Shown: positions 1 through 47,713 of the stretch, one piece after another
How the letters are laid out: every line of letters starts with the position of its first letter
How positions within the stretch are numbered: the first letter of the stretch is position 1
IMG/VR virus record: IMGVR_UViG_2541047774_000010
Source: a virus
Taxonomy: Duplodnaviria; Heunggongvirae; Uroviricota; Caudoviricetes
Direction: 5' to 3' (one strand)
Length of the DNA: 47,713 bases
Program-made: the position numbers and the translations under genes
Notes under the pieces: generated by a model
Databases searched by the model: none
What the model saw: only the letters and a program-made list of their open reading frames with translations
What the model was told of the DNA's origin: nothing

Positions 1-14
1 GACAAGGTGGAATA

Positions 15-692
15 ATGAAGTGGGACTGGATTTTCTTTGATGCCGATGAAACGCTGTTTACCTTTGACTCATTCACCGGCCTGCAGCGGATGTTTCTTGA
101 TTACAGCGTCACCTTTACCGCTGAAGATTTTCAGGACTATCAGGCCGTTAACAAGCCACTGTGGGTGGATTATCAAAACGGCGCGATCACTTCATTACAG
201 CTTCAGCACGGGCGGTTTGAGAGCTGGGCCGAACGGCTGAAAGTTGAAGCAGGCTTGCTTAACGATGCCTTTATTAATGCGATGGCGGAAATCTGTACGC
301 CGTTGCCGGGCGCGGTTTCTCTGCTTAACGCCATTCGTGGCAACGCTAAAATCGGCATCATCACCAACGGTTTTAGCGCCTTGCAGCAAGTGCGTCTGGA
401 ACGGACGGGCCTGCGTGATTACTTCGATTTGCTGGTGATTTCCGAAGAAGTTGGCGTTGCTAAACCGAATAAGAAAATTTTCGATTATGCGCTGGAACAG
501 GCGGGCAATCCTGACCGTTCACGCGTGCTGATGGTTGGCGACACTGCCGAGTCCGATATTCTCGGTGGCATCAACGCCGGGCTTGCGACCTGCTGGCTGA
601 ATGCACACCATCGCGAGCAACCAGAAGGCATCGCGCCCACCTGGACCGTTTCTTCGTTGCATGAACTGGAGCAGCTCCTGTGTAAACACTGA
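15..692 (+). CDS. yjjG: HAD-family pyrimidine 5'-nucleotidase YjjG (host gene)
   Basis: 225-aa ORF; N-terminus [15 protein letters not shown] with the HAD DxD motif and overall sequence match E. coli YjjG as recalled. Confidence 0.93.
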
Positions 693-782
693 TTGCCTCC
701 CCCCCGTTGATGGGTAAAATAGCCGCAATTTTTCGTTTTCAACAAGCGCGGCGCGATGCCGCTTACTCAAGAAGAAAGAATT

Positions 783-857
783 ATGACGTTGTCTCCTTAT
801 TTGCAAGAGGTGGCGAAGCGCCGCACTTTTGCCATTATTTCTCACCCCAATAATTAA
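783..857 (+). pseudogene. prfC: 5' fragment of peptide chain release factor 3 gene, cut by prophage integration
   Basis: ATG at 783 encodes [22 protein letters not shown], matching the RF3 N-terminus as recalled; the frame then reads NN-stop (855-857) where AT-rich phage DNA begins. Full prfC encodes about 529 aa. Confidence 0.85.
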
Positions 858-1007
858 GCCTAAATTAAAGCTCTTTTACTTTTTCAAAGTCCTTTCAGTT
901 AATTGATGTTTGGTTTTATAAGTCATTTAAATACAGTTAGTTATGTGGCTTCTTTAATTGAAAATTCTTTCATGTAACTTTAAATCGATCAGGTTGCTTT
1001 CATCAAA

Positions 1008-1070
1008 AATCTGTACATATGCTTGTACATAATGTACAAAGCAGCAGAGGTGTTTTGCGATTTGTACAAG
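1008..1070. promoter_or_regulatory. Cluster of four TGTACA palindromic hexamers upstream of int (candidate arm-type or regulator binding sites)
   Basis: TGTACA at 1012-1017, 1025-1030, 1033-1038 and 1063-1068 in AT-rich DNA directly upstream of the int RBS (AAGGTGAG). Confidence 0.4.
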
Positions 1071-1077
1071 GTGAGTA

Positions 1078-2313
1078 ATGGCGCTGTCTGATGCGTGGTT
1101 GCGTTCAGTCGTTGGAAAGGAACGTGATAAGGTTTTGGTTAAATCCGATCGTGATGGTCTGTCTGTCAGAGTATCACCGAAAGGTCGCGTAGTGTTCCAA
1201 TATCGTTATCAATGGGCAGGGAAAGGTGAGCGCCTTGATATCGGAACTTACCCGGCAACTGGATTAAAAGAGGCCAGAGAAGAAGTTATCCGTCTCCGTG
1301 GTGAACTCGAGTCAAACCGCAATCCACGATTAGTCAAGCAGGCTGAAAAACGAAAAGCTACTGAAGCCATGACGGTAGAGTCTGTGATCCGTGCCTGGTA
1401 TGAAGCATATTGTGTAAAAAATAAAAAAGGTTCTGAACAGATACTCCGCTCGTTTGAGCTGCACCTGTTCTCTAAAATCGGGAATATCCCTCACGATGCA
1501 GCTACATTGCATGATTGGTTAGAAGTCCTGGAGCCTCTTAGCACCAAGACTCCAGCAATAGTAGACCGATTGCTAATTAACGCAAAGCAGGCTCATGTCT
1601 GGGCGTATAAGAGAAAGCTCATTGAAACTCGCCCACTGTCGGATATCACGGGTAAAGATATGGATATCCGTAAAGGTCAGAAAAAACGGTTTCTGACACA
1701 TGATGAAATTAACATCCTTTATGCTGCGATCGATGGTTCTCGAATGGTTCCTAAATACCGAGCCTTCATTAAACTATTGCTGCATTTTGGTTGCCGTAGT
1801 TCAGAGCTAATTACTGCTAGGGTGGATGATTTTGATTTCATAAATAAGGTATGGACTGTACCACCAGAACGACATAAGACTGGGGACATAACAGGCGAAC
1901 CGCTAAAGCGGCCCATTATTGAACCGGTTGAAGAGCTTATAAAATACGTTATCTCTATGAACAACGGTTCCGATATGCTTTTTACTAAGGAAGGAAGCAG
2001 GGAGCCAGTTGGTCGGACATCATTGCAGTCGCTGCCTTACAATTTAATGCAGTTCGCATGGCGACGTTTGGGGTATCAATTTCCTCATTGGTCTCTTCAT
2101 GATTTGAGACGAACAGCACGAACAAACTTTTCTGATCTTACTGCTCCTCATATTGCTGAAATAATGCTTGGTCATAAACTGCCAGGTGTATGGCAAGTTT
2201 ATGATAAGAGCGATTATCTAGAAGAACAGCGTAAAGCTTACTGGGCATGGTGGGAGAGGGTTGAATCGATCGTTACTTGTACTGACTTAATCTCCAACGG
2301 ACAGTTTGCGTAG
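1078..2313 (+). CDS. int: Phage tyrosine integrase (P4/CP4-57 type, N-terminal arm-binding domain)
   Basis: 411-aa ORF; N-terminal LSVRVSPKGRVVFQYRYQWAGKGERLDIGTYP is typical of the DUF4102 arm-binding domain; C-terminal HDLRRTARTNF catalytic region; position immediately inside the attL junction. Confidence 0.93.
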   Translation: MALSDAWLRSVVGKERDKVLVKSDRDGLSVRVSPKGRVVFQYRYQWAGKGERLDIGTYPATGLKEAREEVIRLRGELESNRNPRLVKQAEKRKATEAMTVESVIRAWYEAYCVKNKKGSEQILRSFELHLFSKIGNIPHDAATLHDWLEVLEPLSTKTPAIVDRLLINAKQAHVWAYKRKLIETRPLSDITGKDMDIRKGQKKRFLTHDEINILYAAIDGSRMVPKYRAFIKLLLHFGCRSSELITARVDDFDFINKVWTVPPERHKTGDITGEPLKRPIIEPVEELIKYVISMNNGSDMLFTKEGSREPVGRTSLQSLPYNLMQFAWRRLGYQFPHWSLHDLRRTARTNFSDLTAPHIAEIMLGHKLPGVWQVYDKSDYLEEQRKAYWAWWERVESIVTCTDLISNGQFA

Positions 2314-2471
2314 CCAGAGCGTAATCATATCTGCCAGTCCGCTGCGGATACCTTGTGTACTGGGTTTTTAGCCAGACTACGTTAACCGGTAGCTTCAGTA
2401 TTTGGGGTGTCGGCAGGAGTTTGATGGTTTATTGGGTTACTGTGGGACTAAGGATGTAGGGATGCCAATCG

Positions 2472-3605
2472 ATGAATTATGAAAAATATCATAGCACAAA
2501 CAGAAGCAAGGGTTTGCGAACCTTCTGCTACTTAATTTATTATGTGCAGGTGATTTTTAATGTGATGAAGTGTTTTATGACTCGCGGAAACTTTGATTTT
2601 ATAAACTCTAACGTGGTTTTCTCAGAAGCCGATAAGTCATTGTGGATTGATCTCATTAACACCGATTGTATTTGGTATGATATGATAATTAATCCTCCTG
2701 ATGATATAAGAACAAATAAGATAATAAAGAACTATCTCAGAATTATGGAAAAATATACGAGGGAAAGCTGTGAAAAGAGATTTATTTATTTCTTAGGTTC
2801 AAGAAAAAAAGTGAGGTTTTCAACCAAGAAACAGCCTAGGTATAACCCATTCACAAAAAATATAGTATTCACTCTGTTGATTGGCAAAGAAGAGCGAAAG
2901 CTTCGGATAAAATATTCCTTTTGCACGTTTACGCAGAATGGGGTAGTGAAGGTAACTCCAAATGTTAGAGTAACTGAGAAGTTTCTCTACATTGAATATG
3001 AAAATGGCAATTTATGTGTGATGTCAGTTCATGATTTCGTAAACGGACATTATATTGATTTAGGAATTCATACAGAAGTGCATTACGTAGGATATACACG
3101 TCATCCGCATCGGCGCCCTGTTGATTTTATTCACCGTGGCTTATCAAAGATGCTGTATAGCGTTTCAAATGACGATAATGATTTTTTTGTTTGTTTTAGT
3201 ATATTTAATCCAAGGATTATATCTCTGAATAATAAATGTAATGTGGTCTTTAATATTTCAAATTCTCTACTGGATGAAATTGATGTTGATAATGAGGGGA
3301 GAATTATTGAAAACTGCTTAATACGTTACTTTGATCCTAAGCTTCAAGATGATGACAAGGAAAGTAAAAGGTCAGATTTAAATAAAATGTTTATGGACCT
3401 GGTGGAAAATAAAAAAATTAAAAAAATATACGTTAATTTTCAATATGAAAGGAATAATGAGTATTTCTGCTTTTACTCTAAAGTTGTTCCGCCGAAATTT
3501 CATCATTTCTTTGTGTTGGATTTTTCTGATGGCAAGATAAATATTGATAGAGACCAGGATATGATGACTCAGATGGCATTGTGCATGGGGTATTATAATT
3601 ATTAA
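2472..3605 (+). CDS. Hypothetical protein, AT-rich cargo gene of unknown function (start may be internal, near 2562-2577)
   Basis: 377-aa ORF in visibly AT-rich DNA (not quantified) unlike flanking phage genes; Lys/Asn/Ile/Tyr/Phe-rich; no family recognised; possible N-terminal hydrophobic stretch CYLIYYVQVIFNV; AGGGA 10 nt upstream of ATG 2472. Confidence 0.6.
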   Translation: MNYEKYHSTNRSKGLRTFCYLIYYVQVIFNVMKCFMTRGNFDFINSNVVFSEADKSLWIDLINTDCIWYDMIINPPDDIRTNKIIKNYLRIMEKYTRESCEKRFIYFLGSRKKVRFSTKKQPRYNPFTKNIVFTLLIGKEERKLRIKYSFCTFTQNGVVKVTPNVRVTEKFLYIEYENGNLCVMSVHDFVNGHYIDLGIHTEVHYVGYTRHPHRRPVDFIHRGLSKMLYSVSNDDNDFFVCFSIFNPRIISLNNKCNVVFNISNSLLDEIDVDNEGRIIENCLIRYFDPKLQDDDKESKRSDLNKMFMDLVENKKIKKIYVNFQYERNNEYFCFYSKVVPPKFHHFFVLDFSDGKINIDRDQDMMTQMALCMGYYNY

Positions 3606-3814
3606 TATTTCGCCTGATGCCAACTCAAAATCTTTTTTGTCGCATCCATTGTGGATTAATATTCAGAGGTAAGGGGTATCTGCGGAATTTATATTTTGCA
3701 GGATGAGCATACAATACATGATATAACATCTGTTTTTGGCACAGAGCATATAGTCAGATTATGTTTAGTTCTGTGCCATAGATGGATATTATCTCACCTC
3801 TTGGCTAACTCTCA

Positions 3815-4009
3815 TTACTCAATAACTCCAGCAAATCTGTATATTTTGCGTGATGCCCATTTATTTGGGCAGGATTTAATATCAGGATCTGGAAAATCTG
3901 GCCTGTATTTCTGGCCTGTCCTCCTGTTTACGCTGTTCCAGCGAAGCACCGTCGATATTGAAACGCCACAGAATTCGGCGACTTGTTTTGTTGTCATTAA
4001 GTTGCTCAT
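3815..4009 (-). CDS. AlpA/excisionase-family HTH DNA-binding protein (putative Xis or regulator)
   Basis: 64-aa ORF with strong RBS (GGAGGGG); TKQVAEFCGVSISTVLRW helix-turn-helix followed by YRPDFPDPDIK...KIYRF, resembling the AlpA/Xis pattern. Confidence 0.5.
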   Translation of the reverse strand: MSNLMTTKQVAEFCGVSISTVLRWNSVNRRTGQKYRPDFPDPDIKSCPNKWASRKIYRFAGVIE

Positions 4010-4043
4010 TGCTACCCCTCCAGCGGTTGTTCAGTTGAAAGAC

Positions 4044-4580
4044 TCATGCGCATGTGCGTAACTCCGATAACTCGTTAAAGCGTTCCATAAACATCCCGTA
4101 GGCATGGCCTGGCGACAGTGGAATAACTTTGAACATCTCTGTGGCAGAGATGCCTTCCAGTACTGGCCAGAAAGAGCCATCATCAAGCCCGAGATCGCGG
4201 CGTTCGGTTGCCAGCATGATGAGATCGGCATATTTCACGGGTGTACTCATAACCGGGGGTAACCCGTATTTCTCACGGATTACTGTGTCTATTTTTTCTT
4301 CCATCCGTTTATAGTCAGGAAGAAAGCGTTTCAGTGGTGCGGGGATGTCCTGGCAATACGCTTCTGTTGCATCATGCATTAACGCTTCAAAAGCAAATTC
4401 CTGCGGTACCAGCTGGCTGCAAAGCACCGCATGTTGGGCGACGCTGTAGAAGTGTGAAAGATGACCGGCAAAGCGACAGATATTTGAAAGGGAAACCGCG
4501 ATATCGTTAATATCGATGTCGTCTTTATTTATCCTGTCATAATAAAAATGCTTCCCGGAAAAAGTTTTAATAAATGACAT
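4044..4580 (-). CDS. yfdR: HD-domain phosphohydrolase, YfdR-like
   Basis: 178 aa from MSFIKTF with RBS GGAGAA; H...HD motif (SVAQHA...ALMHDATEAY); length and sequence resemble CPS-53 YfdR as recalled. Confidence 0.75.
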   Translation of the reverse strand: MSFIKTFSGKHFYYDRINKDDIDINDIAVSLSNICRFAGHLSHFYSVAQHAVLCSQLVPQEFAFEALMHDATEAYCQDIPAPLKRFLPDYKRMEEKIDTVIREKYGLPPVMSTPVKYADLIMLATERRDLGLDDGSFWPVLEGISATEMFKVIPLSPGHAYGMFMERFNELSELRTCA

Positions 4581-4707
4581 TTTGTTCTCCACGTATATGC
4601 GTTGCACCGTGCTGAATTCTGGTAAAAGGAAGCCCTCACCATCTGGCGATTATTGGGTAAATTATGTTGACATAAATGCCCCCGCAGGGGCATTTGCAGT
4701 AATGAAA

Positions 4708-5532
4708 TCAGGCGGTGAAAGTACCAATAAAGGTTTCTACTTTGCTGTCTTTGAATTTCTCAACAAGCAGATCACGAAATTCGTTAGCCATTTCTTCCTG
4801 CACCGCTTCCAGCTGAATAATGCGCAGAACCAGTACAGGACGATCGCCAGTGATAATGCTGAGGCGTAATTTAAACGGACGTTCTTTCAGACCTTCAAAC
4901 GGAACGCATTTAAATTCAAATGCCACTGGCATAATGTCTTTGGTCTTCGCTTCGACAGACTCCATCAGGGAGCGTTTGCCGCTGAAGTCATTATCTTCAA
5001 AATCAGCGGTCTGGTTCGCTTCAATTGTGATTTTACGGATCGCCGCAGCCGCTTTGGTTGCCTGAATGGCGTCACCATTAGCATCAAAGCCCACAAGGTA
5101 GTCGGCCCAGTCTTCAATCCATTCTGCCAGTGACTTCTGGGAGTTACGCTCGCCGTTAACAGACAACAGGGCAGAGAACGGTGCTGTCTTTTTCAGTTTG
5201 AGAGTGGCGGTGTTATCTGCGTGACCTGGTTCATCAATAGTACCCAGGTTAAGCACACTGACTGCTCGCATATTATCGGCATCGATAAAGCAGCGGGTGC
5301 CTTCATCTGCAAGATCTTTAGAATAACGGGTAAAGTCATCGATGCTGGCAGTGGAAAGCGCACCACGGAAACGGAAGCGATTTAAATTAAATTTTTCCAG
5401 ATCATGAATGCGGAAATTCTCAGGCAATGCCACAGCATCGGCACCAATCTTACTGATAATTTCATTAACACCCTGAGCAGAAATAAGGGCATGGATTTGA
5501 TTAATTGCGGTTGCGTCTAAGTTCTGAGACAT
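4708..5532 (-). CDS. yfdQ: DUF2303-family protein, YfdQ-like
   Basis: 274-aa ORF; length and sequence resemble CPS-53 YfdQ as recalled; same gene order as yfdP-yfdQ-yfdR. Confidence 0.75.
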
Positions 5533-5597
5533 AATAAGTCCTCACTATATAAAGATATTCAGTGATGAGATAAATAATCGGTTAATTAAGAACGATA

Positions 5598-5960
5598 TTA
5601 ATGACCTGCTGCGCGGAGTTTTCCGTCAGGTTCACCGGCAAGAGTCAGTAATTGTCCCTGGTCTTCCTGCAGAATAGTCAGGCGACCACCGCGATTGACA
5701 TACATCGGCGTTTCGGTGGTGTCTTCTTCGGAAATTTTCCCGCGGTTAGTCGGGCGAACATATGAGAGTTTGTGTTTGATTTTCACACGGTTCTCATCAA
5801 ATGGTTCGATTTCCAGGTTGAGTGAGACCTTACCTTTGGTTTTCGTGTTCATCACACCTGAAGCGACTTCACTGAGAACTGCGCCGATTTTGGTTTCAAA
5901 TACGCCGCCGTCCAGCTCCCCGATAAATGCCTGCACATCAGTACTGCGTTCGCTAGCCAT
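5598..5960 (-). CDS. yfdP: YfdP-like hypothetical protein
   Basis: 120 aa from MASERST with AGGAG 8 nt upstream; the track ORF extends further 5' from a TTG; position and size as for CPS-53 yfdP. Confidence 0.65.
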   Translation of the reverse strand: MASERSTDVQAFIGELDGGVFETKIGAVLSEVASGVMNTKTKGKVSLNLEIEPFDENRVKIKHKLSYVRPTNRGKISEEDTTETPMYVNRGGRLTILQEDQGQLLTLAGEPDGKLRAAGH

Positions 5961-6096
5961 TTTGCTGCTCCTCATCATATCGACCCTGCAAGGTCGGTTG
6001 GTTTCTCCACAAAACAGAGAAGAACACCTGCGGTGGCAGCCGCCCGGATGGATTGGGTTATGAGCCCGTCGTCCGGTGATGCTCTTCTCTGTTTTG

Positions 6097-6175
6097 TAAA
6101 AAGAGCGGTACCAGCCGGAAGCAAGTGTACAAACTGGTACCGCCAAAGCAGTGGCTGTTGTGGTGACCGGTGCTG
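6097..6175 (-). ncRNA. dicF: Candidate DicF-like sRNA ending in an intrinsic terminator
   Basis: Minus-strand stem GCGGTACCAG / CTGGTACCGC (plus 6133-6142 and 6106-6115) followed by a U-run; the segment TTTGGCGGTACCAGTTTGTAC matches the DicF core as I recall it (TTTGGCGGTATCAGTTTTAC) at about 18 of 20 positions. Recall-based, not verified. Confidence 0.35.
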
Positions 6176-6584
6176 ATCTCCGGCTTGCGGTTATTTCAGA
6201 CTCTCACGGGTGTTTAATTGCCCCGCCGAACAGCTCTTTTCCGCAATAGCTGCAATGTCTTTCGCGCATCAGCCTGCGCATTCACCACAACGCTGAGAGC
6301 ACTTAGCCAGTTACGGCACCACACTTTGTCGCGGTTCCATAAATGCCCTCATCGTTGCACCCTGGTCTCTTCCCAGGTGTCAAACCGAACCGCCACGCTG
6401 GTTAGGCGTCTTATCAGCATCATCATTGACTTGCACATTCCGGCTACCTGGTTTGTTTGCCCGAGCAAGGAGTGGATTGTCCCCTTTAACGTCCCCAGAC
6501 CGCTAACGACGCATGTGCCATACGCCGTGTTACAACCAAATTTTGTTAGTACCTTGTTTGTTGGTCTGGAAAGAAAGATAAAAT

Positions 6585-6630
6585 GAAGTTGCGCATTATG
6601 CAAGTGTTTTTGTTGCGAGATATGCAATTT
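6585..6630. promoter_or_regulatory. OL-like operator repeats and putative leftward early promoter
   Basis: Two 15-bp sites of form TTGCG-N5-TGCAA (TTGCGCATTATGCAA at 6589-6603, TTGCGAGATATGCAA at 6613-6627), similar to the sites between cI and cro; located just beyond the cI terminator. Confidence 0.4.
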
Positions 6631-6637
6631 GATGGGT

Positions 6638-6662
6638 AATGAAAAGCCACCTTCGGGTGGCT
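6638..6662 (-). terminator. Intrinsic terminator downstream of cI
   Basis: GCCACC-TTCG-GGTGGC hairpin followed on the minus strand by a T-run, about 20 nt after the cI stop. Confidence 0.6.
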
Positions 6663-6682
6663 AATTGATGAGGAGGTAAGGG

Positions 6683-7375
6683 TTAATTGTGTCGCTTAAG
6701 GGTTTGTGACTGGCTGATTAAGACCTTTCCAAAGACCATAAACCGGTGTTCATTTTCGCTGGTAATTCCCCATTCACGGTAAATCTGGTTATCAGAAATC
6801 ACCAGTAGTTTGTCAGGTATCATTTGCAGTCGTTTGACATAAATTTTATCATCAAAACCAAATACATAGATACCATCTCCATCAAACTGATTGATACTGA
6901 CATCAACGAAGATGAGATCTCCTGGCTCAATGGTTGGACACATACTGTCCCCACGAACGTTGATTACTTTAATGTGATTTGCTGGCCGTCCGCCAAACAT
7001 CGATACAGCATTATCAGTTCTGTATTCAATGGCATGAATCACATCAATGACATCACCGCCCTGGATAAGGCCATTTCCCGCACTGGCACTGATATCCAGC
7101 ATTTCAATACGGAATACATCCTTCACCTGCGCAACATCCTCACTAATACTGTTTTTACATACAGTATTACTTTTGAAGTCTGAGGTAAAGAGATCAGCAA
7201 TATCAACACCTAAGCTCCTGGCAATATTACTCAGGGCTTGTTCAGTGAATTGTTTCTGCTTACCTGTTTCCAGGCGCGAGATATTTGCCGCATCCACTCC
7301 TATTGCTTCAGCGAGATCGGCGATTTTCATGTTCTTCGCTTGGCGAAGTTGTCTGACTCGATTTCCTATGTTCAT
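6683..7375 (-). CDS. cI: CI-like prophage repressor (XRE HTH plus S24 LexA-type peptidase domain)
   Basis: 230 aa; N-terminal HTH (VRQLRQAKNMKIADLAEAIGVDAANISRLETG); Ala-Gly cleavage site (SASAG); C-terminal GDSMCPTIEPGDLIFVD with the Lys of the catalytic dyad; divergent from cro. Confidence 0.93.
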   Translation of the reverse strand: MNIGNRVRQLRQAKNMKIADLAEAIGVDAANISRLETGKQKQFTEQALSNIARSLGVDIADLFTSDFKSNTVCKNSISEDVAQVKDVFRIEMLDISASAGNGLIQGGDVIDVIHAIEYRTDNAVSMFGGRPANHIKVINVRGDSMCPTIEPGDLIFVDVSINQFDGDGIYVFGFDDKIYVKRLQMIPDKLLVISDNQIYREWGITSENEHRFMVFGKVLISQSQTLKRHN

Positions 7376-7395
7376 GCGTTTATTACATTTCTTTA

Positions 7396-7458
7396 TTGCG
7401 CGTTAAGCAAATCAACTTGCGCAAAATATTTGCGTGAAATAATATGCTCATCACGCAA
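7396..7458. promoter_or_regulatory. OR operator/promoter region between cI and cro
   Basis: Inverted repeats TTGCGC-N17-GCGCAA (7396-7424) and TTGCGTGA-N13-TCACGCAA (7430-7458); rightward promoter candidate TTGCGC (7417-7422), 17-nt spacer, TAATAT (7440-7445), then cro RBS GGAGG. Confidence 0.6.
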
Positions 7459-7472
7459 TATGTGGAGGTTAT

Positions 7473-7733
7473 ATGCAATCACCATTACGGAATGTGCGTA
7501 AAGCGCACGGATTTACTTTGCAGCATGTTGCTGCTGGCGTTCAGGTCAATCCAGCGACGCTGAGTCGTATTGAAAGACTGGAACAAATTCCATCTATCGA
7601 GCTTGCAGAACGTCTGGCCAATTTTTTTAAGGGTGAAATCAGCGAAATGCAGATTCTTTATCCGGCACGTTTTCAATCTAGCCAAAACCAGAATGGGTTT
7701 AAACCACAGGAACAGGAGATAAGCCGTGGGTAA
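7473..7733 (+). CDS. cro: Cro-like HTH repressor
   Basis: 86 aa; XRE-type HTH (LQHVAAGVQVNPATLSRIER); divergent from cI across the operator region. Confidence 0.85.
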   Translation: MQSPLRNVRKAHGFTLQHVAAGVQVNPATLSRIERLEQIPSIELAERLANFFKGEISEMQILYPARFQSSQNQNGFKPQEQEISRG

Positions 7734-8277
7734 GCATCACTGGAAAGTGGAAAAACAGCCTGAGTGGTACGTGAAAGCTGTCAGAAAAACTATCGCGGCG
7801 TTGCCGGGGGGTTACGCTGAAGCTGCTGAGTGGCTGGATGTAACAGAGAACGCTTTATTCAACCGCCTTCGTGCAGATGGCGATCAGATTTTCCCGCTGG
7901 GATGGGCAATGATTTTACAGCGCGCTGCTGGCACTCACTACATTGCGGATGCTGTCGCACAGTCTGCTGGTGGGGTGTTTGTATCGCTTCCTGAAATTGA
8001 GGAAGTAGAGAACGCCGATATAAACCAGCGCCTGCTGGAAGTCATCGAACAAATCGGGAGTTACTCAAAGCAGATTCGTTCGGCAATCGAAGATGGGGTA
8101 GTGGAGCCACACGAGCAGACAGCAATTAATGATGAGTTGTATCTGTCGATTTCGAAGCTCCAGGAGCATGCGGCACTGGTCTACAAAATTTTCTGCGCTC
8201 CAGAAAAGAGTGACGCCCGCGAGTGTGCAGCTCCGGGCGTCGTGGCGTTTTGTGTCTGTGGAGAAACTAACGCATGA
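7726..8277 (+). CDS. Early regulatory protein in the CII position (YdaT/CII-like); GTG start
   Basis: 183-aa ORF beginning at a GTG with AGGAG 8 nt upstream, overlapping the cro stop; the call rests mainly on position. Confidence 0.45.
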   Translation: MGKHHWKVEKQPEWYVKAVRKTIAALPGGYAEAAEWLDVTENALFNRLRADGDQIFPLGWAMILQRAAGTHYIADAVAQSAGGVFVSLPEIEEVENADINQRLLEVIEQIGSYSKQIRSAIEDGVVEPHEQTAINDELYLSISKLQEHAALVYKIFCAPEKSDARECAAPGVVAFCVCGETNA

Positions 8278-8602
8278 ACAGTTTAACGGCAAATAACCGT
8301 TTGTCGCAACAGCTGGTGGTCAGCGTCTCTGAACACCTGTTGTTACGGCATGAATGCAGATTACCAAATCACCAGGCTGTAAGTAACCACAGAGAACTTT
8401 ACCTGACTGTGGGGGGCGAGTTGTGCAGGAACTTAACCGCTGGTTTCGTGACGGAAGAGGGCTTTATGTTCATGTTATTCGTTGGGAACCAGAAACACAG
8501 CGCGTTATCTATCTTCGCAAAGACTACCCGCATGAGTGCTTTAGTCCTTTGTGGAAATTCAGGCGTGATTTTGTTGAGTGTGACGGACCACCAACACATT
8601 GA
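8274..8602 (+). pseudogene. Small early gene split by a G6 homopolymer (frame disrupted in this sequence)
   Basis: ATG 8274 with good RBS (GGAGA); frame 0 runs through G6 at 8411-8416 into non-coding-looking sequence; the protein-like continuation VQELNRWFRDGRGLYVHVIRWEPETQRVIYLRKDYPHECFSPLWKFRRDFVECDGPPTH (8423-8602) lies in the +1 frame. Confidence 0.4.
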
Positions 8603-8687
8603 TTCTGCCATTCCGGGACGTTACACTGTTCAGGCACCTTATAAAACGGGTGCCGGGCGTGGAAACCCGGAATTCACCAAAGCGCAC

Positions 8688-8711
8688 AACCGCGCTCTTG
8701 CGGTTTTTTTG
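8688..8711 (+). terminator. Intrinsic terminator (tR1-like position)
   Basis: AACCGC-GCTCTT-GCGGTT hairpin followed by T7; it lies inside the track's 8274..9425 ORF, arguing that region is not coding. Confidence 0.45.
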
Positions 8712-8879
8712 TGTCATGAGCAGCATTACGCCCAAATTATGGTGGGGCGTGCAGGGCCAACTTCGGTTGGGCCGGGTTCTTTGGTGACCGGTATTTCCAC
8801 CCCTGTACGTCTCACCACCAATAAGGTCGTGGAAAGCCTTGGTGGTGAGTTATTAAAAATCACCAAAGAGGCTGCCATC

Positions 8880-9425
8880 ATGGCTACGATCCCAACCCTC
8901 ACTCAACCTGAAATTGCCATCGTTGATGGTCAGGTTGTTACTTCATCCCTGGCTGTTGCCAACTTCTTCTCCAAACGTCATGACGATGTACTGAAAAAGA
9001 TCCGCACGCTTGAATGCTCAGCATCATTCACTGCCCGCAATTTTTCGGTGAGTGATTACACTGATTGCACAGGTCGCAAACTTCATTGCTACCAAATCAC
9101 ACGCGATGGTTTTGCGTTTCTTGCTATGGGTTTCACGGGTAAACGTGCTGCCCAGTTCAAAGAGGCATATATCAATGCCTTTAACCAGATGGAGAAACAG
9201 CTTTCAAAGCCCGCTGTACCGAGCGACGTTGCACATAACGCCAGCGTTCTCTGTTCCTACATTTCATCAATTCATCAGGTCTGGCTGCAGCAGCTTTATC
9301 CTATGTTGGCAAAAGCCGAATCTCCGCTGGCTGTTAGCTTATATGATTATATTAATGATGCTTCGGCGCTGGCCTGCCTCATAAATTTGTCGCTGAACCC
9401 TTCAGAGGTAAGGGGGCGCAAATGA
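8880..9425 (+). CDS. rha: Rha-family phage regulatory protein (antirepressor-like)
   Basis: 181 aa from MATIPTLTQPEIAIVDGQVVTSS with RBS AAGAGG; motif GFAFLAMGFTGKRAAQFKEAYINAFNQME is typical of Phage_pRha. Confidence 0.8.
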   Translation: MATIPTLTQPEIAIVDGQVVTSSLAVANFFSKRHDDVLKKIRTLECSASFTARNFSVSDYTDCTGRKLHCYQITRDGFAFLAMGFTGKRAAQFKEAYINAFNQMEKQLSKPAVPSDVAHNASVLCSYISSIHQVWLQQLYPMLAKAESPLAVSLYDYINDASALACLINLSLNPSEVRGRK

Positions 9426-9646
9426 TCCGGAATATTTTCAAACGTTTTACCAATCAGACTTTCCGTTGTCCTCGTCCGGGTCAGTGGTACACCACGCCTG
9501 CAGGGCATGTTCTACGTGTTAGCCTGGTTGACCGTGAATGTCAGAAGGTGGTTTGTGAACCGCTGGGCCGTAATTACCGCGTCAGTATGCCGCTTATAGC
9601 CTTTTGCTCCGGAAAAAACATGAAGCATCTCGGAGGTGCAGCATGA
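9422..9646 (+). CDS. Hypothetical protein
   Basis: 74-aa ORF translationally coupled to rha (ATGA overlap) with RBS AGGGGG; no family recognised. Confidence 0.4.
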   Translation: MIRNIFKRFTNQTFRCPRPGQWYTTPAGHVLRVSLVDRECQKVVCEPLGRNYRVSMPLIAFCSGKNMKHLGGAA

Positions 9647-10461
9647 GTATGGAGCTGATGGTTAAAGCGATGAAAATTCGAGTGGGTAATCCATTGCGAA
9701 AACTGGTTCTGATCAAGCTGGCTGATAATGCCAGCGATCAGGGTGAGTGCTGGCCCAGCTACCAGCATATTGCTGACCAGTGCGAGATTAGCAAACGTTC
9801 TGTGATGAATCATATTGCGGCCCTTTGTGATTCCGGGCTGGTAAAAAAAGTCACCCGGAAAAGTGAAAAAGGTAACTCAAGTAATATCTATCTCCTTCAT
9901 CTGGATGGTGCAGGAGATTCACTAGGGGGTAGTGCAAATAATTCACTATCTGGTGCAGCAAATTCACCAGGTAGTGCAGGAGTTGCACCAGGGGGTGGTG
10001 CAGGAGATTCACCCAGAACCAGTCACTCTTTTGAACCAGTCAAAGAACCAGTCAATGAACCAATAGCTGTTGGTGCATCTGCTGATGAGTCTGTGCGAGT
10101 TCGTTCAAACCGACCGGAATACTCTCCGGAGTTTGAGCAGGCATGGCTGGCATACCCCAAACGTGCTGGTGGCAATTCAAAATCTGCAGCCTTCAAAGCC
10201 TGGAAAGCCCGTTTGAATGAGGGGGTAAAACCCGAAACCATGCTGGAAGGTGTGAAACGCTACGCGGGCTGGGTATCTGCGATGGGTAACAGCGGCACAC
10301 AATTTGTGAAACAGGCTGTCACGTTCTTTGGTCCGGATCGTCATTTCGAAGAATCCTGGGAAGTTCCTGCGGTATCTGCAGCCAGACGCGAGGACCCGTA
10401 CTTCAAAGCCAGTTACGACAACGTGGACTACAGCCAGATCCCGGCAGGATTCAGGGGGTAA
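9643..10461 (+). CDS. O: Replication initiator, lambda O-like (N-terminal HTH, iteron-encoded linker, C-terminal domain)
   Basis: Start MSMELMV with RBS GGAGGTG; N-terminal HTH (LIKLADNASDQGECWPSYQHIADQCEISKRSVMNHIAAL); Gly/Ser/Ala linker encoded by the iterons; C-terminal EFEQAWLAYPKR...AFKAWK resembles the lambda O C-terminus. Confidence 0.7.
   Translation: MSMELMVKAMKIRVGNPLRKLVLIKLADNASDQGECWPSYQHIADQCEISKRSVMNHIAALCDSGLVKKVTRKSEKGNSSNIYLLHLDGAGDSLGGSANNSLSGAANSPGSAGVAPGGGAGDSPRTSHSFEPVKEPVNEPIAVGASADESVRVRSNRPEYSPEFEQAWLAYPKRAGGNSKSAAFKAWKARLNEGVKPETMLEGVKRYAGWVSAMGNSGTQFVKQAVTFFGPDRHFEESWEVPAVSAARREDPYFKASYDNVDYSQIPAGFRG
9907..10068 (+). repeat. Putative origin of replication: five ~20-bp iterons plus three 12-bp tandem repeats inside the O-like gene
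   Basis: Five direct repeats of consensus GGTGCAGGAGATTCAC starting near 9907, 9928, 9952, 9970 and 9994; then GAACCAGTCAAA, GAACCAGTCAAT, GAACCAATAGCT at 10033-10068. Confidence 0.55.
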
Positions 10462-10463
10462 TC

Positions 10464-10952
10464 ATGAGTCTTTTGAATGAAGTTCAGAAATTCATTGAAG
10501 CCCATCCGGGGTGTACTTCCGGAGACATTGCAGATGCTTTTGCAGGTTACTCACGGCAGCGCGTTCTGCAGTCAGCAAGCAAGTTACGTCAGAGTGGGCG
10601 TGTGGCTCACCGTTGTGAAGGAGATACACGCAGACATTTCCCGCGCCTGACTGAGAGAGCGCAGGAGCCGGAACCACAACCAGTTCGTGAAACCAGACCT
10701 GTGCGCAATTTCTATGTCGGCACTAACGATCCCCGGGTAATTTTGTGCCTGACCCGCCAGGCTGAAGAACTGGAGTCCAGGGGCTTATACCGTCGTGCTG
10801 CAACCGTGTGGATGGCGGCATTCCGTGAAAGCCACTCCCAGTCAGAACGAAACAATTTTCTGGCGCGCCGTGAGCGGTGCTTACGGAAAAGCAGCAAGCG
10901 CGCTGTATCGGGTGATGAGTGGTATCTGTCAGGGAATTACGTGTGGGCTTAA
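10464..10952 (+). CDS. Hypothetical protein with C-terminal PerC-like motif
   Basis: 162 aa; C-terminal AEELESRGLYRRAATVWMAAF...SERNNFLARRERC resembles the PerC/Pch regulator signature (GLYRRAA) as recalled. Confidence 0.45.
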   Translation: MSLLNEVQKFIEAHPGCTSGDIADAFAGYSRQRVLQSASKLRQSGRVAHRCEGDTRRHFPRLTERAQEPEPQPVRETRPVRNFYVGTNDPRVILCLTRQAEELESRGLYRRAATVWMAAFRESHSQSERNNFLARRERCLRKSSKRAVSGDEWYLSGNYVWA

Positions 10953-11278
10953 TGACGACGTTAACTCAATGCCAGCAGCAGGTGCTGGATATGCTGATTT
11001 CTTATCAGAAAGAACGTGGTTTCCCGCCAACCAATCAGGAGGTGGCAGCCATGCTGGGATACCGTTCGGTGAATGCAGCGGTGGAGCATCTTCGCGCACT
11101 GGAGAAAAAAGGCGTCATCACGATAAAGCGTGGCGTGGCCCGGGGTATCACGCTTCATACCACAGTGAAGGACGACGACAGCGAGGCAGCCGGGATTATC
11201 CGCGCACTGCTTGCCGGTGAGGAAAACGCCAGACTGCGTGCAGCCCACTGGTTACATGAGAGGGGCCTGAAAGTATGA
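10952..11278 (+). CDS. LexA DNA-binding-domain-like protein lacking a peptidase domain
   Basis: Start MTTLTQCQQQV (TAATG coupling to the upstream gene); LTQCQQQVLDMLISYQKERGFPPTNQEVAAMLGYRSVNAAVEHLRALEKKGVI resembles the LexA N-terminal winged helix; no S24 domain follows. Confidence 0.55.
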   Translation: MTTLTQCQQQVLDMLISYQKERGFPPTNQEVAAMLGYRSVNAAVEHLRALEKKGVITIKRGVARGITLHTTVKDDDSEAAGIIRALLAGEENARLRAAHWLHERGLKV

Positions 11279-11664
11279 AGCTGATCCTGCCTTTCCCGCC
11301 CAGCGTGAACACGTACTGGCGACACCCCAACAAAGGGGCGTTTGCTGGTAAGAGCCTGATAAGCGCGGCGGGGCGCAAATTCCAGAGCGCGGCGTGTGCA
11401 GCAATATTTGAGCAGTTACGTCGTCTGCCAAAACCAACGTCGGCACCTGCTTCAGTGGAGATCGTGTTGTTTCCTCCGGATAACCGGATCCGCGATCTGG
11501 ACAACTATAACAAGGCGCTGTTTGACGCCCTGACCCACGCGGGTGTGTGGGAAGACGACAGTCAGGTGAAAAGAATGCTGGTGGAGTGGGGACCGGTTAT
11601 CCCGGAAGGGAAGGTCGAGATCACTATCAGTAAGTACGAGAAAACGGCGGGTGCAGCCGCCTGA
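11275..11664 (+). CDS. rusA: Holliday junction resolvase RusA
   Basis: 129 aa; LPFPPSVNTYWRH...RDLDNYNKALFDALTHAGVWEDDSQV matches the RusA family. Confidence 0.88.
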   Translation: MKLILPFPPSVNTYWRHPNKGAFAGKSLISAAGRKFQSAACAAIFEQLRRLPKPTSAPASVEIVLFPPDNRIRDLDNYNKALFDALTHAGVWEDDSQVKRMLVEWGPVIPEGKVEITISKYEKTAGAAA

Positions 11665-11683
11665 TTAAGAGGAGAAACGAAGT

Positions 11684-12481
11684 ATGAATAATCTGATGGT
11701 TATTGATGGTATTGAAGTTCGTCGTGATGCTTATGGGCGTTACAGCCTGAACGATCTGCACAGGGCTGCTGGTTCTCTGGATAAGCATAAGCCCGCATTC
11801 TGGCTCCGCAATGAGCAAACTGAGCGTTTAATAAGCGAGTTGCAGATTTGCAACTCGGTCAATATAGAGCCAGTTAACGTTATTCGTGGCGGAAATAACC
11901 AGGGGACGTATGTCTGCAAAGAACTGGTGTATGCCTATGCAATGTGGATCAGCCCGTCATTCCATCTGAAGGTGATCCGTACTTTCGACATGGTAACCAG
12001 CGCACCGGAAAAATTATCCGGACAGGCTGCTGACAAGATGCAGGCTGGTGTGATTCTGCTGGACTTTATGCGCCGGGAATTAAACCTGTCTAACTCTTCA
12101 GTGCTTGGTGCCTGCCAGAAACTCCAGGAGGCTGTTGGCTTACCGAATCTGGCACCGCGCTATGCCATTGATGCTCCTGCTGATGCACACGATGGCTCAA
12201 GTCGCCCCACGCTGTCTCTGAGTGCACTGCTGAGGCAGTATGGTATCCGCCTGACGGCTAATCAGGCATATCACCAGATGGTGAAGCTGGGGATCGTTGA
12301 ACAACGCGAACGATACAGCCGTACCGCGATTAACAACATCAAAAAATTCTGGTCGCTGACGGCGAAAGGCTGCATGTTCGGCAAGAACATCACCAGTCCT
12401 GCAAATCCGCGCGAGACGCAGCCGCATTTCTTCGAATCCCGATTCCCTGAGCTGTTAAAGCTGCTCGATACCGTTCATTGA
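11684..12481 (+). CDS. KilA-N domain protein (antirepressor-like)
   Basis: 265 aa with strong RBS (AAGAGGAGAAA); N-terminal KilA-N signature (YSLNDLHRAAG...KPAFWLRNEQT...GTYVCKELVYAYAMWISPSFHLKVI). Confidence 0.8.
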   Translation: MNNLMVIDGIEVRRDAYGRYSLNDLHRAAGSLDKHKPAFWLRNEQTERLISELQICNSVNIEPVNVIRGGNNQGTYVCKELVYAYAMWISPSFHLKVIRTFDMVTSAPEKLSGQAADKMQAGVILLDFMRRELNLSNSSVLGACQKLQEAVGLPNLAPRYAIDAPADAHDGSSRPTLSLSALLRQYGIRLTANQAYHQMVKLGIVEQRERYSRTAINNIKKFWSLTAKGCMFGKNITSPANPRETQPHFFESRFPELLKLLDTVH

Positions 12482-12482
12482 G

Positions 12483-13430
12483 GTGACCGTGAGAGCACTA
12501 CTGACCCCTGAAATTGCCCCGCGTATGGGGATTGTATTGTTCAGGCCAGGTTCAGAGCTGATGCCCCTGTTTATGCAGGGGCGTGTCCTGCTGGAGCCTG
12601 AGCCGGAACGTTATTCATCTTTCGCCAGTGGTGCCGTTCCGGCGGCATCACAACCGCTGGCGGATGATCCTGCCGTTCGGGCCGTGTTCCGCAATGAGGC
12701 AGTGATCCGTCGTGCTGGTGGCGTGGAATGTCTTGAAAGCTGGTTACTTCGTGAAAAGGGCTGTCAGTGGCCTCATTCCGACTGGCACAGCGAGAACATG
12801 ACCACAATGCGGCACGCTCCGGGAGCAATTCGTCTGTGCTGGCACTGCGATAACCAGCTGCGTGACCAGTTCACGGAACGGCTGGAATCAATGGCAACGG
12901 ATAACTGTGCCCGCTGGGTGTTGTCTGTCGTGCGTCGGGATCTCGGTTTTGATGACAGTCACGTTGTGACAATGCCGGAACTGTGCTGGTGGCTGGTTCG
13001 TAATGATTTGGCGGATGCCTTACCGGAAAGTGCAGCCCGTAAGGCACTGAGATTACCGAAGCCTGTTGTGCCATCTGTCACCCGGGAAAGTGACCTTGTG
13101 CCTTCGGTTCCTGCCACCAGCATCATCCAGGATAAAGCGAAAAAGGTGCTGGCGCTGAAAGTGGATCCGGAGTCGCCGGAGTCTTTTATGTTACGCCCCA
13201 AACGTCGCCGCTGGGTTAATGAAAAGTACACGCGCTGGGTTAAGACGCAGCCGTGCGCATGTTGTGGAAAGCCAGCTGATGATCCCCACCACCTGATAGG
13301 CCACGGTCAGGGTGGAATGGGTACAAAAGCGCATGATCTCTTTGTGTTGCCTTTGTGCAGAAAGCATCACGACGAGCTGCATGCGGATACCGTGACATTT
13401 GAAGAGAAGTATGGCTCCCAACTGGAGTAA
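12483..13430 (+). CDS. ydfU: DUF968-family protein, YdfU-like, C-terminally truncated by IS4
   Basis: 315-aa ORF with Cys/His cluster (CACCGKPADDPHHL...CRKHHDELH); the stop TAA at 13428-13430 is supplied by the first bases of IS4; the original last ~20 codons sit after the IS (14854-14917). Confidence 0.75.
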   Translation: MTVRALLTPEIAPRMGIVLFRPGSELMPLFMQGRVLLEPEPERYSSFASGAVPAASQPLADDPAVRAVFRNEAVIRRAGGVECLESWLLREKGCQWPHSDWHSENMTTMRHAPGAIRLCWHCDNQLRDQFTERLESMATDNCARWVLSVVRRDLGFDDSHVVTMPELCWWLVRNDLADALPESAARKALRLPKPVVPSVTRESDLVPSVPATSIIQDKAKKVLALKVDPESPESFMLRPKRRRWVNEKYTRWVKTQPCACCGKPADDPHHLIGHGQGGMGTKAHDLFVLPLCRKHHDELHADTVTFEEKYGSQLE

Positions 13431-14853
13431 TGCCAGTCAGTTAAGCAACTGACTGGCTCTTTTTCGGGGCTGTGGGGTATTTCCAGGGCCTCTCCTTTAC
13501 CACTCTCGGGAAGGCCCTTTCCCTTCTTGTCGGTAATTTCACAAGTTGTCCCATACTTGCAAGATCGTGCATCAGCTCCGGTATACGTCCCGGTGAAGCG
13601 CCCTGCAATGTCATCAGCATTCTCATCACCATTCCGCATGATTCTGAGAAACTCAGTTGATTCGGCCAGTAACCTTTCAGATGTTCCGCCATTTTAATCA
13701 TCTGATATCTCACCAGATTATAAGCCAGTAAGACACCCCACAGCTCTTGCTCCACAAGCTCCGGCTTTTTACTTCTCAGCGTCAGCCTGCTCAGTTGCAT
13801 CGTCTGTTTTATCTCCCTGTATCCCAGTTCGATTTCCCAGCGATGACTGTACAGATCCGCCATTTCTCCTCCGGGGAAGCGCATGGCGTCCGTCATCGAC
13901 GTCAGCAGATGGCAGACTTTTCCTTTGCGCGTCACGGTCAGCAGGCGGGCTGTCACCTCATTTCCCAGTCCCGGCCACTTTTTTCGTGCCTGCGGGCTGG
14001 TTTTCAGCTTCACCAGATGATCGCCTTTACCCAGTTTTCTGATCTCTTCATATTGCGCTCCCTTTCTGAGAGGGATCATCCAGTGGCGGTGTTCTCCCGC
14101 CAGGCTCCAGGCATTTAACAGTCCCAGTGAGTAATAACCTTTGTCCATTAACGTCAGAGTGTTATCGCCGGTTTGTTCTATAAGTTGCTCAGCAAGCTCA
14201 TTTTCGCTGTTCTTCATCGTGCCGAAGGCTGCAGCCGTCAGCAGATGGCTGGTCAGTTCCATCTGGCAGACCATTTTGACCTGCGGGTAGAGCGCCGGGT
14301 TCCCGGCATGTGTCTGGCGGGGGAAGGCTGCATCGTTCTCTGGTGTATCCGGTGTGCGCCAGAACACACCATCGATGGCCAGCAGGGTCAGGCCGCACCA
14401 TTGCGGATGCGGCGTGGCGTTATGCCAGAGCTGCGCTGTTTTCGTGAACACGCGGCGGACAGCCTCACTTCCCAAGCGCTGGCGGGCCTGAATAACGGCA
14501 CTGGGGGCAACGAAGGGGCGATTGCCCGGCAGCATGATGTCCAGGCGATTCACAATCTGGTGAAGAGGTTCTTTACGCTCAAGCGCCATGCCAACAATAC
14601 ACCAGACCATCATTTCGAGGGGAAGACGGCGCTTGCGTAGCGTTACAGTACCTGATTCGGCAAGGCAACGAGAGATGAGTTCGGGGTCGAGGTAATCCCC
14701 CAGAGAAGTCAGTGGGTTACGCAGAGAATCGTAACGGGATACCAAATCAAGGGCCTGTCCAATGTGCATAAAAAAATCCGGAAACGAGTGAGCGTTTCCG
14801 GATTCTTACACAGCCACTGGATCGGTCAACTGATCCTTAACTGATCGGCATTA
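13428..14853 (-). mobile_element. IS4 insertion sequence, complete, with 13-bp target site duplication
   Basis: 1426 bp, the canonical IS4 length; terminal inverted repeats TAATGCCAGTCAGTTAAGC (left) and reverse complement of TAATGCCGATCAGTTAAGG (right); flanking direct repeats CTCCCAACTGGAG at 13415-13427 and 14854-14866. Confidence 0.92.
13441..14769 (-). CDS. insG: IS4 transposase
   Basis: 442-aa ORF matching the IS4 transposase in length and sequence as recalled. Confidence 0.93.
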
Positions 14854-14930
14854 CTCCCAACTGGAGCTGATATTTCGTTTTATCGATCGTGCGCTGGCAA
14901 TTGGCGTACTGGCGTAAGTGGAGAACGAGC

Positions 14931-15683
14931 ATGAACCTTGAAGCCTTACCAAAATATTACTCCCCAAAATCTCCAAAATTGAGTGATGCCGCACCGGCGA
15001 CAGGCTCAGGTGGTTTAACGATTACGGATGTGATGGCTGCGCAGGGGATGGTGCAGTCGAAAGCACCGCTTGGGTTTGCCTTATTCCTGGCAAAAGCTGG
15101 CGTTCAGGATCCTCAGTTTGCGATTGAAGGTCTGCTCAATTACGCGATGGCACTGGATAACCCGACATTGAACAAATTGAGTGAAGAAATCCGGTTACAG
15201 ATCATCCCTTACCTTGTGAGTTTTGCCTTTGCTGATTATTCCAGGTCTGCGGCAAGTAAGGCTCGCTGTGAGCCTTGTGCTGGTACTGGATTTCATAATG
15301 TATTGCGCGAAGTGGTGAAATACTCCAGAAGCGGGGAGTCTGTTATCAAGGAAGAGTGGGTGAAGGAACTATGTCAGCATTGTCATGGTAAGGGAGAAGT
15401 CAGCACAGCGTGCAGAGGGTGTAAGGGTAAAGGTATTGTCCTGGATGAAAAAAGGACCCGGCTTCATGGCGCGCCTGTTTATAAGATTTGTGGGCGTTGC
15501 AATGGAAACCGGTTTAGTCGTTTACCAACGACACTGGCGCGGCGTCATGTCCAGAAGCTGGTACCAGACCTGACTGATTATCAGTGGTACAAAGGATATG
15601 CAGATGTCATTGATAAACTGGTTACAAAGTGCTGGCAGGAAGAAGCATATGCTGAGGTGCAATTAAGAAAAGTGACGAGATAA
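14931..15683 (+). CDS. Late-gene antiterminator Q-like protein (zinc-binding)
   Basis: Start MNLEALPKYY with RBS GTGGAGAA; three CxxCxGxG-type motifs (CEPCAGTGF, CQHCHGKGEV, CRGCKGKG); sits between the nin-like genes and a strong promoter/terminator pair. Confidence 0.6.
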   Translation: MNLEALPKYYSPKSPKLSDAAPATGSGGLTITDVMAAQGMVQSKAPLGFALFLAKAGVQDPQFAIEGLLNYAMALDNPTLNKLSEEIRLQIIPYLVSFAFADYSRSAASKARCEPCAGTGFHNVLREVVKYSRSGESVIKEEWVKELCQHCHGKGEVSTACRGCKGKGIVLDEKRTRLHGAPVYKICGRCNGNRFSRLPTTLARRHVQKLVPDLTDYQWYKGYADVIDKLVTKCWQEEAYAEVQLRKVTR

Positions 15684-15714
15684 ATGATTTTCGCCGAAGA
15701 TGGCGACGTAATGC

Positions 15715-15743
15715 TTGCATTTTTCAAAAAATATGGATAAAAT
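15715..15743 (+). promoter_or_regulatory. Putative late promoter pR'
   Basis: TTGCAT (15715-15720), 17-nt spacer, TAAAAT (15738-15743), about 30 nt downstream of the Q stop. Confidence 0.5.
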
Positions 15744-15790
15744 TTTTTCAACGATGGGCTTTATATACCCGACGTTAAGAAAAAGTAGAA

Positions 15791-15820
15791 AACCCGCTGA
15801 TGAGCGGGTTTTTGTGCTTT
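15791..15820 (+). terminator. Putative tR' intrinsic terminator
   Basis: AACCCGCT-GATG-AGCGGGTT 8-bp stem followed by TTTTGTGCTTT, about 45 nt downstream of the putative pR' -10. Confidence 0.6.
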
Positions 15821-16098
15821 AAATAGGGTAATAGAGATGTTGAATCTCATTCCGGGATTCATGTTTGTTTACTTATTATTTATCGGGTGACTTTGCCTGA
15901 TGTTTAAAATGTTTTCTTCCAGTACTATGTCCCTAGATACAATGAGTCTGCATATTACATTATTAGCAGAGCTATTACGGTCAAAGTACAGCATAAGCTT
16001 TTAAAGCCAATCAACCAGTCATCAAGACAGACGGGGTTATTCATGAAAACTCTCCATGTTTGATTCGATGGGGCCTGAAATTAAAGCTTTAATATAGC

Positions 16099-16311
16099 TC
16101 ATGAAAGGTAAACATTGGCAGCTGAAGGGCCACGCAGACCATTTATCCGGCAAAATTCCACGCGTAATCCGGTGGTAATTTCTTCTGCATCGCGGAGATT
16201 GAGCGCTGAAACATGAAGCTGGACATCGATACGACCATCGGATGGGGTGATAAGACCCTTGCCGCTTTTGCCGTCAAAGGTTTTGACAATTCCTGTCATT
16301 TTACGGGACAA
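16099..16311 (-). CDS. cspF: Cold shock protein paralog, CspF/CspH-like
   Basis: 70 aa [27 protein letters not shown]...[19 protein letters not shown], matching CspF/CspH as recalled. Confidence 0.88.
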
Positions 16312-16611
16312 AAAAATTCCTTAATACTGATAACTGGGCGCACTATACACACGTTCCTGAAGAAAGCTATAGTTTTTTGATGGGGTTGAAGATGGCTGGA
16401 TGTCTAAAATAAACATTGCTTCATATGTTCAACTATGCGTTAATGATTGCGTCGGTTTGAAGAACAGACGATATACGAAGTAGTTTACTAAAGCAGTTCT
16501 CATTTCAGGTGTTATTCACTTATTCCTTCTTTGAGTCTCTCCAATTAAGTACGAAGTCGTTTCTGTTATACAAGCCATTTATGCCGAAAGGCTCAAGTTA
16601 AGGAATGTAGA

Positions 16612-16827
16612 ATGTCAAATAAAATGACTGGTTTAGTAAAATGGTTTAACGCTGATAAAGGTTTTGGCTTTATTTCTCCTGTTGATGGTAGTAAAGATGT
16701 GTTTGTGCATTTTTCTGCGATTCAGAATGATAATTTTCGAACCTTATTTGAAGGTCAAAAGGTTACCTTCTCTGTAGAGAGTGGTGCTAAAGGTCCTGCA
16801 GCAGCAAATGTCATAATTACTGATTAA
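16612..16827 (+). CDS. cspB: Cold shock protein CspB-like
   Basis: 71 aa [38 protein letters not shown], a CspA-family protein matching CspB as recalled. Confidence 0.88.
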
Positions 16828-17108
16828 AATTCATAGTTTGTCTGTATACGATAACGAAGAAGGCTGATGCCTGAGTGGAGATACAGACAGAGTGGTGAAT
16901 ATTGGATCTCTTTAATAAATAGTAAGGAGGTCCAATACATGAAACAATGGCCAGCATATTTGGCAATAACTTAATCAGGAAAAGTATGCTAACCATTGTG
17001 GTGAAGTGCAGGTTTGCTGCATGAATAGTTTTACAGCAGAAGCTAACTGCTGGCATAGCAAAACAAAGTGCGTAAGTGGATGACTCCCACAAAAAGTACC
17101 ACAATATT

Positions 17109-17134
17109 AAACCCGCTCAGGCGGGTTTTTTATT
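17109..17134. terminator. Intrinsic terminator, possibly bidirectional
   Basis: ACCCGC-TCAG-GCGGGT hairpin followed by TTTTTTATT on the plus strand; lies between cspB and the convergent zinc-ribbon gene. Confidence 0.6.
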
Positions 17135-17190
17135 ATCTGCTTTAAATATGTTATTAAAATATAAAAAATACTTGTTACGAATAAAATCAA

Positions 17191-17361
17191 TCAAGCTACA
17201 GCTTTAAGATTTGTCTGGAATACTTTGTTGCAATGAGGGCAGATCAAAAGGGCACCTTTTTGTACTCTTGAAAAACTGTGTTCTGACTCTTGGGTGCAGT
17301 TTGGGCAGGAACATTTAACGAGATAATTACGGCGTGATTTTGAGTCTTTACGTTCTGACAT
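17191..17361 (-). CDS. Small zinc-ribbon protein
   Basis: 56 aa from MSERKDSK with RBS AGGAAAA; two CxxC pairs (CSCPNC...CPHC). Confidence 0.45.
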   Translation of the reverse strand: MSERKDSKSRRNYLVKCSCPNCTQESEHSFSRVQKGALLICPHCNKVFQTNLKAVA

Positions 17362-17579
17362 AGGCTTTTCCTGTATAAATGGCCGTATACAGTACACTAA
17401 ATATGAAAACATATCTCGTATTATTATTTAATATATGATTTTCTTTTAAAATAATTACCCACATTTTTAATGTGTCTGTTTTTTAGCGCCGTTGAGAACA
17501 ACGTTTGCTATAAAAACTAACCCATAGACTCCGATCTTTTCAAACATATTGCACCATCTGTGTACATCGGGGTGAGGAT

Positions 17580-17795
17580 ATGAAATCAATGGATAAGTTA
17601 ACAACAGGTATCGCCTATGGCACATCGGCTGGTAATGCTGGTTTCTGGGCATTGCAGTTACTCGATAAAGTAACTCCGTCACAGTGGGCTGCAATCGGTG
17701 TGCTGGGTAGTCTGGTTTTTGGCCTGCTGACGTATCTGACAAACCTTTATTTCAAGATTAAAGAAGACAGGCGTAAGGTTGCGAGAAGAGAGTAA
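17580..17795 (+). CDS. Holin, EssD/EssQ-like
   Basis: 71 aa [26 protein letters not shown]...[33 protein letters not shown] matches the E. coli prophage holin EssD/EssQ as recalled; RBS GGGGTGAGGA. Confidence 0.88.
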
Positions 17796-17799
17796 TCCA

Positions 17800-18351
17800 A
17801 TGACACAAGACTATGAACTGGTTGTGAAAGGAGTCCGCAATTTTGAGAATAAAGTGGCGGTAACTGTAGCCTTACGGGACAAAAAACGCTTTGACGGTGA
17901 AATTTTTGACCTGGACATCTCGCTGGACCGTGTTGAAGGTGCCGCGCTGGAGTTTTATGAGGCAGCAGCCAGAATGAGAATCAGACAGGTATTCCTGGAT
18001 GTTGCTGCCGGGTTATGTGTAGGGGATGAGCAGTCGCCGGAAAAGCGCCCCATAATTTTAGAGGCGCAGAATGTGTGGATAACCTACAAAGGAAAGCTAC
18101 CGGGAAGAATTACTGGTTCTCTGAAGACGCCACCGACGGCATTGCGGTCAGAAAAAGATGATATTGAATCGCCCATTGAAAAACTGGAGGGCAGCGTCGC
18201 TGATCTGAATAAAAAATTGTCGGTGCTGATCCCTTCTGAAGATGAAAAAAAACGCCGCGATGAGCAGTTTGCGGCGTTTTACGATTATTGCATTGAAGTT
18301 ACTCGCAGGAATTTTGTGAAGATTTTTGAGGAGGGTAAATCTCTTCAGTAA
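17800..18351 (+). CDS. ydfR: YdfR-like protein (N-terminal similarity), with extended C-terminus
   Basis: Start MTQDYELVVKGVRNFENKV matches YdfR as recalled; this ORF is longer (183 aa) than the recalled K-12 YdfR (about 103 aa). Confidence 0.65.
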   Translation: MTQDYELVVKGVRNFENKVAVTVALRDKKRFDGEIFDLDISLDRVEGAALEFYEAAARMRIRQVFLDVAAGLCVGDEQSPEKRPIILEAQNVWITYKGKLPGRITGSLKTPPTALRSEKDDIESPIEKLEGSVADLNKKLSVLIPSEDEKKRRDEQFAAFYDYCIEVTRRNFVKIFEEGKSLQ

Positions 18352-18559
18352 GCTTAATGGCGGACGCTGCAATTAATTCAGGAAGGTCCGCAAGGTCATC
18401 TGTCAGTGGATATGATGAAAAATCGGCGGCAGTTCTGTTAAGAAGCGCTTTAACTAATTCCTTTTCCTTCTCCGGCAACAAGTTGATTAGAGCTACGACT
18501 GCTTGCCTGAGTGCGATTAAATCAGCAAAAGTTTGTTTTGGTAGATTTGTGTAATCCAT
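18299..18559 (-). CDS. Hypothetical protein encoded antisense within the lysis cassette
   Basis: 86 aa from MDYTNLPKQTF with strong RBS GAGGTGA 5 nt upstream; acidic, protein-like composition; overlaps the 3' end of the ydfR-like ORF on the opposite strand. Confidence 0.35.
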   Translation of the reverse strand: MDYTNLPKQTFADLIALRQAVVALINLLPEKEKELVKALLNRTAADFSSYPLTDDLADLPELIAASAIKLTEEIYPPQKSSQNSCE

Positions 18560-18672
18560 AGTCACCTCTGTGTTTATCAGATTGACATCCTCCTCCCGCC
18601 AGTGCCCATCACTGGTGAGGTAAGATTTAACATATCCGGGGATTTGAAGCCGATAAATCCTGATAAATATCC

Positions 18673-19700
<1,028 letters not shown>

Positions 19701-20060
19701 ATTAATATTAAATCGGATTATTTTTAGCGCTGAATGTGAAATTTAAATAAAAAGGACTCTTCCATGAGTCAAAATCCTTGAAATCTTAAGGGTAAGATAA
19801 AAGGTCATTAGACAGAATGACACGTTTTATTAATAAATAAAGCTATTGTTTCATTCGTGTGTTTTTCTTTACAAAAGTAATCCTTGCTATGGTTGGTTAA
19901 TCATGCGTTAATGGTGTTCTGGTTTGTTACAAAATTATCTGAAGCAGTCATTGTTATAATTTTATTATTTGTACCTCTTGAGATCTCCTTGTTGGTTTTT
20001 CTCTCTGATATTTTTTTTCGGACCATTCTGCCCAAGGGCTAACTTCTTCAAAAGGTAATA

Positions 20061-20276
20061 ATGATGTCTAACAAAATGACTGGTTTAGTGAAATGGTTTA
20101 ACCCTGAAAAAGGTTTTGGTTTCATCACGCCGAAAGATGGTAGCAAAGATGTGTTTGTCCATTTCTCAGTTATTCAGAGCAACGATTTCAAAACGTTAAC
20201 TGAGAATCAGGAAGTCGAATTTGGTATTGAGAACGGACCTAAAGGCCCCGCGGCTGTTCATGTAGTGGCACTTTGA
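20061..20276 (+). CDS. cspI: Cold shock protein CspI-like
   Basis: [70 protein letters not shown] matches CspI as recalled. Confidence 0.88.
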
Positions 20277-20480
20277 GGTAGAAAATATTACAAACCATAT
20301 TCACTTTAGATGCCCGTGTTGCCATGGTTCTCAGTATAGAACATCATCTTTTGATGTTTCTGACAGGAATCCTTTCGGGGCAAAATGTATCTTTTGTAAA
20401 TCAATGATGATTACATTTGATAATATTTCACAATACTTAAATGTTAGCCGTCTGTCGTTAGATTTAAGAAAGTGAAAATG

Positions 20481-20505
20481 AAGGCTCCTTCGGGAGCTTT
20501 TTTGC
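20481..20505 (+). terminator. Intrinsic terminator
   Basis: GGCTCC-TTCG-GGAGC hairpin followed by TTTTTTG. Confidence 0.55.
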
Positions 20506-20547
20506 TTAGTGTCTAGTCGATGGATACTCACATATTACGGTAACATT

Positions 20548-20778
20548 ATGAAAAAAATAATAGTTTTTTTTAACTCTGAACCAGCAATGGTAGTGCCAGT
20601 GATGACCGGAGTTAACACCATCATGCGTGAATATCCAAATGGCGAAACAACACACCTCACTGTAATGGCTGCAGGGTTTCCATCTCTGACCGGAGATCAT
20701 AAAGTCATTTATGTAGCAGCGGATCGACATGTAACTTCAGAAGAAATTCTGGAAGCAGCAATGAGACTCTTGAATTGA
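20548..20778 (+). CDS. Hypothetical small protein
   Basis: 76 aa from MKKIIVFFNSEPA; no family recognised. Confidence 0.4.
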   Translation: MKKIIVFFNSEPAMVVPVMTGVNTIMREYPNGETTHLTVMAAGFPSLTGDHKVIYVAADRHVTSEEILEAAMRLLN

Positions 20779-20950
20779 TTTGATTCTAATGCATTGATAA
20801 TAAATGATAATCATCTTTATCTGTTTGTGTGAAATTTAGACCGTCGTATGTTGATTATTGCGATGTTTCATCTTATCTTTTATACGTTTGCTCCATATAA
20901 TTGACACTACTGTGTACCAGGAAAGTCATAACAGACTAAAAGAGGAAATG

Positions 20951-21124
20951 ATGAACATTGAAGAGTTAAAAACAAAAACAGAAGCAGATATTTCTGAATA
21001 TATAACAAAAAAAATCATTGAGCTTAAGAAAAAGACCGGGAAAGAAGTTACCAGTATCCAGTTTACTGCACGGGAAAAAATGACTGGTCTTGAAAGCTAT
21101 GATATCAAGATTGATTTAATCTAG
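20951..21124 (+). CDS. gnsB: GnsA/GnsB-family small protein
   Basis: 57 aa MNIEELKTKTEADISEYITKKIIELKKKTGKEVTSIQFTAREKMTGLESYDIKIDLI matches GnsB as recalled; RBS AAGAGGAA. Confidence 0.8.
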   Translation: MNIEELKTKTEADISEYITKKIIELKKKTGKEVTSIQFTAREKMTGLESYDIKIDLI

Positions 21125-21419
21125 TATGTTTATAGTATTAGCATCAATTTCTCATCAGATGCTATTCAACAATACAAATTACCCATAAACCTCGTTTTTA
21201 CGGGGTTTTGTTATATTTAAACATTACCGAATAGATATAAATCTCGATTGTCGATGGTATTGGTTGTGTGACAATACCTAGTCTTTCCGGTATGCCTGAA
21301 GAGAATACAAACGACAGATTATGTAAGGGAAACGCGCTGAAACTTTCACTCTTTCATGCTGAGTGATTTGACGTTATATTTTTAGCCGCAAGTGAAGAGC
21401 AAACGCATGGAGCGACAAA

Positions 21420-21626
21420 ATGCATAAAGATCAATACACTGATGCCCCCTCCCAGGAGCAGGTTCGTGTAAAAACTATGCTTAATAGCACCATTTCGATG
21501 GGTTACCCGGATGTTGTAATTGCATGTATAGAACATCAAGTATCTCTGGAAGCATTCAGGGCAATTGAGGCCGCGTTAGTAAAGCACGATAAGAATACGA
21601 AGGATTATTCCCTGGTGGTTGACTGA
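21420..21626 (+). CDS. Hypothetical protein, homolog of the small lambda ORF near cos
   Basis: 68 aa; ...[38 protein letters not shown]...DYSLVVD matches the lambda right-end ORF as recalled, and the downstream DNA continues lambda-like up to the IS3 insertion. Confidence 0.6.
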
Positions 21627-21779
21627 TCACCATAACTGCTAACCATTCTGACCATTTCACAAGTGACAGAGTCAATATCGTATTCTGTCACTGTCAGGCT
21701 AATACAGTACTGCAATTCAACTACAGCAATGCCTCGTATTTAGGTGAATTGATCCTACCCACGTAATATGGACACAGGC

Positions 21780-22646
21780 CTAAGCGAGGTTCTGGTTTTC
21801 AAATTGTTCCGGACTGAGGCCGCCACACCAACTGTGCCGCCGCCACCGATTGTAATCACATTCGATATAATTAAACACCGTTGCCCGCATTATTTCCCGG
21901 CTGATAAAGTGTTCTCCATGGATACATTCCACTTTCAGCGAATGAAAGAAGCTTTCCACGCAGGCATTATCGTAGCAGCAACCTTTTGCGCTCATACTTC
22001 CACGCAGATTATGCCGCTTCAGTTGCGCCTGATAATCTGCTGAACAGTACTGGCCTCCACGGTCCGTGTGAACGATAACGTTCCGGGGCCTCTTACGCCG
22101 CCACAGCGCCATCTGCAGGGCATCGCAGGCCAGTTGCGCCGTCATGCGTGGCGACATTGACCAGCCAATAACGGCACGTGACCACAGGTCAATGACCACT
22201 GCCAGATACAGCCAGCCTTCATCTGTACGTAAGTACGTGATGTCTCCTGCCCACTTCTGGTTCGGGCCACTGGCGTAAAAATCCTGCTCCAACAGATTTT
22301 CTGACACAGGCAGGCCGTGTGCGCGGTAGCTGACCGGGCTGAACTTCCGGGAGGCCTTTGCCCTCAGTCCCTGACGGCGCAGGCTTGCCGCCACGGTTTT
22401 TACGTTAAAGGGGTAACCCTGAGCACGCAGTTCATCCGTCAGGCGTGGGGCACCGTAACGCTGTTTTGACCGGGTAAAAGCCGCGAGGACAACGCTGTCG
22501 CAGTGTTGGCGGAACTGCTGACGCGTGCTTATCCTTGTCCGCCGCTGACACCACGTATACCAGCCGCTGCGGGCCACCCGGAGCACGCGGCACATTGCTT
22601 TGATGCTGAACTCAGCCTGATGTTTTTCAATAAAGACATACTTCAT
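21780..22646 (-). CDS. insF: IS3 transposase OrfB (expressed as OrfAB by -1 frameshift)
   Basis: 288 aa [21 protein letters not shown]..., matching IS3 InsF as recalled. Confidence 0.93.
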
Positions 22647-22942
22647 TTCAGACGATTCGCAAAGTATGTCGCGGCCTTTTGGAGGATAGCCAGCTCTTCA
22701 TCCCGTTCTGCCAGCTGGCGTTTGAGACGTGCAATCTCGGTAGACATCTCCAGTTCACGTTCAGAAGACGTCTGCTGATTTTGCTGTTTACTGCGCCAGT
22801 TGTAGAGCTGTGATTCATACAGGCTGAGTTCACGGGCTGCGGCAGTAACACCGATGCGTTCAGCAAGCTTCAGGGCTTCACTGCGAAATTCAGGCGAATG
22901 CTGTTTACGGGGTTTTTTACTGGTTGATACTGTTTTTGTCAT
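22643..22942 (-). CDS. insE: IS3 transposase OrfA
   Basis: 99 aa from [19 protein letters not shown], matching IS3 InsE as recalled; overlaps orfB at a frameshift window. Confidence 0.9.
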
Positions 22943-23239
22943 GTGAGTCACCTCTGACTGAGAGTTTACTCACTTAGCCGCGTGTCCACTATTGCTGGGT
23001 AAGATCAAATTTACAATATCGTCCAGTTCGGATGCCGGCTGCATTTCTGAAGATAAGGCATTTCGGTTCGCGTATTTTCCCCTCATGCTCGTCAGTCCTG
23101 CGCGTAGTAAGAAACAGGACACTCACACTAATTTGTGTGGGCATGCTGTGATGTCCTTCTGAATTATCCCCACGCCATTATGTAAAGCTCTGTTTCAGAT
23201 GCTCGTCACGGTTGTCAGGCTGTCGGGTCCTCCCTGGGG

Positions 23240-23275
23240 GGGGCCCTGCCACGGGGCGGGAGCGTCGCGGAAAAA
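23240..23275. other. Putative cos site (cosN-like) upstream of the terminase genes
   Basis: ACGGGGCGGGAGCGTCGCGG resembles lambda cosN ACGGGGCGGCGACCTCGCGG as recalled; about 170 bp upstream of the small terminase start. Confidence 0.5.
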
Positions 23276-23439
23276 GGCTAGTTTTTGCATTTTTATCGGC
23301 CACCATCATCTTTGCATCTTATTGATTATTAATGGTTGTTTGTTTTTTGTATGTCGAATTGAGTGTTTTTTGTTCGACATCGAACGCGTTTTCTTAAAGT
23401 TGTTCGCACGATGCATGTTTAAAGCTCTCCGGAGGAAAT

Positions 23440-23931
23440 ATGGATCATGAGTTGAAAAACCTGGTGCTGAATATTAATCAACTGGCGGCTTTATCTGGTC
23501 TGCACCGCCAGACTGTCGTGGCAAGACTGAAAAACATTCGTCCCGCTGGTGGACATGACAAACTCAAGCTATACCGCTTGACCGATATTCTGACTGAATT
23601 TATGGGGTTACCACCGCCGGTTGCTGAGGGCGAAATGGATCCACATGAACGCAAAGCCTGGTATCAGTCTGAACGTGAGCGTCTTAAGTTCGAACAGGAA
23701 ACGGCACAACTCATTCCGGCCAGTGATGTCAGACGGGAGTTTGCCATCTGGGCAAAAGCGGTCGTGCAGGTGCTGGAGACATTACCGGATATTCTGGAAC
23801 GTGACTGCGGCCTGCAGCCTGCCGCTGTGAGCCGTGTTCAGTCCATTATTGATGATCTGCGCGATCAGATAGCCCTGCGGGTGACCGAAGCAGGTGCGGA
23901 TGATGAGGAGGAATTACAGCAGGAGGAGTAA
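23440..23931 (+). CDS. Terminase small subunit (Nu1-position, HTH at N-terminus)
   Basis: 163 aa; N-terminal HTH-like INQLAALSGLHRQTVVARLKN; immediately upstream of, and overlapping, the large terminase gene. Confidence 0.7.
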   Translation: MDHELKNLVLNINQLAALSGLHRQTVVARLKNIRPAGGHDKLKLYRLTDILTEFMGLPPPVAEGEMDPHERKAWYQSERERLKFEQETAQLIPASDVRREFAIWAKAVVQVLETLPDILERDCGLQPAAVSRVQSIIDDLRDQIALRVTEAGADDEEELQQEE

Positions 23932-26033
23932 TGCTGAATCAGGAAACCGCAAAGGCAGCACGAACCGATTCAGGTTATATCCTTCGCGCACCGAGACGAA
24001 TGCGGGTTGCTGATGCCGTTGCTCAGTATATGCGGGTGCCCATGGGGGCCGGGAACTCAGTCCCGTGGGATCCGCTGGTGGCACCGTATGTTATTGAGCC
24101 GATGAACTGCCTGGCCTCGCGTGAATACGACGCAGTGATATTTGTTGGCCCGGCACGAACTGGCAAGACTATCGGCCTGATTGACGGCTGGGTGATTTAC
24201 AACGTGATTTGCGATCCTGCTGATATGCTGATCATTCAGATGACGGAGGAAAAAGCCCGCGAACACTCCAAAAAACGACTTGCCAGAACGTTTCGCGTCA
24301 GCCCGGAAGTGGTCAGTCGCCTGAGTCCGAACAAAAATGACAACAACGTTTATGACAGAACATTCCTTGCTGGCAACTACCTGAAAATCGGCTGGCCGTC
24401 AGTCAATATCATGTCCTCATCAGATTATAAATGCGTGGCGCTGACGGATTATGACCGTTTTCCGGAAGATATTGATGGCGAGGGGGATGCCTTCTCTCTT
24501 GCCTCAAAACGTACCACCACATTTATGTCCAGTGGTATGACGCTGGTGGAGAGTTCCCCCGGCAGGGATGTGAAGGATGTGAAATGGCGACGGACTTCAC
24601 CGCATGAGGCTCCACCAACCACGGGGATACTGTCGCTCTATAACCGTGGCGATCGCCGTCGCTGGTACTGGCCCTGTCCACACTGTGGTGAGTATTTTCA
24701 GCCCTGCGGCGATGTGGTTGCTGGTTTCCGTGATATTGCCGATCCCGTGCTGGCAAGTGAGGCGGCTTATATTCAGTGTCCTTCCTGTTCAGGACGGATT
24801 ATGCCTGAACAAAAACGTGAGCTGAACGGACGTGGGGTCTGGTTGCGGGATGGTGAATCCATCAATGCGGATGGCAGTCGTTATGGTGATCCCCGACGCT
24901 CACGTATTGCGTCATTCTGGATGGAGGGTCCGGCAGCTGCTTACCAGACACTCTCGCAACTCGTTTACAAACTGCTTGCTGCAGAACAGGAATACGAGAC
25001 AACCGGAAGTGAAGAAACACTCAAGACGGTTATCAATACCGACTGGGGATTACCTTATCTTCCCCGTGCCAGCATGGAGCAACGAAAAAGTGAACTGCTT
25101 GAGCAGCGGGCAGAGCCAGTTCCTTCCCGCAGTGTGCCGGATGGCGTTAATTTCCTGGTGGCGACAGTTGATGTGCAGGCGGGACGTCATCGCCGTTTTG
25201 TGGTTCAGGTAACGGGCTATGGCAGCCGTGGCGAACGCTGGATTATTGATCGTTACAACATCACGCAGTCATTGCGCGGTGACAGCGACGGGGAGAGCCA
25301 GCGAATTGATCCGGCCAGCTATCCGGAAGACTGGGATGTCCTGCTGACGGATGTTTTTCATAAAAGCTGGCCGCTGGCCTCCGATCCTTCTCAACAAATG
25401 CGACTGATGGCAATGGCGGTGGACTCCGGCGGTGAAGACGGAGTCACTGATAATGCCTATAAATTCTGGCGTCGTTGCCGTCGTGATGGCCTTGGTAAAC
25501 GTATTTACCTGTTTAAGGGCGACAGCATCCGGCGCGCAAAACTGATCACCCGTACATTCCCTGATAACACCGGACGAACGGGCCGACGGGCGCAGGCCGC
25601 AGGTGATGTACCGCTCTGGCTTCTTCAGACGGATGCCCTGAAAGACCGGGTGAATAACGCGTTATGGCGTGACTCGCCAGGTCCCGGCTATGTGCATTTC
25701 CCTGACTGGCTGGGGAGCTGGTTTTACGACGAACTGACGTATGAAGAGCGGAGCAGTGACGGGAAATGGAGTAAGCCGGGTCGCGGTGCCAACGAAGCTT
25801 TTGACCTGATGGTGTATGCCGAGGCTCTGGTCATTCTGCATGGATACGAAAAGATCCGCTGGCCGGATGCACCGGAGTGGGCGAGCCGGGAAACCTGGCT
25901 GGAGTGTGTCCCGGACAGTACCGAACCGTCACCCACACCGGAACCGGTATCCACGCCTGTTAAAAAACAAAAACGGAAGAAAACAGTAACTGACGATGTT
26001 AACCCCTGGCTGACTTCCGGAGGATGGTTATGA
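23931..26033 (+). CDS. A: Terminase large subunit, lambda gpA family
   Basis: 700 aa; Walker A-like GPARTGKT; gpA-family size and conserved C-terminal nuclease region. Confidence 0.92.
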   Translation: MLNQETAKAARTDSGYILRAPRRMRVADAVAQYMRVPMGAGNSVPWDPLVAPYVIEPMNCLASREYDAVIFVGPARTGKTIGLIDGWVIYNVICDPADMLIIQMTEEKAREHSKKRLARTFRVSPEVVSRLSPNKNDNNVYDRTFLAGNYLKIGWPSVNIMSSSDYKCVALTDYDRFPEDIDGEGDAFSLASKRTTTFMSSGMTLVESSPGRDVKDVKWRRTSPHEAPPTTGILSLYNRGDRRRWYWPCPHCGEYFQPCGDVVAGFRDIADPVLASEAAYIQCPSCSGRIMPEQKRELNGRGVWLRDGESINADGSRYGDPRRSRIASFWMEGPAAAYQTLSQLVYKLLAAEQEYETTGSEETLKTVINTDWGLPYLPRASMEQRKSELLEQRAEPVPSRSVPDGVNFLVATVDVQAGRHRRFVVQVTGYGSRGERWIIDRYNITQSLRGDSDGESQRIDPASYPEDWDVLLTDVFHKSWPLASDPSQQMRLMAMAVDSGGEDGVTDNAYKFWRRCRRDGLGKRIYLFKGDSIRRAKLITRTFPDNTGRTGRRAQAAGDVPLWLLQTDALKDRVNNALWRDSPGPGYVHFPDWLGSWFYDELTYEERSSDGKWSKPGRGANEAFDLMVYAEALVILHGYEKIRWPDAPEWASRETWLECVPDSTEPSPTPEPVSTPVKKQKRKKTVTDDVNPWLTSGGWL

Positions 26034-26242
26034 ACCAGAATGATATCGAAGCCATGATTCAGCGTTATACGGAAGCTGAAATGGCGGTGCTGGACGGAAA
26101 ATCCGTCACCTTTAATGGTCAGCAGATGACCATGGAAAACTTATCTGAGATCCGGCAGGGACGGCAGGAGTGGGAGCGCCGCCTTGCGGCTCTGATTACA
26201 CGACGACGGGGGCATCCCGGGTACCGGCTTGCGAGGTTCTGA
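26024..26242 (+). CDS. W: Head-tail joining protein, gpW-like
   Basis: 72 aa between terminase and portal; C-terminal RRRGHPGY resembles the lambda W C-terminus. Confidence 0.6.
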   Translation: MVMNQNDIEAMIQRYTEAEMAVLDGKSVTFNGQQMTMENLSEIRQGRQEWERRLAALITRRRGHPGYRLARF

Positions 26243-27750
26243 TGGCAATTCTTGATGATGTGATTGGCGTTTTTTCACCAGGATGGAAAGCGGCAAGGCT
26301 GCGTTCCCGTGCGGTGATCCAGGCTTATGAGGCCGTAAAAACGACGCGGACACACAAAGCCCGGCGGGAAAACCGAACTGCCGACCAGTTAAGCCAGTAC
26401 GGGGCCGTGTCGTTACGTGAGCAGGCCCGTTACCTTGATAACAACCACGATCTGGTCATTGGTGTATTTGACAAGCTGGAAGAACGGGTGGTGGGGAAAA
26501 ACGGGATTATTGTCGAGCCACATCCGGTATTACGCAATGGGGCCATTGCCCGTGATCTGGCAGCGGAGATACGCACCCGATGGAGTGAATGGTCTGTCAG
26601 TCCGGAAGTCACCGGGCAGTTTACCCGTCCGATGCTGGAACGTCTGATGTTGCGTACCTGGCTGCGCGATGGTGAGGTGTTTGCCCAGATGGTTTCCGGG
26701 CGCATAAACAGCCTGACGCCTTCTGCCGGTGTTCATTTCTGGCTGGAGGCGCTCGAGCCGGACTTTATTCCCATGACCAGTGATGAGAGCAACAGGCTGA
26801 ATCAGGGCGTGTTTGTTGATGACTGGGGGCGTCCCGAAAAATATCTGGTGTATAAAAGCCGTCCCGTATCCGGACGGCAGATGGAAACCAAAGAAGTGGA
26901 TGCAGAGCGAATGCTGCATCTTAAATTTGTTCGCCGTCTGCACCAGATGCGCGGGACGTCTTTGTTGTCCGGTGTGCTGATCCGCCTCAGTGCCCTGAAA
27001 GAGTATGAAGATTCTGAGCTGACTGCAGCAAGGATCGCCGCTGCTCTGGGGATGTACATCCGGAAAGGCGACGGGCAGAGCTATGAACCGGATGGTAATG
27101 GCAGCAAGGATAAGGAACGCGAGCTTACCATTCAGCCAGGCATTATTTACGACGATCTGAAACCCGGCGAAGAAATCGGAATGGTGAAGTCGGATCGCCC
27201 CAATCCTAATCTTGAAACTTTTCGTAATGGTCAGTTGCGTGCCGTGGCGGCGGGCAGTCGTCTGAGTTTTTCCAGTACAGCGCGCAACTATAACGGCACT
27301 TACAGCGCCCAGCGTCAGGAGCTGGTTGAATCCACTGATGGCTACCTGATCCTGCAGGACTGGTTTATTGGTGCCGTCACCCGCCCGATGTATCGTGCCT
27401 GGCTGAAACAGGCTGTGGCATCCGGTGTTATCAGGCTACCCCGCGATCTTGATCGTTCTTCACTGTATACCGCGGTGTATTCCGGACCGGTGATGCCGTG
27501 GATTGACCCTGTTAAGGAGGCTGAGGCCTGGAAAATTCAGATTCGTGGTGGAGCGGCGACAGAATCAGACTGGGTACGTGCAGGTGGTCGTAATCCGGAT
27601 GATGTCAAACGTCGGCGCAAGGCCGAAATTGATGAAAACCGCAAGCTGGATCTGGTATTTGATACCGATCCGGCCAGTGATAAAGGAGGCAGCAGTGCCG
27701 CAACGAAACGACAGGAGCCGCAGCACACCGACGACCAGTCCGAAGAATAA
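26242..27750 (+). CDS. B: Portal protein, lambda gpB family
   Basis: About 500 aa from MAILDDVIGVF (ATGA overlap with the W stop); size and position as for lambda B. Confidence 0.88.
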   Translation: MAILDDVIGVFSPGWKAARLRSRAVIQAYEAVKTTRTHKARRENRTADQLSQYGAVSLREQARYLDNNHDLVIGVFDKLEERVVGKNGIIVEPHPVLRNGAIARDLAAEIRTRWSEWSVSPEVTGQFTRPMLERLMLRTWLRDGEVFAQMVSGRINSLTPSAGVHFWLEALEPDFIPMTSDESNRLNQGVFVDDWGRPEKYLVYKSRPVSGRQMETKEVDAERMLHLKFVRRLHQMRGTSLLSGVLIRLSALKEYEDSELTAARIAAALGMYIRKGDGQSYEPDGNGSKDKERELTIQPGIIYDDLKPGEEIGMVKSDRPNPNLETFRNGQLRAVAAGSRLSFSSTARNYNGTYSAQRQELVESTDGYLILQDWFIGAVTRPMYRAWLKQAVASGVIRLPRDLDRSSLYTAVYSGPVMPWIDPVKEAEAWKIQIRGGAATESDWVRAGGRNPDDVKRRRKAEIDENRKLDLVFDTDPASDKGGSSAATKRQEPQHTDDQSEE

Positions 27751-27763
27751 TTCCTGGTTCAGG

Positions 27764-29722
27764 ATGCAGGCAGGTCACCAGAGTGACGCGGATATTTATA
27801 TTTATGACGAGATTGGTTTCTGGGGTGTTACGGCGAAGCAGTTTATCAGTGATCTGAATGCACTGGGCGATATCACCCACATTAATCTCCATATTAATTC
27901 ACCGGGTGGCGATGTCTTTGAAGGCATCGCCATTTTTAATGCACTGAAAACACATGGTGCGTCCATTACCGTTTATGTCGACGGTGTGGCGGCGTCAATG
28001 GCGTCGGTCATTGCGATGGTGGGAAACCCGGTCATTATGCCGGAAAACTCCTTCATGATGATTCATAAACCATTTGGCTTTACGGGCGGTGATGCGGAGG
28101 ACATGCGCACCTATGCCGACCTGCTCGATAAAGTTGAGGCGGTTCTGTTACCCGCTTATGCACAGAAAACCGGGAAAACCACCGATGAAATTGCTGCCAT
28201 GCTGGCGGATGAGACCTGGATGTCCGGTGCCGAATGTCTGGCACAGGGATTTGCTGATCAGGTGACACCAGCCGTTAAGGCAATGGCATGTATTCAGTCA
28301 AAACGTACAGAGGAATTTAAAAAGATGCCGGAATCCATTCGAAATATGATTACTCCGCCACGCAACAGTGCTCCACGCGTACAGGATGATGGACCTGCAG
28401 CCTCCCGGACGCCAGTGCAGGCAGCAGCACCCGTGGTGGATGAAAACAGCATCCGTGCGCAGGTCCTGGCAGAGCAAAAAGCGCGTGTAAACGGTATTAA
28501 TGATCTGTTTGCCATGTTTGGTGGGCGTTATCAGTCGCTGCAGGCTCAGTGTCTTGCCGATCCTGAATGTTCGCTGGAGCAGGCCCGCGAAAAGCTGTTG
28601 AACGAGATGGGGCGCGAGTCCACGCCATCCAATAAAAATACCCCGGCTCATATTTATGCCGGTAACGGTAATTTTGTGGGGGACGGGATCCGCCAGGCGC
28701 TGATGGCGCGCGCCGGGTTTGAAAAAACCGAACGTGATAATGTCTACAACGGGATGACCCTGCGTGAATATGCCCGTATGTCACTGACTGAACGTGGTAT
28801 TGGTGTTTCCAGTTATAACCCGATGCAGATGGTCGGTGCGGCGTTCACACACAGTACGTCTGACTTCGGTAATATTCTGCTGGATGTTGCGAACAAAGCC
28901 ATTCTGCAGGGCTGGGAAGATGCCCCTGAAACCTATGAACAGTGGACGCGGAAAGGTCAGTTGTCTGATTTTAAAATTGCCCATCGTGTGGGTATGGGGG
29001 GCTTCAGTGCTCTGCGTCAGGTGCGTGAAGGGGCAGAATATAAATACGTCACCACCGGAGATAAACAGGCCACTATTGCACTGGCGACCTATGGCGAGCT
29101 GTTCAGTATCACCCGTCAGGCCATTATCAATGATGATCTGAATATGCTGACCGATGTCCCGATGAAGCTGGGCCGTGCGGCGAAATCCACTATTGCCGAT
29201 CTGGTTTATGCCATTCTGACGTCTAACCCGAAAATCTCCACAGATAATGTAAGTCTGTTCGATAAAGCGAAACATGCAAACGTACTGGAGAGCGCGGCAA
29301 TGGACGTGGCATCGCTGGATAAAGCCCGCCAGTTGATGCGCGTTCAGAAAGAGGGTGAGCGTCATCTGAATATTCGTCCTGCGTTCGTACTGGTACCGAC
29401 GGCGATGGAGTCTGTTGCTAACCAGGTCATTCGCTCCTCAAGTGTCAAGGGGGCTGACATTAACGCCGGTATTATTAACCCGGTGAAAGATTTTGCGACC
29501 GTTATTGCAGAGCCTCGTCTTGATGATAACAGCCAGACCACCTTCTACCTGGCTGCGTCCAAAGGCTCCGATACGATTGAAGTGGCTTATCTCAACGGTG
29601 TGGATACGCCATATATTGATCAGATGGAGGGCTTCAGTGTGGATGGCGTGACAACGAAAGTACGTATTGACGCTGGTGTTGCGCCAGTTGATCACCGCGG
29701 CCTGGTGAAATGTACGGCGTAA
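27764..29722 (+). CDS. Prohead protease (ClpP/S49-like) fused to major capsid protein
   Basis: N-terminal ClpP-like region (INSPGGDVFEGIAIFNALK...MMIHKPFGFTGGDAEDM) followed by about 450 aa of capsid-like sequence; the track ORF start at 27503 overlaps the portal and is probably not used (ATG at 27764). Confidence 0.78.
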   Translation: MQAGHQSDADIYIYDEIGFWGVTAKQFISDLNALGDITHINLHINSPGGDVFEGIAIFNALKTHGASITVYVDGVAASMASVIAMVGNPVIMPENSFMMIHKPFGFTGGDAEDMRTYADLLDKVEAVLLPAYAQKTGKTTDEIAAMLADETWMSGAECLAQGFADQVTPAVKAMACIQSKRTEEFKKMPESIRNMITPPRNSAPRVQDDGPAASRTPVQAAAPVVDENSIRAQVLAEQKARVNGINDLFAMFGGRYQSLQAQCLADPECSLEQAREKLLNEMGRESTPSNKNTPAHIYAGNGNFVGDGIRQALMARAGFEKTERDNVYNGMTLREYARMSLTERGIGVSSYNPMQMVGAAFTHSTSDFGNILLDVANKAILQGWEDAPETYEQWTRKGQLSDFKIAHRVGMGGFSALRQVREGAEYKYVTTGDKQATIALATYGELFSITRQAIINDDLNMLTDVPMKLGRAAKSTIADLVYAILTSNPKISTDNVSLFDKAKHANVLESAAMDVASLDKARQLMRVQKEGERHLNIRPAFVLVPTAMESVANQVIRSSSVKGADINAGIINPVKDFATVIAEPRLDDNSQTTFYLAASKGSDTIEVAYLNGVDTPYIDQMEGFSVDGVTTKVRIDAGVAPVDHRGLVKCTA

Positions 29723-29745
29723 ACGTCGCAGACAACAACTCTGAT

Positions 29746-29766
29746 GGCCCGTAAGGGCTTTTTTTG
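29746..29766 (+). terminator. Intrinsic terminator or attenuator after the capsid gene
   Basis: GCCC-GTAA-GGGC hairpin followed by T7; a second hairpin CAGCCCC-TGAA-CGGGGCTG at 29778-29796. Confidence 0.5.
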
Positions 29767-29808
29767 TACCTGAAATCAGCCCCTGAACGGGGCTGTGCGG
29801 AGACAGTT

Positions 29809-30132
29809 ATGGCAAAGAATTTTGTAGAAGAAGGAAAAACGGTGGCGATTGTTGCCAGTGCAGCCATCAGCAGCGGAGATCTGGTGCAGGTGGGTGATGT
29901 TTTTGCGGTGGCGCTGACCGATATTCCACAGGGAGAAACAGGCGACGGCATAACCGAAGGTGTGTTTATGCTGCCTAAGCTGAAAACGGATGACATGAAA
30001 ACGGGTAAGAAGGTTTATATGAAGTCAGGAAAAGTTCAGCTGACTAACAGCGGCTCTGATCCGCTGGTCGGGGTTGTCTGGGCAGATGCCGGAACCAGTG
30101 CAGAAGAAGTGCCGGTAAAACTCAATGTCTGA
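29809..30132 (+). CDS. Small head protein (DUF2190-like, FI position)
   Basis: 107 aa from MAKNFVEEGKT with RBS GGAGA; directly follows the capsid gene. Confidence 0.5.
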   Translation: MAKNFVEEGKTVAIVASAAISSGDLVQVGDVFAVALTDIPQGETGDGITEGVFMLPKLKTDDMKTGKKVYMKSGKVQLTNSGSDPLVGVVWADAGTSAEEVPVKLNV

Positions 30133-30400
30133 TCCCTTTTCCCGGCTGGCAGCGCGTATGGATGCGATCACGGTCAGAAAGATGGGAAAGACAGCCTCGA
30201 TTAATGATGTCGATATGACTGTGATCCCGGGAGAAACACTGGCAGAGCTGAATGCTCTGTCCGGACCTGCGGTCTCTCTGGTGGTGTTTTCTTCGGGATA
30301 CCGCCCACGGCGCGGGGATCGCGTTGTTTATGACGGACAACAATGGACGGTCACACGGCATGAACGCTTTAACGGTAAGCCAATGATCTTTATTGAGTAA
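30125..30400 (+). CDS. Head completion / head-tail joining protein, gpFII-like
   Basis: 91 aa; RRGDRVVYDGQQWTV resembles the lambda FII region RRGDTLTIGEENFWV; located before Z. Confidence 0.55.
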   Translation: MSDPFSRLAARMDAITVRKMGKTASINDVDMTVIPGETLAELNALSGPAVSLVVFSSGYRPRRGDRVVYDGQQWTVTRHERFNGKPMIFIE

Positions 30401-30411
30401 AGAGGTGTGGG

Positions 30412-30990
30412 ATGAAGGGGCTTGAGAATGCCATCCGCAATCTGAACAGCCTTGATACCCGTATGGTGCCACAGGCCAGCGCATGGGCGATAAACCGTGT
30501 GGCACAGAAAGCGGTCTCGGTTGCCACCCGGCAGGTTGCCGGGAATACCGTTGCGGGAGATAACCAGGTGAAAGGGATCCCCCTGAAACTGGTACGTCAG
30601 CGTGTCCGGGTGTTTAAAGCCAGTCCGTCAGGAAAAATGACGGCCAGGATCCGCGTTAACCGAGGCAATCTGCCCGCCATTAAGCTGGGGACAGCCCGGG
30701 TCAGACTGGCCCGGCGTGGTGGAAAACTGCAGTACCGTGGCAGTGTGCTGAAGGTGGGTAAATATCTTTTCCGGGATGCGTTTATTCAGCAACTGGCGAA
30801 TGGTCGCTGGCATGTGATGCGACGTATTGATGGCAAAAATCGTTACCCCATTGATGTGGTGAAAATCCCGCTGTCCGGACCGCTGACACAGGCATTTGAA
30901 GATGCCCGCGACCACATCATTGCTGCGGAAATGCCGAAACAGCTGGGGTATGCACTGAAACAACAACTGAGGTTATGGCTGACCCGATGA
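30412..30990 (+). CDS. Z: Minor tail protein Z
   Basis: 192 aa (lambda Z is 192 aa); MKGLENAIRNL...IKLGTARV...NGRWHVMRRIDGKNRYPIDVVKIP matches lambda gpZ as recalled. Confidence 0.88.
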   Translation: MKGLENAIRNLNSLDTRMVPQASAWAINRVAQKAVSVATRQVAGNTVAGDNQVKGIPLKLVRQRVRVFKASPSGKMTARIRVNRGNLPAIKLGTARVRLARRGGKLQYRGSVLKVGKYLFRDAFIQQLANGRWHVMRRIDGKNRYPIDVVKIPLSGPLTQAFEDARDHIIAAEMPKQLGYALKQQLRLWLTR

Positions 30991-31388
30991 ACCGACATAC
31001 ACAAATCCGCCAGGCCGTACTGGCACGCCTTCGGGAACAGTGTGGAGACAGCGCCACGTTTTTTGACGGGCTTCCGGCATTTATTGATGCGCAGGAACTG
31101 CCTGCCGTGGCGGTGTGGCTGAGTGATGCTCAGTACACCGGAAAAATGACGGATGAAGATGACTGGCAGGCTGTTCTGCATATTGCCGTCTTCATCCGGG
31201 CACAGGCACCGGATTCAGAGCTGGATATGTGGATGGAGAGCACCATTTTCCCTGCCCTGAATGATGTACCGGCACTTTCCGGACTCATCGACACCCTGAT
31301 CCCACTCGGTTTTAACTATCAACGTGATAATGAGATGGCCACCTGGGCGATGGCGGAAATCACGTACCAGATCACGTACACGAATTAA
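30975..31388 (+). CDS. U: Minor tail protein U (tail terminator)
   Basis: 137 aa; ATFFDGLPAF...LPAVAVWLSDAQYTG...DSELDMWMES matches lambda gpU as recalled. Confidence 0.88.
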   Translation: MADPMNRHTQIRQAVLARLREQCGDSATFFDGLPAFIDAQELPAVAVWLSDAQYTGKMTDEDDWQAVLHIAVFIRAQAPDSELDMWMESTIFPALNDVPALSGLIDTLIPLGFNYQRDNEMATWAMAEITYQITYTN

Positions 31389-31398
31389 GGAGGTGGTA

Positions 31399-32142
31399 AT
31401 GACCACACCAAATCCACTGGCAAAGACGAAAGGTGCGGGGACGACGTTCTGGATGTATACCGGCAATGGCGATGCGTTTGCGAACCCTTTGTCGGACACT
31501 GACTGGCTGCGTCTTGCGATGGTGAAGGATCTGCAACCTGGCGAAATGACCGCTGATGCAGAAGATGACACTTATCTCGATGATGAAGATGCAGACTGGA
31601 AAACGACAACCCAGGGGCAGAAATCCGTCGGTGATACTTCGGCGACGCTGGCCTGGCGTCCGGGTGACAGCGGGCAGAAAAAACTGGTTCAGTTGTTCGA
31701 CTCCGGTGAAGTCTGCGCGTTTCGTATCAAATATCCCAACGGTACTGTTGATGTTTTCCGTGGCTGGCTGAGTTCACTGGGTAAAACCATTGCCTCAAAA
31801 GACGTGATGACCCGCACAGTGAAAATCAGCGGTGTGGGGCGTCCGTATCTGGCAGAAGAAGGCACTGAAACCGTGGGCGTTACCGGGCTGACGGTGGCAC
31901 CGGCATCTGCCAGTGTAAAAGTGGGAGCAACCACCACGCTGACCTTTACAGTAAAACCTGACGGAGCCAGTGACAAAGCGATCAGTGTGCATTCGACAGA
32001 TCCACAGACTGCCACGGTGACCCTGAACGGGCTTGTGGCCACGGTGAAAGGCGTGAAGCAGGGCAGTGTCAGCATTGTGGGCATGACTTCTGACGGCGAT
32101 TTTGTGGCAGTGGCTACGGTGGCTGTCAGCGCCGCAGGTTAA
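31399..32142 (+). CDS. V: Major tail protein V with C-terminal Ig-like (Big_2) domain
   Basis: Start MTTPNPLAKTKGAGTTFW with RBS AAGGAGGTGG; close match to lambda gpV throughout (YLDDEDADW, FRGWLSS). Confidence 0.92.
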   Translation: MTTPNPLAKTKGAGTTFWMYTGNGDAFANPLSDTDWLRLAMVKDLQPGEMTADAEDDTYLDDEDADWKTTTQGQKSVGDTSATLAWRPGDSGQKKLVQLFDSGEVCAFRIKYPNGTVDVFRGWLSSLGKTIASKDVMTRTVKISGVGRPYLAEEGTETVGVTGLTVAPASASVKVGATTTLTFTVKPDGASDKAISVHSTDPQTATVTLNGLVATVKGVKQGSVSIVGMTSDGDFVAVATVAVSAAG

Positions 32143-32162
32143 CAGGACGATACTCATCATTT

Positions 32163-32186
32163 GCCCCGATTATCCGGGGCTTTTTT
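32163..32186 (+). terminator. Intrinsic terminator or attenuator after V
   Basis: GCCCCG-loop-CGGGGC hairpin followed by T6. Confidence 0.55.
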
Positions 32187-32202
32187 GCAGGTGGAGAACA
32201 TG

Positions 32203-32589
32203 ATGTTTCTGAAACAGGGCACGTTTAATTATGAAAAGCAGTCCGTGGTGCTCAGTGAGCTGTCCGGGCTGCAGAGAATTGAATATCTGGCGTTTGTTCA
32301 GCAGCGAACGGCAAAGTTTGATGCCGAAGAGGGAGAACTGCCGGAGGCTGAACGACAGATTGCTTTTCTGCGGATGGGGATGGATATCAATGCCTGGCTG
32401 GTTTCCCGCTCACTGTGGAATGCGGATCAGTCTAAGGATGTAGAGACGCTTTGCGCATCCGTTATTACAACATGGTCGTATGATGCCCTGGGTGCGGGGG
32501 CGGAGATGGTTCTGTCGCTGAGCGGTATGGGGACCATTGATAATGCCGGGGATGATGAGCATGAGGCGCTGACGCCGGAAAAGTCCTGA
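32203..32589 (+). CDS. G: Tail assembly chaperone G
   Basis: MFLKQGTFNYEKQSVVLSELSGLQRIEYLAF matches the lambda gpG N-terminus as recalled. Confidence 0.85.
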   Translation: MFLKQGTFNYEKQSVVLSELSGLQRIEYLAFVQQRTAKFDAEEGELPEAERQIAFLRMGMDINAWLVSRSLWNADQSKDVETLCASVITTWSYDALGAGAEMVLSLSGMGTIDNAGDDEHEALTPEKS

Positions 32590-32597
32590 CGCGGGAA

Positions 32598-32927
32598 ATG
32601 CAGTTTGTCATGCGGCTTGCCCGGGAGTTCCGACGGGCAGACTGGCGGCGGATGCTGTCGGAAATGTCGGCCACTGAGCTTGGTGAGTGGGGCGATTATT
32701 TCCGGATGCAGAGCTTCAGTGATGTGTGGATGGATGCGCAGTTTGCCTCGCTGAAGGCATTGATCGTGAGAATGGTGTCCGGTAGCAGTGATGCTGCGGT
32801 GGCTGATTTCAGCCTTTTACCGGAAGAGAACGGGATACCGGAGCGAACGGACGAAGAACTGATGCATCTTGGGGAAGGTATTTCCGGAGGTGTGCGTTAT
32901 GGACCAGATAGCCAACCTGGTCATTGA
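32598..32927 (+). CDS. T: T portion of the G-T tail assembly chaperone (made by -1 frameshift from G; fusion spans 32203-32927)
   Basis: -1 frame relative to G stays open from about 32571; candidate slip site GGAAAAG at 32577-32583, just before the G stop (TGA 32587-32589). Confidence 0.7.
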   Translation: MQFVMRLAREFRRADWRRMLSEMSATELGEWGDYFRMQSFSDVWMDAQFASLKALIVRMVSGSSDAAVADFSLLPEENGIPERTDEELMHLGEGISGGVRYGPDSQPGH

Positions 32928-35900
32928 TTTGGGGATTGATGCGGCAGAGTTTAAAAATGAAATTCCCCGTATCAAAAACCTTCTGAATGGTGCAGCCAGC
33001 GATGCAGAACGGTCTTCTGCCCGTATGCAGCGTTTTATGGAGCGTCAGACTCAGGCCGCCCGGCAGACAATGCAGGCGGCTTCTTCGGCTGCAACAGCCG
33101 CATCCGTCCATGCGCAGACGGTGGAGAAGAGCGCACAGGCTCATGAACGCATGGCCCGCGAGGTGGAGCAAACCCGCCAGCGTATGGAGGCACTGAGCCA
33201 GAAAATGCGTGAGGAACAGGCGCAGGCCATGGCTCTGGCGGAGGCTCAGGATAAAGCGGCTGCCGCGTTTTATCGTCAGATTGACAGTGTGAAACAGGCC
33301 AGTGCGGGGCTGCAGGAATTACAGCGTATTCAGCAGCAGATCCGACAGGCCAGAAACAGTGGCGGGATTGGTCAGCAGGATTATCTGGCGCTGATTTCTG
33401 AGGTTACGGCGAAAACCCGTGTTCTTACGCAGGCTGAGGCAGAGGCTACCCGACAGAAAGTGGCGTTTATCCGTCAGCTTAAAGAGCAGGCAACCCGCCA
33501 GAATCTTTCTTCTTCTGAGTTGCTTCGTGCTAAGGCTGCCCAGCTGGGGGTAAGCAGAGCTGCAGAAGTGTATATCCGCAAAATGGAGCAGGCAGGAAAA
33601 GCCACGCATTCGCTGGGTCTGAAAAGTGCAGCGGCCCGCCAGGAGATAGGCGTTCTGATAGGTGAACTGGTTCGCGGCAATTTAGGTGCGCTGAGGGGAT
33701 CCGGGATAACGCTGGCTAACCGTGCCGGATGGATAGACACACTGATGTCACCGAAAGGCATGATGCTGGGCGGGGTTATTGGCGGTATTGCCGCGGCCGT
33801 CTATGGTCTGGGTAAAGCCTGGTATGATGGTCAGAAGGAGGGGGAAGAATTTAACCGCCAGTTGTCGCTGACGGGGCATTATGCCGGAGTCACTGCCGGG
33901 CAGCTGTGGACGCTCAGTCGTGCTATTTCCGGGAATGGTATCACGCAACATGCTGCAGCCGGTGCGCTGGCTCAGGTGGTGGGGAGTGGCGCATTTCGTG
34001 GAAACGATATCGGTATGGTGGCGAGAGCTGCCGCACAGATGGAGCGATCGGTTGGCCAGTCGGTCAGCGATACCATAAGTCAGTTTAAGCGGCTGAAGGA
34101 TGATCCTGTAAATGCCGCGAAGGCTCTGGACAATGAGCTGCATTTTCTTACTGCCACTCAGCTTGAGCAGATACGTGTCCTTGGGGATCAGGGACGGTCC
34201 AGTGATGCTGCACGGATAGCCATGTCTGCACTGGCAGAGGAAACCGGTCGGCGTACTGCGGATATTGATAATAACCTCAATGCGCTTGGCAGTACGCTGA
34301 AGTATCTGTCTGATTTGTGGAGTCGTTTCTGGGATGCGGCCATTAATATTGGTCGTGAAGACTCGCTGGATGAACAGATTGCCGCTTTACAGGAGAAAGT
34401 GTCGCGGGCGAAAAGACTCCCCTGGACGGCATCATCTTCTCAGGTTGAATACGATCAGCAGCGTCTTAACGATCTTCAGGAGAAAAAACGCCAGAAGGAT
34501 TTGCAGGATGCAAAAGAGCAGGCAGAGCGGAATTATCAGGAGCAACAGAAACGACGTAATGCTGAAAATGCTGCACTGAACCGGATGAATGAATCGGAAG
34601 CAGCACGACATCAGCGTGAAATTGCGCGTATTAATTCCATGCAGTACGCCGATCAGGCTGTCAGGGATGCAGCGATACAACGTGAAAATGAACGTTACGA
34701 GAAAGCCCTGGCATCCGGTAAGAAAAAAACACGCGAAACCCGTAATGATGAGGCCACCCGGTTATTGCTGCAGTACAGTCAGCAACAGGCACAGGTGGAA
34801 GGACAGATTGCTGCTGCAAGACAGTCAGCAGGCATTGCCACTGAAAAGATGACAGAAGCGCATAAACAGCTTCTGGCTCTGCAGCAGCGCATCAGCGATC
34901 TGGACGGGAAAAAACTGACGACAGATGAAAAGAGTGTGCTGGCCCGTAAAGATGAACTGATTCAGGCACTGATGCTGCTGGATGTAAAACAGCAGGAGCT
35001 TCAGAAACAGACGGCACTCAACGATCTGAAGAAAAAAACAATTCAGCTGACCAGTCAACTGGCTGAAGAAGAGCGCGCTCAGCGTCAGCAACATGACCTG
35101 GATATCGCCACGGTGGGTATGGGTGATCAGCAGCGGCAGCGATATCAGGTACAACTGAGTCTTCGCCAGAAAAACCAGCAACAGCTGGAGCAGTTGAGGC
35201 GGGATAGTGAGCAGAAAGGGACATATAACACGGATGACTACAGAAAGGCCGAGCAGGCGCTGACGGAGAGCCTGAACCGACAACTGAATGAGAATCGCCG
35301 TTACTGGCAACAGCTTGAAGTTGTGCAGGGTAACTGGAAAAACGGAGTCCTGCGTGCATTTCAGGATTTTACCGTGGATGCAGACAATACGGCAGGAACA
35401 GCAGAACAGGTGTTCTCGTCAGCCTTCAGCAACATGGGAAATGGCCTGGCAACTTTTGTCACTACCGGCAAACTCAACTTCAAATCCTTCACCTCTTCGG
35501 TGCTGTCAGATATGGCGAAAATCCTGGCGCAGGCAACCATGATGAAATCGATAAAAGGGATTGGCAGTGTACTGGGATTTGATCTCAGCAGCCTTTCCCT
35601 GAATGCCAATGGGGGGATTTATCAGTCTGCTGATTTGAGTCGTTACAGTGGCACGGTGGTTAACCGTCCGACGTTTTTTGCTTTTGCAAAAGGCGCGGGT
35701 GTGATGGGGGAAGCTGGACCTGAAGCCATTCTGCCACTGCGTCGTGGTGCTGACGGTAAGCTGGGGGTTGTGGCGGATATTGGTGGTTCAGGTATGGCGA
35801 TGTTTGCCCCGCAGTACAACATCGAGATCAATAACGATGGCACGAACGGGCAGATAGGTCCGGCTGCCCTGAAGGTGGTTTATGACCTTGGGAAAAAAGC

Positions 35901-35964
35901 GGCAGCGGATTTTATGCAACAGCAGGCCCGTGATGGTGGTCGGTTAAGTGGAGCATATCGGTAA
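32899..35964 (+). CDS. H: Tail tape measure protein H
   Basis: About 1020 aa from MDQIANLVIDLGID with RBS GGAGGTG; long coiled-coil central region; position between G/T and M. Confidence 0.9.
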   Translation: MDQIANLVIDLGIDAAEFKNEIPRIKNLLNGAASDAERSSARMQRFMERQTQAARQTMQAASSAATAASVHAQTVEKSAQAHERMAREVEQTRQRMEALSQKMREEQAQAMALAEAQDKAAAAFYRQIDSVKQASAGLQELQRIQQQIRQARNSGGIGQQDYLALISEVTAKTRVLTQAEAEATRQKVAFIRQLKEQATRQNLSSSELLRAKAAQLGVSRAAEVYIRKMEQAGKATHSLGLKSAAARQEIGVLIGELVRGNLGALRGSGITLANRAGWIDTLMSPKGMMLGGVIGGIAAAVYGLGKAWYDGQKEGEEFNRQLSLTGHYAGVTAGQLWTLSRAISGNGITQHAAAGALAQVVGSGAFRGNDIGMVARAAAQMERSVGQSVSDTISQFKRLKDDPVNAAKALDNELHFLTATQLEQIRVLGDQGRSSDAARIAMSALAEETGRRTADIDNNLNALGSTLKYLSDLWSRFWDAAINIGREDSLDEQIAALQEKVSRAKRLPWTASSSQVEYDQQRLNDLQEKKRQKDLQDAKEQAERNYQEQQKRRNAENAALNRMNESEAARHQREIARINSMQYADQAVRDAAIQRENERYEKALASGKKKTRETRNDEATRLLLQYSQQQAQVEGQIAAARQSAGIATEKMTEAHKQLLALQQRISDLDGKKLTTDEKSVLARKDELIQALMLLDVKQQELQKQTALNDLKKKTIQLTSQLAEEERAQRQQHDLDIATVGMGDQQRQRYQVQLSLRQKNQQQLEQLRRDSEQKGTYNTDDYRKAEQALTESLNRQLNENRRYWQQLEVVQGNWKNGVLRAFQDFTVDADNTAGTAEQVFSSAFSNMGNGLATFVTTGKLNFKSFTSSVLSDMAKILAQATMMKSIKGIGSVLGFDLSSLSLNANGGIYQSADLSRYSGTVVNRPTFFAFAKGAGVMGEAGPEAILPLRRGADGKLGVVADIGGSGMAMFAPQYNIEINNDGTNGQIGPAALKVVYDLGKKAAADFMQQQARDGGRLSGAYR

Positions 35965-36293
35965 TGGAGACGTTTCACTGGAAAGTGCGCCCGGATATGA
36001 ATGTGGTATCAGAGCCGAAAGTGGTGACAGTGAAGCTGGGCGATGGTTATGAACAGCGTCGTGCGGCGGGACTGAATAACCAGTTGTCGATTTACAGCGT
36101 GACGATACGTGTTCGTAAATGTGAACACCCATCTTTAAAAGCCTTTCTGGAACGGCACGGTGGCGTCCGCGCATTTCAGTGGACGCCACCTTATGACTGG
36201 AAGCCGATCAGGGTGGTTTGTCGTAAATGGTCGGCAAGCGTGGGGGCGTTGTGGGTAACCATAACGGCAGATTTTGAACAGGTCGTGGCATAG
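35964..36293 (+). CDS. M: Minor tail protein M
   Basis: 109 aa (same as lambda M); METFHWKVRPDM...GDGYEQR...WTPPYDW...FEQVV. Confidence 0.9.
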   Translation: METFHWKVRPDMNVVSEPKVVTVKLGDGYEQRRAAGLNNQLSIYSVTIRVRKCEHPSLKAFLERHGGVRAFQWTPPYDWKPIRVVCRKWSASVGALWVTITADFEQVVA

Positions 36294-36302
36294 GAGTCTC
36301 TG

Positions 36303-37001
36303 ATGCAGGATATTCCACAGGAAACACATCATGAGACGACACGCCTCACTCAGTCAGCCCAGATGGTGCTCTGGGAAATCGATCTGACAGAGGTCGGTGG
36401 AGAACGTTATTTTTTCTGTAATGAGCAGAACGAAAAAAGTGAGCCGGTCACCTGGCAGGGGCGACAGTATCAGGCGTATCCCATTCAGGGGACGGGATTT
36501 GAACTGAACGGCAAGGGCAGTGCTGCCCGTCCGACTCTGACGGTTTCTAACCTGCACGGCATGGTCACCGGGATGGCGGAAGATCTGCAGAGTCTGGTCG
36601 GCGGAACGGTGGTCCGGCGTAAGGTTTACGCCCGTTTTCTGGATGCGGTGAACTTCGTCAACGGAAACAGTGACGCCGACCCGGAGCAGGAGGTGATCAG
36701 CCGCTGGCGCATCGAGCAGTGCAGCGAACTGAGCGCGGTCAGTGCCTCTTTTGTACTGGCCACGCCGACGGAAACGGACGGCGCTGTTTTTCCGGGACGT
36801 ATCATGCTGGCCAACACCTGCACCTGGACCTATCGCGGCGATGAGTGCGGTTATCACGGTCCGGCGGTCGCGGATGAATATGACCAGCCAACGTCCGATA
36901 TCACGAAGGATAAATGCAGCAAATGCCTGAGCGGTTGTAAGTTCCGCAATAACGTCGGCAACTTTGGCGGCTTCCTTTCCATTAACAAACTTTCGCAGTA
37001 A
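36303..37001 (+). CDS. L: Minor tail protein L
   Basis: 232 aa (same as lambda L); near-identical to lambda L as recalled (VLWEIDLTEVGGERYFFCNEQNEK...). Confidence 0.95.
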   Translation: MQDIPQETHHETTRLTQSAQMVLWEIDLTEVGGERYFFCNEQNEKSEPVTWQGRQYQAYPIQGTGFELNGKGSAARPTLTVSNLHGMVTGMAEDLQSLVGGTVVRRKVYARFLDAVNFVNGNSDADPEQEVISRWRIEQCSELSAVSASFVLATPTETDGAVFPGRIMLANTCTWTYRGDECGYHGPAVADEYDQPTSDITKDKCSKCLSGCKFRNNVGNFGGFLSINKLSQ

Positions 37002-37005
37002 ACCC

Positions 37006-37749
37006 ATGACACAGACAGAATCAGCGATTCTGGCGCACGCCCGGCGATGTGCGCCAGCGGAGTCGTGCGGCTTCGTGGTAAGCACGCCGGAGGGGGAAAG
37101 ATATTTCCCCTGCGTGAATATCTCCGGTGAGCCGGAGGCGTATTTCCGTATGTCGCCGGAAGACTGGCTGCAGGCAGAAATGCAGGGTGAGGTGGTGGCG
37201 CTGGTCCACAGCCACCCCGGTGGTCTGCCCTGGCTGAGTGAGGCCGACCGGCGGCTGCAGGTGCAGAGTGATTTGCCGTGGTGGCTGGTCTGCCGGGGGA
37301 CGATTCATAAGTTCCGCTGTGTGCCGCATCTCACCGGGCGGCGCTTTGAGCACGGGGTGACGGACTGTTACACGCTGTTCCGGGATGCTTATCATCTGGC
37401 GGGGATTGAGATGCCGGATTTTCATCGCGAGGATGACTGGTGGCGTAACGGTCAGAATCTCTATCTGGATAATATGGAGGCAACGGGGCTGTATCAGGTG
37501 CCGTTGTCAGCGGCCCAGCCGGGCGATGTGCTGCTGTGCTGTTTTGGTTCATCGGTGCCGAATCATGCCGCCATTTACTGCGGCGACGGCGAGCTGTTGC
37601 ACCATATTCCTGAACAACTGAGCAAACGAGAGAGGTATACCGACAAATGGCAGCGACGCACACACTCCCTCTGGCGTCACCGGGCATGGCACGCATCTGC
37701 CTTTACGGGGATTTACAACGATTTGGCCGCCGCATCGACCTTCGAGTGA
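37006..37749 (+). CDS. K: Tail assembly protein K (JAB/MPN plus NlpC/P60-like)
   Basis: Start MTQTESAILAHARRCAPAESCGFVVS; HSHPGG metal-binding motif; conserved lambda position. Confidence 0.88.
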   Translation: MTQTESAILAHARRCAPAESCGFVVSTPEGERYFPCVNISGEPEAYFRMSPEDWLQAEMQGEVVALVHSHPGGLPWLSEADRRLQVQSDLPWWLVCRGTIHKFRCVPHLTGRRFEHGVTDCYTLFRDAYHLAGIEMPDFHREDDWWRNGQNLYLDNMEATGLYQVPLSAAQPGDVLLCCFGSSVPNHAAIYCGDGELLHHIPEQLSKRERYTDKWQRRTHSLWRHRAWHASAFTGIYNDLAAASTFE

Positions 37750-38294
37750 AAACGGGGTCCGAAGCCATCCGGGCGCTGGCCATGCAGATCCCGGCGTTTC
37801 GTCAGAAACTGAGCGACGGCTGGTATCAGGTACGCATTGCCGGGCGTGATGCTGGTGAAACCGAATTGTCTGCCCGTCTTAATGAGCCGCTGGCAAATGG
37901 TGCCGTGATCCACATCGTGCCGCGTCTGGTGGGAGCTAAAAGTGGCGGTGTGTTTCAGGTGGTGCTTGGGGCGGCGCTGATGGCGGTGGCATGGTGGAAC
38001 CCTGTGGGCTGGCTGGGTGCCGCGGCTGTATCGGGCATGTATGCGGCAGGGGCCAGTATGGTCCTGGGCGGAGTGGCGCAGATGCTGGCACCGAAAGCCC
38101 GGACGCCCACAGCGACCAGCACGGATAACGGCAAACAGAACACCTATTTTTCTTCGCTAGATAATATGGTTGCACAGGGTAATTCGCTGCCGGTGCTGTA
38201 TGGCGAAATGCGCGTGGGGTCCCGGGTGGTATCTCAGGAGATCAGCACGGCAGATGAAGGTGATGGTGGTCAGGTTGTGGTGATTGGTCGCTGA
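37647..38294 (+). CDS. I: Tail assembly protein I
   Basis: 215 aa overlapping the end of K; ubiquitin-like N-terminus and Gly/Ala-rich hydrophobic middle, as in lambda I. Confidence 0.85.
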   Translation: MAATHTLPLASPGMARICLYGDLQRFGRRIDLRVKTGSEAIRALAMQIPAFRQKLSDGWYQVRIAGRDAGETELSARLNEPLANGAVIHIVPRLVGAKSGGVFQVVLGAALMAVAWWNPVGWLGAAAVSGMYAAGASMVLGGVAQMLAPKARTPTATSTDNGKQNTYFSSLDNMVAQGNSLPVLYGEMRVGSRVVSQEISTADEGDGGQVVVIGR

Positions 38295-38316
38295 TGAAAA
38301 ACGTTTTATGTGAAAC

Positions 38317-38340
38317 CGCCTCCGGGCGGTTTTGTCGTTT
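38317..38340 (+). terminator. Hairpin between I and J (possible attenuator)
   Basis: CCGCC-TCCG-GGCGG hairpin followed by TTTTGTCGTTT. Confidence 0.35.
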
Positions 38341-38351
38341 ATGGAGCGTGA

Positions 38352-41753
<3,402 letters not shown>

Positions 41754-41770
41754 ATTTTATAACCCATAAC

Positions 41771-41796
41771 GGGCGTCAGAAATGACGCCTTTTTTA
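41771..41796 (+). terminator. Intrinsic terminator after J
   Basis: GGCGTCA-GAAA-TGACGCC hairpin followed by T6. Confidence 0.65.
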
Positions 41797-41819
41797 TTGC
41801 AGAAAAGCGAGAGGTAATT

Positions 41820-42419
41820 ATGCGTAAACTTTATGCCACCATTTTGTCCGCAGCCATCTGTCTGGCCGTATCCGGTGCGCCTGCATGGGCGTCTGAACAT
41901 CAGTCCACGCTGAGCGCGGGCTATCTTCATGCCTCGACGAACGTTTCCGGCAGCGATGATCTGAACGGGATTAACGTGAAATACCGTTATGAGTTTACGG
42001 ACACACTGGGGCTGGTGACGTCATTCAGCTATGCAGGAGACAAGAATCGCCAGCTTACCCGTTACAGCGATACCCGCTGGCATGAAGATTCAGTGCGTAA
42101 CCGCTGGTTCAGCGTGATGGCGGGGCCGTCTGTACGCGTGAATGAATGGTTCAGCGCGTATGCGATGGCGGGTGTGGCTTACAGCCGTGTGTCGACTTTC
42201 TCCGGGGATTATCTCCGCGTAACTGACAACAAGGGGAAAACGCACGATGTGCTGACCGGAAGTGATGACGGTCGCCACAGCAACACGTCTCTGGCGTGGG
42301 GGGCTGGCGTGCAGTTTAACCCGACCGAATCCGTGGCCATTGATATTGCTTATGAAGGCTCCGGCAGTGGTGACTGGCGCACTGACGGTTTCATCGTGGG
42401 TGTCGGTTATAAATTCTGA
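41820..42419 (+). CDS. lom: Lom outer membrane protein (Ail/Lom family moron)
   Basis: 199 aa; signal peptide [24 protein letters not shown]; matches lambda Lom as recalled; flanked by its own terminators. Confidence 0.9.
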
Positions 42420-42445
42420 TTAGCCAGGTAACACAGTGTTATGAC

Positions 42446-42472
42446 AGCCCGCCGGTTCAGGCGGGCTTTTTT
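42446..42472 (+). terminator. Intrinsic terminator after lom
   Basis: AGCCCGCC-GGTTCA-GGCGGGCT hairpin followed by T6. Confidence 0.7.
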
Positions 42473-42483
42473 GTGGGGTGAAT

Positions 42484-45400
42484 ATGGCAGTAAAGATTTC
42501 AGGTGTACTGAAAGACGGCACAGGAAAACCGGTACAGAACTGCACAATCCAGCTGAAAGCAAAACGTAACAGTACCACGGTGGTGGTGAACACGCTGGCC
42601 TCAGAAAATCCGGATGAAGCCGGGCGTTACAGTATGGACGTTGAGTACGGTCAGTACAGCGTTATTCTGTTGGTGGAGGGATTCCCGCCGTCACATGCCG
42701 GGACCATCACCGTGTATGAAGATTCTCAACCCGGTACGCTGAATGATTTTCTCGGTGCCATGACGGAGGATGATACCCGTCCGGAGGCACTGCGACGTTT
42801 TGAACTGATGGTGGAAGAGGTGGCGCGTAACGCGTCCGCGGTGGCACAGAACACAGCAGCCGCGAAGAAGTCAGCCAGCAATGCCAGCACATCAGCCCGT
42901 GAGGCGGCAACCCATGCGACTGATGCTGCAGGCTCAGCACGCGCAGCCAGCACGTCAGCCGGACAGGCCGCGTCATCGGCTCAGTCAGCGTCTTCCAGCG
43001 CAGGAACGGCATCAGCAAAGGCCACTGAAGCATCAAAAAGTGCTGCCGCTGCAGAGTCCTCAAAAAGCGCGGCGGCTACCAGTGCCGGTGCGGCGAAAAC
43101 GTCAGAAACGAATGCGGCAGCGTCACAACAATCAGCAGCCACTTCTGCATCCACCGCGACCACGAAAGCGTCAGAAGCAGCCACTTCAGCACGGGATGCG
43201 TCGGCTTCAAAAGAGGCGGCAAAATCATCAGAAACGAACGCAGCCTCGAGCGCCAGCAGCGCAGCTTCCTCGGCAACGGCGGCAGGAAATTCCGCGAAGG
43301 CGGCAAAAACGTCCGAGACGAACGCCAGGTCTTCTGAGACGGCAGCGGGACAGAGCGCCTCAGCTGCGGCAGGCTCAAAAACAGCGGCTGCGTCGTCTGC
43401 CAGTGCCGCGTCAACAAGTGCCGGGCAGGCCTCAGTCAGTGCCACCGCCGCCGGAAAATCGGCAGAAAGCGCCGCATCATCCGCTTCAACAGCCACAACG
43501 AAGGCTGGCGAAGCCACTGAGCAGGCCACGGCAGCAGCGAGGTCAGCTTCCGCAGCGAAGACATCCGAAACGAACGCGAAAGCGTCGGAAACCCGTGCAG
43601 AATCCTCAAAAACGGCAGCGGCATCGTCCGCCAGTTCGGCGGCGTCATCGGCCTCATCGGCGTCTGCTTCAAAAGATGAGGCGACCAGACAGGCGTCAGC
43701 AGCGAAGGGCAGCGCCACGACGGCATCCACGAAGGCGACAGAGGCTGCTGGTAGTGCGACGGCAGCAGCTCAGAGCAAAAGTACGGCGGAATCTGCAGCA
43801 ACGCGCGCTGAGACAGCGGCAAAACGGGCAGAGGATATTGCATCCGCCGTGGCGCTTGAGGATGCGAGCACGACGAAAAAGGGGATAGTACAGCTCAGCA
43901 GTGCGACCAACAGTACGTCTGAAACGCTGGCGGCAACGCCAAAGGCAGTAAAATCAGCCTATGACAATGCAGAGAAACGTCTGCAGAAAGACCAGAACGG
44001 CGCTGATATACCCGATAAGGGACGCTTCCTGAACAACATTAACGCGGTCAGTAAAACAGACTTTGCTGATAAGCGTGGTATGCGTTATGTGCGGGTTAAC
44101 GCTCCTGCAGGTGCAACATCTGGAAAATATTACCCTGTTGTTGTTATGCGTTCTGCTGGCTCAGTAAGCGAACTGGCATCAAGGGTCATTATCACCACGG
44201 CAACGCGAACCGCAGGCGATCCGATGAATAACTGCGAGTTTAACGGATTTGTTATGCCTGGTGGCTGGACTGACAGGGGGCGTTATGCTTATGGAATGTT
44301 CTGGCAATATCAAAACAATGAACGAGCCATCCACTCAATAATGATGAGTAATAAGGGCGATGATTTGCGCTCTGTGTTCTATGTTGATGGCGCTGCTTTC
44401 CCTGTTTTTGCGTTTATCGAAGATGGCCTGTCAATATCCGCACCTGGTGCTGATCTCGTTGTTAATGATACGACCTATAAGTTTGGGGCAACAAATCCAG
44501 CGACTGAATGTATCGCGGCGGACGTTATCCTTGATTTTAAGAGTGGGCGTGGTTTTTATGAGTCTCATTCGTTAATCGTTAACGATAACTTGTCGTGCAA
44601 AAAACTTTTTGCCACAGACGAAATTGTAGCGCGTGGTGGTAATCAGATTCGAATGATAGGTGGGGAGTATGGTGCATTATGGCGTAATGATGGCGCTAAA
44701 ACTTACCTGCTGCTTACCAATCAAGGTGATGTTTATGGTGGCTGGAATACATTAAGACCGTTTGCTATTGATAACGCAACCGGCGAGCTGGTTATTGGAA
44801 CCAAACTGTCCGCAAGTCTGAACGGTAATGCATTAACAGCAACAAAGCTGCAAACGCCAAGACGGGTTTCTGGGGTTGAGTTTGATGGTTCCAAAGATAT
44901 TACTTTAACCGCCGCGCATGTGGCTGCTTTTGCCAGAAGAGCAACGGATACGTATGCCGATGCGGATGGGGGCGTTCCATGGAATGCCGAATCAGGCGCT
45001 TACAATGTCACCCGCTCTGGCGACAGCTATATTCTGGTTAACTTCTATACCGGAGTCGGAAGTTGCCGGACCCTGCAGATGAAGGCGCATTACAGAAATG
45101 GAGGTCTGTTCTACCGTTCCTCAAGAGATGGCTATGGTTTTGAGGAAGACTGGGCAGAAGTTTATACCTCGAAAAATCTTCCACCAGAAAGCTACCCAGT
45201 CGGCGCACCAATCCCGTGGCCATCAGATACCGTTCCGTCTGGTTATGCCCTGATGCAGGGGCAGACTTTTGACAAATCTGCATACCCGAAACTTGCAGCC
45301 GCTTATCCGTCAGGCGTGATCCCTGATATGCGTAGCTGGACGATTAAGGGCAAACCTGCCAGTGGTCGGGCCGTATTGTCTCAGGAACAGGACGGCATTA

Positions 45401-45837
45401 AATCGCACACCCACAGCGCCAGCGCATCCAGTACGGATTTGGGGACGAAAACCACATCGTCGTTTGATTACGGCACTAAATCCACGAATAACACCGGGGC
45501 GCATACGCACAGTGTGAGCGGTACAGCCGCAAGTGCCGGAAACCATACTCATAGTGTCACAGGCGCATCAGCAGTCAGCCAGTGGTCACAAAATGGGTCA
45601 GTACATAAGGTAGTGTCTGCGGCCAGTGTGAATACAAGTGCTGCAGGAGCGCACACTCATAGTGTTAGCGGCACAGCCGCATCTGCAGGTGCTCACGCAC
45701 ATACTGTCGGTATTGGTGCTCATACGCACTCTGTTGCGATTGGCTCACATGGACACACTATCACCGTTAACGCTGCTGGTAACGCGGAAAACACCGTCAA
45801 AAACATCGCATTTAACTACATTGTGAGGCTTGCATAA
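42484..45837 (+). CDS. stf: Side tail fibre protein Stf (repeat-rich shaft, HxH-repeat tip)
   Basis: Start [26 protein letters not shown] as in lambda Stf; long Ala/Ser/Thr repeat shaft; C-terminal run of HTHS/HAHT repeats typical of gp37-like tips. Confidence 0.9.
42840..43850 (+). repeat. Low-complexity Ala/Ser/Thr tandem repeat region inside stf
   Basis: Reiterated units such as AAKTSETNA and ASSAASS in GC-rich DNA; this region generates the spurious ORFs on both strands in the track. Confidence 0.75.
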
Positions 45838-46412
45838 TGGCATTCAGAATGAGTGAACAACCACGGACCATAAAAATTTATAATCTGCTGGCCGGAACTA
45901 ATGAATTTATTGGTGAAGGTGACGCATATATTCCGCCTCATACAGGTCTGCCAGCAAACAGTACCGATATTGCACCGCCAGATATTCCGGCAGGCTTCGT
46001 GGCTGTTTTCAACAGTGATGAGGCATCGTGGCATCTCGTTGAAGACCATCGGGGTAAAACGGTTTATGACGTAGCGTCAGGGGACGCGTTATTTATTTCT
46101 GAACTCGGTCCGTTACCGGAAAATGTTACCTGGTTATCGCCGGAAGGGGAGTTTCAGAAGTGGAACGGCACAGCCTGGGTGAAAGATGCAGAAGCAGAAA
46201 AACTGTTCCGGATCCGGGAGGCGGAAGAAACAAAAAACAGCCTGATGCAGGTAGCCAGTGAGCATATTGCGCCGCTTCAGGATGCTGCAGATCTGGAAAT
46301 TGCAACGGAGGAAGAAATCTCGTTGCTGGAAGCATGGAAAAAGTATCGGGTATTGCTGAACCGTGTTGATACGTCAACTGCACAGGATATTGAATGGCCA
46401 GCACTGCCGTAG
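45837..46412 (+). CDS. tfa: Tail fibre assembly protein Tfa
   Basis: 191 aa, translationally coupled to stf (TAATG); typical Tfa N-terminus ([36 protein letters not shown]). Confidence 0.85.
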
Positions 46413-46509
46413 GGTAAAACATATAAATTCTATAATTAGATGTATCTTTCCATTTACGGCAAGGAAGGGGGCTTGGAAGACGTAAAGCATCTCACACCAA
46501 GATTATTTT

Positions 46510-47100
46510 TTATATGTCAGGTGTCTGAAGTTTTGCTTTGGCTCTTAAAATGGTTTGCCGCGAGGTTTTGAATTCCCGGGCAATGGCACTTATACTTACA
46601 CCTGACTTAATCCGTTCGAATACCACCTGTTTCTGTTCTTCATTTAACACAGGTGGTCGACCAAAACGTTTCCCTGCGCCCCGGGCTCTTACTATCCCGG
46701 AATGAGTGCGTTCAAGTAAAAGGTCTCGTTCAAATTCAGCGACTGCTGAAATTACTTGCATCATCATTTTTCCTGTTGGACTGGTCAGGTCAATGCCCCC
46801 CAATGCTAAGCAATGCACTCTGATACCTGTTTCGGTCAGTTGTTCCACTGTTTTCCTGATATCCATTGCATTACAACCAAGGCGATCCAGTTTTGTCACA
46901 ATCAATTGATCACCACATTTCAGGCGAGCAAGCAACCGGTTAAAACCAGGACGCTCACTGGTTGCTGCTGAGCCGCTAATGTGTTCTTCGATTATTTGCT
47001 GAGGTTTGATTTTAAAACCTGCACTTTCGATTTCCCGGCGTTGATTTTCGGTGGTCTGATCCAGCGTTGATATCCGACAGTAAGCAAAAATTCGAGACAT
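46510..47100 (-). CDS. pin: Serine recombinase / DNA invertase, PinQ/PinR-like
   Basis: 196 aa; catalytic Ser in [10 protein letters not shown]-terminal HTH; matches the K-12 prophage invertases PinQ/PinR as recalled. Confidence 0.9.
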
Positions 47101-47479
47101 AGTGAGACTCTATACGAAATTGGTGTACATATCATAATGCATATCCAAAAATTATTTCGCTTATTATTGTACATATTTGTATGTATACGTTCGAAAATAA
47201 ACGAATTCGGATGCAGTCCCGTAATTTTGGTGTAACCAAAAATCGATTTTTTGAAAAATGGCTTTAACTCGGTTTGTTTTTCGAACTCCGGGCGGACTCG
47301 AGGAAGACGAATAATAGTGTTGTATGTTATTTCAACCAGATTTTAAGTTGTTTGGTCGTGGAAAAGTGGAGCAAAATGTTGTTAAAGTGGAAAAATGGTA
47401 AAAAAAGTAGGTTGTTGCGGAATAACGTAGTTGTTGATATTTTTTTAATGCATTGAAAAATTATTTTTCAGGGGGGGTA

Positions 47480-47713
47480 TTACACTTTACCATTTAAATT
47501 TTGGTTGTCTTTAAGAACTGATATCGCTGTTTGTAATAATTCTTTGTTATCCAGCCATGACTTTTTCTTTATGTTTCCTTCAATGTAATCAAGCAATGTT
47601 CTGGTATTGATAGGTCTTCCCTGTTTTGCTACTTCCACGACAGCATCTCCCAGGATAATTCTGACTTCAGGAAGCTGCGCAGGGAACCACTTTAGGGTGT
47701 CTTTTGATTTCAT
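47480..47713 (-). CDS. ydfK: Cold shock-induced small protein YdfK/YnaE-like
   Basis: 77 aa MKSKDTLKWFPAQLPEVRIILGDAVVEVAKQG matches YdfK/YnaE as recalled; the start codon is the last three bases of the window; long AT-rich leader upstream. Confidence 0.8.
   Translation of the reverse strand: MKSKDTLKWFPAQLPEVRIILGDAVVEVAKQGRPINTRTLLDYIEGNIKKKSWLDNKELLQTAISVLKDNQNLNGKV

Follow-up and report, generated by a model that had tools for sequence, protein, structure and literature searches.

A phage-borne LexA DNA-binding domain without a peptidase and its possible role as a RecA-proof surrogate for LexA

A 108-aa protein encoded in the early operon of lambdoid prophages joins a LexA winged helix, through a flexible linker, to a two-helix hairpin that stands where the S24 autopeptidase and dimerization domain of LexA would be. 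It was analyzed in a 47,713-nt stretch of DNA (the whole of which is called the window here), a lambdoid prophage with close likeness to mEp460. The explanation that we put first, and hold tentatively, is that this LexA DNA-binding domain (DBD) protein acts as a dimeric, RecA-proof surrogate for LexA on LexA-type operators during lytic growth; a regulator specific to the phage and built on the same fold is nearly as likely. The wider proposition, that such a surrogate re-closes SOS operators in about 40% of E. coli genomes, Stx2c and Stx2a phages included, we regard as doubtful. Public records and PHROGs already annotate this domain architecture, while the job of the protein is uncharacterized, and no binding or reporter data for the LexA-DBD-only family were found in the literature searched.

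Domain anatomy of the LexA-DBD protein

The gene runs from an ATG at 10952 to a TGA at 11276-11278 on the + strand, and its parts are as follows.

10952..11278, + strand: gene for the 108-aa LexA-DBD-only protein (108 codons; ORF, PF01726, PHROG 362)
10952..11155, + strand: winged helix-turn-helix, aa 1-68 (AlphaFold2 secondary structure; Foldseek match to 3jso)
11069..11107, + strand: recognition helix alpha3, aa 40-52, VNAAVEHLRALEK (alignments to E. coli LexA)
11156..11173, + strand: acidic flexible linker, aa 69-74, HTTVKD (AlphaFold2 pLDDT; indels)
11174..11257, + strand: conserved two-helix hairpin, aa 75-102, with helices at 75-88 and 93-102 (AlphaFold2, pLDDT 88-90)

An earlier note on this DNA had described a 108-aa protein resembling the N-terminal winged helix of LexA but having no C-terminal S24 domain, and had named in advance a LexA_DNA_bind HMM search as a check; both halves of this description hold. 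The Pfam profile PF01726 (LexA_DNA_bind) aligned over its whole length (positions 1-65 of 65) to residues 1-65 of the protein, with E=3.4e-19 and a score of 68.8 bits against a gathering cut-off of 23.7. The PHROG 362 profile, which bears only the generic label 'transcriptional repressor', was likewise matched at full length (residues 1-108 on profile positions 1-106 of 106; E=3.5e-58). A phmmer search of the PDB returned the E. coli LexA DBD (1lea) and full LexA (1jhh, 3jso) at E of about 1e-15, with identities of 44-51% to these LexA structures. An AlphaFold2 model (mean pLDDT 83, built on 23 family sequences) was placed by Foldseek on the LexA-DNA complex 3jso with an rmsd of 1.0 Å over 67-68 residues at 50-51% identity; across 3jso and 1lea the rmsd was 1.0-1.3 Å over 67-68 residues, and the predicted elements (helices 6-22, 28-35 and 40-52, strands 56-58 and 66-68) are those of the LexA N-terminal fold.

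The remainder of LexA is missing. No Pfam match to Peptidase_S24 was found in the protein, whose chain ends at residue 108 with rusA coming next, and the LexA equivalog model TIGR00498 aligned at model positions 1-91 of 203 only, its 67.6 bits falling below the cut-off of 110.95. The protein therefore lacks the S24 domain, the Ser/Lys dyad and the C-terminal dimer interface of E. coli LexA, as well as a conserved cleavage site, and it does not count as LexA proper; it differs further in having Val44, in being phage-borne and in its place in an early lytic operon. Since no peptidase is present, self-cleavage of the RecA-dependent type seen in LexA should be impossible. Some record names are misleading on this point. 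RefSeq uses 'LexA family protein / LexA repressor' and other records use 'LexA DNA binding domain protein', while some carry 'SOS-response repressor and protease LexA' or 'RecA-mediated autopeptidases'; 'LexA repressor' and 'protease LexA' are wrong where it matters, because the protein has no protease. Metagenomes also contain proteins in which two LexA DBDs stand in tandem and S24 is absent.

Beyond the winged helix, residues ~69-75 are predicted to be disordered, with pLDDT <50 at residues 71-75, and indels in the aligned sequences show that the linker differs in length among alleles. The hairpin that follows has hydrophobic residues at positions 79/80, 82/83, 86/87, 93, 97 and 100/101 in essentially all 23 sequences, at identities down to 40%. 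This stripe is broader than a lone hairpin needs, so we take it for a dimer interface, and the tail may thus be a dimerization module in place of the S24 domain. For a DBD with a small dimerizing tail, the best working model may be the engineered LexA-DBD fusions of the LexA-based bacterial two-hybrid system, in which a LexA DBD is likewise followed by a non-S24 module. In that system, interaction of the fused partners lets the fusions repress sulA-lacZ, and repression of the SOS operator depends on the partner module pairing two DBDs (PMC10761746). Those fusions are artificial and carry the authentic E. coli DBD, whereas the phage DBD has diverged and its tail is presumed to dimerize. Repressors of the BlaI/MecI type, which gave weak whole-length Foldseek matches, resemble the protein in having an N-terminal winged helix and a C-terminal helical domain, but they have no detectable sequence relationship to it, superpose at an rmsd of 8-10 Å and are inactivated by proteolysis in the linker.

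The same tail bears on a reading in which the protein acts against host LexA or the phage CI by poisoning or titration, either as a heterodimer or by offering an 'LLAGE' pseudo-substrate to an S24 active site. HMMER does align IIRALLAGE of the tail with VGRVAAGE of LexA around the Ala84-Gly85 cleavage site. However, LexA dimerizes through its C-terminal domain (PMC3091678), and because that domain is absent here the titration of LexA raised in the earlier note lacks a structural basis. The 'LLAGE' segment, with Ala88-Gly89, sits in a predicted helix rather than in an extended loop, and relatives have AN, VG, ER, TR, DD or other variants in place of the Ala-Gly pair, which thus does not have the character of a self-cleavage site; a cleavage-site mimic was rejected on these two grounds. 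Poisoning of LexA or CI is accordingly very improbable.

Operon context, spread and conservation

The gene is wedged between two neighbors on the same strand.

10464..10952, + strand: PerC-family gene (yfdN-like), upstream neighbor (Pfam PerC)
11275..11664, + strand: rusA, Holliday-junction resolvase gene, downstream neighbor (Pfam RusA)

The TAA stop of the PerC gene shares one base with the LexA-DBD ATG (TAATG), and the LexA-DBD TGA overlaps the rusA ATG (ATGA). These overlapping junctions make the gene a translationally coupled member of the early-right (PR) operon, with PerC before it and RusA after it. The order in the window runs from cI (- strand) through cro, a CII/CP76-family gene, DUF4222, the IsrK and C4 RNAs, a Rha-family gene and a replication gene to PerC, the LexA-DBD gene, RusA, KilA-N, DUF968, an IS4 insertion and Q. 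In SfV, SfII and mEp460 a dam gene lies between the PerC and LexA-DBD genes. No promoter of its own was detected upstream of or near the LexA-DBD gene; together with the abutting coding regions, this points to expression driven by PR, and the protein is probably a delayed-early product of lytic growth and not of the repressed lysogen. Expression at that stage weakens the interpretation given in the earlier note. PADLOC did not place the gene in any defense system.

The downstream neighborhood recurs across the family, whose loci were searched with a 7-sequence alignment. In every fetched locus that extends past the LexA-DBD gene, RusA lies directly or nearly directly downstream by tblastn or Pfam, the neighbor in locus L028 being assigned only from the order of its ORFs and its likeness to L014. 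The order LexA-DBD, RusA, DUF968, Q is kept in all fetched loci of sufficient length, which come from Escherichia, Shigella, Citrobacter, Kosakonia, Enterobacter and Buttiauxella, and in L014 and L015 other ORFs are inserted between the LexA-DBD gene and rusA. RusA of the same type (80% and 71% identical, respectively) and DUF968 occur without the LexA-DBD gene in phage ST64B and Klebsiella phage 1 LV-2017, so the gene is an optional part of its module.

This arrangement is the basis for a different kind of role: the protein might assist the RusA/DUF968 recombination module by binding DNA, for example to target or modulate the resolution of junctions, instead of regulating transcription. Its place just before rusA, in most cases with a stop/start overlap, is maintained in the fetched loci that extend past the gene, down to 42% identity, and DUF968 (HNH-like) and Q come next. 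An obligate partnership with RusA is weakened by the two phages that have RusA and DUF968 without the gene, and the ORFs between the two genes in L014 and L015 also count against an accessory. The LexA base-contact residues that are kept point instead to sequence-specific binding of duplex DNA, and E. coli RusA needs no partner to resolve junctions in vitro. We consider an accessory role unlikely.

The gene is common. Its DNA is present in 2233 of 5426 complete E. coli genomes, with up to four copies per genome, and in 50-65 phage records, among them SfV (orf42), SfII, SfIV, mEp460, cdtI, 2H10 and Stx2c and Stx2a phages; the copies in phage 2H10 and E. coli GE3 are 100% identical to the gene in the window. 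Among close alleles dN/dS is 0.09-0.36, and nearly all replacements in close E. coli alleles fall in the linker and tail, the DBD being almost invariant, a pattern that indicates purifying selection. Full-length relatives collected by an exhaustive HMMER search, down to ~40% identity, are all 106-135 aa long and share the C-terminal tail. The protein nevertheless changes faster than its neighbors: in a Citrobacter locus it is 63% identical, compared with 91% for RusA and 88% for DUF968. That the gene might be a decaying, functionless remnant of a captured lexA could be argued from its absence in phages with an otherwise similar module (ST64B and the Klebsiella phage), but the common length and tail, the dN/dS values, the near-invariant DBD and the prevalence of the gene effectively refute this on the sequence data, and a broken lexA was ruled out.

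SOS boxes and the DNA-binding surface

If the protein binds LexA-type operators, a target within the phage may lie in the gene for the main repressor.

6683..7375, - strand: cI-type main repressor (Pfam HTH_3 and Peptidase_S24)
7147..7166, no strand assigned: perfect 20-bp SOS box TACTGTTTTTACATACAGTA in cI (0 mismatches to TACTGT-N8-ACAGTA)

The translated repressor has Ala99-Gly100, Ser144 (GDSM) and Lys181 (VKRL). The earlier note had called it cleavable and LexA-fold; its domains and these residues agree with cleavability, and the likeness to LexA is confined to the C-terminal half. The SOS box spans codons 70-77 of cI, in the linker between the HTH and S24 domains. About 0.003 perfect matches would be expected in the window from base frequencies alone, and a PWM scan found this box as the sole site above threshold and the sole strong LexA-type operator there; the PWM was built from E. 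coli SOS boxes, and exact-consensus matches are independent of it. On this basis the box is the leading candidate for an in-phage target of the LexA-DBD protein.

The CTGT and ACAG arms of the cI box are kept, while spacer and flanks vary, in SfII, ST64B, the Klebsiella phage (~70% DNA identity) and Shigella and Citrobacter prophages, which indicates selection on the DNA site itself. Two of these phages, ST64B and the Klebsiella phage, lack the LexA-DBD gene. No convincing sigma-70 promoter was found at the box on either strand, and a candidate internal start near it (GAGGA-GTG) was set aside, as by eye it is not conserved in the Klebsiella homologue. No description of an SOS box inside cI was found in the literature searched.

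Other recurrent SOS boxes occur in phages that carry the module: at the start of the late-region DNA methyltransferase gene in SfV, mEp460 and locus L016, downstream of Q in L021 (a similar box), and in the dinI promoter of mEp460. The most suggestive arrangement is that of the P0136-like sub-family (L014, L016 and L028), in which no more than a few bases separate a -10-like hexamer from the start of a strong SOS box; one such promoter-like sequence reads TTGCAA-17-AATAAT and then ACCTGTACATTCATACAGTA. Immediately before it, L014 and L016 have a hairpin with a T-run, and in all three loci this promoter heads an operon of a small ORF, LexA-DBD, RusA, DUF968 and Q. In this sub-family the LexA-DBD gene itself thus appears, from its promoter sequence, to be under SOS control. 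The arrangement resembles the autoregulation of lexA, and if the LexA-DBD protein binds such boxes the P0136-like gene would control itself in the same manner. Within 6 kb, a strong SOS box is missing from about half of the family loci.

Operators of other kinds were also sought. Variant sites of the form ACTNT-N8-ANAGT (N = A, C, T; arms CTAT, CTCT or CTTT) had no perfect occurrence in the window, SfV or mEp460 and two occurrences with one mismatch, both in the window; all perfect sites in these three sequences were canonical SOS boxes. Enumeration of other palindromes in the window (5-mer arms, spacers of 6-10 nt) and of short inverted repeats across positions 9400-17900 yielded no recurrent candidate operator.

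The DNA contacts of helix 3 in E. coli LexA, as given by papers that cite the NMR and crystal work, are Ser39, Asn41, Ala42, Glu44 and Glu45 (PMC13416735; PMC3091678). Four of these five are kept in the window protein, Ser39 standing just ahead of the recognition helix, and Glu44 is replaced by Val44; Lys53 and Arg64-Gly65-Ile66 are also kept, and are invariant across the LexA-DBD-only family. No family member has an acidic residue at position 44, where V, A, T, F, L or Y occurs, and most have Glu at position 45, a few having Gly, Asp, Leu or Ile instead. The recognition helix stays close to LexA in L014 and L028, where it reads SPNAAAEHLKALERKG (LexA, SPNAAEEHLKALARKG): Glu44 is Ala, and the only other change within the stretch is A51E. 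It has drifted further in family members P0088 (NTIAGH) and P0201 (NTVFIH), yet a perfect SOS box lies upstream of the P0201 operon. Judging from the alignments, the loss of Glu44 probably alters affinity or specificity for the operator.

A surrogate for LexA or a phage-specific factor

The reading that we place first would work as follows. Made from PR after induction or infection, with a winged helix for DNA binding and a tail hairpin that would make it dimeric, the protein would bind LexA-type palindromes (CTGT-N8-ACAG), probably with altered affinity or specificity. Because it would be made from PR and could not be cleaved, activated RecA (RecA*) could not remove it, and it would re-occupy SOS operators at which host LexA had already been destroyed. 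SOS-controlled genes of the host and of mobile elements would then be shut during phage replication, as would the SOS box within cI of the prophage.

Several findings are consistent with this: the full-length LexA_DNA_bind match and the retention of most LexA contact residues, the canonical SOS palindromes in phages that carry the module, and the sub-family operon behind an SOS-box promoter. A phage can gain from LexA operators kept closed after DNA damage, as shown by gp7 of phage GIL01 (PMC9700832). This protein keeps LexA operators occupied after damage and suppresses host genes and a co-resident prophage, the same physiological outcome as is proposed for the LexA-DBD protein; gp7, however, is a corepressor that binds host LexA and not a DNA-binding LexA homologue. 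Against a surrogate stand the Glu44 that is never retained and the further drift of the recognition helix in some members, a divergence faster than that of neighboring genes (unexpected if invariant host operators must be matched), the roughly half of loci without a strong SOS box within 6 kb, and the presence of the cI-internal box in phages that lack the gene. The characterized analogue discussed below, moreover, uses a different site and activates transcription.

Several of these observations also fit a phage-specific transcription factor, in which the LexA fold has been re-targeted to a phage operator and represses or activates a phage promoter, with little or no action on host SOS boxes; this is possible, though we do not think it probable. 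The precedent is gp6 of GIL01, a Bacillus thuringiensis tectivirus. Described as a truncated homologue of LexA with 44% identity to that of the host, it binds the palindrome GaCACA..TGTGaC, its operator overlapping the -35 element of the late promoter P3, which it activates (PMC6182141). As the closest analogue, and the only phage LexA-DBD protein to have been characterized, gp6 shows that the LexA DBD does get re-used by phages and that neither SOS-box binding nor repression is required of such a protein. Set beside it by description, the window protein is alike in coming from a temperate phage, in having a LexA winged helix without S24 at ~44% identity to the DBD of host LexA, and in early expression after induction. 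The two differ in that gp6 has a 14-residue extension forming the wing, where the window protein has a 40-residue linker and helical hairpin, and in that the gp6 phage is a linear, plasmid-like tectivirus with host LexA as its repressor, whereas the lambdoid window phage encodes a cleavable CI of its own and a Q antiterminator. The site and activator role of gp6 are known by experiment, the window protein from sequence and a model. No gp6-type site was recognized in the window, and no Bacillus or tectivirus record was among the matches listed in a tblastn search of the phage collection (E<=1e-3).

The family-wide loss of Glu44 and the variable recognition helix favor such a factor, as does divergence faster than that of the flanking genes, a pattern of diversifying specificity; the generic PHROG 362 label is compatible with it as well. 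It is harder to reconcile with the lack of any recurrent non-SOS palindrome in the window or near the gene, with the E. coli clade, which has no intergenic space from the replication gene to Q, with the control of late expression already exercised by Q in these phages, and with the retention of Asn41, Ala42 and Glu45 in most members.

The earlier note's picture of a non-cleavable mimic occupying SOS boxes therefore survives in part. The absence of a peptidase, the LexA-like DNA-binding surface, the SOS boxes in carrier phages and the sub-family with an SOS-box promoter all accord with it. Strict mimicry is weakened, because the recognition helix drifts between family members in a way not expected of a strict mimic, position 44 is never acidic, and gp6 uses another palindrome.

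Returning to the LexA surrogate, its consequences would be considerable if it is true. An induced prophage could switch off the SOS program of its host, including error-prone repair, SOS toxins and colicins, as well as the LexA-controlled antirepressors of rival prophages, and transcription through its own cI-internal SOS box could be blocked. The sub-family with an SOS-box promoter would amount to a prophage-encoded negative-feedback 'SOS brake'. The interest of the gene rests on its prevalence, on its presence in Stx-converting and serotype-converting phages, and on two unexplained arrangements of SOS boxes, one inside cI and one heading the sub-family operon. If the LexA-DBD protein binds SOS operators, this very common prophage gene would be an unrecognized modifier of the SOS response of E. 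coli and Shigella. Given that 2233 of 5426 complete E. coli genomes have it, as do Stx-converting and serotype-converting phages, it might then affect mutagenesis, antibiotic tolerance, induction of Shiga-toxin phages and competition among co-resident prophages. If it binds an operator of its own instead, it would be a second, independent re-tooling of the LexA DBD by a phage, after gp6 of GIL01.

SOS boxes at the operon head in a distant sub-family

In three loci of the P0136-like sub-family, which is distant from the LexA DNA-binding-domain gene of the window, a strong SOS box stands at the head of the operon:

L014 4560-4579, strong SOS box
L016 4561-4580, strong SOS box
L028 5467-5486, strong SOS box

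The order in these loci is promoter-like sequence, SOS box, small ORF, LexA DNA-binding-domain gene, RusA, DUF968 and the late antiterminator Q, and in L014 and L016 a terminator-like hairpin lies immediately 5' of the promoter-like sequence and SOS box. With these two elements at its head, the entire module, including Q, is predicted from sequence to be LexA-controlled. The small ORF encodes 75-82 aa and had no Pfam match. At the repressor position of L014 the called gene encodes an HTH-only protein of 128 aa without an S24 match, so an SOS-induced antirepressor is one possible role of the small ORF.

SOS boxes in the window and in other phages

The window has a perfect consensus SOS box within the coding sequence of the main repressor, cI; strong boxes were located in other phage loci as well:

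Window 7147-7166, TACTGTTTTTACATACAGTA, within cI (6683-7375, minus strand)
SfV (L006) 34170, strong SOS box
mEp460 (L007) 41021, 23255 and 23283, strong SOS boxes
L016 7739, strong SOS box
L021 6794, strong SOS box downstream of Q

The cI-internal box spans codons 70-77, the linker joining HTH and S24. The box keeps its arms across SfII, ST64B, Klebsiella phage 1 LV-2017, and Shigella and Citrobacter prophages, with a spacer and flanks that vary among them. It is present also in phages without the LexA DNA-binding-domain gene, and no promoter was detected beside it in the window. A strong box recurs where a late-region DNA methyltransferase gene starts (SfV, mEp460 and L016), and in mEp460 a strong box also lies 5' of the phage dinI homologue; the window has no box of the methyltransferase-start, downstream-of-Q or dinI-upstream kind.

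Regulatory and mobile elements of the window

8634-8710 and 8735-8822, IsrK Hfq-binding sRNA and C4 antisense RNA (Rfam)
8880-9425, Rha-family gene
13441-14769, minus strand, IS4-family transposase gene
16451-16890, plus strand, full-length cspA thermoregulator (Rfam, 156 bits)
46510-47100, minus strand, serine recombinase or DNA-invertase-like gene

The two RNAs lie just 5' of the Rha-family gene, an arrangement similar to P1 immI, with its antisense control of an antirepressor. In mEp460 an overlapping ORF of 383 codons, exactly as long as window ORF 8274-9425, is labelled as a single 'antirepressor', probably an over-extended call. The IS4 insertion, between DUF968 (315 aa, against 329 aa in relatives) and Q, cuts Q off from the early operon, and in this prophage it may cripple the activation of late genes. 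The cspA element is located downstream of Q; at the matching position, 2H10 and the Citrobacter prophages have cold-shock protein genes, either annotated or called. The recombinase gene adjoins the tail-fibre genes and may be a host-range switch of the tail fibre.

LexA DNA-binding proteins without S24

Despite lacking a peptidase domain, the 108-aa protein is named 'SOS-response repressor and protease LexA' or 'RecA-mediated autopeptidases' in LR595862.1, KF030445.1, AB285204.1 and other phage records. Five metagenomic proteins from outside the window (P0128, P0145, P0152, P0161 and P0171) each carry LexA_DNA_bind twice in tandem and lack S24. They amount to single-chain pseudo-dimers, a further route to paired LexA DNA-binding domains without S24.

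Follow-up and report, generated by a model that had tools for sequence, protein, structure and literature searches.

Does an insertion sequence that has settled a short distance upstream of a Q antiterminator gene cut this gene off from its promoter, and with it the late genes of the prophage that carries both? This question is raised by a DNA stretch of 47,713 nucleotides, here called the window, whose host element is an SfV/mEp460/2H10-like lambdoid prophage integrated beside yjjG. The early-right region displays the gene order known from SfV, mEp460 and 2H10, namely KilA-N, DUF968/HNH and Q (YdfT/QuuQ type). In these viable phages, which are devoid of an IS at this place, the DUF968 stop codon lies 13 nt before the ATG of Q, while in the window an IS4 element is found there.

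The element extends from 13428 to 14853 on the minus strand, as delimited by its inverted repeats and by a gap-free alignment to IS4 of Escherichia coli K-12, and is a complete IS4 with the canonical 1426 bp and imperfect terminal repeats, as stated in a preliminary description of this DNA. The repeats (13428-13445 and 14836-14853), with the terminal sequences TAATGCCAGTCAGTTAAG and TAATGCCGATCAGTTAAG, are identical at 16 of 18 positions. The 1426 bp IS4 annotated in K-12 MG1655 (insG; IS4 family, subgroup IS4) differs by 12 mismatches (99.16% identity), and copies identical to that of the window over their whole length are present in other E. coli chromosomes and in plasmids. The intact transposase of 442 amino acids (13441..14769, minus strand) is encoded by a single, unframeshifted ORF, matches the Pfam profiles Nterm_IS4 (E = 3e-33) and DDE_Tnp_1 (E = 9e-32), contains the Y-2-R-3-E-6-K motif and differs from K-12 InsG in four amino acids; its orientation is antisense to early-right transcription, again as described previously. 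Elements of subgroup IS4 are 1400-1650 bp long, and the ends found here fit the subgroup signature -AATR--------WTW (PMC2266710). Length, ends, transposase ORF, target duplication and near-identity to the reference all place the element in this subgroup, and we take it to be an ordinary, active copy of an already known IS. It has the same length, 18-bp ends and 442-residue DDE/YREK transposase as K-12 IS4, and differs from it in this comparison solely by its location, near the 3' terminus of DUF968 in a prophage. Directly upstream of the transposase ATG, at 14775..14829, the minus strand carries a hairpin with U7 and a promoter-like sequence with TG (TTGACC-16-AAGAAT). Read on the plus strand, this hairpin is followed by UUCUUAC only and its terminator score is -15.9, for which reason it is predicted to be a poor terminator in that direction.

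IS4 is flanked by perfect copies of the 13-bp sequence CTCCCAACTGGAG (13415..13427 on the left and 14854..14866 on the right), in agreement with the duplication reported earlier; the sequence occurs in the window in these two copies only, both of which abut the element. Target duplications of 10-13 bp and a strong target specificity have been described for this subgroup (PMC2266710). Six other IS4 copies examined here have duplications of 12-13 bp, and a (C)TCCCAnCTGGnG-like duplication, preceded by a run of A and followed by a run of T, is common to seven independent IS4 insertions, so that the insertion site in the window fits the known target preference of IS4. The same preference accounts for IS4 matches that reach 16-26 nt into the flank, for which shared flanking DNA was considered as a cause and rejected.

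The insertion point lies within the last 50 bp of the DUF968/HNH-type gene (12483..13430, plus strand), which in its present, shortened form encodes 315 amino acids from a GTG at 12483 (the annotated start in relatives is the GTG at 12489) and ends at a TAA (13428-13430) that consists of the first three bases of IS4. Removal of IS4 in silico yields an ORF that ends in GSQLE-LIFRFIDRALAIGVLA and a stop codon and is followed by Q. The displaced 3' end (14867..14917, plus strand) comprises 16 codons (14867..14914), which encode LIFRFIDRALAIGVLA, and a TAA (14915-14917). The preliminary description had thus been right that the stop codon is supplied by the IS end, that the original C-terminus is still readable past the right duplication and that the end of the gene was clipped; the number of lost codons, given as about 20, has to be corrected to 16. 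The IS4 insertion therefore costs the DUF968 protein 16 C-terminal residues. The present protein covers positions 2-158 of the 171 positions of the Pfam profile DUF968 (PF06147), while the restored protein covers positions 2-171 of that profile and positions 1-334 of 334 of PHROG_96 ('HNH endonuclease'). Since the full profile is covered solely by the protein restored in silico, the protein as it stands is, by its profile coverage, a truncated member of the family.

A comparison with IS-free relatives, as suggested in the preliminary description, revealed many genomes, among them CFT073, S88, APEC O1 and N51, in which the 800-bp junction restored in silico occurs with 100% identity. The prophage of strain N51 matches the window with 99.96% identity on one side of IS4 and 99.78% on the other, IS4 being the sole structural difference between them. 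On the other hand, a junction-spanning query retrieved the IS4/DUF968 junction from none of 5,426 complete E. coli genomes, and the exact junction was not found among GTDB representatives, JGI metagenomes or IMG/VR. An exact-protein look-up placed the truncated DUF968 protein in one NCBI contig (draft GCA_000457775.1). The best explanation appears to be a recent IS4 insertion that is private to a single E. coli lineage (GCA_000457775.1).

The distance from the end of IS4 to the ATG of Q (14931) is 77 bp, which refines the earlier figure of about 80 bp. The Q gene (14931..15683, plus strand) encodes an antiterminator of the YdfT/QuuQ type with 250 amino acids (Pfam Antiterm PF03589, E = 1.3e-53), has its own Shine-Dalgarno sequence (GGAG, 14920-14923) and is located between DUF968 and the holin/lysozyme/Rz genes; the protein shares 99.6% amino-acid identity with Q of phage 2H10 and 96.4% with Q of mEp460 and of SfV. 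From its family membership we infer that Q acts as an antiterminator at the late promoter and that the late genes depend on it. Between 7473 and Q, the genes follow one another closely on a single strand. A Rha-type anti-repressor is preceded by RNAs of the isrK and C4 types, encoded at 8634-8822, and terminators of these two types are already present in the early-right operon, ahead of the replication genes and of Q. The combination of isrK/C4 RNAs, an anti-repressor and a Q-type antiterminator in one prophage resembles, by type, the isrK-anrP-antQ system of Gifsy-1, where, however, antQ lies upstream of isrK (PMC4825925), so that the two prophages differ in where the Q-type gene stands with respect to isrK. 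Transcription of antQ in Gifsy-1 begins 1.6 kb upstream of the gene, and not at an adjacent promoter of its own (PMC4825925). In the window, Q is separated from every upstream phage promoter by 1.4 kb of IS4, whose transposase gene runs antisense.

The IS4 end that is met first by early-right transcription contains a terminator-like hairpin (13432..13464, plus strand), GCCAGTCAGTT-AAGC-AACTGACTGGC followed by TCTTTTT, which was the strongest plus-strand match in the hairpin scan. Its stem-loop (13432-13457) has 11 pairs, six of them G-C, and a 4-nt loop, and with the adjoining UCUUUUU occupies the region 5-37 nt inside the IS; the folding energy is -24.2 kcal/mol with the flank (z = -4.8) and -17.5 kcal/mol for the hairpin alone. 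A G+C stem-loop followed by a U-run is what is expected of an intrinsic (Rho-independent) terminator, and the site is terminator-like in this sense. Its terminator score of +0.9 is marginal and its U-run is interrupted; from pR to Q, the isrK terminator alone also has a positive score (+1.8). Further into the element, the untranslated antisense RNA from 13480 to 14080 (plus strand) is rich in C and poor in G. Over IS4 plus the 77 bp that precede Q, a C/G ratio of at least 1.5 is found in 25 of 110 scanned segments, all of which start within 13480-14000, whereas the native operon has 14 such segments among 453. Rho could load on this C-rich RNA.

Taken together, these features point to a recent transposition of IS4 near the 3' end of DUF968 that would be polar on Q and would strongly reduce late transcription, an explanation that we regard, as a whole, as reasonably probable. 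Ribosomes would leave the early-right transcripts at the new TAA; two bases further on, these transcripts would meet the hairpin and U-run in the IS end, and those that escape would face about 1.4 kb of untranslated, partly C-rich and Rho-accessible RNA. The synthesis of Q after induction would be strongly lowered, and Q-dependent late transcription, which serves lysis, terminase, heads and tails, would fall with it; excision, replication and other early functions would stay intact. IS4 thus probably cuts Q off from its promoter.

The block of Q that we infer may nevertheless be leaky. Were read-through of IS4, owing to incomplete termination or to an unrecognized antitermination mechanism in the early operon, to let Q reach its threshold, perhaps with a delay, the prophage would still be inducible, the insertion could be close to neutral and its firm effect would be limited to the loss of 16 residues from the DUF968 protein. 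This is an unlikely outcome, to which we still give appreciable weight. The score of the IS4 hairpin is borderline and its U-tract broken, and in viable relatives Q is expressed in spite of the isrK and C4 terminators that already lie in the operon; in Gifsy-1, the isrK terminator, with a similar score, is partially read through (PMC4825925), for which reason some Q transcript probably survives. Against full or near-full leakage, the IS brings a second terminator into the operon, along with 1.4 kb of RNA that is untranslated and in places C-rich, and with convergent transcription of the transposase, and no N-like factor was detected in the Pfam and PHROG scans. The first isolate of IS4 was a gal mutation with strong polarity.

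Two further properties bear on whether polarity could be relieved, namely antitermination and promoters that face Q. In lambda, polymerase modified by N can overcome the polarity of insertion sequences, whereas the SfV/mEp460-like prophage of the window has no detectable N, and the polarity of IS4 may therefore not be relieved. Neither the ORFs at 5598-6682, to the left of the repressor, nor those of the early-right operon gave a Pfam or PHROG match to an N-type antiterminator, and no N gene is annotated in N51, CFT073, 2H10 or mEp460. No sign of early antitermination of the lambda N type thus emerged from these scans of early-region ORFs; RNA-based (put type) or otherwise unrecognized antitermination may still operate.

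With regard to promoters, a standard scan of the plus strand from 13400 to 14940 returned none with a match of at least 9/12, and the best promoter-like matches toward Q in a relaxed scan were 8/12. Such matches do exist and would speak against a block, the hybrid at 14845-14874 being one of them, but they are at chance level, and a promoter for Q within IS4 or in the 77-bp gap was rejected as evidence. The hybrid match (TCGGCA-18-GATATT) combines a -35 element in the IS end with a -10 element in the flank and would let transcription begin some 50 nt before the ATG of Q. Several other IS elements are known to form hybrid promoters, and a promoter of this kind would provide constitutive, low-level and repressor-independent expression of Q; to our knowledge, an outward promoter has not been reported for IS4. 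We consider this proposal highly improbable, as a match of 8/12 over an 18-bp spacer does not exceed the level of chance and escaped the standard scan at 9/12. Constitutive Q would, in addition, probably be counter-selected, because Q-type proteins such as AntQ are toxic when expressed (PMC4825925). Without a detectable N-type antitermination system and without a convincing promoter facing Q, the synthesis of Q should be strongly reduced. The block of Q is plausible in that it agrees with all of the sequence features, comprising the hairpin, the C-rich RNA and the negative results for promoters and N. The interpretation in the preliminary description is partly supported: its structural side holds in full, and its proposal that Q may be cut off from pR read-through, with a block of late gene expression, has more backing in the sequence than was recognized there.

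Whether the insertion had a phenotype of its own also depends on the state of the prophage that received it. A second element, IS3 (21750..23007), separates the lysis/moron region from the small terminase gene and is common to the prophages of the window and of N51. A hidden recombination joint at this site was rejected, since the element measures the canonical 1258 bp and its 3-bp duplication (AAT) is intact. Because IS3 also sits in the late region, the prophage may not have been inducible before the arrival of IS4. The prophage might already have been non-productive, in which case IS4 would be a neutral second event in a decaying element; besides IS3, the annotation by PGAP of a YdfR-like gene as partial favours such a course, which we nonetheless regard as improbable. 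IS3 and IS4 aside, the prophage has a full set of genes, and the stretch that runs from its replication genes past Q as far as the lysis genes shares 99.7-99.85% identity with 2H10, an isolated phage whose head and packaging module differs from that of the window. IS3 lies in Q-dependent late transcription, and polymerase modified by lambdoid Q proteins resists terminators. The partial YdfR call may itself be an annotation artefact, since 2H10 has a similar ORF of 183 amino acids after the holin gene.

An extension of the polar reading can also be conceived. With terminator-like hairpins that point inward at both ends, IS4 could act as a transcriptional insulator irrespective of its orientation, brought by its target preference to a place between the early operon and Q of a lambdoid prophage that lacks N; the prophage would then excise and replicate without lysis, and the insertion may have been selected, since it would silence a toxic Q, while precise excision across the 13-bp duplication could in principle undo it. 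We see only a slim chance that this is the case.

Insertions of this kind have a long history, from IS1, IS2 and IS4 in gal and IS elements in the early-right region of lambda to 'grounded' prophages inactivated by IS. Like the IS4 of the window, these elements lie between a promoter and distal genes, where they are predicted to end transcription and to silence what lies downstream. An IS that is polar on downstream prophage genes is accordingly an already known element with an already known action, and no wider consequence is drawn, because both IS4 and IS polarity are textbook knowledge. Material for comparison exists in the near-isogenic, IS4-free N51 and in the closely related viable phage 2H10. 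If the polarity is real, the prophage of this strain can no longer switch on its lysis and virion genes, and the locus would be a small, clean natural case of the grounding of a prophage by a single IS.

The element that cuts the DUF968/HNH-type gene upstream of the antiterminator gene Q is IS4 itself. It is complete, spanning 1426 bp (13428-14853), with terminal inverted repeats TAATGCCAGTCAGTTAAG and TAATGCCGATCAGTTAAG that agree at 16 of 18 positions, and it is abutted on both sides by the 13-mer CTCCCAACTGGAG (13415-13427 and 14854-14866), which has no further copies in the window; the complete element, imperfect repeats and 13-bp duplication of the preliminary description were all borne out by direct check. 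The sole long ORF of the element (13441-14769, minus strand) encodes a transposase of 442 amino acids, which matches the Pfam families Nterm_IS4 and DDE_Tnp_1 and contains, as read from its translation, the Y-2-R-3-E-6-K motif. Alignment with the annotated IS4 of K-12 MG1655 is gap-free, with 12 mismatches and four amino-acid differences, while numerous E. coli chromosomes and plasmids carry copies identical over 1426/1426 bp (100%). The element also agrees in length, ends, transposase type and duplication length with the tabulated IS4 subgroup (PMC2266710). Strong hairpins are found at both ends, at 13432-13464 (+) and 14775-14808 (-), followed, for transcripts entering from outside, by UCUUUUU (+) and by U7 right before the transposase ATG (-), and the start from a predicted transposase promoter (14829-14802, minus strand) would fall within the second hairpin; this arrangement looks like a means of keeping outside transcription from reaching the transposase gene.

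The truncated DUF968 ORF (12483-13430) now stops at a TAA contributed by the first three bases of IS4. Excision in silico of IS4 and one duplication copy lets this ORF run on into LIFRFIDRALAIGVLA*, which agrees with the earlier reading of a stop supplied by the IS end and an original C-terminus still readable after the right duplication. The displaced segment amounts to 16 codons, rather than the approximately 20 first proposed, and the gap to the Q ATG at 14931, put at about 80 bp, is exactly 77 bp. The missing residues are part of the conserved domain, since the Pfam match shortens from positions 2-171 of 171 in the restored protein to 2-158 in the truncated one. Q (14931-15683) carries its own GGAG seven bases 5' of its ATG.

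The layout of the prophage was established from the annotation of E. coli strains N51, whose near-identical prophage lacks IS4, and CFT073, together with Pfam and PHROG scans. The integrase gene is followed by the leftward early genes yfdP, yfdQ and yfdR and by a cI-like S24 repressor gene (6683-7375, minus strand). Next comes a compact rightward operon, which begins with a cro-like gene (7473-7733) and continues with cII-like YmfL, a Rha-type anti-repressor region, a replication protein, PerC, a LexA-like protein, RusA, KilA-N, DUF968/HNH and Q. The 383-residue ORF annotated as 'Rha family' (8274-9425) contains Rfam matches to isrK and a C4-type antisense RNA (8634-8710 and 8735-8822); the positions of these RNA genes coincide with its Pfam Phage_ASH match (residues 117-213), so the ORF may be over-called, with the region possibly operating as an anti-repressor switch of the Gifsy-1 isrK-orf45-anrP kind. 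Located 3' of Q are the cspF/cspB morons, holin, lysozyme and Rz genes, then IS3 and the terminase, head and tail genes. Two cspA-type thermoregulator leaders (16451-16890 and 19917-20322) precede cspB-like and cspI-like cold-shock genes, morons within the Q-dependent late region. A full-length Rfam IS009 RNA match (46180-46378, 221 bits) overlaps the tail-fibre assembly gene (45837-46412) in its 3' portion, a short way upstream of an invertase gene (46510-47100).

KilA-N, DUF968 and Q stand in this order also in the related, isolated phages 2H10, mEp460 and SfV, with Q proteins 96-99.6% identical to that of the window. Identity to 2H10 is 99.85% at 9478-13427 and 99.69% at 14854-21525, and amounts to 95-99.8% over the early, lysis and tail-fibre regions. 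The packaging/head module (23440-31000), with its DUF1441 small terminase and ClpP-like protease/capsid fusion, has no relation to that of 2H10, a mosaic pattern typical of lambdoid phages.

Over 800 bp, the restored junction matches the DUF968-ydfT junctions of CFT073, S88, APEC O1, N51 and others at 100% identity, and it is contained in 2,427 complete genomes (at least 80% coverage). The prophage of N51, a CSF isolate, adjoins yjjG; its identity to the window is 99.96% on the left side of IS4 and 99.78% on the right, and this IS4-free relative differs structurally by IS4 only. The IS4 junction occurs in none of 5,426 complete E. coli genomes and was absent by exact search from GTDB representative genomes, JGI metagenomes and IMG/VR, and the exact truncated DUF968 protein is recorded on a single contig (GCA_000457775.1, scaffold KE699963.1), where its gene has the same neighbours as in the window. 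Widespread IS-free junctions, the near-identical N51 prophage and this single occurrence together identify the insertion as recent and private to one lineage. A complete IS3 (21750-23007, 1258 bp, 3-bp duplication AAT), with orfA/orfB on the minus strand, antisense to late transcription, separates the lysis/moron region from the DUF1441 small-terminase gene, 224 bp past the start point of the 2H10 linear record; being common to N51, it predates the arrival of IS4, and the IS3-bearing parent prophage could already have been non-productive.

Among complete E. coli genomes, partial hits to the junction query extended 16-26 nt past the IS end, in unrelated loci. Six further full-length copies (L001, L004 and L009-L012; near thiM, K-12 yjgZ-nanX, sbcD, a sulfatase gene, crr-pdxK and hyfE) have mutually similar duplications of 12-13 bp, preceded at a distance of a few bases by an A-run and followed by a T-run. 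With the window site (13400-13427 and 14854-14880), seven independent insertions share a similar duplicated core, (C)TCCCAnCTGGnG, and indicate a strong sequence preference, in line with the marked target specificity of the subgroup (PMC2266710). The DUF968 3' end, GAGAAGTATGG-CTCCCAACTGGAG-CTGATATTT, conforms to this pattern; the position is thus explained by target choice, and selection on Q is not needed.

IS4 now stands between Q and every upstream phage promoter, with its transposase antisense to the early-right genes, as originally noted. Read in the phage sense, a hairpin with a stem of 11 bp (13432-13457) and UCUUUUU behind it begins two bases past the new stop codon and has a positive d'Aubenton-Carafa-type score; the only other positive on the plus strand between pR and Q is the native isrK terminator. 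Any transcript passing the hairpin would run on for 1.4 kb as antisense RNA that is not translated and is in places C-rich and G-poor, a composition of the sort that Rho can act on. C/G reaches 1.5 or more in 25 of the 110 windows across IS4 and the 77-bp gap to Q; for the native operon the figure is 14 of 453. Neither IS4 nor the 77-bp gap contains a plus-strand promoter match of at least 9/12; a weak hybrid match facing Q, TCGGCA (IS end)-18 bp-GATATT (flank) at 14845-14874, is at chance level. For antQ, the Q-type gene of Gifsy-1, transcription begins 1.6 kb upstream and not at an adjacent promoter (PMC4825925). Given the hairpin, the C-rich RNA, the lack of a good promoter and this precedent, a strong reduction of Q, and of late transcription with it, is the most likely consequence and one that we consider reasonably probable, while early phage functions should be unaffected. 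The block may nevertheless be leaky, as the score of the IS-end terminator is marginal, its U-run is interrupted and in Gifsy-1 part of the transcription passes the isrK terminator, whose score is similar (PMC4825925), or it may be relieved by an unrecognised antitermination mechanism; an N-like gene was found neither in the window by Pfam and PHROG scans nor in the annotations of N51, CFT073, 2H10 and mEp460.

Polar IS insertions that ground prophages are a kind of phenomenon known since the 1970s, and the window prophage was probably grounded in this way by IS4. As controls, N51 offers a near-isogenic background without IS4, and 2H10 is a viable sister phage. In lambda, N-type antitermination relieves IS polarity, whereas the phage type of the window seems to lack it, and this apparent absence of N-type relief is the one mildly instructive point.

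Follow-up and report, generated by a model that had tools for sequence, protein, structure and literature searches.

A probable late-gene control cassette related to lambda and P22 pR'-qut-tR' next to the Q gene of a Qin/SfV-type lambdoid prophage

Gene organization of the locus

The window analysed here is a stretch of 47,713 nucleotides from a virus of the class Caudoviricetes (IMG/VR record IMGVR_UViG_2541047774_000010). The features discussed below are collected in Table 1. At the center of the locus is the gene of a Q antiterminator, annotated as ydfT antitermination protein in Escherichia coli CFT073 and K-12. The promoter and terminator elements lie 32-130 nt 3' of the Q stop codon (15681-15683), with the -35 hexamer beginning at 32 nt, in agreement with an earlier sequence-only reading that had placed a late promoter directly after Q. 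Beyond the terminator, the convergent cspF-ynfS unit, in which ynfS is a small-protein gene (PMC6001520), is followed by cspB, a second strong terminator and a lysis cassette. The homologue of the second terminator in K-12 coincides with a Term-seq 3' end on the opposite strand, at 1641060 (+) (PMC7815308). Long open reading frames on the plus strand continue to ~46.4 kb; judged by size and order only, they would encode terminase, portal, head and tail proteins.

On the other side of Q, an IS4 element is inserted in the 3' end of a DUF968 gene, which is truncated, 64 bp before the Q start. Apart from lacking the IS4, the corresponding locus of E. coli CFT073 is 99.9% identical. DNA matching the Q/promoter region is present in 2,473 of the 5,426 complete E. 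coli genomes (~46%), K-12 included. As a side observation, two cspA-type thermoregulator 5' untranslated regions (RF01766) at 16451-16890 and 19917-20322 belong to cspB-like and cspI-like cold-shock genes situated inside the late region, with cspF on the opposite strand.

Table 1. Features of the locus, in window coordinates
Feature	Position	Strand	Remarks
IS4 target duplication, 13 bp, CTCCCAACTGGAG	13415-13427 and 14854-14866
IS4 element	13428-14853		442-aa transposase on the minus strand; imperfect terminal inverted repeats
Terminator-like hairpin in IS4 end	13432-13457	+
Q antiterminator gene	14931-15683	+	250 aa; ydfT/quuQ type, lambda Q family
-35 hexamer TTGCAT	15715-15720	+	aligns with TTGACT of lambda and P22; nearly invariant in 84 clade loci
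Spacer, 17 bp, TTTTCAAAAAATATGGA	15721-15737	+	candidate Q-binding element
-10 hexamer TAAAAT	15738-15743	+	aligns with TAAATT of lambda and P22
Discriminator TTTTTC	15744-15749	+
Predicted transcription start (15750) and sigma-dependent pause element, AACGAT then GGG	15750-15758	+
Predicted 5'-terminal hairpin of the short RNA (AACG.UGGG ... CCCG.CGUU)	15750-15776	+	minimum-energy fold
Predicted pR'-tR' transcript, ~68 nt	15750-15817	+	3' end by homology to K-12 Term-seq; 5' end inferred from P22/lambda starts
A-rich stretch	precedes stem	+
Terminator tR' (intrinsic)	15789-15813	+	10-bp stem, GATG loop, T5; reads as a terminator on the minus strand too
Stem, 5' arm, AAAACCCGCT	15789-15798	+
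Loop GATG	15799-15802	+
Stem, 3' arm, AGCGGGTTTT	15803-15812	+
T-run	15809-15813	+
cspF-ynfS unit	15955-16311	-	convergent, toward the tR' hairpin; CFT073 and K-12 annotation; CSD domain
Second intrinsic terminator, AAACCCGCTCAGGCGGGTTTTTT	17109-17128	+	cspB-holin interval; strong, bidirectional-looking; faces ynfU on the other strand
Lysis cassette: P21-type holin, DUF1327 protein, lysozyme, Rz-like protein	17580-19700	+	Pfam; CFT073 RefSeq annotation

The Q protein

The Q protein matches Pfam family PF03589, to which the Q-lambda family corresponds (PMC9388147), with 179 bits (cutoff 26.7), and also gives a DnaJ-type CXXCXGXG match. Both of its halves align with the solved Q-lambda chain 7UBM_Q (E 9e-38). 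The N-terminal ~44 residues, which in Q-lambda form the RNA-exit "torus" (PMC9388147), are well conserved. Over 96% of its length, the protein shares 34.5% of its residues with lambda Q and 34.1% with P22 gp23. It is, as the sequence-only reading had it, a Q protein, and specifically a full-length member of the lambda Q family.

The window Q is 43 aa longer than lambda Q and contains four CXXC motifs, compared to two in lambda Q, and three of the four have the complete CXXCXGXG form; its zinc "arm" thus appears enlarged, which suggests a larger DNA- and sigma-contacting arm. The region of the CXXC motifs (15282-15510, Q residues ~118-193) resembles a doubling of a DnaJ-like zinc finger, whereas lambda Q has a single zinc ribbon. 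The Q-binding element of lambda sits between the -35 and -10 hexamers of the promoter. It is a 13-bp site embedded in the promoter (PMC9388147). The spacer in the window shows strong conservation in its clade, and clades that carry other Q proteins have different spacers; compared with lambda, 11 of its 17 positions are the same and six differ. We presume it to be the candidate Q-binding element. That the arm of this Q type has four CXXC motifs rather than two, and that its binding element is a candidate only, count against a pR'/tR' arrangement of the lambda kind.

The late promoter and the pause element

Scored against the consensus, the -35 hexamer matches at 3 of 6 positions and the -10 hexamer at 5 of 6, a total of 8/12. 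Because 161 sites on the plus strand of the window score at least 8/12, the hexamers alone are no more than expected by chance, and the TTGCAT/TAAAAT pair is not among the output of a consensus promoter scan. This, too, is a point against the pR'/tR' reading. The sequence-only reading had described the promoter as TTGCAT-N17-TAAAAT, with 45 nt between the end of the -10 hexamer and the stem of the hairpin; hexamers, coordinates, spacing and distance are all correct, but the term "near-consensus" was an overstatement, and the argument from it is the weakest part of that case.

Downstream of their Q genes, lambda and P22 both carry TTGACT-N17-TAAATT-TGACTC-AACGATGG(G/A), and the putative promoter of the window is colinear with pR' of both phages, aligning with them free of gaps from the -35 hexamer through the pause element AACGATGG(G). 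The window 9-mer AACGATGGG begins 6 bp past the -10 hexamer; both the 9-mer and this offset are identical to those of lambda, and the P22 counterpart is AACGATGGA. Its first six bases, AACGAT, are the sigma-dependent pause element of lambda. The window contains a single match to a composite pattern describing the lambda pR' architecture, TTG-N20-TANNNT-N6-AACGATGGG, and 100 shuffled sequences contain no match. It is this composite architecture, and not the hexamers, that exceeds chance. The decisive and strongest evidence for the cassette is the predicted pause element, AACGATGGG, spaced from the -10 hexamer just as in lambda and P22; it went unnoticed in the sequence-only reading. Transcription is predicted to start at 15750, by analogy with P22, in which the annotated +1 is the first A of AACGAT. 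The order of the elements is that described for cassettes of this family, namely, Q gene, pR', pause element, terminator and late genes (PMC9388147).

One feature shared by lambda and P22, a -35-like TTGACT adjoining the pause element, is absent from the window, which has TTTTTC at this place, and from its relatives, which have TTTCCC or TCTCCT. In lambda, this motif helps to position sigma region 4, and its absence argues against the pR'/tR' reading. Other Q-lambda clades also lack a TTGACT adjoining the pause element, so that this motif is not required for membership in the family.

The terminator and the predicted short RNA

Within 12 kb, 22 terminator-like sites are seen compared to 11.5 expected, and the site at 15789-15813 is among the best. 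The sequence-only reading had noted an 8-bp GC-rich hairpin with a U-tract. The hairpin and the T-run are indeed there, but the stem consists of 10 pairs, with a G+C-rich core of 6 bp (CCCGCU/AGCGGG) that includes 5 G:C pairs. A predicted RNA of 65 nt folds with -23.1 kcal/mol (z = -4.95), and none of 200 shuffled sequences was as stable. The family of the Q protein, the alignment with lambda and P22, the conservation across 214 loci and the K-12 3' end described below make the prediction of a short terminated RNA a reasonable one. The RNA, which the sequence-only reading expected to be very short and 6S-like, would have a length of ~68 nt; in size, it would be closer to the 59-nt RNA of P22 than to the 194-nt 6S RNA of lambda. 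Searches of 15700-15820 against Rfam returned the Phe, Leu and Trp leaders and STnc370 with 17-26 bits, against thresholds of 41-55; these hits reflect the shape of the terminator only and were dismissed.

The tR' hairpin is bordered by an A-run and a T-run, and its minus-strand fold has a T-rich tail. The convergent cspF-ynfS transcripts probably end at it as well. The terminator is retained in relatives that have no convergent genes, which makes termination at tR' the primary role of the hairpin.

The first 4-5 transcribed bases of the predicted RNA can pair with positions ~+22 to +27. Such a 5' hairpin is predicted for 13 of the 16 clade representatives of the lambda Q family, with compensatory cases in which AACGA/UCGUU is replaced by AAUGA/UCAUU (L213), AAAG/CUUU (L035) or AAGGA/UUCUU (Yersinia phage YeP1); the loci tied to this observation are L213, L035, L097 and L101. 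As a shared feature, the 5' hairpin is weak: in shuffle tests of single sequences, p ranged from 0.01 to 0.5, and many uncompensated changes occur at positions 3-4 of the pause hexamer in the mEp460_ev081 clade. For these reasons, we treat it as a side observation only.

Conservation across related loci

A first set of related loci comprised 80 IMG/VR loci with Q proteins 96-100% identical to that of the window. The extended set added phages with Q proteins 32-42% identical and their IMG/VR relatives, for a total of 214 loci and 108 unique transcripts. Promoter, spacer and pause element are conserved in this set too. All the upstream elements (-35 hexamer, spacer, -10 hexamer and pause element) are kept in the 80 loci, in which they are followed by several different hairpins. 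Position-wise conservation was tabulated for a clade of 84 loci; in the mEp460_ev081 clade, the anchor pattern matched one locus only. The 84-locus table shows conservation of the spacer and of AACGATGGGCTTT and variation in the discriminator and the linker; within the pause hexamer, A2 never changes, and T6 is kept by 83 of the 84 loci. The uncommon pause variants AAAGAT and AACAAT retain both A2 and T6. This pattern is the one to be expected of functional elements.

Nearly all of the 108 unique transcripts have, downstream of the pause element, a hairpin with a T-tract, the stem beginning between +31 and +45. The 214 loci contain 44 distinct hairpin sequences, with paired changes that preserve the stem, for example, CUCGC/GCGGG to CUCAC/GUGGG. 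The hairpins were detected sequence by sequence, because a MAFFT alignment misplaced those with different loop lengths: covariation analysis of 22 diverse transcripts with MAFFT and RNAalifold yielded a meaningless 4-pair consensus and was discarded. A minority of the related loci have a long, lambda-type 6S region in place of the short hairpin, and the lambda-type continuation past the pause element is limited to the recombinant L023 and the SF6, L218 and L198 types. L023 (2285-2400) is a natural recombinant in which Q, the promoter and the spacer of the Qin/SfV type are joined to the lambda 6S region, with the crossover exactly at the shared AACGATGGG.

The cassette elements of the window are 100% identical over 201 nt to those of the sequenced phage 2H10. 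In the records of SfV and Ayreon, the hairpin is annotated as a putative rho-independent terminator. At a greater distance, the lambda-family Q genes of Proteus, Yersinia, Providencia, Pantoea and Edwardsiella phages are associated with a -10 hexamer, 5-7 bp and a -10-like hexamer followed by GG, and a convincing terminator lies nearby in these phages except in Edwardsiella Edno5 and Pantoea AH07.

In the mEp460_ev081 clade (L106-L185), near-identical prophages vary at positions 3-4 of the pause hexamer (AACGAT, AATGAT, AAAGAT, AACAAT, AATAAT and AACTAT), and one locus has GATGAT; the constant positions are those to be expected of a -10-like element recognized by sigma. The search pattern used to list this clade fixed positions 2 and 6, with A or C at position 5, so that the constancy of positions 2, 5 and 6 among its members is no independent proof of conservation; the unbiased tabulation is that of the 84 loci, which form a different clade. 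In L088 and L097 (mEp460_ev081 type and Yersinia phage YeP1), tRNA genes lie directly 3' of tR'; Shiga-toxin phages likewise have tRNA genes after tR'.

The K-12 Qin copy

The quuQ(ydfT)-cspF region of the K-12 prophage Qin is 91.8% identical to the window over 1.2 kb, with the same promoter, pause element and hairpin and the same gene order, that is, Q, ynfS and cspF on the opposite strand, cspB, ynfU, holin and lysozyme. It differs from the window in having four Ts rather than five after the stem and no IS4 by Q, and in being a cryptic prophage that lacks the structural genes of the window.

Term-seq of K-12 places a 3' end of the "orphan" class at 1642356 (-) (Adams et al. 2021, PMC7815308, Supplementary file 1), with 103,591 reads in LB at OD 0.4 and 55,368 in another condition; the sequence at this end is ...GCGGGUUUUGUGC, with the flank TACCCGACGTTAAGAAAAAGTAGAAAACCCGCTGATGAGCGGGTTTTGTG[C]. 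The end is on the Q strand and belongs to the K-12 counterpart of the window hairpin, 8 nt past its G+C stem. With the K-12 start predicted at 1642422 (-), as computed from the ynfS coordinates (PMC6001520) and locus L006, the RNA would be 67 nt long, compared to 68 nt for 15750-15817 in the window. The pR'/tR' arrangement that the sequence-only reading had recognized is accordingly supported from two sides, by homology to lambda and P22 and by a mapped 3' end at the homologous terminator. What can be held against this support is that the K-12 3' end could stem in part from transcripts reading through from the Q gene, and that Qin, the bearer of the same cassette, is cryptic.

A second "orphan" 3' end in K-12, at 1642188 (-), is represented by 87,904 reads in one condition (PMC7815308). 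Its homologue in the window is located at ~15940-15980 (+), ~168 nt past tR', after an A+T-rich hairpin and antisense to ynfS. This 3' end implies that some transcription passes tR' or begins after it. In the literature text on quuQ/ydfT, we found only the listing of ynfS as a small protein and no paper naming the K-12 RNA or its promoter.

Comparison with named systems

The lambda pR'-qut-tR' system shares with the window the Q family, a promoter located directly after Q, the 17-bp spacer, the 6-bp discriminator, AACGATGGG at +1 to +9 and an intrinsic terminator ahead of the late genes. The differences include the -35 hexamer, which is closer to consensus in lambda (TTGACT) than in the window (TTGCAT), the TTGACT beside the pause element, which the window lacks, and the length of the RNA. 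Lambda 6S RNA is 194 nt long, compared to ~68 nt predicted for the window, and the lambda late transcript has no terminator in its first 110 nt. Similarity between the window and lambda 6S ends after AACGATGGG, at about +10, save for a short CGTT.

P22 is closer in the length of the RNA. Its P late/gene 23/tR' system has the same architecture and a short terminated RNA, and the gene 23 protein is 34% identical to the window Q. In the P22 record, annotations for P late, the qut site, the +1 base and tR' put the length of the RNA at 59 nt. The hairpin and spacer sequences of P22 are different, and no convergent gene shares its terminator.

A possible parallel to the predicted window RNA is StxS (EcOnc15), a constitutive short RNA made in lysogens from pR', the antiterminated late promoter of Stx1 and Stx2a phages (PMC7547250). 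RNase E generates StxS, 74 nt long, from a 258-nt transcript; StxS binds Hfq and has defined targets (PMC7547250). No sequence similarity between StxS and the window was found, and no Rfam family matched the region.

Interpretation and alternatives

We interpret the segment as a late-gene control cassette, homologous to pR'-qut-tR' of lambda and P22, that belongs to a lambdoid prophage of the Qin/SfV type, and put the probability of this reading at about 0.85. Directly observed are the sequence elements with their homology and conservation, the family of the Q protein and the in vivo 3' end at the terminator copy in K-12. The start site, the pause, the Q-binding site and the Q-dependent read-through are inferred from the homologous systems.

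A different account takes the hairpin to be, in the main, the terminator of the cspF-ynfS unit and of the Q mRNA, and the "promoter" to be a chance match. The A-run and T-run that border a hairpin able to fold as a terminator on the minus strand as well, the direction of cspF-ynfS toward it and the hexamers that match at only 8/12 would all fit. Yet SfV, Ayreon, the mEp460_ev081 clade and the Proteus and Yersinia phages have no convergent csp gene and nevertheless keep a terminator, spaced alike from the same promoter and pause element; the homology to lambda and P22 in AACGATGGG goes beyond chance; and the 3' end mapped in K-12 is on the Q strand. On these comparative grounds, a chance promoter with a hairpin that serves cspF only is rejected, and we consider this account very improbable even in its milder form. 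A more serious alternative concerns not the origin of the cassette but its operation: it could be homologous to pR'/tR' and still be no working switch in this prophage, either because IS4 cuts Q off or because the prophage is otherwise defective, so that the element yields only the terminated short RNA, or nothing. The IS4, with its 13-bp duplication 64 bp upstream of Q, is absent from the 99.9% identical CFT073 locus, one of its ends contains a terminator-like hairpin on the Q strand, and the same cassette persists in the cryptic Qin of K-12. Since IS4 separates Q from upstream early transcription, Q is possibly not supplied; the insertion may be polar on Q expression and limit the supply. 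All the elements of the cassette are intact and identical to those of phage 2H10, though, the late region looks complete, with plus-strand open reading frames to ~46.4 kb, and Q could still be expressed from antiterminated early transcripts or from a promoter directed outward from the IS. We regard the loss of the switch as rather unlikely, while giving it real weight.

The short RNA itself might, like StxS, have a further role in the host, acting in trans or as a sponge RNA. Its layout is like that of Hfq-binding RNAs in that a 5' hairpin is joined to a U-tailed terminator by an A-rich single-stranded linker, AAGAAAAAGUAGAAAA; the 3' end is abundant in K-12; and an RNA named cspF.ydfT.IGR, its strand not stated, contributes 70 fragments to Hfq RIL-seq chimeras and has 2 partners. 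There is, besides, the precedent of StxS, and antiterminated promoters have been proposed as a source of small RNAs (PMC7547250). On the other side, a classifier based on RIL-seq scores this RNA at 0.0024 as an sRNA and at -0.5 as "second in chimera", a profile that is target-like and not regulator-like (again with the strand not stated), the linker and the hairpin are the least conserved parts among the relatives, and there is no Rfam family. A role of this kind thus seems improbable. Equally long odds apply to the broader proposal that the ~68-nt RNA of the Qin/SfV type is an abundant, constitutive Hfq sponge or regulator active in the host, and that the 5' hairpin (+1 to +5 with ~+22 to +27) has a conserved function in the late transcripts of the lambda family. 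If this proposal were true, the hairpin could, for example, stabilize the 5' end of these transcripts.

Under the pR'/tR' reading, the cassette would work as follows. Host RNA polymerase with sigma-70 would start at ~15750 from TTGCAT-N17-TAAAAT. The first six transcribed bases, AACGAT (then GGG), are -10-like, and retained sigma would re-engage with them, resulting in a pause at about +16/+17. Without Q, the polymerase would resume and terminate at the tR' hairpin, such that the ~68-nt RNA would be made constitutively. When present, Q would bind the promoter spacer and load onto the paused complex, converting the polymerase into a terminator-resistant form. The Q-modified polymerase would then pass tR', the region antisense to cspF-ynfS, cspB and the second terminator, and the lysis genes from 17580 onward, together with ~27 kb of apparent virion genes, would be transcribed.

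On this reading, the annotation of Q is confirmed, and the likely start of the late operon is fixed in a very common family of E. coli prophages. The abundant "orphan" Term-seq 3' end of K-12 would be explained as tR' of Qin. The window also offers a compact natural variant of pR', with a short RNA, no TTGACT beside the pause and a doubled zinc-finger arm, that could be used for studying Q loading. The current understanding of Q antitermination is unchanged.

Other RNA elements of the window

Outside the late control region, several matches to Rfam families were observed. In the early region, isrK (67.9 bits) and C4 antisense RNA (83.6 bits) adjoin each other at 8634-8710 and 8735-8822, both above the Rfam threshold. 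The early region of CFT073 was of no help in interpreting these matches; the pair resembles an immunity or antirepressor module of the P1/P7 or Gifsy type. Near the tail-fibre end of the prophage, at 46180-46378, there is a match to IS009 RNA with 221.5 bits.

Follow-up and report, generated by a model that had tools for sequence, protein, structure and literature searches.

Expression in the lysogen and silencing by late transcription are the classical behaviour of a prophage moron. The bor gene of phage λ lies next to Rz on the opposite strand and encodes Bor, a secreted lipoprotein. Convergent units that overlap at their 3′ ends are also known: the λ OOP RNA and cII overlap by approximately 55 nt, and the type I toxin-antitoxin pairs txpA/RatA and bsrG/SR4 of Bacillus share bidirectional terminators. 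Within the lysis region of the Qin prophage of Escherichia coli K-12, YdfR has been reported to bind RNase E's catalytic domain through its residues 1–72 (PMC13232886).

The locus described here belongs to a viral sequence of 47,713 nucleotides (the window, meaning the whole stretch that was analysed). Its lysis genes are essQ, a P21-type class II holin at 17580–17795 on the plus strand (PF04971, E 7e-34), and rrrQ, a lysozyme (SAR endolysin) with a hydrophobic, signal-anchor-like N-terminal segment at 18673–19206, also on the plus strand (PF00959, E 2.6e-24). The plus-strand ORF that follows the holin has the same DUF1327 domain, in the same place after a P21-type holin, as K-12 YdfR. However, the K-12 protein has 103 aa and lacks the extra 71 aa, here called X, that extend the YdfR of the window. 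A sequence-only reading had proposed that a minus-strand gene for 86 aa lies antisense in this interval, between holin and endolysin, and overlaps the 3′ extension of the ydfR-like gene. The gene is present at 18299–18559, with its ATG at 18559–18557, its TAA at 18301–18299 and a product that begins MDYTNLPKQTF. It faces the 183-aa ydfR-like ORF (17800–18351) tail-to-tail, and the two share 53 nt (18299–18351). The product of this small gene is not a relative of YdfR, and the RNase E report concerns the neighbouring gene.

The strong ribosome-binding site ascribed to the small gene was also borne out: the Shine–Dalgarno sequence GAGGTGA occupies 18562–18568 on the minus strand, with 5 nt from the GAGG core to the ATG. 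An 88-aa form in the list of ORFs uses a GTG start at 18565, which falls inside this Shine–Dalgarno sequence. The product is acidic, as claimed, with 13 aspartate and glutamate residues against eight lysine and arginine residues, a computed pI of 4.57 and a mass of about 9.6 kDa. GC content is 0.414 and GC3 0.356, compared with 0.499 for the window and 0.513 for rrrQ, a modest difference. Mononucleotide shuffles of the window contain about 20 ATG-initiated ORFs of at least 86 aa, so the length of the ORF is in itself no evidence for a gene. The small gene stands above chance because ORF, start codon and Shine–Dalgarno sequence are all kept in three diverged clades, with a dN/dS of about 0.3.

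As an annotated sequence, the small gene is already known. Its product is identical to RefSeq WP_001306174.1, a ‘hypothetical protein’ annotated in strain CFT073 and others, and it matches the PHROG 2572 profile over its full length (E 1.2e-53, residues 1–86 on positions 1–86 of 86). PHROG 2572, WP_001306174.1, WP_001625288.1 and WP_059332741.1 represent the same family, all under the name ‘hypothetical protein’. In CFT073 and S19-141 the RefSeq gene order is essQ, a YdfR family pseudogene, WP_001306174.1 on the minus strand, and then rrrQ and rzpQ. The surrounding region in these two strains is the late region of a Qin-like prophage, full of csp genes and other cargo. Segment 17500–19300 is 99.9–100 % identical to many E. 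coli chromosomes (99.9 % for CFT073). Of 5,426 complete genomes of E. coli, about 294 have the small gene. The exact protein occurs on 1,000 contigs or more, under the name ‘hypothetical’ in every case, and eight entries for isolated coliphages (2H10, PhiR63_1 and the PhiR12/PhiR5 phages) include it as well. A search of the literature by accession, peptide, PHROG identifier and FIG identifier returned nothing on the small gene, the sole relevant paper being that on K-12 YdfR.

Close relatives, at 85–100 % identity, are all from E. coli save for one deletion remnant in Salmonella (P0018), and they are too alike to decide coding status. An exhaustive HMMER search added two further clades at 41–57 % identity, one in Salmonella prophages and the other in E. 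coli and metagenomes. PHROG 2572 is matched by the Salmonella homologue, too (E 6e-24). A second profile search with all three clades as the query returned no further clade. The distribution of the family is narrow, with three clades, all in Escherichia and Salmonella prophages. A scan of a genome collection returned a single E. coli locus. Among Pfam, NCBIfam and PADLOC models, including those for toxin–antitoxin and anti-phage defence systems, none matched the small protein above threshold, and the toxin–antitoxin and defence models did not match its partner either. Two Pfam candidates for the small protein were rejected, DUF1823 at 13.2 bits against a gathering threshold of 25 and ABATE at 14 bits against 24.4. 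The label ‘DUF1823 containing protein’ in the PhiR12 records is not supported. A 975-aa TPR/CHAT protein (P0019) was matched in eight stretches, which we judged to be a resemblance of repeat helices and composition rather than homology.

The coding evidence comes from comparison between the clades, in a sample of 111 gene-bearing loci that represent 23 DNA alleles. The start codon and the Shine–Dalgarno sequence are in register in all three clades, the latter as GAGGTGA or GAGGCGA in the E. coli clade and as TAAGGA in the other two. Between clades, dN/dS in the sense frame is 0.28–0.39 by the Nei–Gojobori method (Fisher p 1.6e-5 to 1.1e-4), and the synonymous sites are close to saturated; one such comparison gave Sd/S of 37/60 against Nd/N of 62/198 (Fisher p 2.6e-5). 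Tested against the three antisense frames, the sense frame had the lowest dN/dS of the four and alone was open throughout. Codon positions 1, 2 and 3 are variable at 46, 36 and 58 of 86 codons, and this order (third, first, second) is typical of a genuine reading frame. Every indel variant among close relatives has a length divisible by 3 nt. The minus-strand ORF is a genuine small gene, as the sequence-only reading had suspected, and one that long-term purifying selection maintains.

One alternative is that the minus frame is not translated, and that the conserved element is instead a plus-strand ORF, an antisense RNA or a continued ydfR-like reading. A plus-strand ORF of 65 aa (18357–18554), wholly antisense to the small gene, does stay open in the window and in the other clades alike. 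Its wobble positions coincide with those of the minus frame, the classic layout of a shadow ORF, and its product is basic (pI 10.2), rich in serine and alanine, and of low complexity. No Shine–Dalgarno sequence was seen at its start, and both start and length vary in other clades. In this plus frame dN/dS is 0.37–0.63, against 0.28–0.39 in the sense frame, two or three stops interrupt it across the span of the small gene, and variation would be greater at its second codon position than at its first. We rejected the 65-aa ORF as a gene on its shared wobble positions, its lack of a Shine–Dalgarno sequence, its dN/dS and the order of its first and second codon positions; because of these shadow-ORF traits and the selection pattern in the sense frame, the gene is the minus frame. 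Rfam covariance models gave only chance-level matches across 17500–19300 (E 0.3–0.5, far below gathering scores), which also speaks against a conserved RNA of a known family. We regard the untranslated alternative as extremely unlikely. Conservation of the plus frame only, which would have spoken for it, is not what the loci show.

The purifying selection is moderate, not strong. Inside the E. coli clade, dN/dS is noisy, at 0.3–0.9 with one pair at 2.7, and about 13 % of the sampled loci are disabled, by a change of the ATG to ACG, loss of the stop codon, deletion of a G from the Shine–Dalgarno sequence, loss of the upstream region or internal deletions. One Salmonella remnant lacks most of the small gene, and one allele lacks the whole upstream region. 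These lesions, the values of dN/dS near or above 1 and the narrow distribution would fit a decaying passenger that hitch-hikes with the lysis cassette in mostly defective prophages. However, the between-clade dN/dS of about 0.3 at saturated synonymous sites indicates long-term selection, the initiation signals are in register in every clade, and the exact protein is found on at least 1,000 contigs. We consider simple decay very unlikely.

As an alternative, the sequence-only reading had placed the true end of the ydfR-like ORF further upstream, as in K-12, with the small gene as the genuine gene of that interval. This is not supported. DUF1327 (PF07041, E 1.6e-41) covers only aa 1–112 of the ydfR-like ORF (17800–18135), and the remainder, aa 113–183 at 18136–18351, is X, with the motif EKKRRDEQFAAFYDYC...RRNFVK. 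Comparison of ydfR lengths among relatives shows that the K-12-type ORF is shorter since the whole segment of about 465 bp that holds X and the small gene is absent there. X, a tail of about 40–70 aa across the loci, has the consensus ...KRRDE..AA.Y....RNF.K..KS.Q* and is matched by phrog_2091, phrog_1085 and phrog_36381. It is a genuine conserved protein domain, found also by itself in Salmonella and within longer ORFs of O157 and Stx phages. Because X is conserved and the shortness of the K-12 ORF reflects an absent segment, both overlapping ORFs are probably real. PGAP flags the ydfR-like ORF as a C-terminally truncated pseudogene, a call that is most likely an artefact of alignment to shorter YdfR references. 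A single-sequence AF2 model of the 183-aa protein was uninformative (pLDDT 36).

In the sampled loci the small gene is never found apart from X. In 111 of the 111 gene-bearing loci it converges on the same X tail, and the two overlap by 53 nt in the E. coli clade, against 59 nt in the remaining two clades. The rest of the X-bearing ORF is variable: X stands alone as 73 aa in Salmonella, is part of ORFs of 116–144 aa, or is fused to DUF1327 in proteins of 169–243 aa. The pair itself occupies two positions, between ydfR and the endolysin gene or after Rz. In Salmonella X keeps its own ATG, which abuts the Rz stop codon, and dN/dS between two Salmonella alleles of X is 0.33; between clades, dN/dS of X is too saturated to decide.

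This pairing invites the reading that the small gene and X form a functionally coupled convergent pair, which would tune late-operon expression or lysis timing. The small protein might bind X directly and serve as its inhibitor or antidote, or the overlapping 3′ ends might exert reciprocal antisense or terminator effects. The strict pairing also leaves room for the antisense-encoded regulator of lysis timing that the sequence-only reading had suggested. Adjacency persists in all three clades despite the widely varying N-terminus of the partner and the two locus positions, and the overlap is kept at one of two lengths. X and the small gene are gained and lost as one indel, the Salmonella X has an ATG of its own and the dN/dS of 0.33 given above, and the hairpin that the two genes share is terminator-like on both strands in E. 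coli. Charge is also suggestive: the small protein is acidic (pI 4.6), and X, where it stands alone, basic (pI 9.1). Against this, the X extension in the window is itself acidic (pI 5.0), and in O157 and in Stx1 and Stx2 phages X begins ORFs of 213–329 aa or lies midway in them, and the small gene is missing from their vicinity. Membrane or holin-like traits are seen in neither protein. In the overlapping stretch, dN/dS of the partner frame is about 1 or higher, and the shared tail may be incidental: because of this value, and because the tail of the small protein is predicted to be disordered, the overlap looks tolerated rather than functionally dense. We hold the coupled pair as a tentative possibility, on the unlikely side.

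The hairpin lies at 18245–18280 on the minus strand, starting 18 nt after the stop codon of the small gene, and consists of a 10-bp stem, a 12-nt loop and a tract of eight U residues (−17 kcal/mol, z −2.2). A consensus scan missed it because of the 12-nt loop. It is embedded in the coding sequence of X, where the codons for KKRR (AAAAAACGCCGC) pair with those for AAF (GCGGCGTTT). The hairpin is found in all three clades, but outside the E. coli clade its U-tract is weak. In the third clade RR becomes RH and AA becomes VA, and one double change from G:C to A:U keeps the pair; with this single double change, a covariation test was not significant, as 88 of 500 shuffles reached the observed score. 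Slightly degraded, the hairpin is also present in X domains with no small gene downstream, and it is therefore not exclusively the terminator of the small gene.

A more elaborate version of the coupled pair would make X and the small gene an obligate pair built around a bidirectional hairpin that gates or processes the late transcript between holin and endolysin in a Q-dependent manner. The hairpin would terminate the backwards gene, and the small protein, its antisense transcript or both would set the timing of the endolysin. If true, the timing of lysis in pinholin/SAR-endolysin cassettes would have a layer of control not described before, but we consider this version unlikely.

Comparison with related prophages delimits the unit. 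Relative to a K-12-type cassette of holin, 114-aa YdfR and endolysin, the window has about 465 bp extra, which amount to X plus the small gene. The approximate extent of this cassette is 18142–18605, with the imperfect repeats CCACCGACGG and CCATCACTGG at its borders, as placed by alignment with one K-12-type locus and one O157 locus. O157/Stx2 phages have a different minus-strand gene in the same slot, of the family phrog_1853 and 104–118 aa long, which follows the same intergenic sequence, with the junction just downstream of a CCAGTG-N5-CACTGG repeat. In the window this conserved inverted repeat lies at 18599–18615 on the minus strand, in the presumed 5′ leader of the small gene. This marks the stretch from pinholin to SAR endolysin in Qin- and Stx-type prophages as a slot in which different backwards cargo genes replace one another behind a single conserved intergenic stretch.

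These boundaries bear on the reading that we favour. We think it somewhat probable that the small gene is a moron-like accessory unit that points against the late, or lysis, operon, a possibility that the sequence-only reading had raised and that the anatomy of the locus agrees with. As in a moron of the Hendrix type, the gene is present or absent at the same position in homologous cassettes, with sharp borders at about 18142–18605; it is followed by its own hairpin, with the caveats that the U-tract is weak outside E. coli and that the hairpin also occurs without the small gene; and its base composition differs from that of its neighbours, with a lower GC content, if modestly. Our model is that the cassette of about 465 bp, consisting of the X tail and the convergent small gene, entered a lambdoid (Qin-like) prophage as one accessory unit; some P21-type lysis cassettes have it, and others lack it or have a replacement.

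As part of this moron-like reading, the small gene would be its own transcription unit. About 115 nt upstream of it are homologous in all clades, and transcription probably begins in this conserved region, just upstream of the endolysin gene. A weak candidate sigma-70 promoter can be proposed at 18629–18657 on the minus strand, with TTTATC at 18652–18657, a 17-nt spacer and TATGTT at 18629–18634; it has 7 of 12 consensus matches and is in register across clades. The conserved region also includes a 19-mer, ATATTTATCAGGATTTATC, which is invariant in the three-clade alignment (18652–18670, minus strand) and contains a TTTAT-N5-TTTAT direct repeat. On the plus strand the 19-mer lies just upstream of the endolysin ATG, and it is invariant even at the Salmonella loci where no endolysin follows. 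A consensus scan at a threshold of at least 9 of 12 matches gave no minus-strand site upstream of the small gene, and the candidate sequence is also present in K-12-type cassettes that have no antisense gene, both of which count against the moron-like reading. The sole minus-strand match of the scan in this area lies inside the coding sequence of the small gene.

Translation would start at the conserved Shine–Dalgarno sequence and ATG, and the transcript would end at the hairpin inside the coding sequence of the convergent ORF, where the U8 tract is found in E. coli. Because the Q-antiterminated late transcript runs through the gene in antisense, the small gene is expected to be expressed in the lysogen or soon after induction, at times when the late operon is off. 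Collision and antisense pairing would then shut it off once the lysis genes are transcribed. Further points weigh against this moron-like reading: the lesions in about 13 % of loci, the lack of a functional homologue among the families searched and the strict co-occurrence with X, which a coupled pair would explain no less well than an independent moron.

The predicted protein offers a few pointers to function. An AF2 model built on a 12-sequence family alignment is a three-helix bundle (residues 8–25, 30–48 and 56–74) with a disordered tail of about 17 residues (mean pLDDT 72, pTM 0.42). No signal peptide, lipobox or convincing transmembrane segment was found. The most hydrophobic 19-aa window (mean KD 1.6) holds the invariant residues D13 and R18 and forms helix 1 of the modelled soluble bundle. 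A role as a holin, antiholin or membrane lysis regulator was rejected, as the protein matches no holin family and has no transmembrane segment. We predict a soluble, cytoplasmic, acidic protein of three helices, free of any catalytic, DNA-binding or membrane signature, which by default most likely acts by binding another protein or macromolecule.

What our analysis adds to the existing entries in RefSeq and PHROGs is the evidence for coding, the two distant clades, the obligatory convergent pairing with X, the embedded hairpin, the boundaries of the cassette and the slot for backwards cargo. If the moron-like reading is right, the small gene is one more uncharacterized prophage accessory gene, useful mainly for annotation. 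Relevance to how lysis is timed would follow only if the small protein, or the transcript that encodes it, acts with X or on endolysin expression. The slot between pinholin and endolysin would be a sensible place to seek functions of the lysogenic phase.

The known systems resemble this locus in different respects. The anti-CRISPR AcrIIC4, a small acidic phage inhibitor, was the best match in a profile search of the PDB, at a non-significant E of 0.7; it is like the small protein in size (86–89 aa), helical content and acidity. Like the λ OOP RNA and cII, X and the small gene are convergent units, and their 3′ overlap of 53–59 nt is of similar length. Their hairpin, terminator-like on both strands, and their overlapping 3′ ends also recall txpA/RatA and bsrG/SR4. 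However, both members of the pair here are protein-coding and under selection, small hydrophobic toxins are not among them, and the region matches no Rfam family. With Bor the small protein shares neither sequence nor fold, being acidic and soluble and having no signal peptide or lipobox. In arrangement, λ bor is a close parallel: the small gene lies in or beside the lysis cassette, against the late operon, with its own translation signals, a terminator-like hairpin, a patchy distribution and a lower GC content, and the Salmonella members of the family sit exactly at the bor-like position, after Rz.

In the O157:H7 and Stx2a phages, the slot 5′ of the endolysin gene is occupied by a minus-strand gene of family phrog_1853 (3066-3422 of locus L113 and 2621-2935 of locus L116), which encodes 104-118 aa, differs from the small gene (the 86-aa, PHROG 2572 gene that lies backwards in the lysis cassette of the window) and is joined to the same intergenic sequence. 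Because two different minus-strand genes occupy the same place, our comparison suggests that the slot upstream of the endolysin gene is an exchangeable site for backwards cargo. Natural knock-outs of the small gene were also found. In a metagenomic allele (L086, 2983-3000), a deletion between ATAATCC and ATAAATCC repeats has taken out the entire 94-nt region 5′ of the small gene, including the Shine-Dalgarno sequence, and in a Salmonella prophage (L088, 4001-4195) only the first 25 codons are left, fused to antisense X sequence.

The converging ydfR-like gene, an ORF of 183 aa (17800-18351, plus strand) composed of DUF1327 and the C-terminal X extension, is intact, yet PGAP annotates it as a pseudogene 'missing C-terminus', and in all genomes inspected (at the window's own locus and at L001, L003, L089 and L118) cuts it where the DUF1327 domain ends. 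As X is a conserved domain that is also found within long ORFs of Stx phages, the pseudogene flag is probably an annotation artefact. The X coding sequence contains a hairpin (18249-18280, compared with L104/L111 and L113-L117) in which KRR codons pair with AAF codons; in the third clade, RR has become RH and AA has become VA, with the base pair retained. The 8 bp hairpin core was perfect in all six alleles that carry the small gene, and was interrupted by a mismatch or weakened to G:U at one pair in all four X domains without it, both being small samples.

Entirely antisense to the small gene, a plus-strand ORF of 65 aa with an ATG start (18357-18554) shares its wobble positions with that gene and is a textbook shadow ORF, which could be miscalled as a gene. 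The plus-strand ORF opposite the small gene is also open in the other clades, with differing lengths. A perfect TTGACA hexamer on the late (plus) strand, within the small-gene leader (18582-18587), is probably fortuitous, since no acceptable −10 element was found 16-18 nt from it.

Downstream, an ORF in another frame within rzpQ (19354-19650, plus strand) encodes an LTSC motif resembling a lipobox and, after it, a tail rich in proline, and is likely to be the Rz1-type o-spanin gene rzoQ; it has no entry in the RefSeq feature table inspected for CFT073. On either side of the lysis cassette stand cspB and cspI, cold-shock genes of the prophage, each preceded by a cspA-type thermoregulator 5′ UTR (Rfam RF01766; 16451-16890 and 19917-20322, plus strand). 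Elsewhere on the plus strand, gathering-level Rfam matches to isrK (8634-8710, 67.9 bits) and C4 antisense RNA (8735-8822, 83.6 bits) adjoin, the P1/P7-type immunity RNA layout of some lambdoid prophages, and a full-length match to IS009 (46180-46378, 221 bits) lies close to the window end.

Upstream of the endolysin gene, the 19-mer ATATTTATCAGGATTTATC (18652-18670, minus-strand reading) is identical in all three clades of small-gene homologues, unchanged even at Salmonella loci without an adjoining endolysin gene, and present too in cassettes of the K-12 and O157 types. The 19-mer might serve as an operator, belong to an antisense promoter, or be the site where endolysin translation is initiated. 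It forms the direct repeat TTTAT-N5-TTTAT, whose period is 10 nt. In the spacing of its repeats it may be likened to response-regulator boxes, for example the GTAAA-N5-GTAAA box of CpxR.

Follow-up and report, generated by a model that had tools for sequence, protein, structure and literature searches.

The window, a stretch of viral DNA 47,713 nucleotides long (IMG/VR record IMGVR_UViG_2541047774_000010), contains a copy of IS3 between a short ybcW-like open reading frame (ORF) and the cosQ and cosN elements of a lambdoid prophage (Table 1). No gene, cos element or terminase is interrupted by the insertion, and the cosQ-like heptamer, cosN, both terminase genes and all of the structural ORFs are intact. 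The initial annotation, made from the sequence alone, had described an intact IS3 of canonical length, bounded by a 3-bp AAT duplication and located about 250 bp upstream of cos. Each of these points was confirmed, and the distance from the end of IS3 to the cos nick was measured at 246 bp. It had also placed the element on the late-transcript path with its transposase antisense. The ORF order agrees with this, with the lysis and accessory genes on one side of IS3 and the terminase on the other, and both orfA and orfB lie on the strand opposite to late transcription.

Table 1. Features at and around the IS3 insertion, in window coordinates.
Feature	Position	Strand	Remarks and evidence
ybcW / lambda-p79-like accessory ORF, 68 aa	21420-21626	+	Last gene before the insertion; ORF list
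Target-site duplication AAT, left copy	21747-21749		Sequence; single AAT in empty sites
Complete IS3	21750-23007	minus (transposase)	1258 bp; annotated copies 99.8% identical over the full length
IS3 terminal inverted repeats	21749-21788 and 22969-23008		40 nt, 73% complementary
IS3 orfB, 288 aa	21780-22646	minus	Open; Pfam rve (DDE integrase core), rve_2, HTH_21
IS3 orfA, 99 aa	22643-22942	minus	Open; Pfam HTH_Tnp_1
A AAA G -1 frameshift motif	22676-22680	minus	Sequence, OrfAB translation, folding
Target-site duplication AAT, right copy	23008-23010		Sequence; single AAT in empty sites
Non-coding spacer, IS3 to cos	23011-23224		Without lambda homology beyond the first 22 bp
cosQ-like heptamer GGGTCCT	23225-23231	+	22 nt before the nick (lambda: 23 nt)
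cosN cohesive end GGGCGGGAGCGT	23254-23265	+	Nick between 23253 and 23254; Tritos and cdtI record ends
Terminase small subunit, DUF1441 family	23440-23931	+	Intact; Pfam
Terminase large subunit, 700 aa	23931-26033	+	Intact; GpA ATPase and nuclease domains

The element matched full-length copies annotated as 'IS3-like element IS3 family transposase', the best of them with 99.8% identity over 1258 bases. A sequence search covered at least 80% of IS3 in 4,529 E. coli records. Among 5,426 complete genomes the closest copy was 99.8% identical, and none carried an exact match to the copy in the window. The end facing the ybcW-like ORF is TGATCC (the right inverted repeat), and the end facing cos is TGATCT (the left inverted repeat, beside the transposase start). 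Reading through the A AAA G slippery motif gives an OrfAB product of 387 aa, and the IS3 copy in N51, a public genome, carries the PGAP label 'programmed frameshift'. Elements of the IS3 family move by a copy-and-paste route, and their OrfAB transposase is made via a programmed frameshift (PMC11708052). The window copy resembles IS3 of Escherichia coli (IS3 family, IS3 group) in its length, TGATC ends, 3-bp duplication, orfA (HTH), orfB (DDE rve) and A AAA G frameshift; further complete copies from the fetched loci were likewise 1258 bp long with 3-bp duplications. With its 1258 bp, both inverted repeats, orfA, orfB and the A AAA G motif, the element is complete at the level of sequence. It is unlike the reference in three substitutions located directly 3' of the slippery site (22661, 22655 and 22652), which are private to the window in a comparison with five other copies of the insertion. 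These give rise to K95N in OrfA and to changes of R, A and P to C, S and S in the OrfAB linker, and folding predicts a weaker downstream hairpin (from -18.0 to -13.2 kcal/mol).

Removal of IS3 and one AAT in silico produced an ungapped 1732-bp alignment to phage HannyBb at 99.4% identity, and the same removal restored an ungapped match to mEp460_ev081. AAT occurs just once in the uninterrupted sequence ...TTTAGGTGAATTTACAATATCG..., which is shared by the empty sites of HannyBb, mEp460_ev081 and JNEC-KY175. As the removal leaves no gap and all three empty-site relatives have one AAT, the duplication is not a chance match. Very probably, IS3 entered this lambdoid prophage by simple transposition, landing in a non-coding spacer. 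PGAP annotation of JNEC-KY175 is free of CDS between the IS3 site and cos. No Rfam families were found between 20323 and 46179, so no known RNA lies at the insertion site or at cos. The 68-aa ybcW-like ORF had no Pfam match; the block around it aligns to lambda 47579-48090, the part of lambda where lambdap79 is found, and the homologue of the ORF in phage Tritos is annotated as YbcW.

Two candidates for a disrupted function were rejected. An ORF of 48 aa annotated in HannyBb begins exactly at the IS3 target (GTG AAT...) and has an open frame in 94 of 96 relatives; since variation within it shows no third-position bias (3/5/3), it was rejected as evidence of a disrupted gene. The small RNA sRNA-17 (strain RS218) was considered because it was described from an mEp460-like prophage (PMC7719688); the primer for it matches the early region (window 6105-6130), so the RNA is unrelated to the IS3 insertion.

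JNEC-KY175 carries a sister prophage at this locus whose site is empty, with flanks 100% identical over 2 kb to the left and 99.95% identical over 2 kb to the right. The terminase small subunits of N51 and JNEC-KY175 share a single protein accession (WP_000349509.1), and IS4 is missing from both prophages. Given an empty site with such flanks, the insertion looks recent. For the same reason, the intact structural ORFs are uninformative on viability or on selection after the event, and we rejected them as proof that IS3 is harmless: with a flank-identical empty sister allele, the insertion is too recent for decay to have become visible.

The initial annotation had described the DNA on both sides of IS3 as lambda-like and leading to cos. 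This was upheld for the left flank and for 22 bp of the right flank, and failed for the remainder up to cos. Lambda aligned only to window 21254-21749 and 23011-23032, at 81-83% identity, a block that comprises the p79/ybcW homologue and approximately 145 bp downstream; there was no lambda alignment between 23033 and cos. In the last ~220 bp before cos, only the heptamer GGGTCCT, which is cosQ in lambda, and the cosN core are common to the two. The spacing of this heptamer is nearly equal in the two phages, both of which have a GpA-family large terminase subunit. In contrast, the lambda spacer to cos is unrelated in sequence, with that of the window being ~190 bp shorter (the homologous point, lambda 48068, lies 434 bp from the end); the region from cosN to terS is also unrelated, and the small subunit is Nu1 in lambda and a DUF1441 protein in the window. 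The position of the nick, and with it the 246-bp distance, was set by the end of the phage Tritos record (...CTGCCACG, aligning to window 23253), the start of the phage cdtI record (GGGCGGGAGCGTCGCGG, aligning to window 23254) and the lambda junction, where ...GGTTACG is followed by GGGCGGCGACCTCGCGG. The lambda cohesive end GGGCGGCGACCT agrees with that of the window in 8 of 12 nucleotides, and ACG and CGCGG border both. On these alignments the host phage is not lambda, and the term 'lambda-like' holds only in the sense of lambdoid.

The structural half of the prophage (24.7 kb) showed 97.3% identity to mEp460_ev081 over 91%, and 95-97% identity to mEp460, Tritos and cdtI. The structural ORF lengths all agree with the N51 and ev081 annotations. 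Relative to the mEp460-like phages (mEp460, mEp460_ev081, Tritos, cdtI, HannyBb and PhiR47_1), the terminase, portal, protease-capsid fusion and tail genes are 95-97% identical, and the window has the same cos end and the same accessory-gene cluster upstream of cos. These isolates are without IS3 and IS4, whereas the window prophage has both, and its early/immunity region and prfC integration module are unlike theirs. The prophage occupies the 5' end of prfC, with yjjG on its other side; its att core, 42 bp long and duplicated, lies within prfC. The core was found by comparison with the K-12 yjjG-prfC region; an exact k-mer search between the prophage ends did not find the att site. The same prophage with the same IS3 junction is present in N51, where it is 46,564 bp long; for that of the window we estimate 48,003 bp. 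As read from its sequence, the host is an mEp460-type lambdoid prophage in the 5' end of prfC, otherwise complete.

The same IS3 junction also occurs in public genomes within Qin, a defective prophage of E. coli B REL606 and its relatives. The nucleotide position, orientation and left junction are those of the window in the Qin of REL606, EC931, PK8276, BKQ37E and ATCC 8739, and in EC931, PK8276 and BKQ37E the right junction and the AAT duplication also agree. The neighbours are the same (cspI, ymcF, ynfN, gnsB, the ybcW-like ORF, IS3, cos and DUF1441 terS), and the late region of the window from holin to terL (17552-25452) aligns to the Qin of EC931 and PK8276 at 97.4% with IS3 in register. 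Qin differs in its location at ydfJ/rspAB, in its integrase and early region and in being deleted, whereas the prophage of the window, at prfC, retains the full set of structural genes and has another flank haplotype; the attributes of Qin (ydfJ/rspAB site, Qin integrase, dicB early region) are absent from it. The insertion is thus ordinary and already catalogued, its junction being known in public genomes that include E. coli B laboratory strains.

The empty site was present in 94 IMG/VR contigs and 935 complete E. coli genomes. The occupied junction was found in none of the IMG/VR contigs, none of the phage collection isolates and none of the species-representative genomes. Two metagenome contigs contained it, both with a Qin-type left flank and both ending inside the IS. 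That the occupied junction is missing from isolates and IMG/VR fits either rarity or a fitness cost.

It is possible, if unlikely, that the window prophage and Qin acquired IS3 in separate events, in which case this spacer, 246 bp ahead of cosN, would be a sequence-specific hot spot where IS3 had inserted two times with identical position and orientation. The IS3-bearing alleles are on two flank haplotypes, which differ at window 21708, 21710, 23066 and 23070 (39 and 41 bp to the left of IS3, 59 and 63 bp to the right), and both haplotypes also occur empty, in 57/94 and 28/94 of the IMG/VR contigs. The two prophages are at different loci and have different integrases. Furthermore, the target TGAATTTAC was read from the sequence as resembling the IS3 end TGATCTTAC at 7/9 positions. 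However, the few IS3 copies compared had no common target sequence, and to our knowledge IS3 has no strong target specificity; nothing usable on a published target preference of IS3 was found in the literature. Lambdoid prophages recombine constantly, with phage recombinases using homology arms of 40-60 bp, which also counts against a second insertion. Haplotypes that appear recombinant over the 100-bp interval were observed (TC/GT, in 6 of the 94 contigs), and the right flank of BKQ37E is itself mosaic. The variants within IS3 were discarded as a marker of origin, as a single shared polymorphic site (position 45) cannot separate de novo insertion from transfer from Qin. We give a similarly tentative place to the broader pair of scenarios in which either a hot spot, perhaps with TGAATTTAC mimicking the IS3 end, was hit twice, or an infectious IS3-carrying phage has ferried IS3 between strains.

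Simple transposition into the spacer leaves the effect on the phage to be considered, and here the initial annotation had predicted that IS3, together with IS4, would leave the prophage crippled for late gene expression. The sequence analyses gave no support to a share of IS3 in such a defect. To reach the terminase, the Q-antiterminated late transcript would have to pass through 1.26 kb of antisense IS3 RNA, which is expected to be tolerated. A loss of late expression caused by IS3 is mechanistically doubtful, since the phage encodes a Q antiterminator (Pfam Antiterm), a scan found no terminator-like site on the + strand within IS3 (21750-23007), and Stx2a phages with IS3-family elements are packaged. 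In lambda, Q-modified polymerase resists Rho-dependent termination in untranslated RNA, and the same may hold for this Q family.

It is accordingly improbable, in our assessment, that IS3 is polar on the late operon, with transcripts ending in the antisense element, the terminase and morphogenesis genes under-expressed and no particles formed. In favour of polarity, late transcription does have to pass IS3 on its way from the lysis cassette to terS, the transposase is read from the opposite strand, and the element adds 1.26 kb of untranslated RNA, which is the classic substrate of Rho; the occupied junction has also never been found in phage isolates or IMG/VR contigs. The late path, however, already spans ~2.5 kb of accessory genes and terminator-like hairpins at 21187-21208 and 23371-23386, the second of these within DNA common to phage isolates at 97.6%, and related isolates are arranged alike. 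The presence of Q and the lack of a + strand terminator-like site in the scan of IS3 weigh on the same side, as do the packaged Stx2a phages that bear IS3-family elements in the late operon. In the latter, the Stx2a-converting phages of E. coli O157:H7, DNase-protected phage DNA contained IS629, a member of the IS3 family, in 1-3 copies, of which one lies downstream of stx2 (PMC4587872). They resemble the window in carrying an IS3-family element in a lambdoid genome, including its Q-dependent late region; their genomes came from induced, DNase-protected particles, whereas the window prophage is known from sequence alone. In that study, IS copy number drove diversity within a phage type (PMC4587872).

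The second element, IS4, truncates a DUF968 gene and puts a terminator-like hairpin with an 11-bp stem on the sense strand, approximately 1.5 kb upstream of Q. On account of this truncation and of the hairpin ahead of Q, IS4 appears to be the likelier lesion of the two, and IS3 by itself is probably neutral or mildly costly.

The insertions also change the size of the genome, IS3 adding 1,261 bp and IS4 1,439 bp, and the phage genome would be ~46.6 kb with IS3 and ~48.0 kb with both. In lambda, genomes of up to about 105% of the normal length are tolerated. Harm through packaging, in which the ~48.0 kb from cos to cos would exceed the capsid limit, is very unlikely: the 48,003-bp estimate does lie above the 42.9 to 47.0 kb of sequenced relatives with ~96-97% identical head and terminase genes, but it exceeds the longest sequenced same-head relative (cdtI, 47,021 bp) by merely 2%, and with IS3 alone (N51, 46.6 kb) the genome is within the observed range.

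Over the long term, IS3 would serve as portable homology and as a place where the transposase acts and deletions begin, as in the Qin of E. coli B. Deletions adjacent to IS3-family elements have been described (PMC11708052). In REL606, the right end of IS3 has no AAT beside it and is followed directly by a J gene that has lost its 5' part, the deletion extending from the IS3 edge/cos into J. The Qin of EC931 and PK8276 contains a terL::J fusion, and EC931, PK8276 and BKQ37E represent other decay states of the IS3-bearing Qin. The window can thus be read as the pre-deletion stage, and the Qin of REL606, EC931, PK8276 and BKQ37E as later stages, of a small series of IS-seeded prophage decay. The insertion otherwise has little importance beyond annotation. 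N51 (with IS3) and JNEC-KY175 (without IS3) form a natural near-isogenic pair for the effect of an IS in the late path of a lambdoid phage.

The IS3 element is complete. The initial annotation had described it as an intact copy of canonical length, and this was borne out: the 1258 bp include both terminal inverted repeats (40 nt, 73% complementary), orfA and orfB are open, and the best E. coli matches, annotated as 'IS3-like element IS3 family transposase', aligned end to end with 99.8% identity. Elements of the IS3 family move by a copy-and-paste route, with the transposase OrfAB produced via programmed frameshifting (PMC11708052). A slippery motif, A AAA G (22676-22680, minus strand), gives a 387-aa OrfAB reading. 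In a search of 5,426 complete E. coli genomes, at least 80% of IS3 was covered by a place in 4,529 records, and no exact match to the window copy was found among these genomes. The window copy carries substitutions at 22652, 22655 and 22661, all absent from the other copies of the same insertion (5/5) and clustered on the 3' side of the slippery site, at a distance of 15-24 nt. Each falls on a third codon position of orfA, where one gives K95N, and in the OrfAB reading they turn R, A and P into C, S and S. The hairpin predicted by folding 3' of the slippery site is weaker with the substitutions (-18.0 to -13.2 kcal/mol); both ORFs are still open despite them.

Features of the IS3 locus, the cos region and the late-gene path in the window
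Feature	Position	Strand	Details
IS3	21750-23007	minus (transposase)	1258 bp; starts TGATCCTACCCACG, finishes GCTGGGTAAGATCA
IS3 orfA	22643-22942	minus	99 aa; Pfam HTH_Tnp_1
IS3 orfB	21780-22646	minus	288 aa; overlaps orfA; Pfam rve, rve_2, HTH_21
IS4, complete	13428-14853	minus (transposase)	1426 bp; 13-bp duplication CTCCCAACTGGAG at 13415-13427 and 14854-14866
Q antiterminator	14889-15683	plus	Pfam Antiterm
cosQ-like heptamer GGGTCCT	23225-23231		22 nt upstream of the nick (23 nt in lambda)
cosN cohesive-end sequence GGGCGGGAGCGT	23254-23265		8/12 identical to lambda; flanks identical
Terminase small subunit (terS)	23440-23931		intact
Terminase large subunit (terL)	23931-26033		intact

The triplet AAT lies on either side of IS3 (21747-21749 and 23008-23010). 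As a 3-bp match is by itself weak evidence, alignment to the empty site was used as the direct control. With IS3 and one AAT removed, the window aligned ungapped to the related phage HannyBb over 1732 bp (99.4% identity), and a single AAT is present in HannyBb, in phage mEp460_ev081 and in the sister prophage of strain JNEC-KY175 (each ...TTTAGGTGAATTTACAATATCG...). The proposed AAT duplication is thus confirmed, and the event was a simple insertion. Duplications of 3 bp, ATA and TTG, were also seen at two further IS3 copies in the fetched loci.

The record of phage Tritos terminates ...GGGTCCTCCCGGTGGGGGCCCCTGCCACG, with its end aligning to window 23253, and that of phage cdtI opens GGGCGGGAGCGTCGCGGAAAAAGGC, with its start aligning to 23254; the same junction in lambda reads ...ACGGGTCCTTTCCGGTGATCCGACAGGTTACG|GGGCGGCGACCTCGCGG. 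These alignments place cosN and the upstream heptamer, which we take to be cosQ. IS3 ends 246 bp from the cos nick, in agreement with the earlier estimate of about 250 bp, and 217 bp from the heptamer, leaving cos uninterrupted and the neighbouring genes untouched. The segment between the heptamer and the nick (23232-23253), including a run of eight G at 23236-23243, varies among relatives, with CCCGGTGGGGGCCCCTGCCACG in Tritos and CCCAGTGGGGGTCCCTGCCACG as the commonest allele in IMG/VR.

The flanks had been read as lambda-like on both sides, up to cos. With IS3 removed, lambda 47579-48090 aligned to window 21254-21749 and 23011-23032 at 81-83% identity, a block that includes a 68-aa ORF (21420-21626) homologous to lambdap79/YbcW and that places the insertion near lambda 48068, 434 bp short of the lambda end. 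The alignment to lambda found no similarity from 23033 to the heptamer. The lambda cosN-terS region is unrelated to that of the window, the small terminase subunit being Nu1 in lambda and a DUF1441 protein here; the lambda identity was therefore overstated. To the right of IS3, a 24.7-kb stretch aligns with mEp460_ev081 at 97.3% identity across 91% of its length and is 95-97% identical to the mEp460, Tritos, cdtI, HannyBb and PhiR phages, which identifies the prophage, as judged from this similarity, as an mEp460-type lambdoid phage.

A region of the CSF isolate E. coli N51, which carries the same prophage and IS3, matches the window at 99.8-99.96% identity; the sole difference in arrangement is the additional IS4, which is absent from both N51 and JNEC-KY175. 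Comparison with K-12 showed that the prophage is integrated at the start of prfC, within its first codons, and that a core of 42 bp is duplicated (window 806-847); a replacement 5' end of prfC is provided by the prophage. From one core to the other, the prophage spans 46,564 bp in N51, which leads to estimates of ~48,003 bp for the window strain and ~45.3 kb for a prophage lacking both IS elements. The JNEC-KY175 prophage occupies the same prfC site and has a different immunity region, the terS, terL and portal protein accessions being identical to those of N51. Its target is empty; compared with the window over 2 kb on each side, its flanks show 100% (left) and 99.95% (right) identity, so the IS3 insertion in the window/N51 lineage appears to be recent. 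The ORFs for head, tail and terminase proteins are all of the same length as in the N51 and mEp460_ev081 annotations. Given the recency of the insertion, these intact structural genes were discounted as a sign of a phage that remains functional despite IS3.

Among complete genomes, 17 contain the left IS3 junction, 10 the right junction and 935 the empty site, which is also present in 94 IMG/VR contigs; the occupied junction was not found in any IMG/VR contig or phage isolate searched. N51 apart, all of the occupied sites inspected are in the defective prophage Qin at ydfJ/rspAB, which aligned to window 17552-25452 at 97.4% identity with IS3 in register. In REL606 (E. coli B; L004, 20301-21558), the right end of IS3 is fused directly to a 5'-truncated J, without AAT, and cos through J has therefore been deleted. 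EC931 (L006) and PK8276 (L007) retain both junctions, cos and terS and carry a terL::J fusion, and the Qin of BKQ37E is more decayed, with IS2, IS1 and ISEc52 damage. These are successive decay states around the same IS3. The junction was also seen in two metagenome contigs, both with a Qin-type left flank; one of them matches REL606 at 100% identity along 4.7 kb. With the N51 and Qin occurrences, the insertion is thus already in public data, including B laboratory strains; events of this kind are known, and the allele itself has been sequenced before.

Window-type flanks are distinguished from Qin-type flanks by differences 41 and 39 bp left of IS3 (21708, 21710) and 59 and 63 bp right of it (23066, 23070). 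Among the 94 IMG/VR contigs with an empty site (loci L013-L106), the haplotype across these positions was TC/GG in 57 and CA/GT in 28. The presence of IS3 on two flank haplotypes implies either very short-patch recombination or a repeat hit at one nucleotide. Movement between haplotypes by recombination is probable: it needs crossovers within <=38 bp and <=62 bp of IS3, and phage recombinases operate with homology arms of such length. A recombinant-looking TC/GT haplotype is present in 6/94 contigs, the right flank of BKQ37E is itself mosaic, and mEp460/Qin-type phages are highly mosaic. Two separate insertions at one nucleotide and with identical orientation are rather unlikely; the target TGAATTTAC matches the IS3 end TGATCTTAC at 7/9 positions, which would allow a hot spot, but no common target sequence was seen among the few IS3 copies at hand.

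Gene order and Pfam assignments upheld the proposed layout, with IS3 between the lysis/accessory genes and terminase and its transposase antisense. Q, holin, endolysin, an Rz-like gene, cspI, ymcF, ynfN, gnsB and the ybcW-like ORF follow each other on the plus strand, and then IS3, cos and terS. The further claim, that IS3 together with IS4 cripples late expression, is unsupported for IS3, and the evidence leans against it. A terminator scan found no terminator-like site on the plus strand within IS3. The scan identified terminator-like hairpins on the same late path at 21187-21208 and 23371-23386, the latter in DNA common to phage isolates at 97.6%, so the late transcript of this phage type must already undergo antitermination across ~2.5 kb of accessory DNA. 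Q-modified polymerase would be expected to read passively through IS3, and IS3 alone is probably near-neutral. The complete Stx2a phage genomes obtained from DNase-protected DNA of induced O157:H7 cultures contained IS629, an IS3-family element, in 1-3 copies, one of them downstream of stx2 (PMC4587872). This is a direct precedent for an IS3-family element in a packaged phage. Genome size is of little concern: IS3 alone gives 46.6 kb, inside the range of sequenced relatives (42.9-47.0 kb), and both elements together give 48.0 kb, 2% over the largest.

IS4 is the better lesion candidate and would be a likelier block to late expression than IS3. It is located 77 bp before the start codon that the N51 annotation gives to Q, and it adds, in the sense orientation of the early transcript, a hairpin at 13432-13457 (11-bp stem, then a T-run). 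The only other defects in the prophage are a ydfR pseudogene, also found in relatives, and the IS4-cut DUF968 gene, which loses C-terminal codons (329 to 315). IS3-family elements are associated with adjacent deletions (PMC11708052). Deletion variants starting at this IS3 are present elsewhere, and the element is the probable nucleus of the REL606-type deletion.

Several RNA loci were also noted. A primer for sRNA-17, an ArcA-regulated small RNA of meningitis strain RS218 (PMC7719688), has an exact match at 6105-6130, and the window therefore has the same prophage-borne locus (~6100-6290, plus strand). Rfam matches to isrK (8634-8710, plus, 67.9 bits) and C4 antisense RNA (8735-8822, plus, 83.6 bits) lie inside the 5' part of the 383-aa Rha family regulator ORF (8274-9425), a call that may be too long and span an antirepressor-control RNA region of the type known from phage P1. 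Leaders of the cspA thermoregulator type are at 16451-16890 and 19917-20322, ahead of the prophage cspB-like gene and cspI, and an Rfam match to the IS009 RNA family is at 46180-46378, within the tail-fibre assembly gene.

Follow-up and report, generated by a model that had tools for sequence, protein, structure and literature searches.

A Rac StfR-type side tail fibre gene in an apparently complete lambda-like prophage of Escherichia coli

The closest described relatives of the side tail fibre considered here are StfR of the Rac prophage of E. coli K-12, Stf of lambda, gp37 of T4, and the tail fibre chains S/S' of Mu. In Ur-lambda, the counterpart of residues 1–94 of our fibre is the StfN collar domain, which docks on the tail tube, and the lambda Stf segment 102–393, homologous to the shaft, is assigned to a proximal trimeric coiled coil in the cryo-EM/ET study (PMC12617516). 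In T4, receptor specificity maps to the head loop of the tip; as a published rule, the chaperone gene always lies directly downstream of its fibre gene (PMC9659904). OmpC is the receptor of both characterised relatives, lambda Stf and T4 gp37, and Gifsy-1 Stf binds the LPS core. Recombination between lambda stf and Rac stfR has been obtained experimentally (PMC3945230). Earlier work has described this gene and its family, as well as the gp37-like tip and the mosaic way in which such fibres evolve.

The window analysed here is a stretch of 47,713 nucleotides of viral DNA (IMG/VR record IMGVR_UViG_2541047774_000010), in which a preliminary description, made from the sequence alone, had placed a lambda-type side tail fibre gene at 42484–45837. 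An intact frame occupies that interval (ATG at 42484, 1117 codons, stop at 45835–45837), and the lambda-type assignment is borne out by the Pfam domain PF08400, the match to PDB 9e7m, and the place of the gene between J-lom and tfa. The gene order J-lom-stf-tfa was recovered from ORFs and Pfam domains (J, Ail_Lom, and Caudo_TAP) and recurs in the annotations of strain N51 and of phages; the NCBIfam search returned no family for Stf. The product is collinear over its full length with K-12 StfR (b1372), with which it shares 1075 of 1120 positions (96%) and from which it is separated by one 3-residue indel. Of 5426 complete E. coli genomes, 1231 match at least 80% of stf, with the best matches at 99.9% nucleotide identity, a level found across many E. 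coli genomes; the identity is 97.9% in phage 2H10. Judged from these comparisons, stf is one more intact and unremarkable allele of the StfR-type side tail fibre that is widespread among lambda-like prophages of E. coli. Two ORFs in other frames over the shaft (42881–43888, plus strand; 42981–43730, minus strand) were dismissed as low-complexity by-products of GCN/TCN-rich coding. The features referred to below are as follows.

41181..41750, plus strand: C-terminal receptor-binding part of J, residues 943–1132, of gpJ A8 type and not lambda-like
42484..45837, plus strand: stf, side tail fibre gene, 1117 residues plus stop, an allele of Rac prophage stfR
42484..42885, plus strand: N-terminal tail-attachment domain, residues 1–134 (Pfam PF08400, phage_tail_N, E 2.8e-71)
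42838..43866, plus strand: shaft of 49 uninterrupted heptads, residues 119–461, consensus x-A-x-x-S-A-x (from periodicity, heptad table, and AF2)
43804..44046, plus strand: conserved junction or hinge segment, residues 441–521, a module boundary common to Mu tail fibre S (PDB 5yvq/8ju3 match)
44047..45186, plus strand: middle module, residues 522–901, about 380 residues (Pfam PF21446, E 3e-27, and PF12604, E 2e-5; PDB 4uxe/5nxf and 8ju3)
45187..45552, plus strand: gp37-type collar (Pfam Collar, residues 907–953, E 3.7e-11) and first needle half, with HxH at residues 975, 1007, and 1021; 96/122 identical to T4 gp37
45553..45651, plus strand: hypervariable head loop, residues 1024–1056, the presumed receptor-contact region (from the alignment of relatives)
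45652..45834, plus strand: second needle half and conserved C-terminus, with HxH at residues 1057, 1071, 1080, and 1089; 47/61 identical to T4 gp37
45837..46412, plus strand: tfa, tail fibre assembly chaperone gene, 191 residues (Caudo_TAP, E 2e-43), its start overlapping the stf stop (TAATG)

The prophage is inserted between yjjG and prfC and is apparently complete and lambda-like; the window contains the full sets of ORFs for head, tail, and lysis. The annotation of the near-identical strain N51 places an IS3 element between its lysis genes and its terminase genes, and the window has a 288-aa ORF at 21780–22646 where N51 has this element. Because Rac is defective and because of the IS3 element in N51 and the 288-aa ORF in the window, the expression of this stf in virions is not guaranteed. 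These observations, together with the cryptic state of the namesake prophage, could be taken to mean that stf is a non-functional relic like the stfR of K-12 Rac and that no fibre is made. However, the frame of 1117 codons is intact and coupled to tfa, whereas a broken copy such as that in ev099 has a stop at residue 722; the set of head, tail, and lysis ORFs is full; free-living phages carry genes 97–98% identical to stf; and the isolated phages 2H10 and PhiR29_1 carry an identical tip. A relic is therefore improbable. The reading that we hold with high confidence is that of a Rac StfR allele, which encodes the side tail fibre of a lambda-like and apparently complete prophage, with a mode of working deduced from homology and an evolution mainly by cassette exchange.

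The N-terminus was correctly described as lambda-like. The product begins with MAVKISGV, as does lambda Stf, PF08400 covers residues 1–134, and residues 1–94 match the lambda Stf N-terminal structure (PDB 9e7m, E 6e-52). Three Stf chains would assemble with the aid of the chaperone Tfa, and their N-terminal domains (residues 1–94) may clamp the tail just above its tip. The Ala/Ser/Thr-rich shaft was likewise confirmed, with A+S+T making up 70–80% of residues over about 150–450, against about 20–30% elsewhere in Stf, and a GC content of 0.59–0.65 across 42800–43850. Identity autocorrelation revealed a 7-residue periodicity, with z = 8–10 at each multiple of 7 up to lag 56, and in the heptad table Ala occupies position 2 in 47/50, Ser position 5 in 37/50, and Ala position 6 in 34/50 heptads. 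The AF2 monomer predicts a helix over residues 99–455 (pLDDT 83.5) that folds back on itself at about residues 276–280; this hairpin is probably an artefact of the monomer, and the model is useful for secondary structure only. By homology with the proximal coiled coil of lambda Stf, the 49 heptads would form a trimeric alpha-helical coiled coil with an Ala/Ser core, a stiff proximal rod about 51 nm long that extends 15 heptads (about 16 nm) beyond that of lambda.

The shaft had further been described as reiterated repeats prone to expansion or contraction. The reiteration stands for the protein heptads and for degenerate DNA copies but not for a DNA tandem array. The repeat search found shaft copies that are degenerate only (60–87% identical), with the direct repeats spaced mostly by multiples of 21 nt. 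Tandem Repeats Finder, run on 42000–46500, reported no array in the shaft and just a 22-nt scrap at 43640–43661, and no exact direct repeat exceeds 12 nt, compared with a mean of 12.1 and a maximum of 17 in codon-shuffled controls. Shaft length is the same in 9/9 close phage relatives and in 112 of 117 measurable close protein clusters. A spread sample of E. coli genomes gave 49 full-span matches, at nucleotide identities as low as 89%, and 47 of these have that length as well. In the wider family, the lambda shaft is 15 heptads shorter and others are 4, 7, 14, 16, 29, 31, or 32 heptads shorter; deletions of 14 and 15 heptads are present in E. coli genomes. The spacing modulo 7 is kept in 22 of the 27 family representatives with both anchors, and three length classes lie off the heptad phase (spacings 148, 103, and 395). 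The claimed proneness to length change is thus weakly supported by the whole-heptad differences of the wider family and opposed by the same length in nearly all close relatives.

Since length is nearly constant in close relatives and differs mostly by whole heptads across the family, change happens, but rarely, and these rare changes almost always involve whole heptads. A stronger proposal would make the shaft a recombination- or slippage-prone DNA repeat, a contingency locus with frequent length change among close relatives. The direct repeats at multiples of 21 nt and the whole-heptad differences between family members agree with it, but the missing array, the exact repeats no longer than codon shuffling yields, and the identical lengths in nearly all of the phages, protein clusters, and genomes compared leave it largely refuted, and we regard it as very unlikely. 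The heptad-quantised shaft lengths offer a natural series for testing the effect of fibre length on adsorption.

The shaft leads into the junction segment (residues 441–521), right after which relatives change to other cassettes and which may serve as a hinge. The middle module that follows, on which the preliminary description was silent, includes a segment like the C-terminal trimerisation domain of T4 gp34 (residues 663–777) and, at residues about 813–907, a stretch that resembles both the Pfam gp37_C domain and chain 8ju3 of Mu S/S'. PhiR29_1 and mEp460 carry another cassette in its place, the module is diverged in Turner and missing in lambda, and it is also found in tail fibre proteins of 662–680 aa. 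An AF2 monomer of residues 515–906, built on a 15-sequence alignment, was unusable (pLDDT 42.8). From its likeness to T4 gp34, Pfam gp37_C, and Mu tail fibre S, the module of about 380 residues is expected to lengthen the distal arm.

The tip is of gp37 type. Residues 902–1117 match the crystal structure of the T4 gp37 tip (2XGF) with E 1.2e-87, and with E 2.5e-96 by profile; the limits of collar, needle, and head were drawn from the 2XGF alignment and secondary sources. The collar and needle scaffold is 72–79% identical to T4 gp37, and this level of identity to a crystal structure settles the fold of the tip. Seven HxH motifs (residues 975, 1007, 1021, 1057, 1071, 1080, and 1089) contain 14 of the 15 His of the last 222 residues, a number of motifs reached in 0 of 20000 residue shuffles, and each of the seven is aligned with a T4 HxH. 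Both the HxH-repeat tip and its gp37-like character, as originally proposed, are therefore upheld. In the 2XGF study, the HxH histidines of three T4 chains reportedly coordinate iron octahedrally, and the aligned motifs suggest that the present tip also binds metal. The last 216 residues would form a gp37 collar, followed by a six-stranded needle held by seven HxH sites and a small head.

The head loop differs from this scaffold in its variability. Its 33 residues share 7/34 identities with T4, 5/46 with lambda, and 12/36 with K-12 StfR, whereas the second needle half is identical at 59–61 of 61 positions to most relatives; at least six head alleles occur among 11 sequences in which the needle is constant. 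The loop is identical in phages 2H10 and PhiR29_1, and 751 of the 5426 complete E. coli genomes carry its allele, O145:H28 STEC included. The fibre evolves mainly by the exchange of cassettes, namely head loop and middle module, at conserved junctions.

Because the head loop is hypervariable, its receptor is not deducible from sequence, and a literature search for a receptor of StfR found none. The nearby J gene bears on this question. J had been called lambda-like and credited with LamB recognition. The first claim holds up to about residue 900 (96–100% identity to lambda J), beyond which the identity is 87% over residues 901–1000 and about 37% in the receptor-binding last ~130 residues (the final two blocks of the alignment have 39/100 and 15/37 identities). 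The second is not supported by the same C-terminus, which matches the OmpC-using variant A8. The 3' end of J is 95.4% identical in nucleotides to the machine-read text of the published gpJ variant A8, and the C-terminal part is 100% identical in long-tailed Stx phages. Brödel et al. 2024 (PMC11338833) showed that, in a strain deleted for lamB, variant A8 uses OmpC to deliver DNA.

The scaffold identity of 72–79% to T4 gp37 and the use of OmpC by both characterised relatives would be consistent with OmpC binding by this tip in precisely the manner of lambda Stf and T4 gp37. However, few residues of the head loop are shared with either of them, a second OmpC binder would compete with a J that is itself of the OmpC-using A8 type, and Gifsy-1 Stf uses the LPS core instead, which makes an OmpC-binding tip possible but doubtful. 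We tentatively propose that the head loop is a specificity allele distinct from the OmpC heads of lambda and T4, that it would combine with the A8-type J to address two surface targets (OmpC through J and, through the fibre, for instance the LPS core or a different porin), and that the internal Mu S/S'-like segment may provide a second, lateral binding site. In the mode of action suggested by homology, the 33-residue loop would contact a surface receptor and accelerate reversible adsorption ahead of the irreversible binding of J. Delivery particles directed at OmpC have already been engineered with a J tip of the type found in this prophage, and since the head allele is common and accompanied by such a J, its receptor would add one natural Stf/J pairing for host-range engineering.

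Downstream of stf, the tfa product is identical to lambda Tfa at 183 of 194 positions (94%) and to TfaR at 187 of 191. A Pin/Hin-type serine invertase gene lies 98 nt past tfa on the opposite strand, and its product is 196/196 identical to PinR. Residues 91–172 of the Mu S chain, homologous to residues 441–521 here, cover the stretch whose coding DNA holds the Mu gix site. The proximity of the invertase gene and this homology could indicate that the distal fibre is switched by the adjoining enzyme, as in the Mu G, P1 C, and e14 P segments. However, stf and the tfa-pin spacer share no inverted repeats, the search for Gin/Hin-type crossover sites found no AAACCNNGGTTT-type core at up to two mismatches anywhere in 41754–47713, the DNA at the gix-homologous position is not gix-like, and no second, oppositely oriented set of tip and tfa lies between tfa and pin. 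The same fixed arrangement is found in K-12 Rac and in phages 2H10, Kati, Turner, and mEp460. Switching by the invertase is thus most improbable.

The discovery value of this locus is small and its practical value modest. Mu S/S' shares homology with residues 441–521 and 813–907 (5yvq, 8ju3), and in both cases a Din-family invertase gene adjoins the fibre genes. However, the Mu G segment has crossover sites and an alternative cassette, neither of which was found here, and the extreme tip is gp37-type rather than Mu-type. In T4 gp37 (residues 811–1026, 2XGF), the collar, needle, and seven HxH motifs align unshifted, the segments before and after the head loop have 96/122 and 47/61 identities, and a chaperone gene follows immediately downstream in both. 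T4 gp37 differs in belonging to the long fibre of a myovirus instead of the side fibre of a siphovirus, in its head loop (7/34), and in its chaperone, which is gp38, whereas that of the present fibre is of lambda Tfa type.

Ur-lambda Stf (774 aa) has the same type of heptad, the junction motif, a gp37-like tip, and the place after J and lom, and its N-terminal attachment domain is about 93% identical to that of Stf here. It differs in a shaft shorter by 15 heptads (105 aa), in the absence of most of the middle module of about 380 residues, and in an extra SFDYGTK repeat, an eighth HxH motif, and an unrelated head loop (5/46). K-12 Rac StfR has the same 49 heptads, middle module, collar, and needle, and matching neighbours in tfa (187/191) and pin (196/196). 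The head differs, with about 26/50 identities over residues ~1001–1050 and the 3-residue indel, and its receptor specificity may therefore be another. Moreover, K-12 StfR sits in the decayed Rac element, whereas the stf described here is part of an apparently complete prophage between yjjG and prfC.

The gene at 42484–45837 in the window encodes a side tail fibre (Stf, 1117 aa). Its product is identical to the StfR of the K-12 Rac prophage at 1075 of 1120 positions, and of 5426 complete E. coli genomes, 1231 have matches to 80% or more of its length, which makes stf an allele of a known, very widespread gene. Many O145:H28 strains are among the top matches, which stand at 99.9% identity, and the isolated phage 2H10 carries a copy with 97.9% identity. 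The open reading frame runs exactly as the preliminary description had placed it, with an ATG at 42484, 1117 codons and a stop at 45835–45837, and the stop overlaps the ATG of the downstream gene within TAATG. In the related phage ev099, stf (1501–4902) is stopped after 722 codons and annotated as two tail fibre genes; the break reflects either a mutation (frameshift or nonsense) or an error in the assembly. The neighbouring features are as follows.

38355–41753, J, upstream of stf
41181–41750, receptor-binding end of J (aa 943–1132), not lambda-like
41820–42419, lom, upstream of stf
45837–46412, tail fibre assembly gene (Caudo_TAP, 191 aa), downstream of stf
46510–47100, minus strand, serine invertase (196 aa), downstream of stf

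Comparison with the annotated genome of the near-identical E. coli strain N51 identifies the window as a lambda-like prophage flanked by yjjG and prfC, with gene sets for integrase, immunity, lysis, an HK97-type head and a lambda-type tail. The window's start (15–692) corresponds to the place where the collinear annotation of N51 has the host gene yjjG, a ydfK/ynaE-like cold-shock gene lies at its end (47480–47713), and the prophage is found in the yjjG–prfC interval in O145:H28 and other strains too. A 288-aa ORF (21780–22646, minus strand), with the lysis genes on one side and the gene for the small terminase on the other, lies where N51 annotates an IS3-family transposase; if it is an insertion, late transcription could be affected. 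The lom gene is bracketed by two strong terminator-like hairpins with T-runs (41771–41790 and 42446–42467). Since the second ends 16 nt upstream of the stf start, expression of stf and tfa presumably requires read-through, i.e., antiterminated late transcription.

In Mu, P1 and e14, a neighbouring invertase flips alternative fibre tips. The tfaR and pinR equivalents next to stf are identical to those of K-12 at 187/191 and 196/196 positions, respectively, the latter being the serine invertase. Its role as a switch for the stf fibre was considered and rejected, as no inverted repeats, crossover-site core or second cassette were found near stf–tfa–invertase; its target, if any, therefore lies elsewhere.

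The shaft (aa ~120–460) consists of 37% Ala, 23% Ser and 12% Thr, and its DNA reaches a GC content of 0.59–0.65. It had been described as reiterated DNA repeats prone to expansion or contraction. At the DNA level, Tandem Repeats Finder detected no tandem array in the shaft, direct repeats are merely 60–87% alike, and the longest exact repeat (12 nt) is at the level of codon-shuffled controls. At the protein level, by contrast, the identity autocorrelation peaks at each multiple of seven residues (z = 8–10), and the shaft can be written in register as 49 uninterrupted heptads with the consensus x-A-x-x-S-A-x. Overall, the observation was largely correct, with the "repeats" being protein heptads rather than DNA repeats. 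Position 2 is Ala in 47/50 heptads and position 5 is Ser in 37/50, and these would be positions a and d of a coiled coil whose core is built from small residues. In Ur-lambda Stf, the homologous residues 102–393 make up the proximal coiled coil, which is trimeric (PMC12617516). The AF2 model of the shaft is a helix over aa 99–455 (pLDDT 83.5) with one fold-back, probably a monomer artefact of the sort also encountered with full-length Stf in the Ur-lambda study (PMC12617516). Stop-free ORFs in other frames of the shaft (42881–43888, plus strand, 335 aa; 42981–43730, minus strand, 249 aa) look like low-complexity by-products of Ala/Ser codon bias; ev099 carries comparable ORFs annotated as hypothetical proteins.

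Among close relatives, shaft expansion or contraction hardly occurs. Shaft length is exactly equal in nine phage homologues. It is also the same in 112 of the 117 close protein clusters that could be measured and in 47 of 49 full-span matches from E. coli genomes sampled across a spread, with nucleotide identities as low as 89%. Four heptads are missing in two of the close clusters, and two E. coli genomes are short of 14 and 15 heptads. Across the wider family the length differs, nearly always by whole heptads: lambda Stf lacks an equivalent of aa 304–408 (15 heptads), and anchor spacing modulo 7 is unchanged in 22 of 27 family representatives (50% identity level, both anchor motifs present). 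Constant length in close relatives and heptad steps across the family indicate slow family-level change rather than a mutable repeat, and the instability reading was overstated.

Between the conserved junction motif (24 residues) and the collar lie ~380 residues that are mostly absent from lambda Stf. This middle module includes a domain resembling the trimerisation domain at the C-terminus of T4 gp34 (PF21446, E 3e-27; PDB 4uxe, 5nxf) and a segment with matches to both Pfam gp37_C (PF12604) and chain 8ju3 of Mu S/S'. The junction itself matches Mu S; the AF2 monomer model of the module was too poor for use. The module is diverged in phage Turner, replaced by another cassette in PhiR29_1 and mEp460, and recurs in shorter tail fibre proteins of 662–680 aa. 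These homologies and cassette differences make the fibre a five-part mosaic of attachment domain, rod, junction, middle module and tip, with cassette exchange at conserved boundaries. For lambda stf and Rac stfR, such recombination has been measured in experiments (PMC3945230). The mEp460 record (mEp460_ev081) has a 44-residue insertion that duplicates the junction motif. In E. coli Esc2 the matched span exceeds the query by 132 nt (44 codons), perhaps through the same insertion. Such a tandem duplication at the edge of a module may be the trace of an earlier cassette exchange.

J has the length of lambda J and is 96–100% identical to it over aa 1–900 and 87% over aa 901–1000, but its last ~130 residues share only ~37% identity. 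Natural J variants are reported to diverge from lambda J past residue 964, and two of them, A8 and 1A2, deliver DNA via OmpC in a lamB deletion strain (PMC11338833). Over its 3' 571 nt, J shares 95.4% identity with the machine-read supplement text of gpJ A8 (PMC11338833), with gaps that look like reading drop-outs; lambda J aligns over the first 131 nt only. Many long-tailed Stx1a/Stx2a phages, CP-1639 and YYZ-2008 carry this J end at 100% identity. The J end is essentially variant A8; the proposed recognition of LamB by J is hence unsupported and was wrong, and OmpC is the best-supported guess for the receptor.

The preliminary reading of a side tail fibre with a gp37-like tip was right. Residues 902–1117 match the T4 gp37 tip as solved by crystallography (2XGF, E 1.2e-87), and seven HxH motifs (aa 975, 1007, 1021, 1057, 1071, 1080 and 1089), a number reached in none of 20000 residue shuffles, each align with one of the seven of gp37, confirming the fold. 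The gp37 histidines reportedly coordinate seven iron ions on the axis of the needle. The third and fourth motifs enclose a head loop of 33 residues (aa 1024–1056), the presumed site of receptor contact. Phages 2H10 and PhiR29_1 carry the same loop allele, as do 751 of 5426 genomes. Head-loop and J-tip alleles reassort: Turner pairs the window's J type with the K-12 head, and PhiR29_1 pairs the window's head with a J gene of different length.

A review describes gp37 and lambda Stf as alike in collar, six-stranded needle and receptor-binding domain. Collar and needle of T4 gp37 and the window Stf are identical at 96/122 and 47/61 positions, but the head loop shares just 7/34 with T4, 5/46 with lambda and 12/36 with K-12 StfR, and at least six unrelated loop versions occur among the eleven sequences aligned. 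T4 specificity maps to this region, where the whole T4/lambda tip family diverges too (PMC9659904).

Follow-up and report, generated by a model that had tools for sequence, protein, structure and literature searches.

The pin locus

The window, by which the whole stretch of 47,713 nucleotides analysed here is meant, ends with two tail-fibre genes, a gene for a small serine recombinase named pin and a gene of the ydfK/ynaE type:

42478-45837, + strand: stf, side tail-fibre gene, 1119 aa (Pfam phage_tail_N, Gp34_trimer and Collar); context, outside the element described below
45837-46412, + strand: tfa, tail-fibre assembly gene, 191 aa (Pfam Caudo_TAP, 148 bits); context, outside the element
46510-47100, - strand: pin, intact ORF of 196 aa with an ATG start, tnpR-type small serine recombinase
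47068-47070, - strand: catalytic Ser11 of pin
46873-46875, - strand: codon 76 of pin, TGT (Cys); Arg in transposon TnpRs, Gin and the gamma-delta/Tn3 resolvase (R71 of Tn3)
47480-47713, - strand: ydfK/ynaE-type gene, 77 aa, called ydfK in genomes with an identical copy; context, far side of the insertion

The product of pin displays the Pfam domains Resolvase (125 bits) and HTH_7 (43 bits), is 100% identical to PinR of K-12 (b1374) and differs from PinQ in 2 aa. With an intact ORF located 97 nt from the stop codon of tfa, the statement of an earlier note on this DNA that a complete serine recombinase gene directly follows tfa is borne out. The homology to lambda tfa stops at approximately 46402, the spacer between pin and ydfK measures 379 nt, and neither the tfa-pin nor the pin-ydfK spacer contains a tail-fibre remnant. 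A scan for promoters and terminators around pin revealed nothing better than shuffled sequences.

The gene order stf-tfa-pin (convergent)-ydfK/ynaE-ynaM is common to the window and the cryptic prophages Rac and Qin, and stf occupies the position that stfR has in Rac. The prophage of the window differs from Rac and Qin and resides at another chromosomal site; it adjoins prfC in the many E. coli genomes that carry an identical copy. Genes of the pinR type are present in 2,877 of 5,426 complete E. coli genomes (~53%) as well as in viable lambdoid phages, for example HannyBb, and are named either "DNA invertase from lambdoid prophage Rac" or "recombinase family protein" in the databases. The orphan "invertase" gene is therefore a long-known feature; what changes here is its origin.

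Search for an invertible tail-fibre segment

The window holds one stf and one tfa, and neither alternative C-termini nor a second tfa in opposite orientation are present in it. Inverted-repeat searches of the region 38000-47713 and of the whole window support the earlier observation that an inverted alternative stf/tfa copy is missing. Here, the longest inverted repeats were 18-29 nt in length with 72-90% complementarity and scattered as by chance, and none were found to bound any segment, either in the neighbourhood of pin or in the window as a whole.

For the crossover sites, a weight matrix was built from the pix half-sites of e14, read from the K-12 genome, and from gix and hix half-sites, and every 26-mer of the window was scored. 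Real sites reach 28-31 bits with this matrix and the best 26-mers of shuffled windows reach ~12 bits on average, whereas the best 26-mer of the window, at position 47233 within the pin-ydfK spacer, reaches 10.7 bits. No gix/pix/hix-like pair or half-site above chance was detected in the whole window. Such a search for a 26-bp gix/hix/pix pair had been proposed in the earlier note, and its outcome on the window is in line with what was written there. The two weak gix-like half-sites pointed out in the same place did not hold up, as neither exceeds chance as a gix site. The one at ~46565 consists of codons of the HTH domain (E-F-K-T-S-R), and the other one at 47142-47150 (TATCCAAAA) is positionally homologous to the arm TATCCGAAA of subsite II in the res region of a Tn3-family transposon.

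Relationship of pin to Din invertases and TnpR resolvases

The designation of pin as Pin-type, i.e., as a member of the Din family of invertases, is contradicted by comparison of the proteins. The identity of the pin product amounts to 38% with PinE of e14 and to 36-38% with Gin and Cin, the latter two taken from the phage records. Furthermore, PinE matches Gin with 312 bits, PinR matches Gin with 102-105 bits, and alignable nucleotide similarity of pin to pinE or gin was not found. In contrast, 83-84% identity (334 bits) is observed to the TnpR of L008, a Tn3-family transposon located on an E. coli plasmid, and 77-79% to TnpR proteins of Shewanella. On the nucleotide level, an E. coli plasmid gene for a 196-aa recombinase is 83% identical to pin. 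The recognition helix of the pin product is likewise of the transposon TnpR type, unlike that of the Din invertases. Among the solved structures, PinR matches Gin (105 bits) better than the gamma-delta or Tn3 resolvase (82 bits), so the protein alone would not be named a resolvase.

The orientation of the gene differs as well. The 3' end of pin, not its 5' end, points toward the tail-fibre genes, which is opposite to the layout examined in e14, and the invertase genes of Mu and P1 are also oriented in reverse to pin. Thus, the pin product is not a Din-family invertase. Proteins of 86-93% identity that contain Arg76 (P0004-P0008) were considered as intermediates and rejected, as they are mosaics of an N-terminal part of the plasmid TnpR type and a C-terminal part of the PinR type.

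Full-length and mini relatives of the element

L008 (pCFSAN004180G, 28579-32393) is a 3.8-kb Tn3-family transposon with the arrangement IR-tnpR-res-tnpA-IR (IR, inverted repeat). Its tnpR is divergent from, and 160 bp away from, a gene for a 994-aa protein with the domains DDE_Tnp_Tn3 (487 bits) and DUF4158. Its ends are 53-nt inverted repeats 3815 bp apart, which begin with GGGG and show 96% complementarity. This makes L008 a canonical minimal Tn3-family transposon. Elements from Shewanella annotated as ISSba14 family have an architecture like that of L008, and a 9.4-kb relative is found in S. glacialipiscicola. Furthermore, a plasmid mini-element (L005) is made up solely of IR-tnpR-res-IR. 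Matching 5-bp flanks were not found for L005 and L008, so these two add no evidence for mobility.

Ends of the 834-bp element

Elements of the Tn3 family have terminal inverted repeats of ~38-50 bp with a GGGG tip. Comparison with these relatives revealed the following features on both sides of pin:

46462-46466: AGGAA, left copy, probable 5-bp target-site duplication; directly adjacent to the GGGG tip of the left inverted repeat
46467-46509, + strand: left terminal inverted repeat, GGGG followed by a loss of 3 nt and GCTTGGAAGACGTAAAGCATCTCACACCAAGATTATTTTTT; local alignment to the inverted repeat of L008
47254-47300, - strand: right terminal inverted repeat, more decayed, with the tip CGAG instead of GGGG; alignment to the right inverted repeat of L005
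47301-47305: AGGAA, right copy, probable target-site duplication; directly after the tip of the right inverted repeat

The left repeat aligns to that of L008 with a score of 25 (shuffles 6.3 +/- 1.2) and the right repeat to that of L005 with a score of 20 (shuffles 6.9 +/- 1.3). In both cases 0 of 2000 shuffles reach the score, and the two repeats are the best matches in the window on the + and the - strand, respectively. The right repeat is closer to that of L005 than to that of the full transposon. According to BLAST, the window is homologous to the transposon from 46465-46471 to 47180-47196; the similarity starts within the inverted repeat and ends within res.

The presence of AGGAA at both tips is as expected for the 5-bp target duplication of the Tn3 family, and it holds only if the tip of the left repeat is read with the 3-nt deletion. 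A 5-bp duplication beside Tn3 inverted repeats has been reported (PMC3332091). The remnants of the inverted repeats and the AGGAA flanks recur in Rac, Qin and phage HannyBb, which argues for a single old insertion. A tblastn search with the 994-aa TnpA revealed no transposase remnant in the window, Rac, Qin or L001, and without a transposase the element is at best non-autonomous. An empty site, for which both flanks joined with a single AGGAA were used as query, i.e., tfa and ydfK connected without the element, was found neither in 5,426 complete E. coli genomes nor in 50,697 phage records. It is therefore the inverted repeats together with the duplication that point to an insertion event.

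Taken together, positions 46467-47300 are an 834-bp transposase-less derivative of the Tn3 family with the arrangement IR-tnpR-res-IR. The earlier note had considered pin as a possible relic left behind after loss of an invertible module. The relic part of this suggestion stands, but Tn3-type inverted repeats and a probable 5-bp duplication bracket the gene, so it would be the relic of a transposon, and the loss of an invertible module finds no counterpart here.

Diverged copies of the tfa-pin-ydfK block exist in L029 from Shigella and in L030, both of which are frameshifted remnants in decayed prophages. Their use as old diverged alleles was rejected, as frameshifted copies are uninformative in this respect.

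The res region

A res site of the Tn3 family has three subsites bound by the resolvase and is located upstream of tnpR. Within three full transposons, the spacer between tnpR and tnpA holds two palindromes with TGTCCGAAA arms. In L008, site I comprises 26 bp (9+8+9) and is the crossover site by its position, and site II comprises 32 bp (9+14+9); each agrees in 17 of 18 arm positions. The corresponding features of the window are:

47111-47129: res subsite III-like palindrome TATACGAAATTGGTGTACA beside the start of pin, found by alignment; one arm agrees in 7 of 9 positions
47142-47173: decayed res subsite II, 9+14+9, positionally homologous to site II of L008; 13 of 18 arm positions, contains ATATCCAAAAAT
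47188-47213: decayed res subsite I, 9+8+9, 26 bp, positionally homologous to site I of L008; 13 of 18 arm positions

Subsites I and II are the top-scoring matches of the window, yet with 13 of 18 positions the motif by itself does not stand out from shuffles. The motif ATATCCAAAAAT, which had been noticed earlier as a gix-like half-site, is what decay has left of the outer arm of site II. The CCGAA core of site I is lost in Rac and Qin, whereas the copy in the window keeps it. The transposon sequence is well preserved in subsite III and in the promoter-proximal region. A second res-like site was not found in the window, and pin consequently has no recombination partner or substrate in cis. The window holds no pix-like site either.

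Active site and selection

All prophage alleles carry TGT (Cys) at codon 76, whereas every transposon copy carries CGT (Arg). Among the 120 nearest protein clusters, Arg is present in 115, and the 5 with Cys are the prophage types. The residues aligned with this position are R71 in the gamma-delta/Tn3 resolvase and the corresponding Arg in Gin. Compared with the active-site set of Tn3 (Y6, R8, S10, D36, R68, R71), pin has Y7, R9, S11, E39 and R73, and Glu at position 39 is likewise found in the transposon TnpRs. Owing to Cys76 in place of R71, the serine-recombinase active site of pin is incomplete. For the Tn3 resolvase, the variants R71A and R71K showed no detectable recombination and an approximately 1000-fold slower cleavage, and the binding to the site was kept (PMC2794168). 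By analogy to this homologue, PinR is likely to be a poor catalyst, with a strongly reduced strand-exchange activity and a DNA binding that would mainly be kept.

The dN/dS ratio amounts to 0.07-0.11 when the tnpR genes of transposons are compared with each other and to 0.13-0.16 for prophage against transposon copies. Within the prophage lineage it is 0.36, a value derived from two alleles, which differ at ~10% of nucleotide positions. The ORF of pin is intact and under relaxed purifying selection. That the gene is found intact in more than half of the E. coli genomes, and in viable phages as well, speaks for a function still being retained.

Reported influence of PinQ and PinR on the e14 P segment

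For PinQ, an effect on the inversion of the e14 P segment has been reported (Kirigo et al., NAR 2025; PMC12529663). Here, overproduction of PinQ resulted in 88% inversion as determined by qPCR, compared to 26-30% in the controls, and T2 survivors overproducing PinQ carried the inverted 1797-bp P segment, which leads to a chimeric StfE2 and blocks T2 adsorption (PMC12529663). Deletion of pinQ lowers the inversion, and PinQ is without effect when stfP, stfE or e14 is missing from the strain; PinR is treated as the equivalent of PinQ (PMC12529663). These data match the idea of the earlier note that pin might act in trans on another element. On the contrary, the P segment is locked in one orientation in pinE and pinE pinQ mutants, even though pinR (and, in the former, pinQ) is present (PMC12529663). 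The PinQ data stem solely from a PinE-positive background, and neither a catalytic mutant nor an in vitro assay is reported (PMC12529663). Direct catalysis of P-segment inversion by PinQ or PinR is thus unproven.

Tn3 goes unmentioned in this study (PMC12529663), and no paper in the literature collection searched connects pinR or pinQ with an origin in the Tn3 family. The P region of e14 together with pinE is present with at least 80% coverage in 170 genomes, and at most ~380 records show at least 95% identity. Since this region is rare compared to the genes of the pinR type, the gene cannot have its general role in acting on e14.

Origin of pin and alternative explanations

The explanation that we favour, at a probability of roughly three in four, is that pin represents the stranded tnpR-res core of a Tn3-family mini-element, which is probably weakened in catalysis and has no substrate in cis. 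The element would have transposed into the genome of a lambdoid phage, namely into the non-essential stretch that separates tfa from ydfK, presumably mobilised in trans by a transposase like that of the 3.8-kb plasmid relative, and this insertion would have left the 5-bp AGGAA duplication. Afterwards, both tips of the inverted repeats decayed, and res subsites I and II went down to motif matches at chance level. No invertible tail-fibre segment would ever have been coupled to the element, and such a segment beside pin probably never existed. The retained binding could serve autoregulation at the conserved subsite III or be directed toward related sites in trans. Any inversion promoted by the protein would then take place on elements other than this one and may require a partner that is catalytically competent, e.g., PinE.

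A relic of a Din-family invertase (Gin/Cin/Pin/Hin), left after the loss of an adjacent stf/tfa segment, would be suggested by the tail-fibre neighbourhood, which is the usual place of Din invertases, by Gin as the best match among the solved structures and by the database name referring to an invertase of Rac. However, an identity of 36-38% to Gin, Cin and PinE, a score of 102-105 bits against Gin where PinE reaches 312, a 3' end directed toward the tail-fibre genes, and a window in which neither a pix/gix-type site above chance nor an inverted tail-fibre remnant is found argue against it, as do the Tn3-type inverted repeats around pin and the 84% identity to TnpR. With identity, orientation, site scan and inverted repeats all pointing the other way, this explanation is rejected as extremely improbable. 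An unlikely but more serious contender is that PinR is an active invertase, which flips pix-type segments elsewhere, e.g., the P segment of e14, and thereby acts as an anti-phage switch of host or prophage; a transposon origin would be compatible with this. An active recombinase is the simplest reading of the in vivo data of Kirigo et al., namely the increase from 26-30% to 88% inversion upon PinQ overproduction and the decrease upon pinQ deletion (PMC12529663). In addition, the outer pix half-site CTCTCGAAAACC and the transposon res arm TGTCCGAAA have a CGAAA core in common, in the same register from the centre. Nevertheless, pinE mutants are locked in spite of pinR (and pinQ) (PMC12529663), an inversion above ~50% is unlike the equilibrium of a simple invertase and may reflect selection, Cys occupies the catalytic R71 position, and the recognition helix is of the TnpR type. 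The 170 genomes with the e14 P segment and pinE also stand against 2,877 of 5,426 with a PinR-type gene, and the window lacks a pix-like site.

It is also conceivable, but we judge it rather improbable, that pin is a functionless hitch-hiker, i.e., a transposon fossil still intact and carried along as the tfa-pin-ydfK block spreads with lambdoid phages. The decayed tips of the inverted repeats and res sites I and II, the replaced catalytic arginine, the approximately three-fold relaxed selection in comparison to the transposon copies (dN/dS of 0.36 versus 0.07-0.11) and the frameshifted copies L029 and L030 in decayed prophages would fit to this. On the other side, dN/dS is well under 1 across two alleles ~10% apart in nucleotides, thousands of genomes as well as phages that were isolated as viable particles have an intact ORF, good conservation is seen in subsite III and the promoter-proximal region, and deletion phenotypes have been reported (PMC12529663).

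The stranded tnpR-res core may also have been put to use. According to this more speculative proposal, which we consider doubtful to a similar degree as the hitch-hiker, PinR and PinQ would be domesticated, catalytically disabled TnpR proteins with Arg76Cys fixed in lambdoid phages, which work by DNA binding. They would either bias or assist the PinE-catalysed inversion of pix-flanked segments, or repress or jam incoming Tn3-family transposons with a res of the TGTCCGAAA type. With the PinE-assisting version, the locked pinE mutant and the published effect of PinQ would no longer be at odds. Autoregulated DNA binding, modulation of PinE-type inversion and interference with related transposons are thus candidate roles, should the gene still be of use.

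With a tnpR-res origin, it becomes clear why an "invertase" with nothing to invert is present in Rac, in Qin and in their relatives, and the annotation issue touches ~53% of the complete E. coli genomes. In view of Cys76 and the locked pinE mutant, the claim from 2025 that the P segment of e14 is inverted by PinQ itself ought to be tested directly. This is not a new kind of biology; rather, the origin of a familiar gene is corrected, and caution is advised regarding its proposed mechanism.

Comparison with known systems

The Din invertases Gin of Mu, Cin of P1, PinE of e14 and Hin of Salmonella are also small serine recombinases of similar size encoded beside tail-fibre genes. In contrast to these, pin has neither an adjacent invertible segment nor 26-bp crossover sites, and it differs in its recognition helix and its reversed orientation. 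A further mark of the Din family is a recombinational enhancer that depends on Fis, within the 5' portion of the invertase gene; Fis sites are highly degenerate. A link to the Din systems is given by the reported influence of PinQ and PinR on the inversion of the e14 P segment (PMC12529663).

The Tn3 and gamma-delta resolvases have the same domain architecture (Resolvase and HTH_7), and the full-length relative of pin shows the divergent arrangement tnpR-res-tnpA. The res arms of gamma-delta and Tn3 are of the TGTCYNNTA type, and their half-site is of the same type as TGTCCGAAA. The differences lie in the low similarity of 82 bits, a site I of 26 bp instead of 28 bp, other site spacings and the replaced catalytic R71. 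With the TnpR-res modules of L008 and the ISSba14-type elements, the window element has in common the gene length of 196 aa, the terminal inverted repeat, the promoter-proximal res subsite III and the recognition helix of the HTH domain. In contrast to these, it lacks a transposase gene and has Cys in place of Arg76, decay is seen in the tips of its inverted repeats and in res I and II, and it resides in a phage instead of a plasmid.

TIMEs and IS101 resemble the window element in having Tn3-type inverted repeats and no transposase gene, and their mobility would need a transposase in trans. IS101 and TIME244 also carry a res site, to which the decayed res-like region of the window element would correspond. 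They are described as small elements consisting of inverted repeats and at most res, with no gene mentioned, to which the window element adds an intact tnpR.

Left Flank of the pin Element

The serine recombinase gene pin lies within a transposase-less Tn3-family remnant, and the DNA to the left of this element was compared with related records. The features concerned are:

45837-46412 (+), tfa
46467-46509, left IR of the pin element
46510-47100 (-), pin
47254-47300, right IR of the pin element
47480-47713 (-), ydfK

The phage HannyBb (L036, 4451-5800) shares 92% identity with the window from position 46301 onwards, a block that covers the last ~110 nt of tfa and continues through pin to ydfK. 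The tail-fiber genes upstream of this common block differ between HannyBb and the window, which therefore places a mosaic junction within tfa near 46301. The homology of lambda tfa to the window ends at ~46402, and that of mEp332 and ev099 at ~46418. Between the end of the tfa homology and the left IR, a stretch of ~48 nt remains (within 46402-46466). Since this stretch was found only in records that carry the pin element, target DNA free of the element was at no point seen.

Small Motifs and Tail Genes

Two small motifs are located near pin and ydfK:

47233-47258, TAACCAAAAATCGATTTTTTGAAAAA, the top gix-like 26-mer in the window (10.7 bits), in the interval from res site I to the right IR
47437-47464, AT-rich 18-nt palindrome (89% complementary), ATATTTTTTTAATGCATT / AATGCATTGAAAAATTAT

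As a gix site, the 26-mer was rejected as a chance match, since its score is below the level that shuffled sequences reach. The palindrome lies just downstream of the ydfK stop codon and outside the transposon remnant.

Within the tail genes, residues ~120-480 of stf (window 42800-43900) form a long low-complexity repeat region rich in Ala, Ser and Thr, and long spurious ORFs are present here on the opposite strand and in other frames. The tail-tip (J-like) ORF of the window (38355-41753) is uninterrupted and encodes 1132 aa; in other genomes with the same tail module, a copy of ISEc31 disrupts the tape-measure and tail-tip genes (L001, 2657-3870; L007, 1-1176).

Related Elements and Mosaic Recombinases

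In Budvicia aquatica (L028, about 5861-9270), the start of a recombinase gene (77% identity) is directly preceded by a Tn3-type IR, and the matching IR lies ~3.3 kb away. No transposase is present between these two IRs. This unit is thus a further derivative without a transposase, and it apparently includes passenger DNA.

Escherichia coli K-12 harbors two copies of the pin element ~200 kb apart, in the Rac (L003, 7085-7675) and Qin (L004, 1623-2213) prophages. The copies are oppositely oriented, and the two decayed res regions are therefore inverted relative to each other on the chromosome.

Protein comparison further revealed mosaic recombinases (P0004-P0008) with 86-93% identity to PinR, which combine an N-terminal portion of the plasmid TnpR type, including Arg76, with a C-terminal portion of the PinR type. 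Some of those on short contigs could be assembly chimeras. Because one mosaic originates from a complete E. coli chromosome, prophage copies and plasmid transposon copies appear to recombine with each other.
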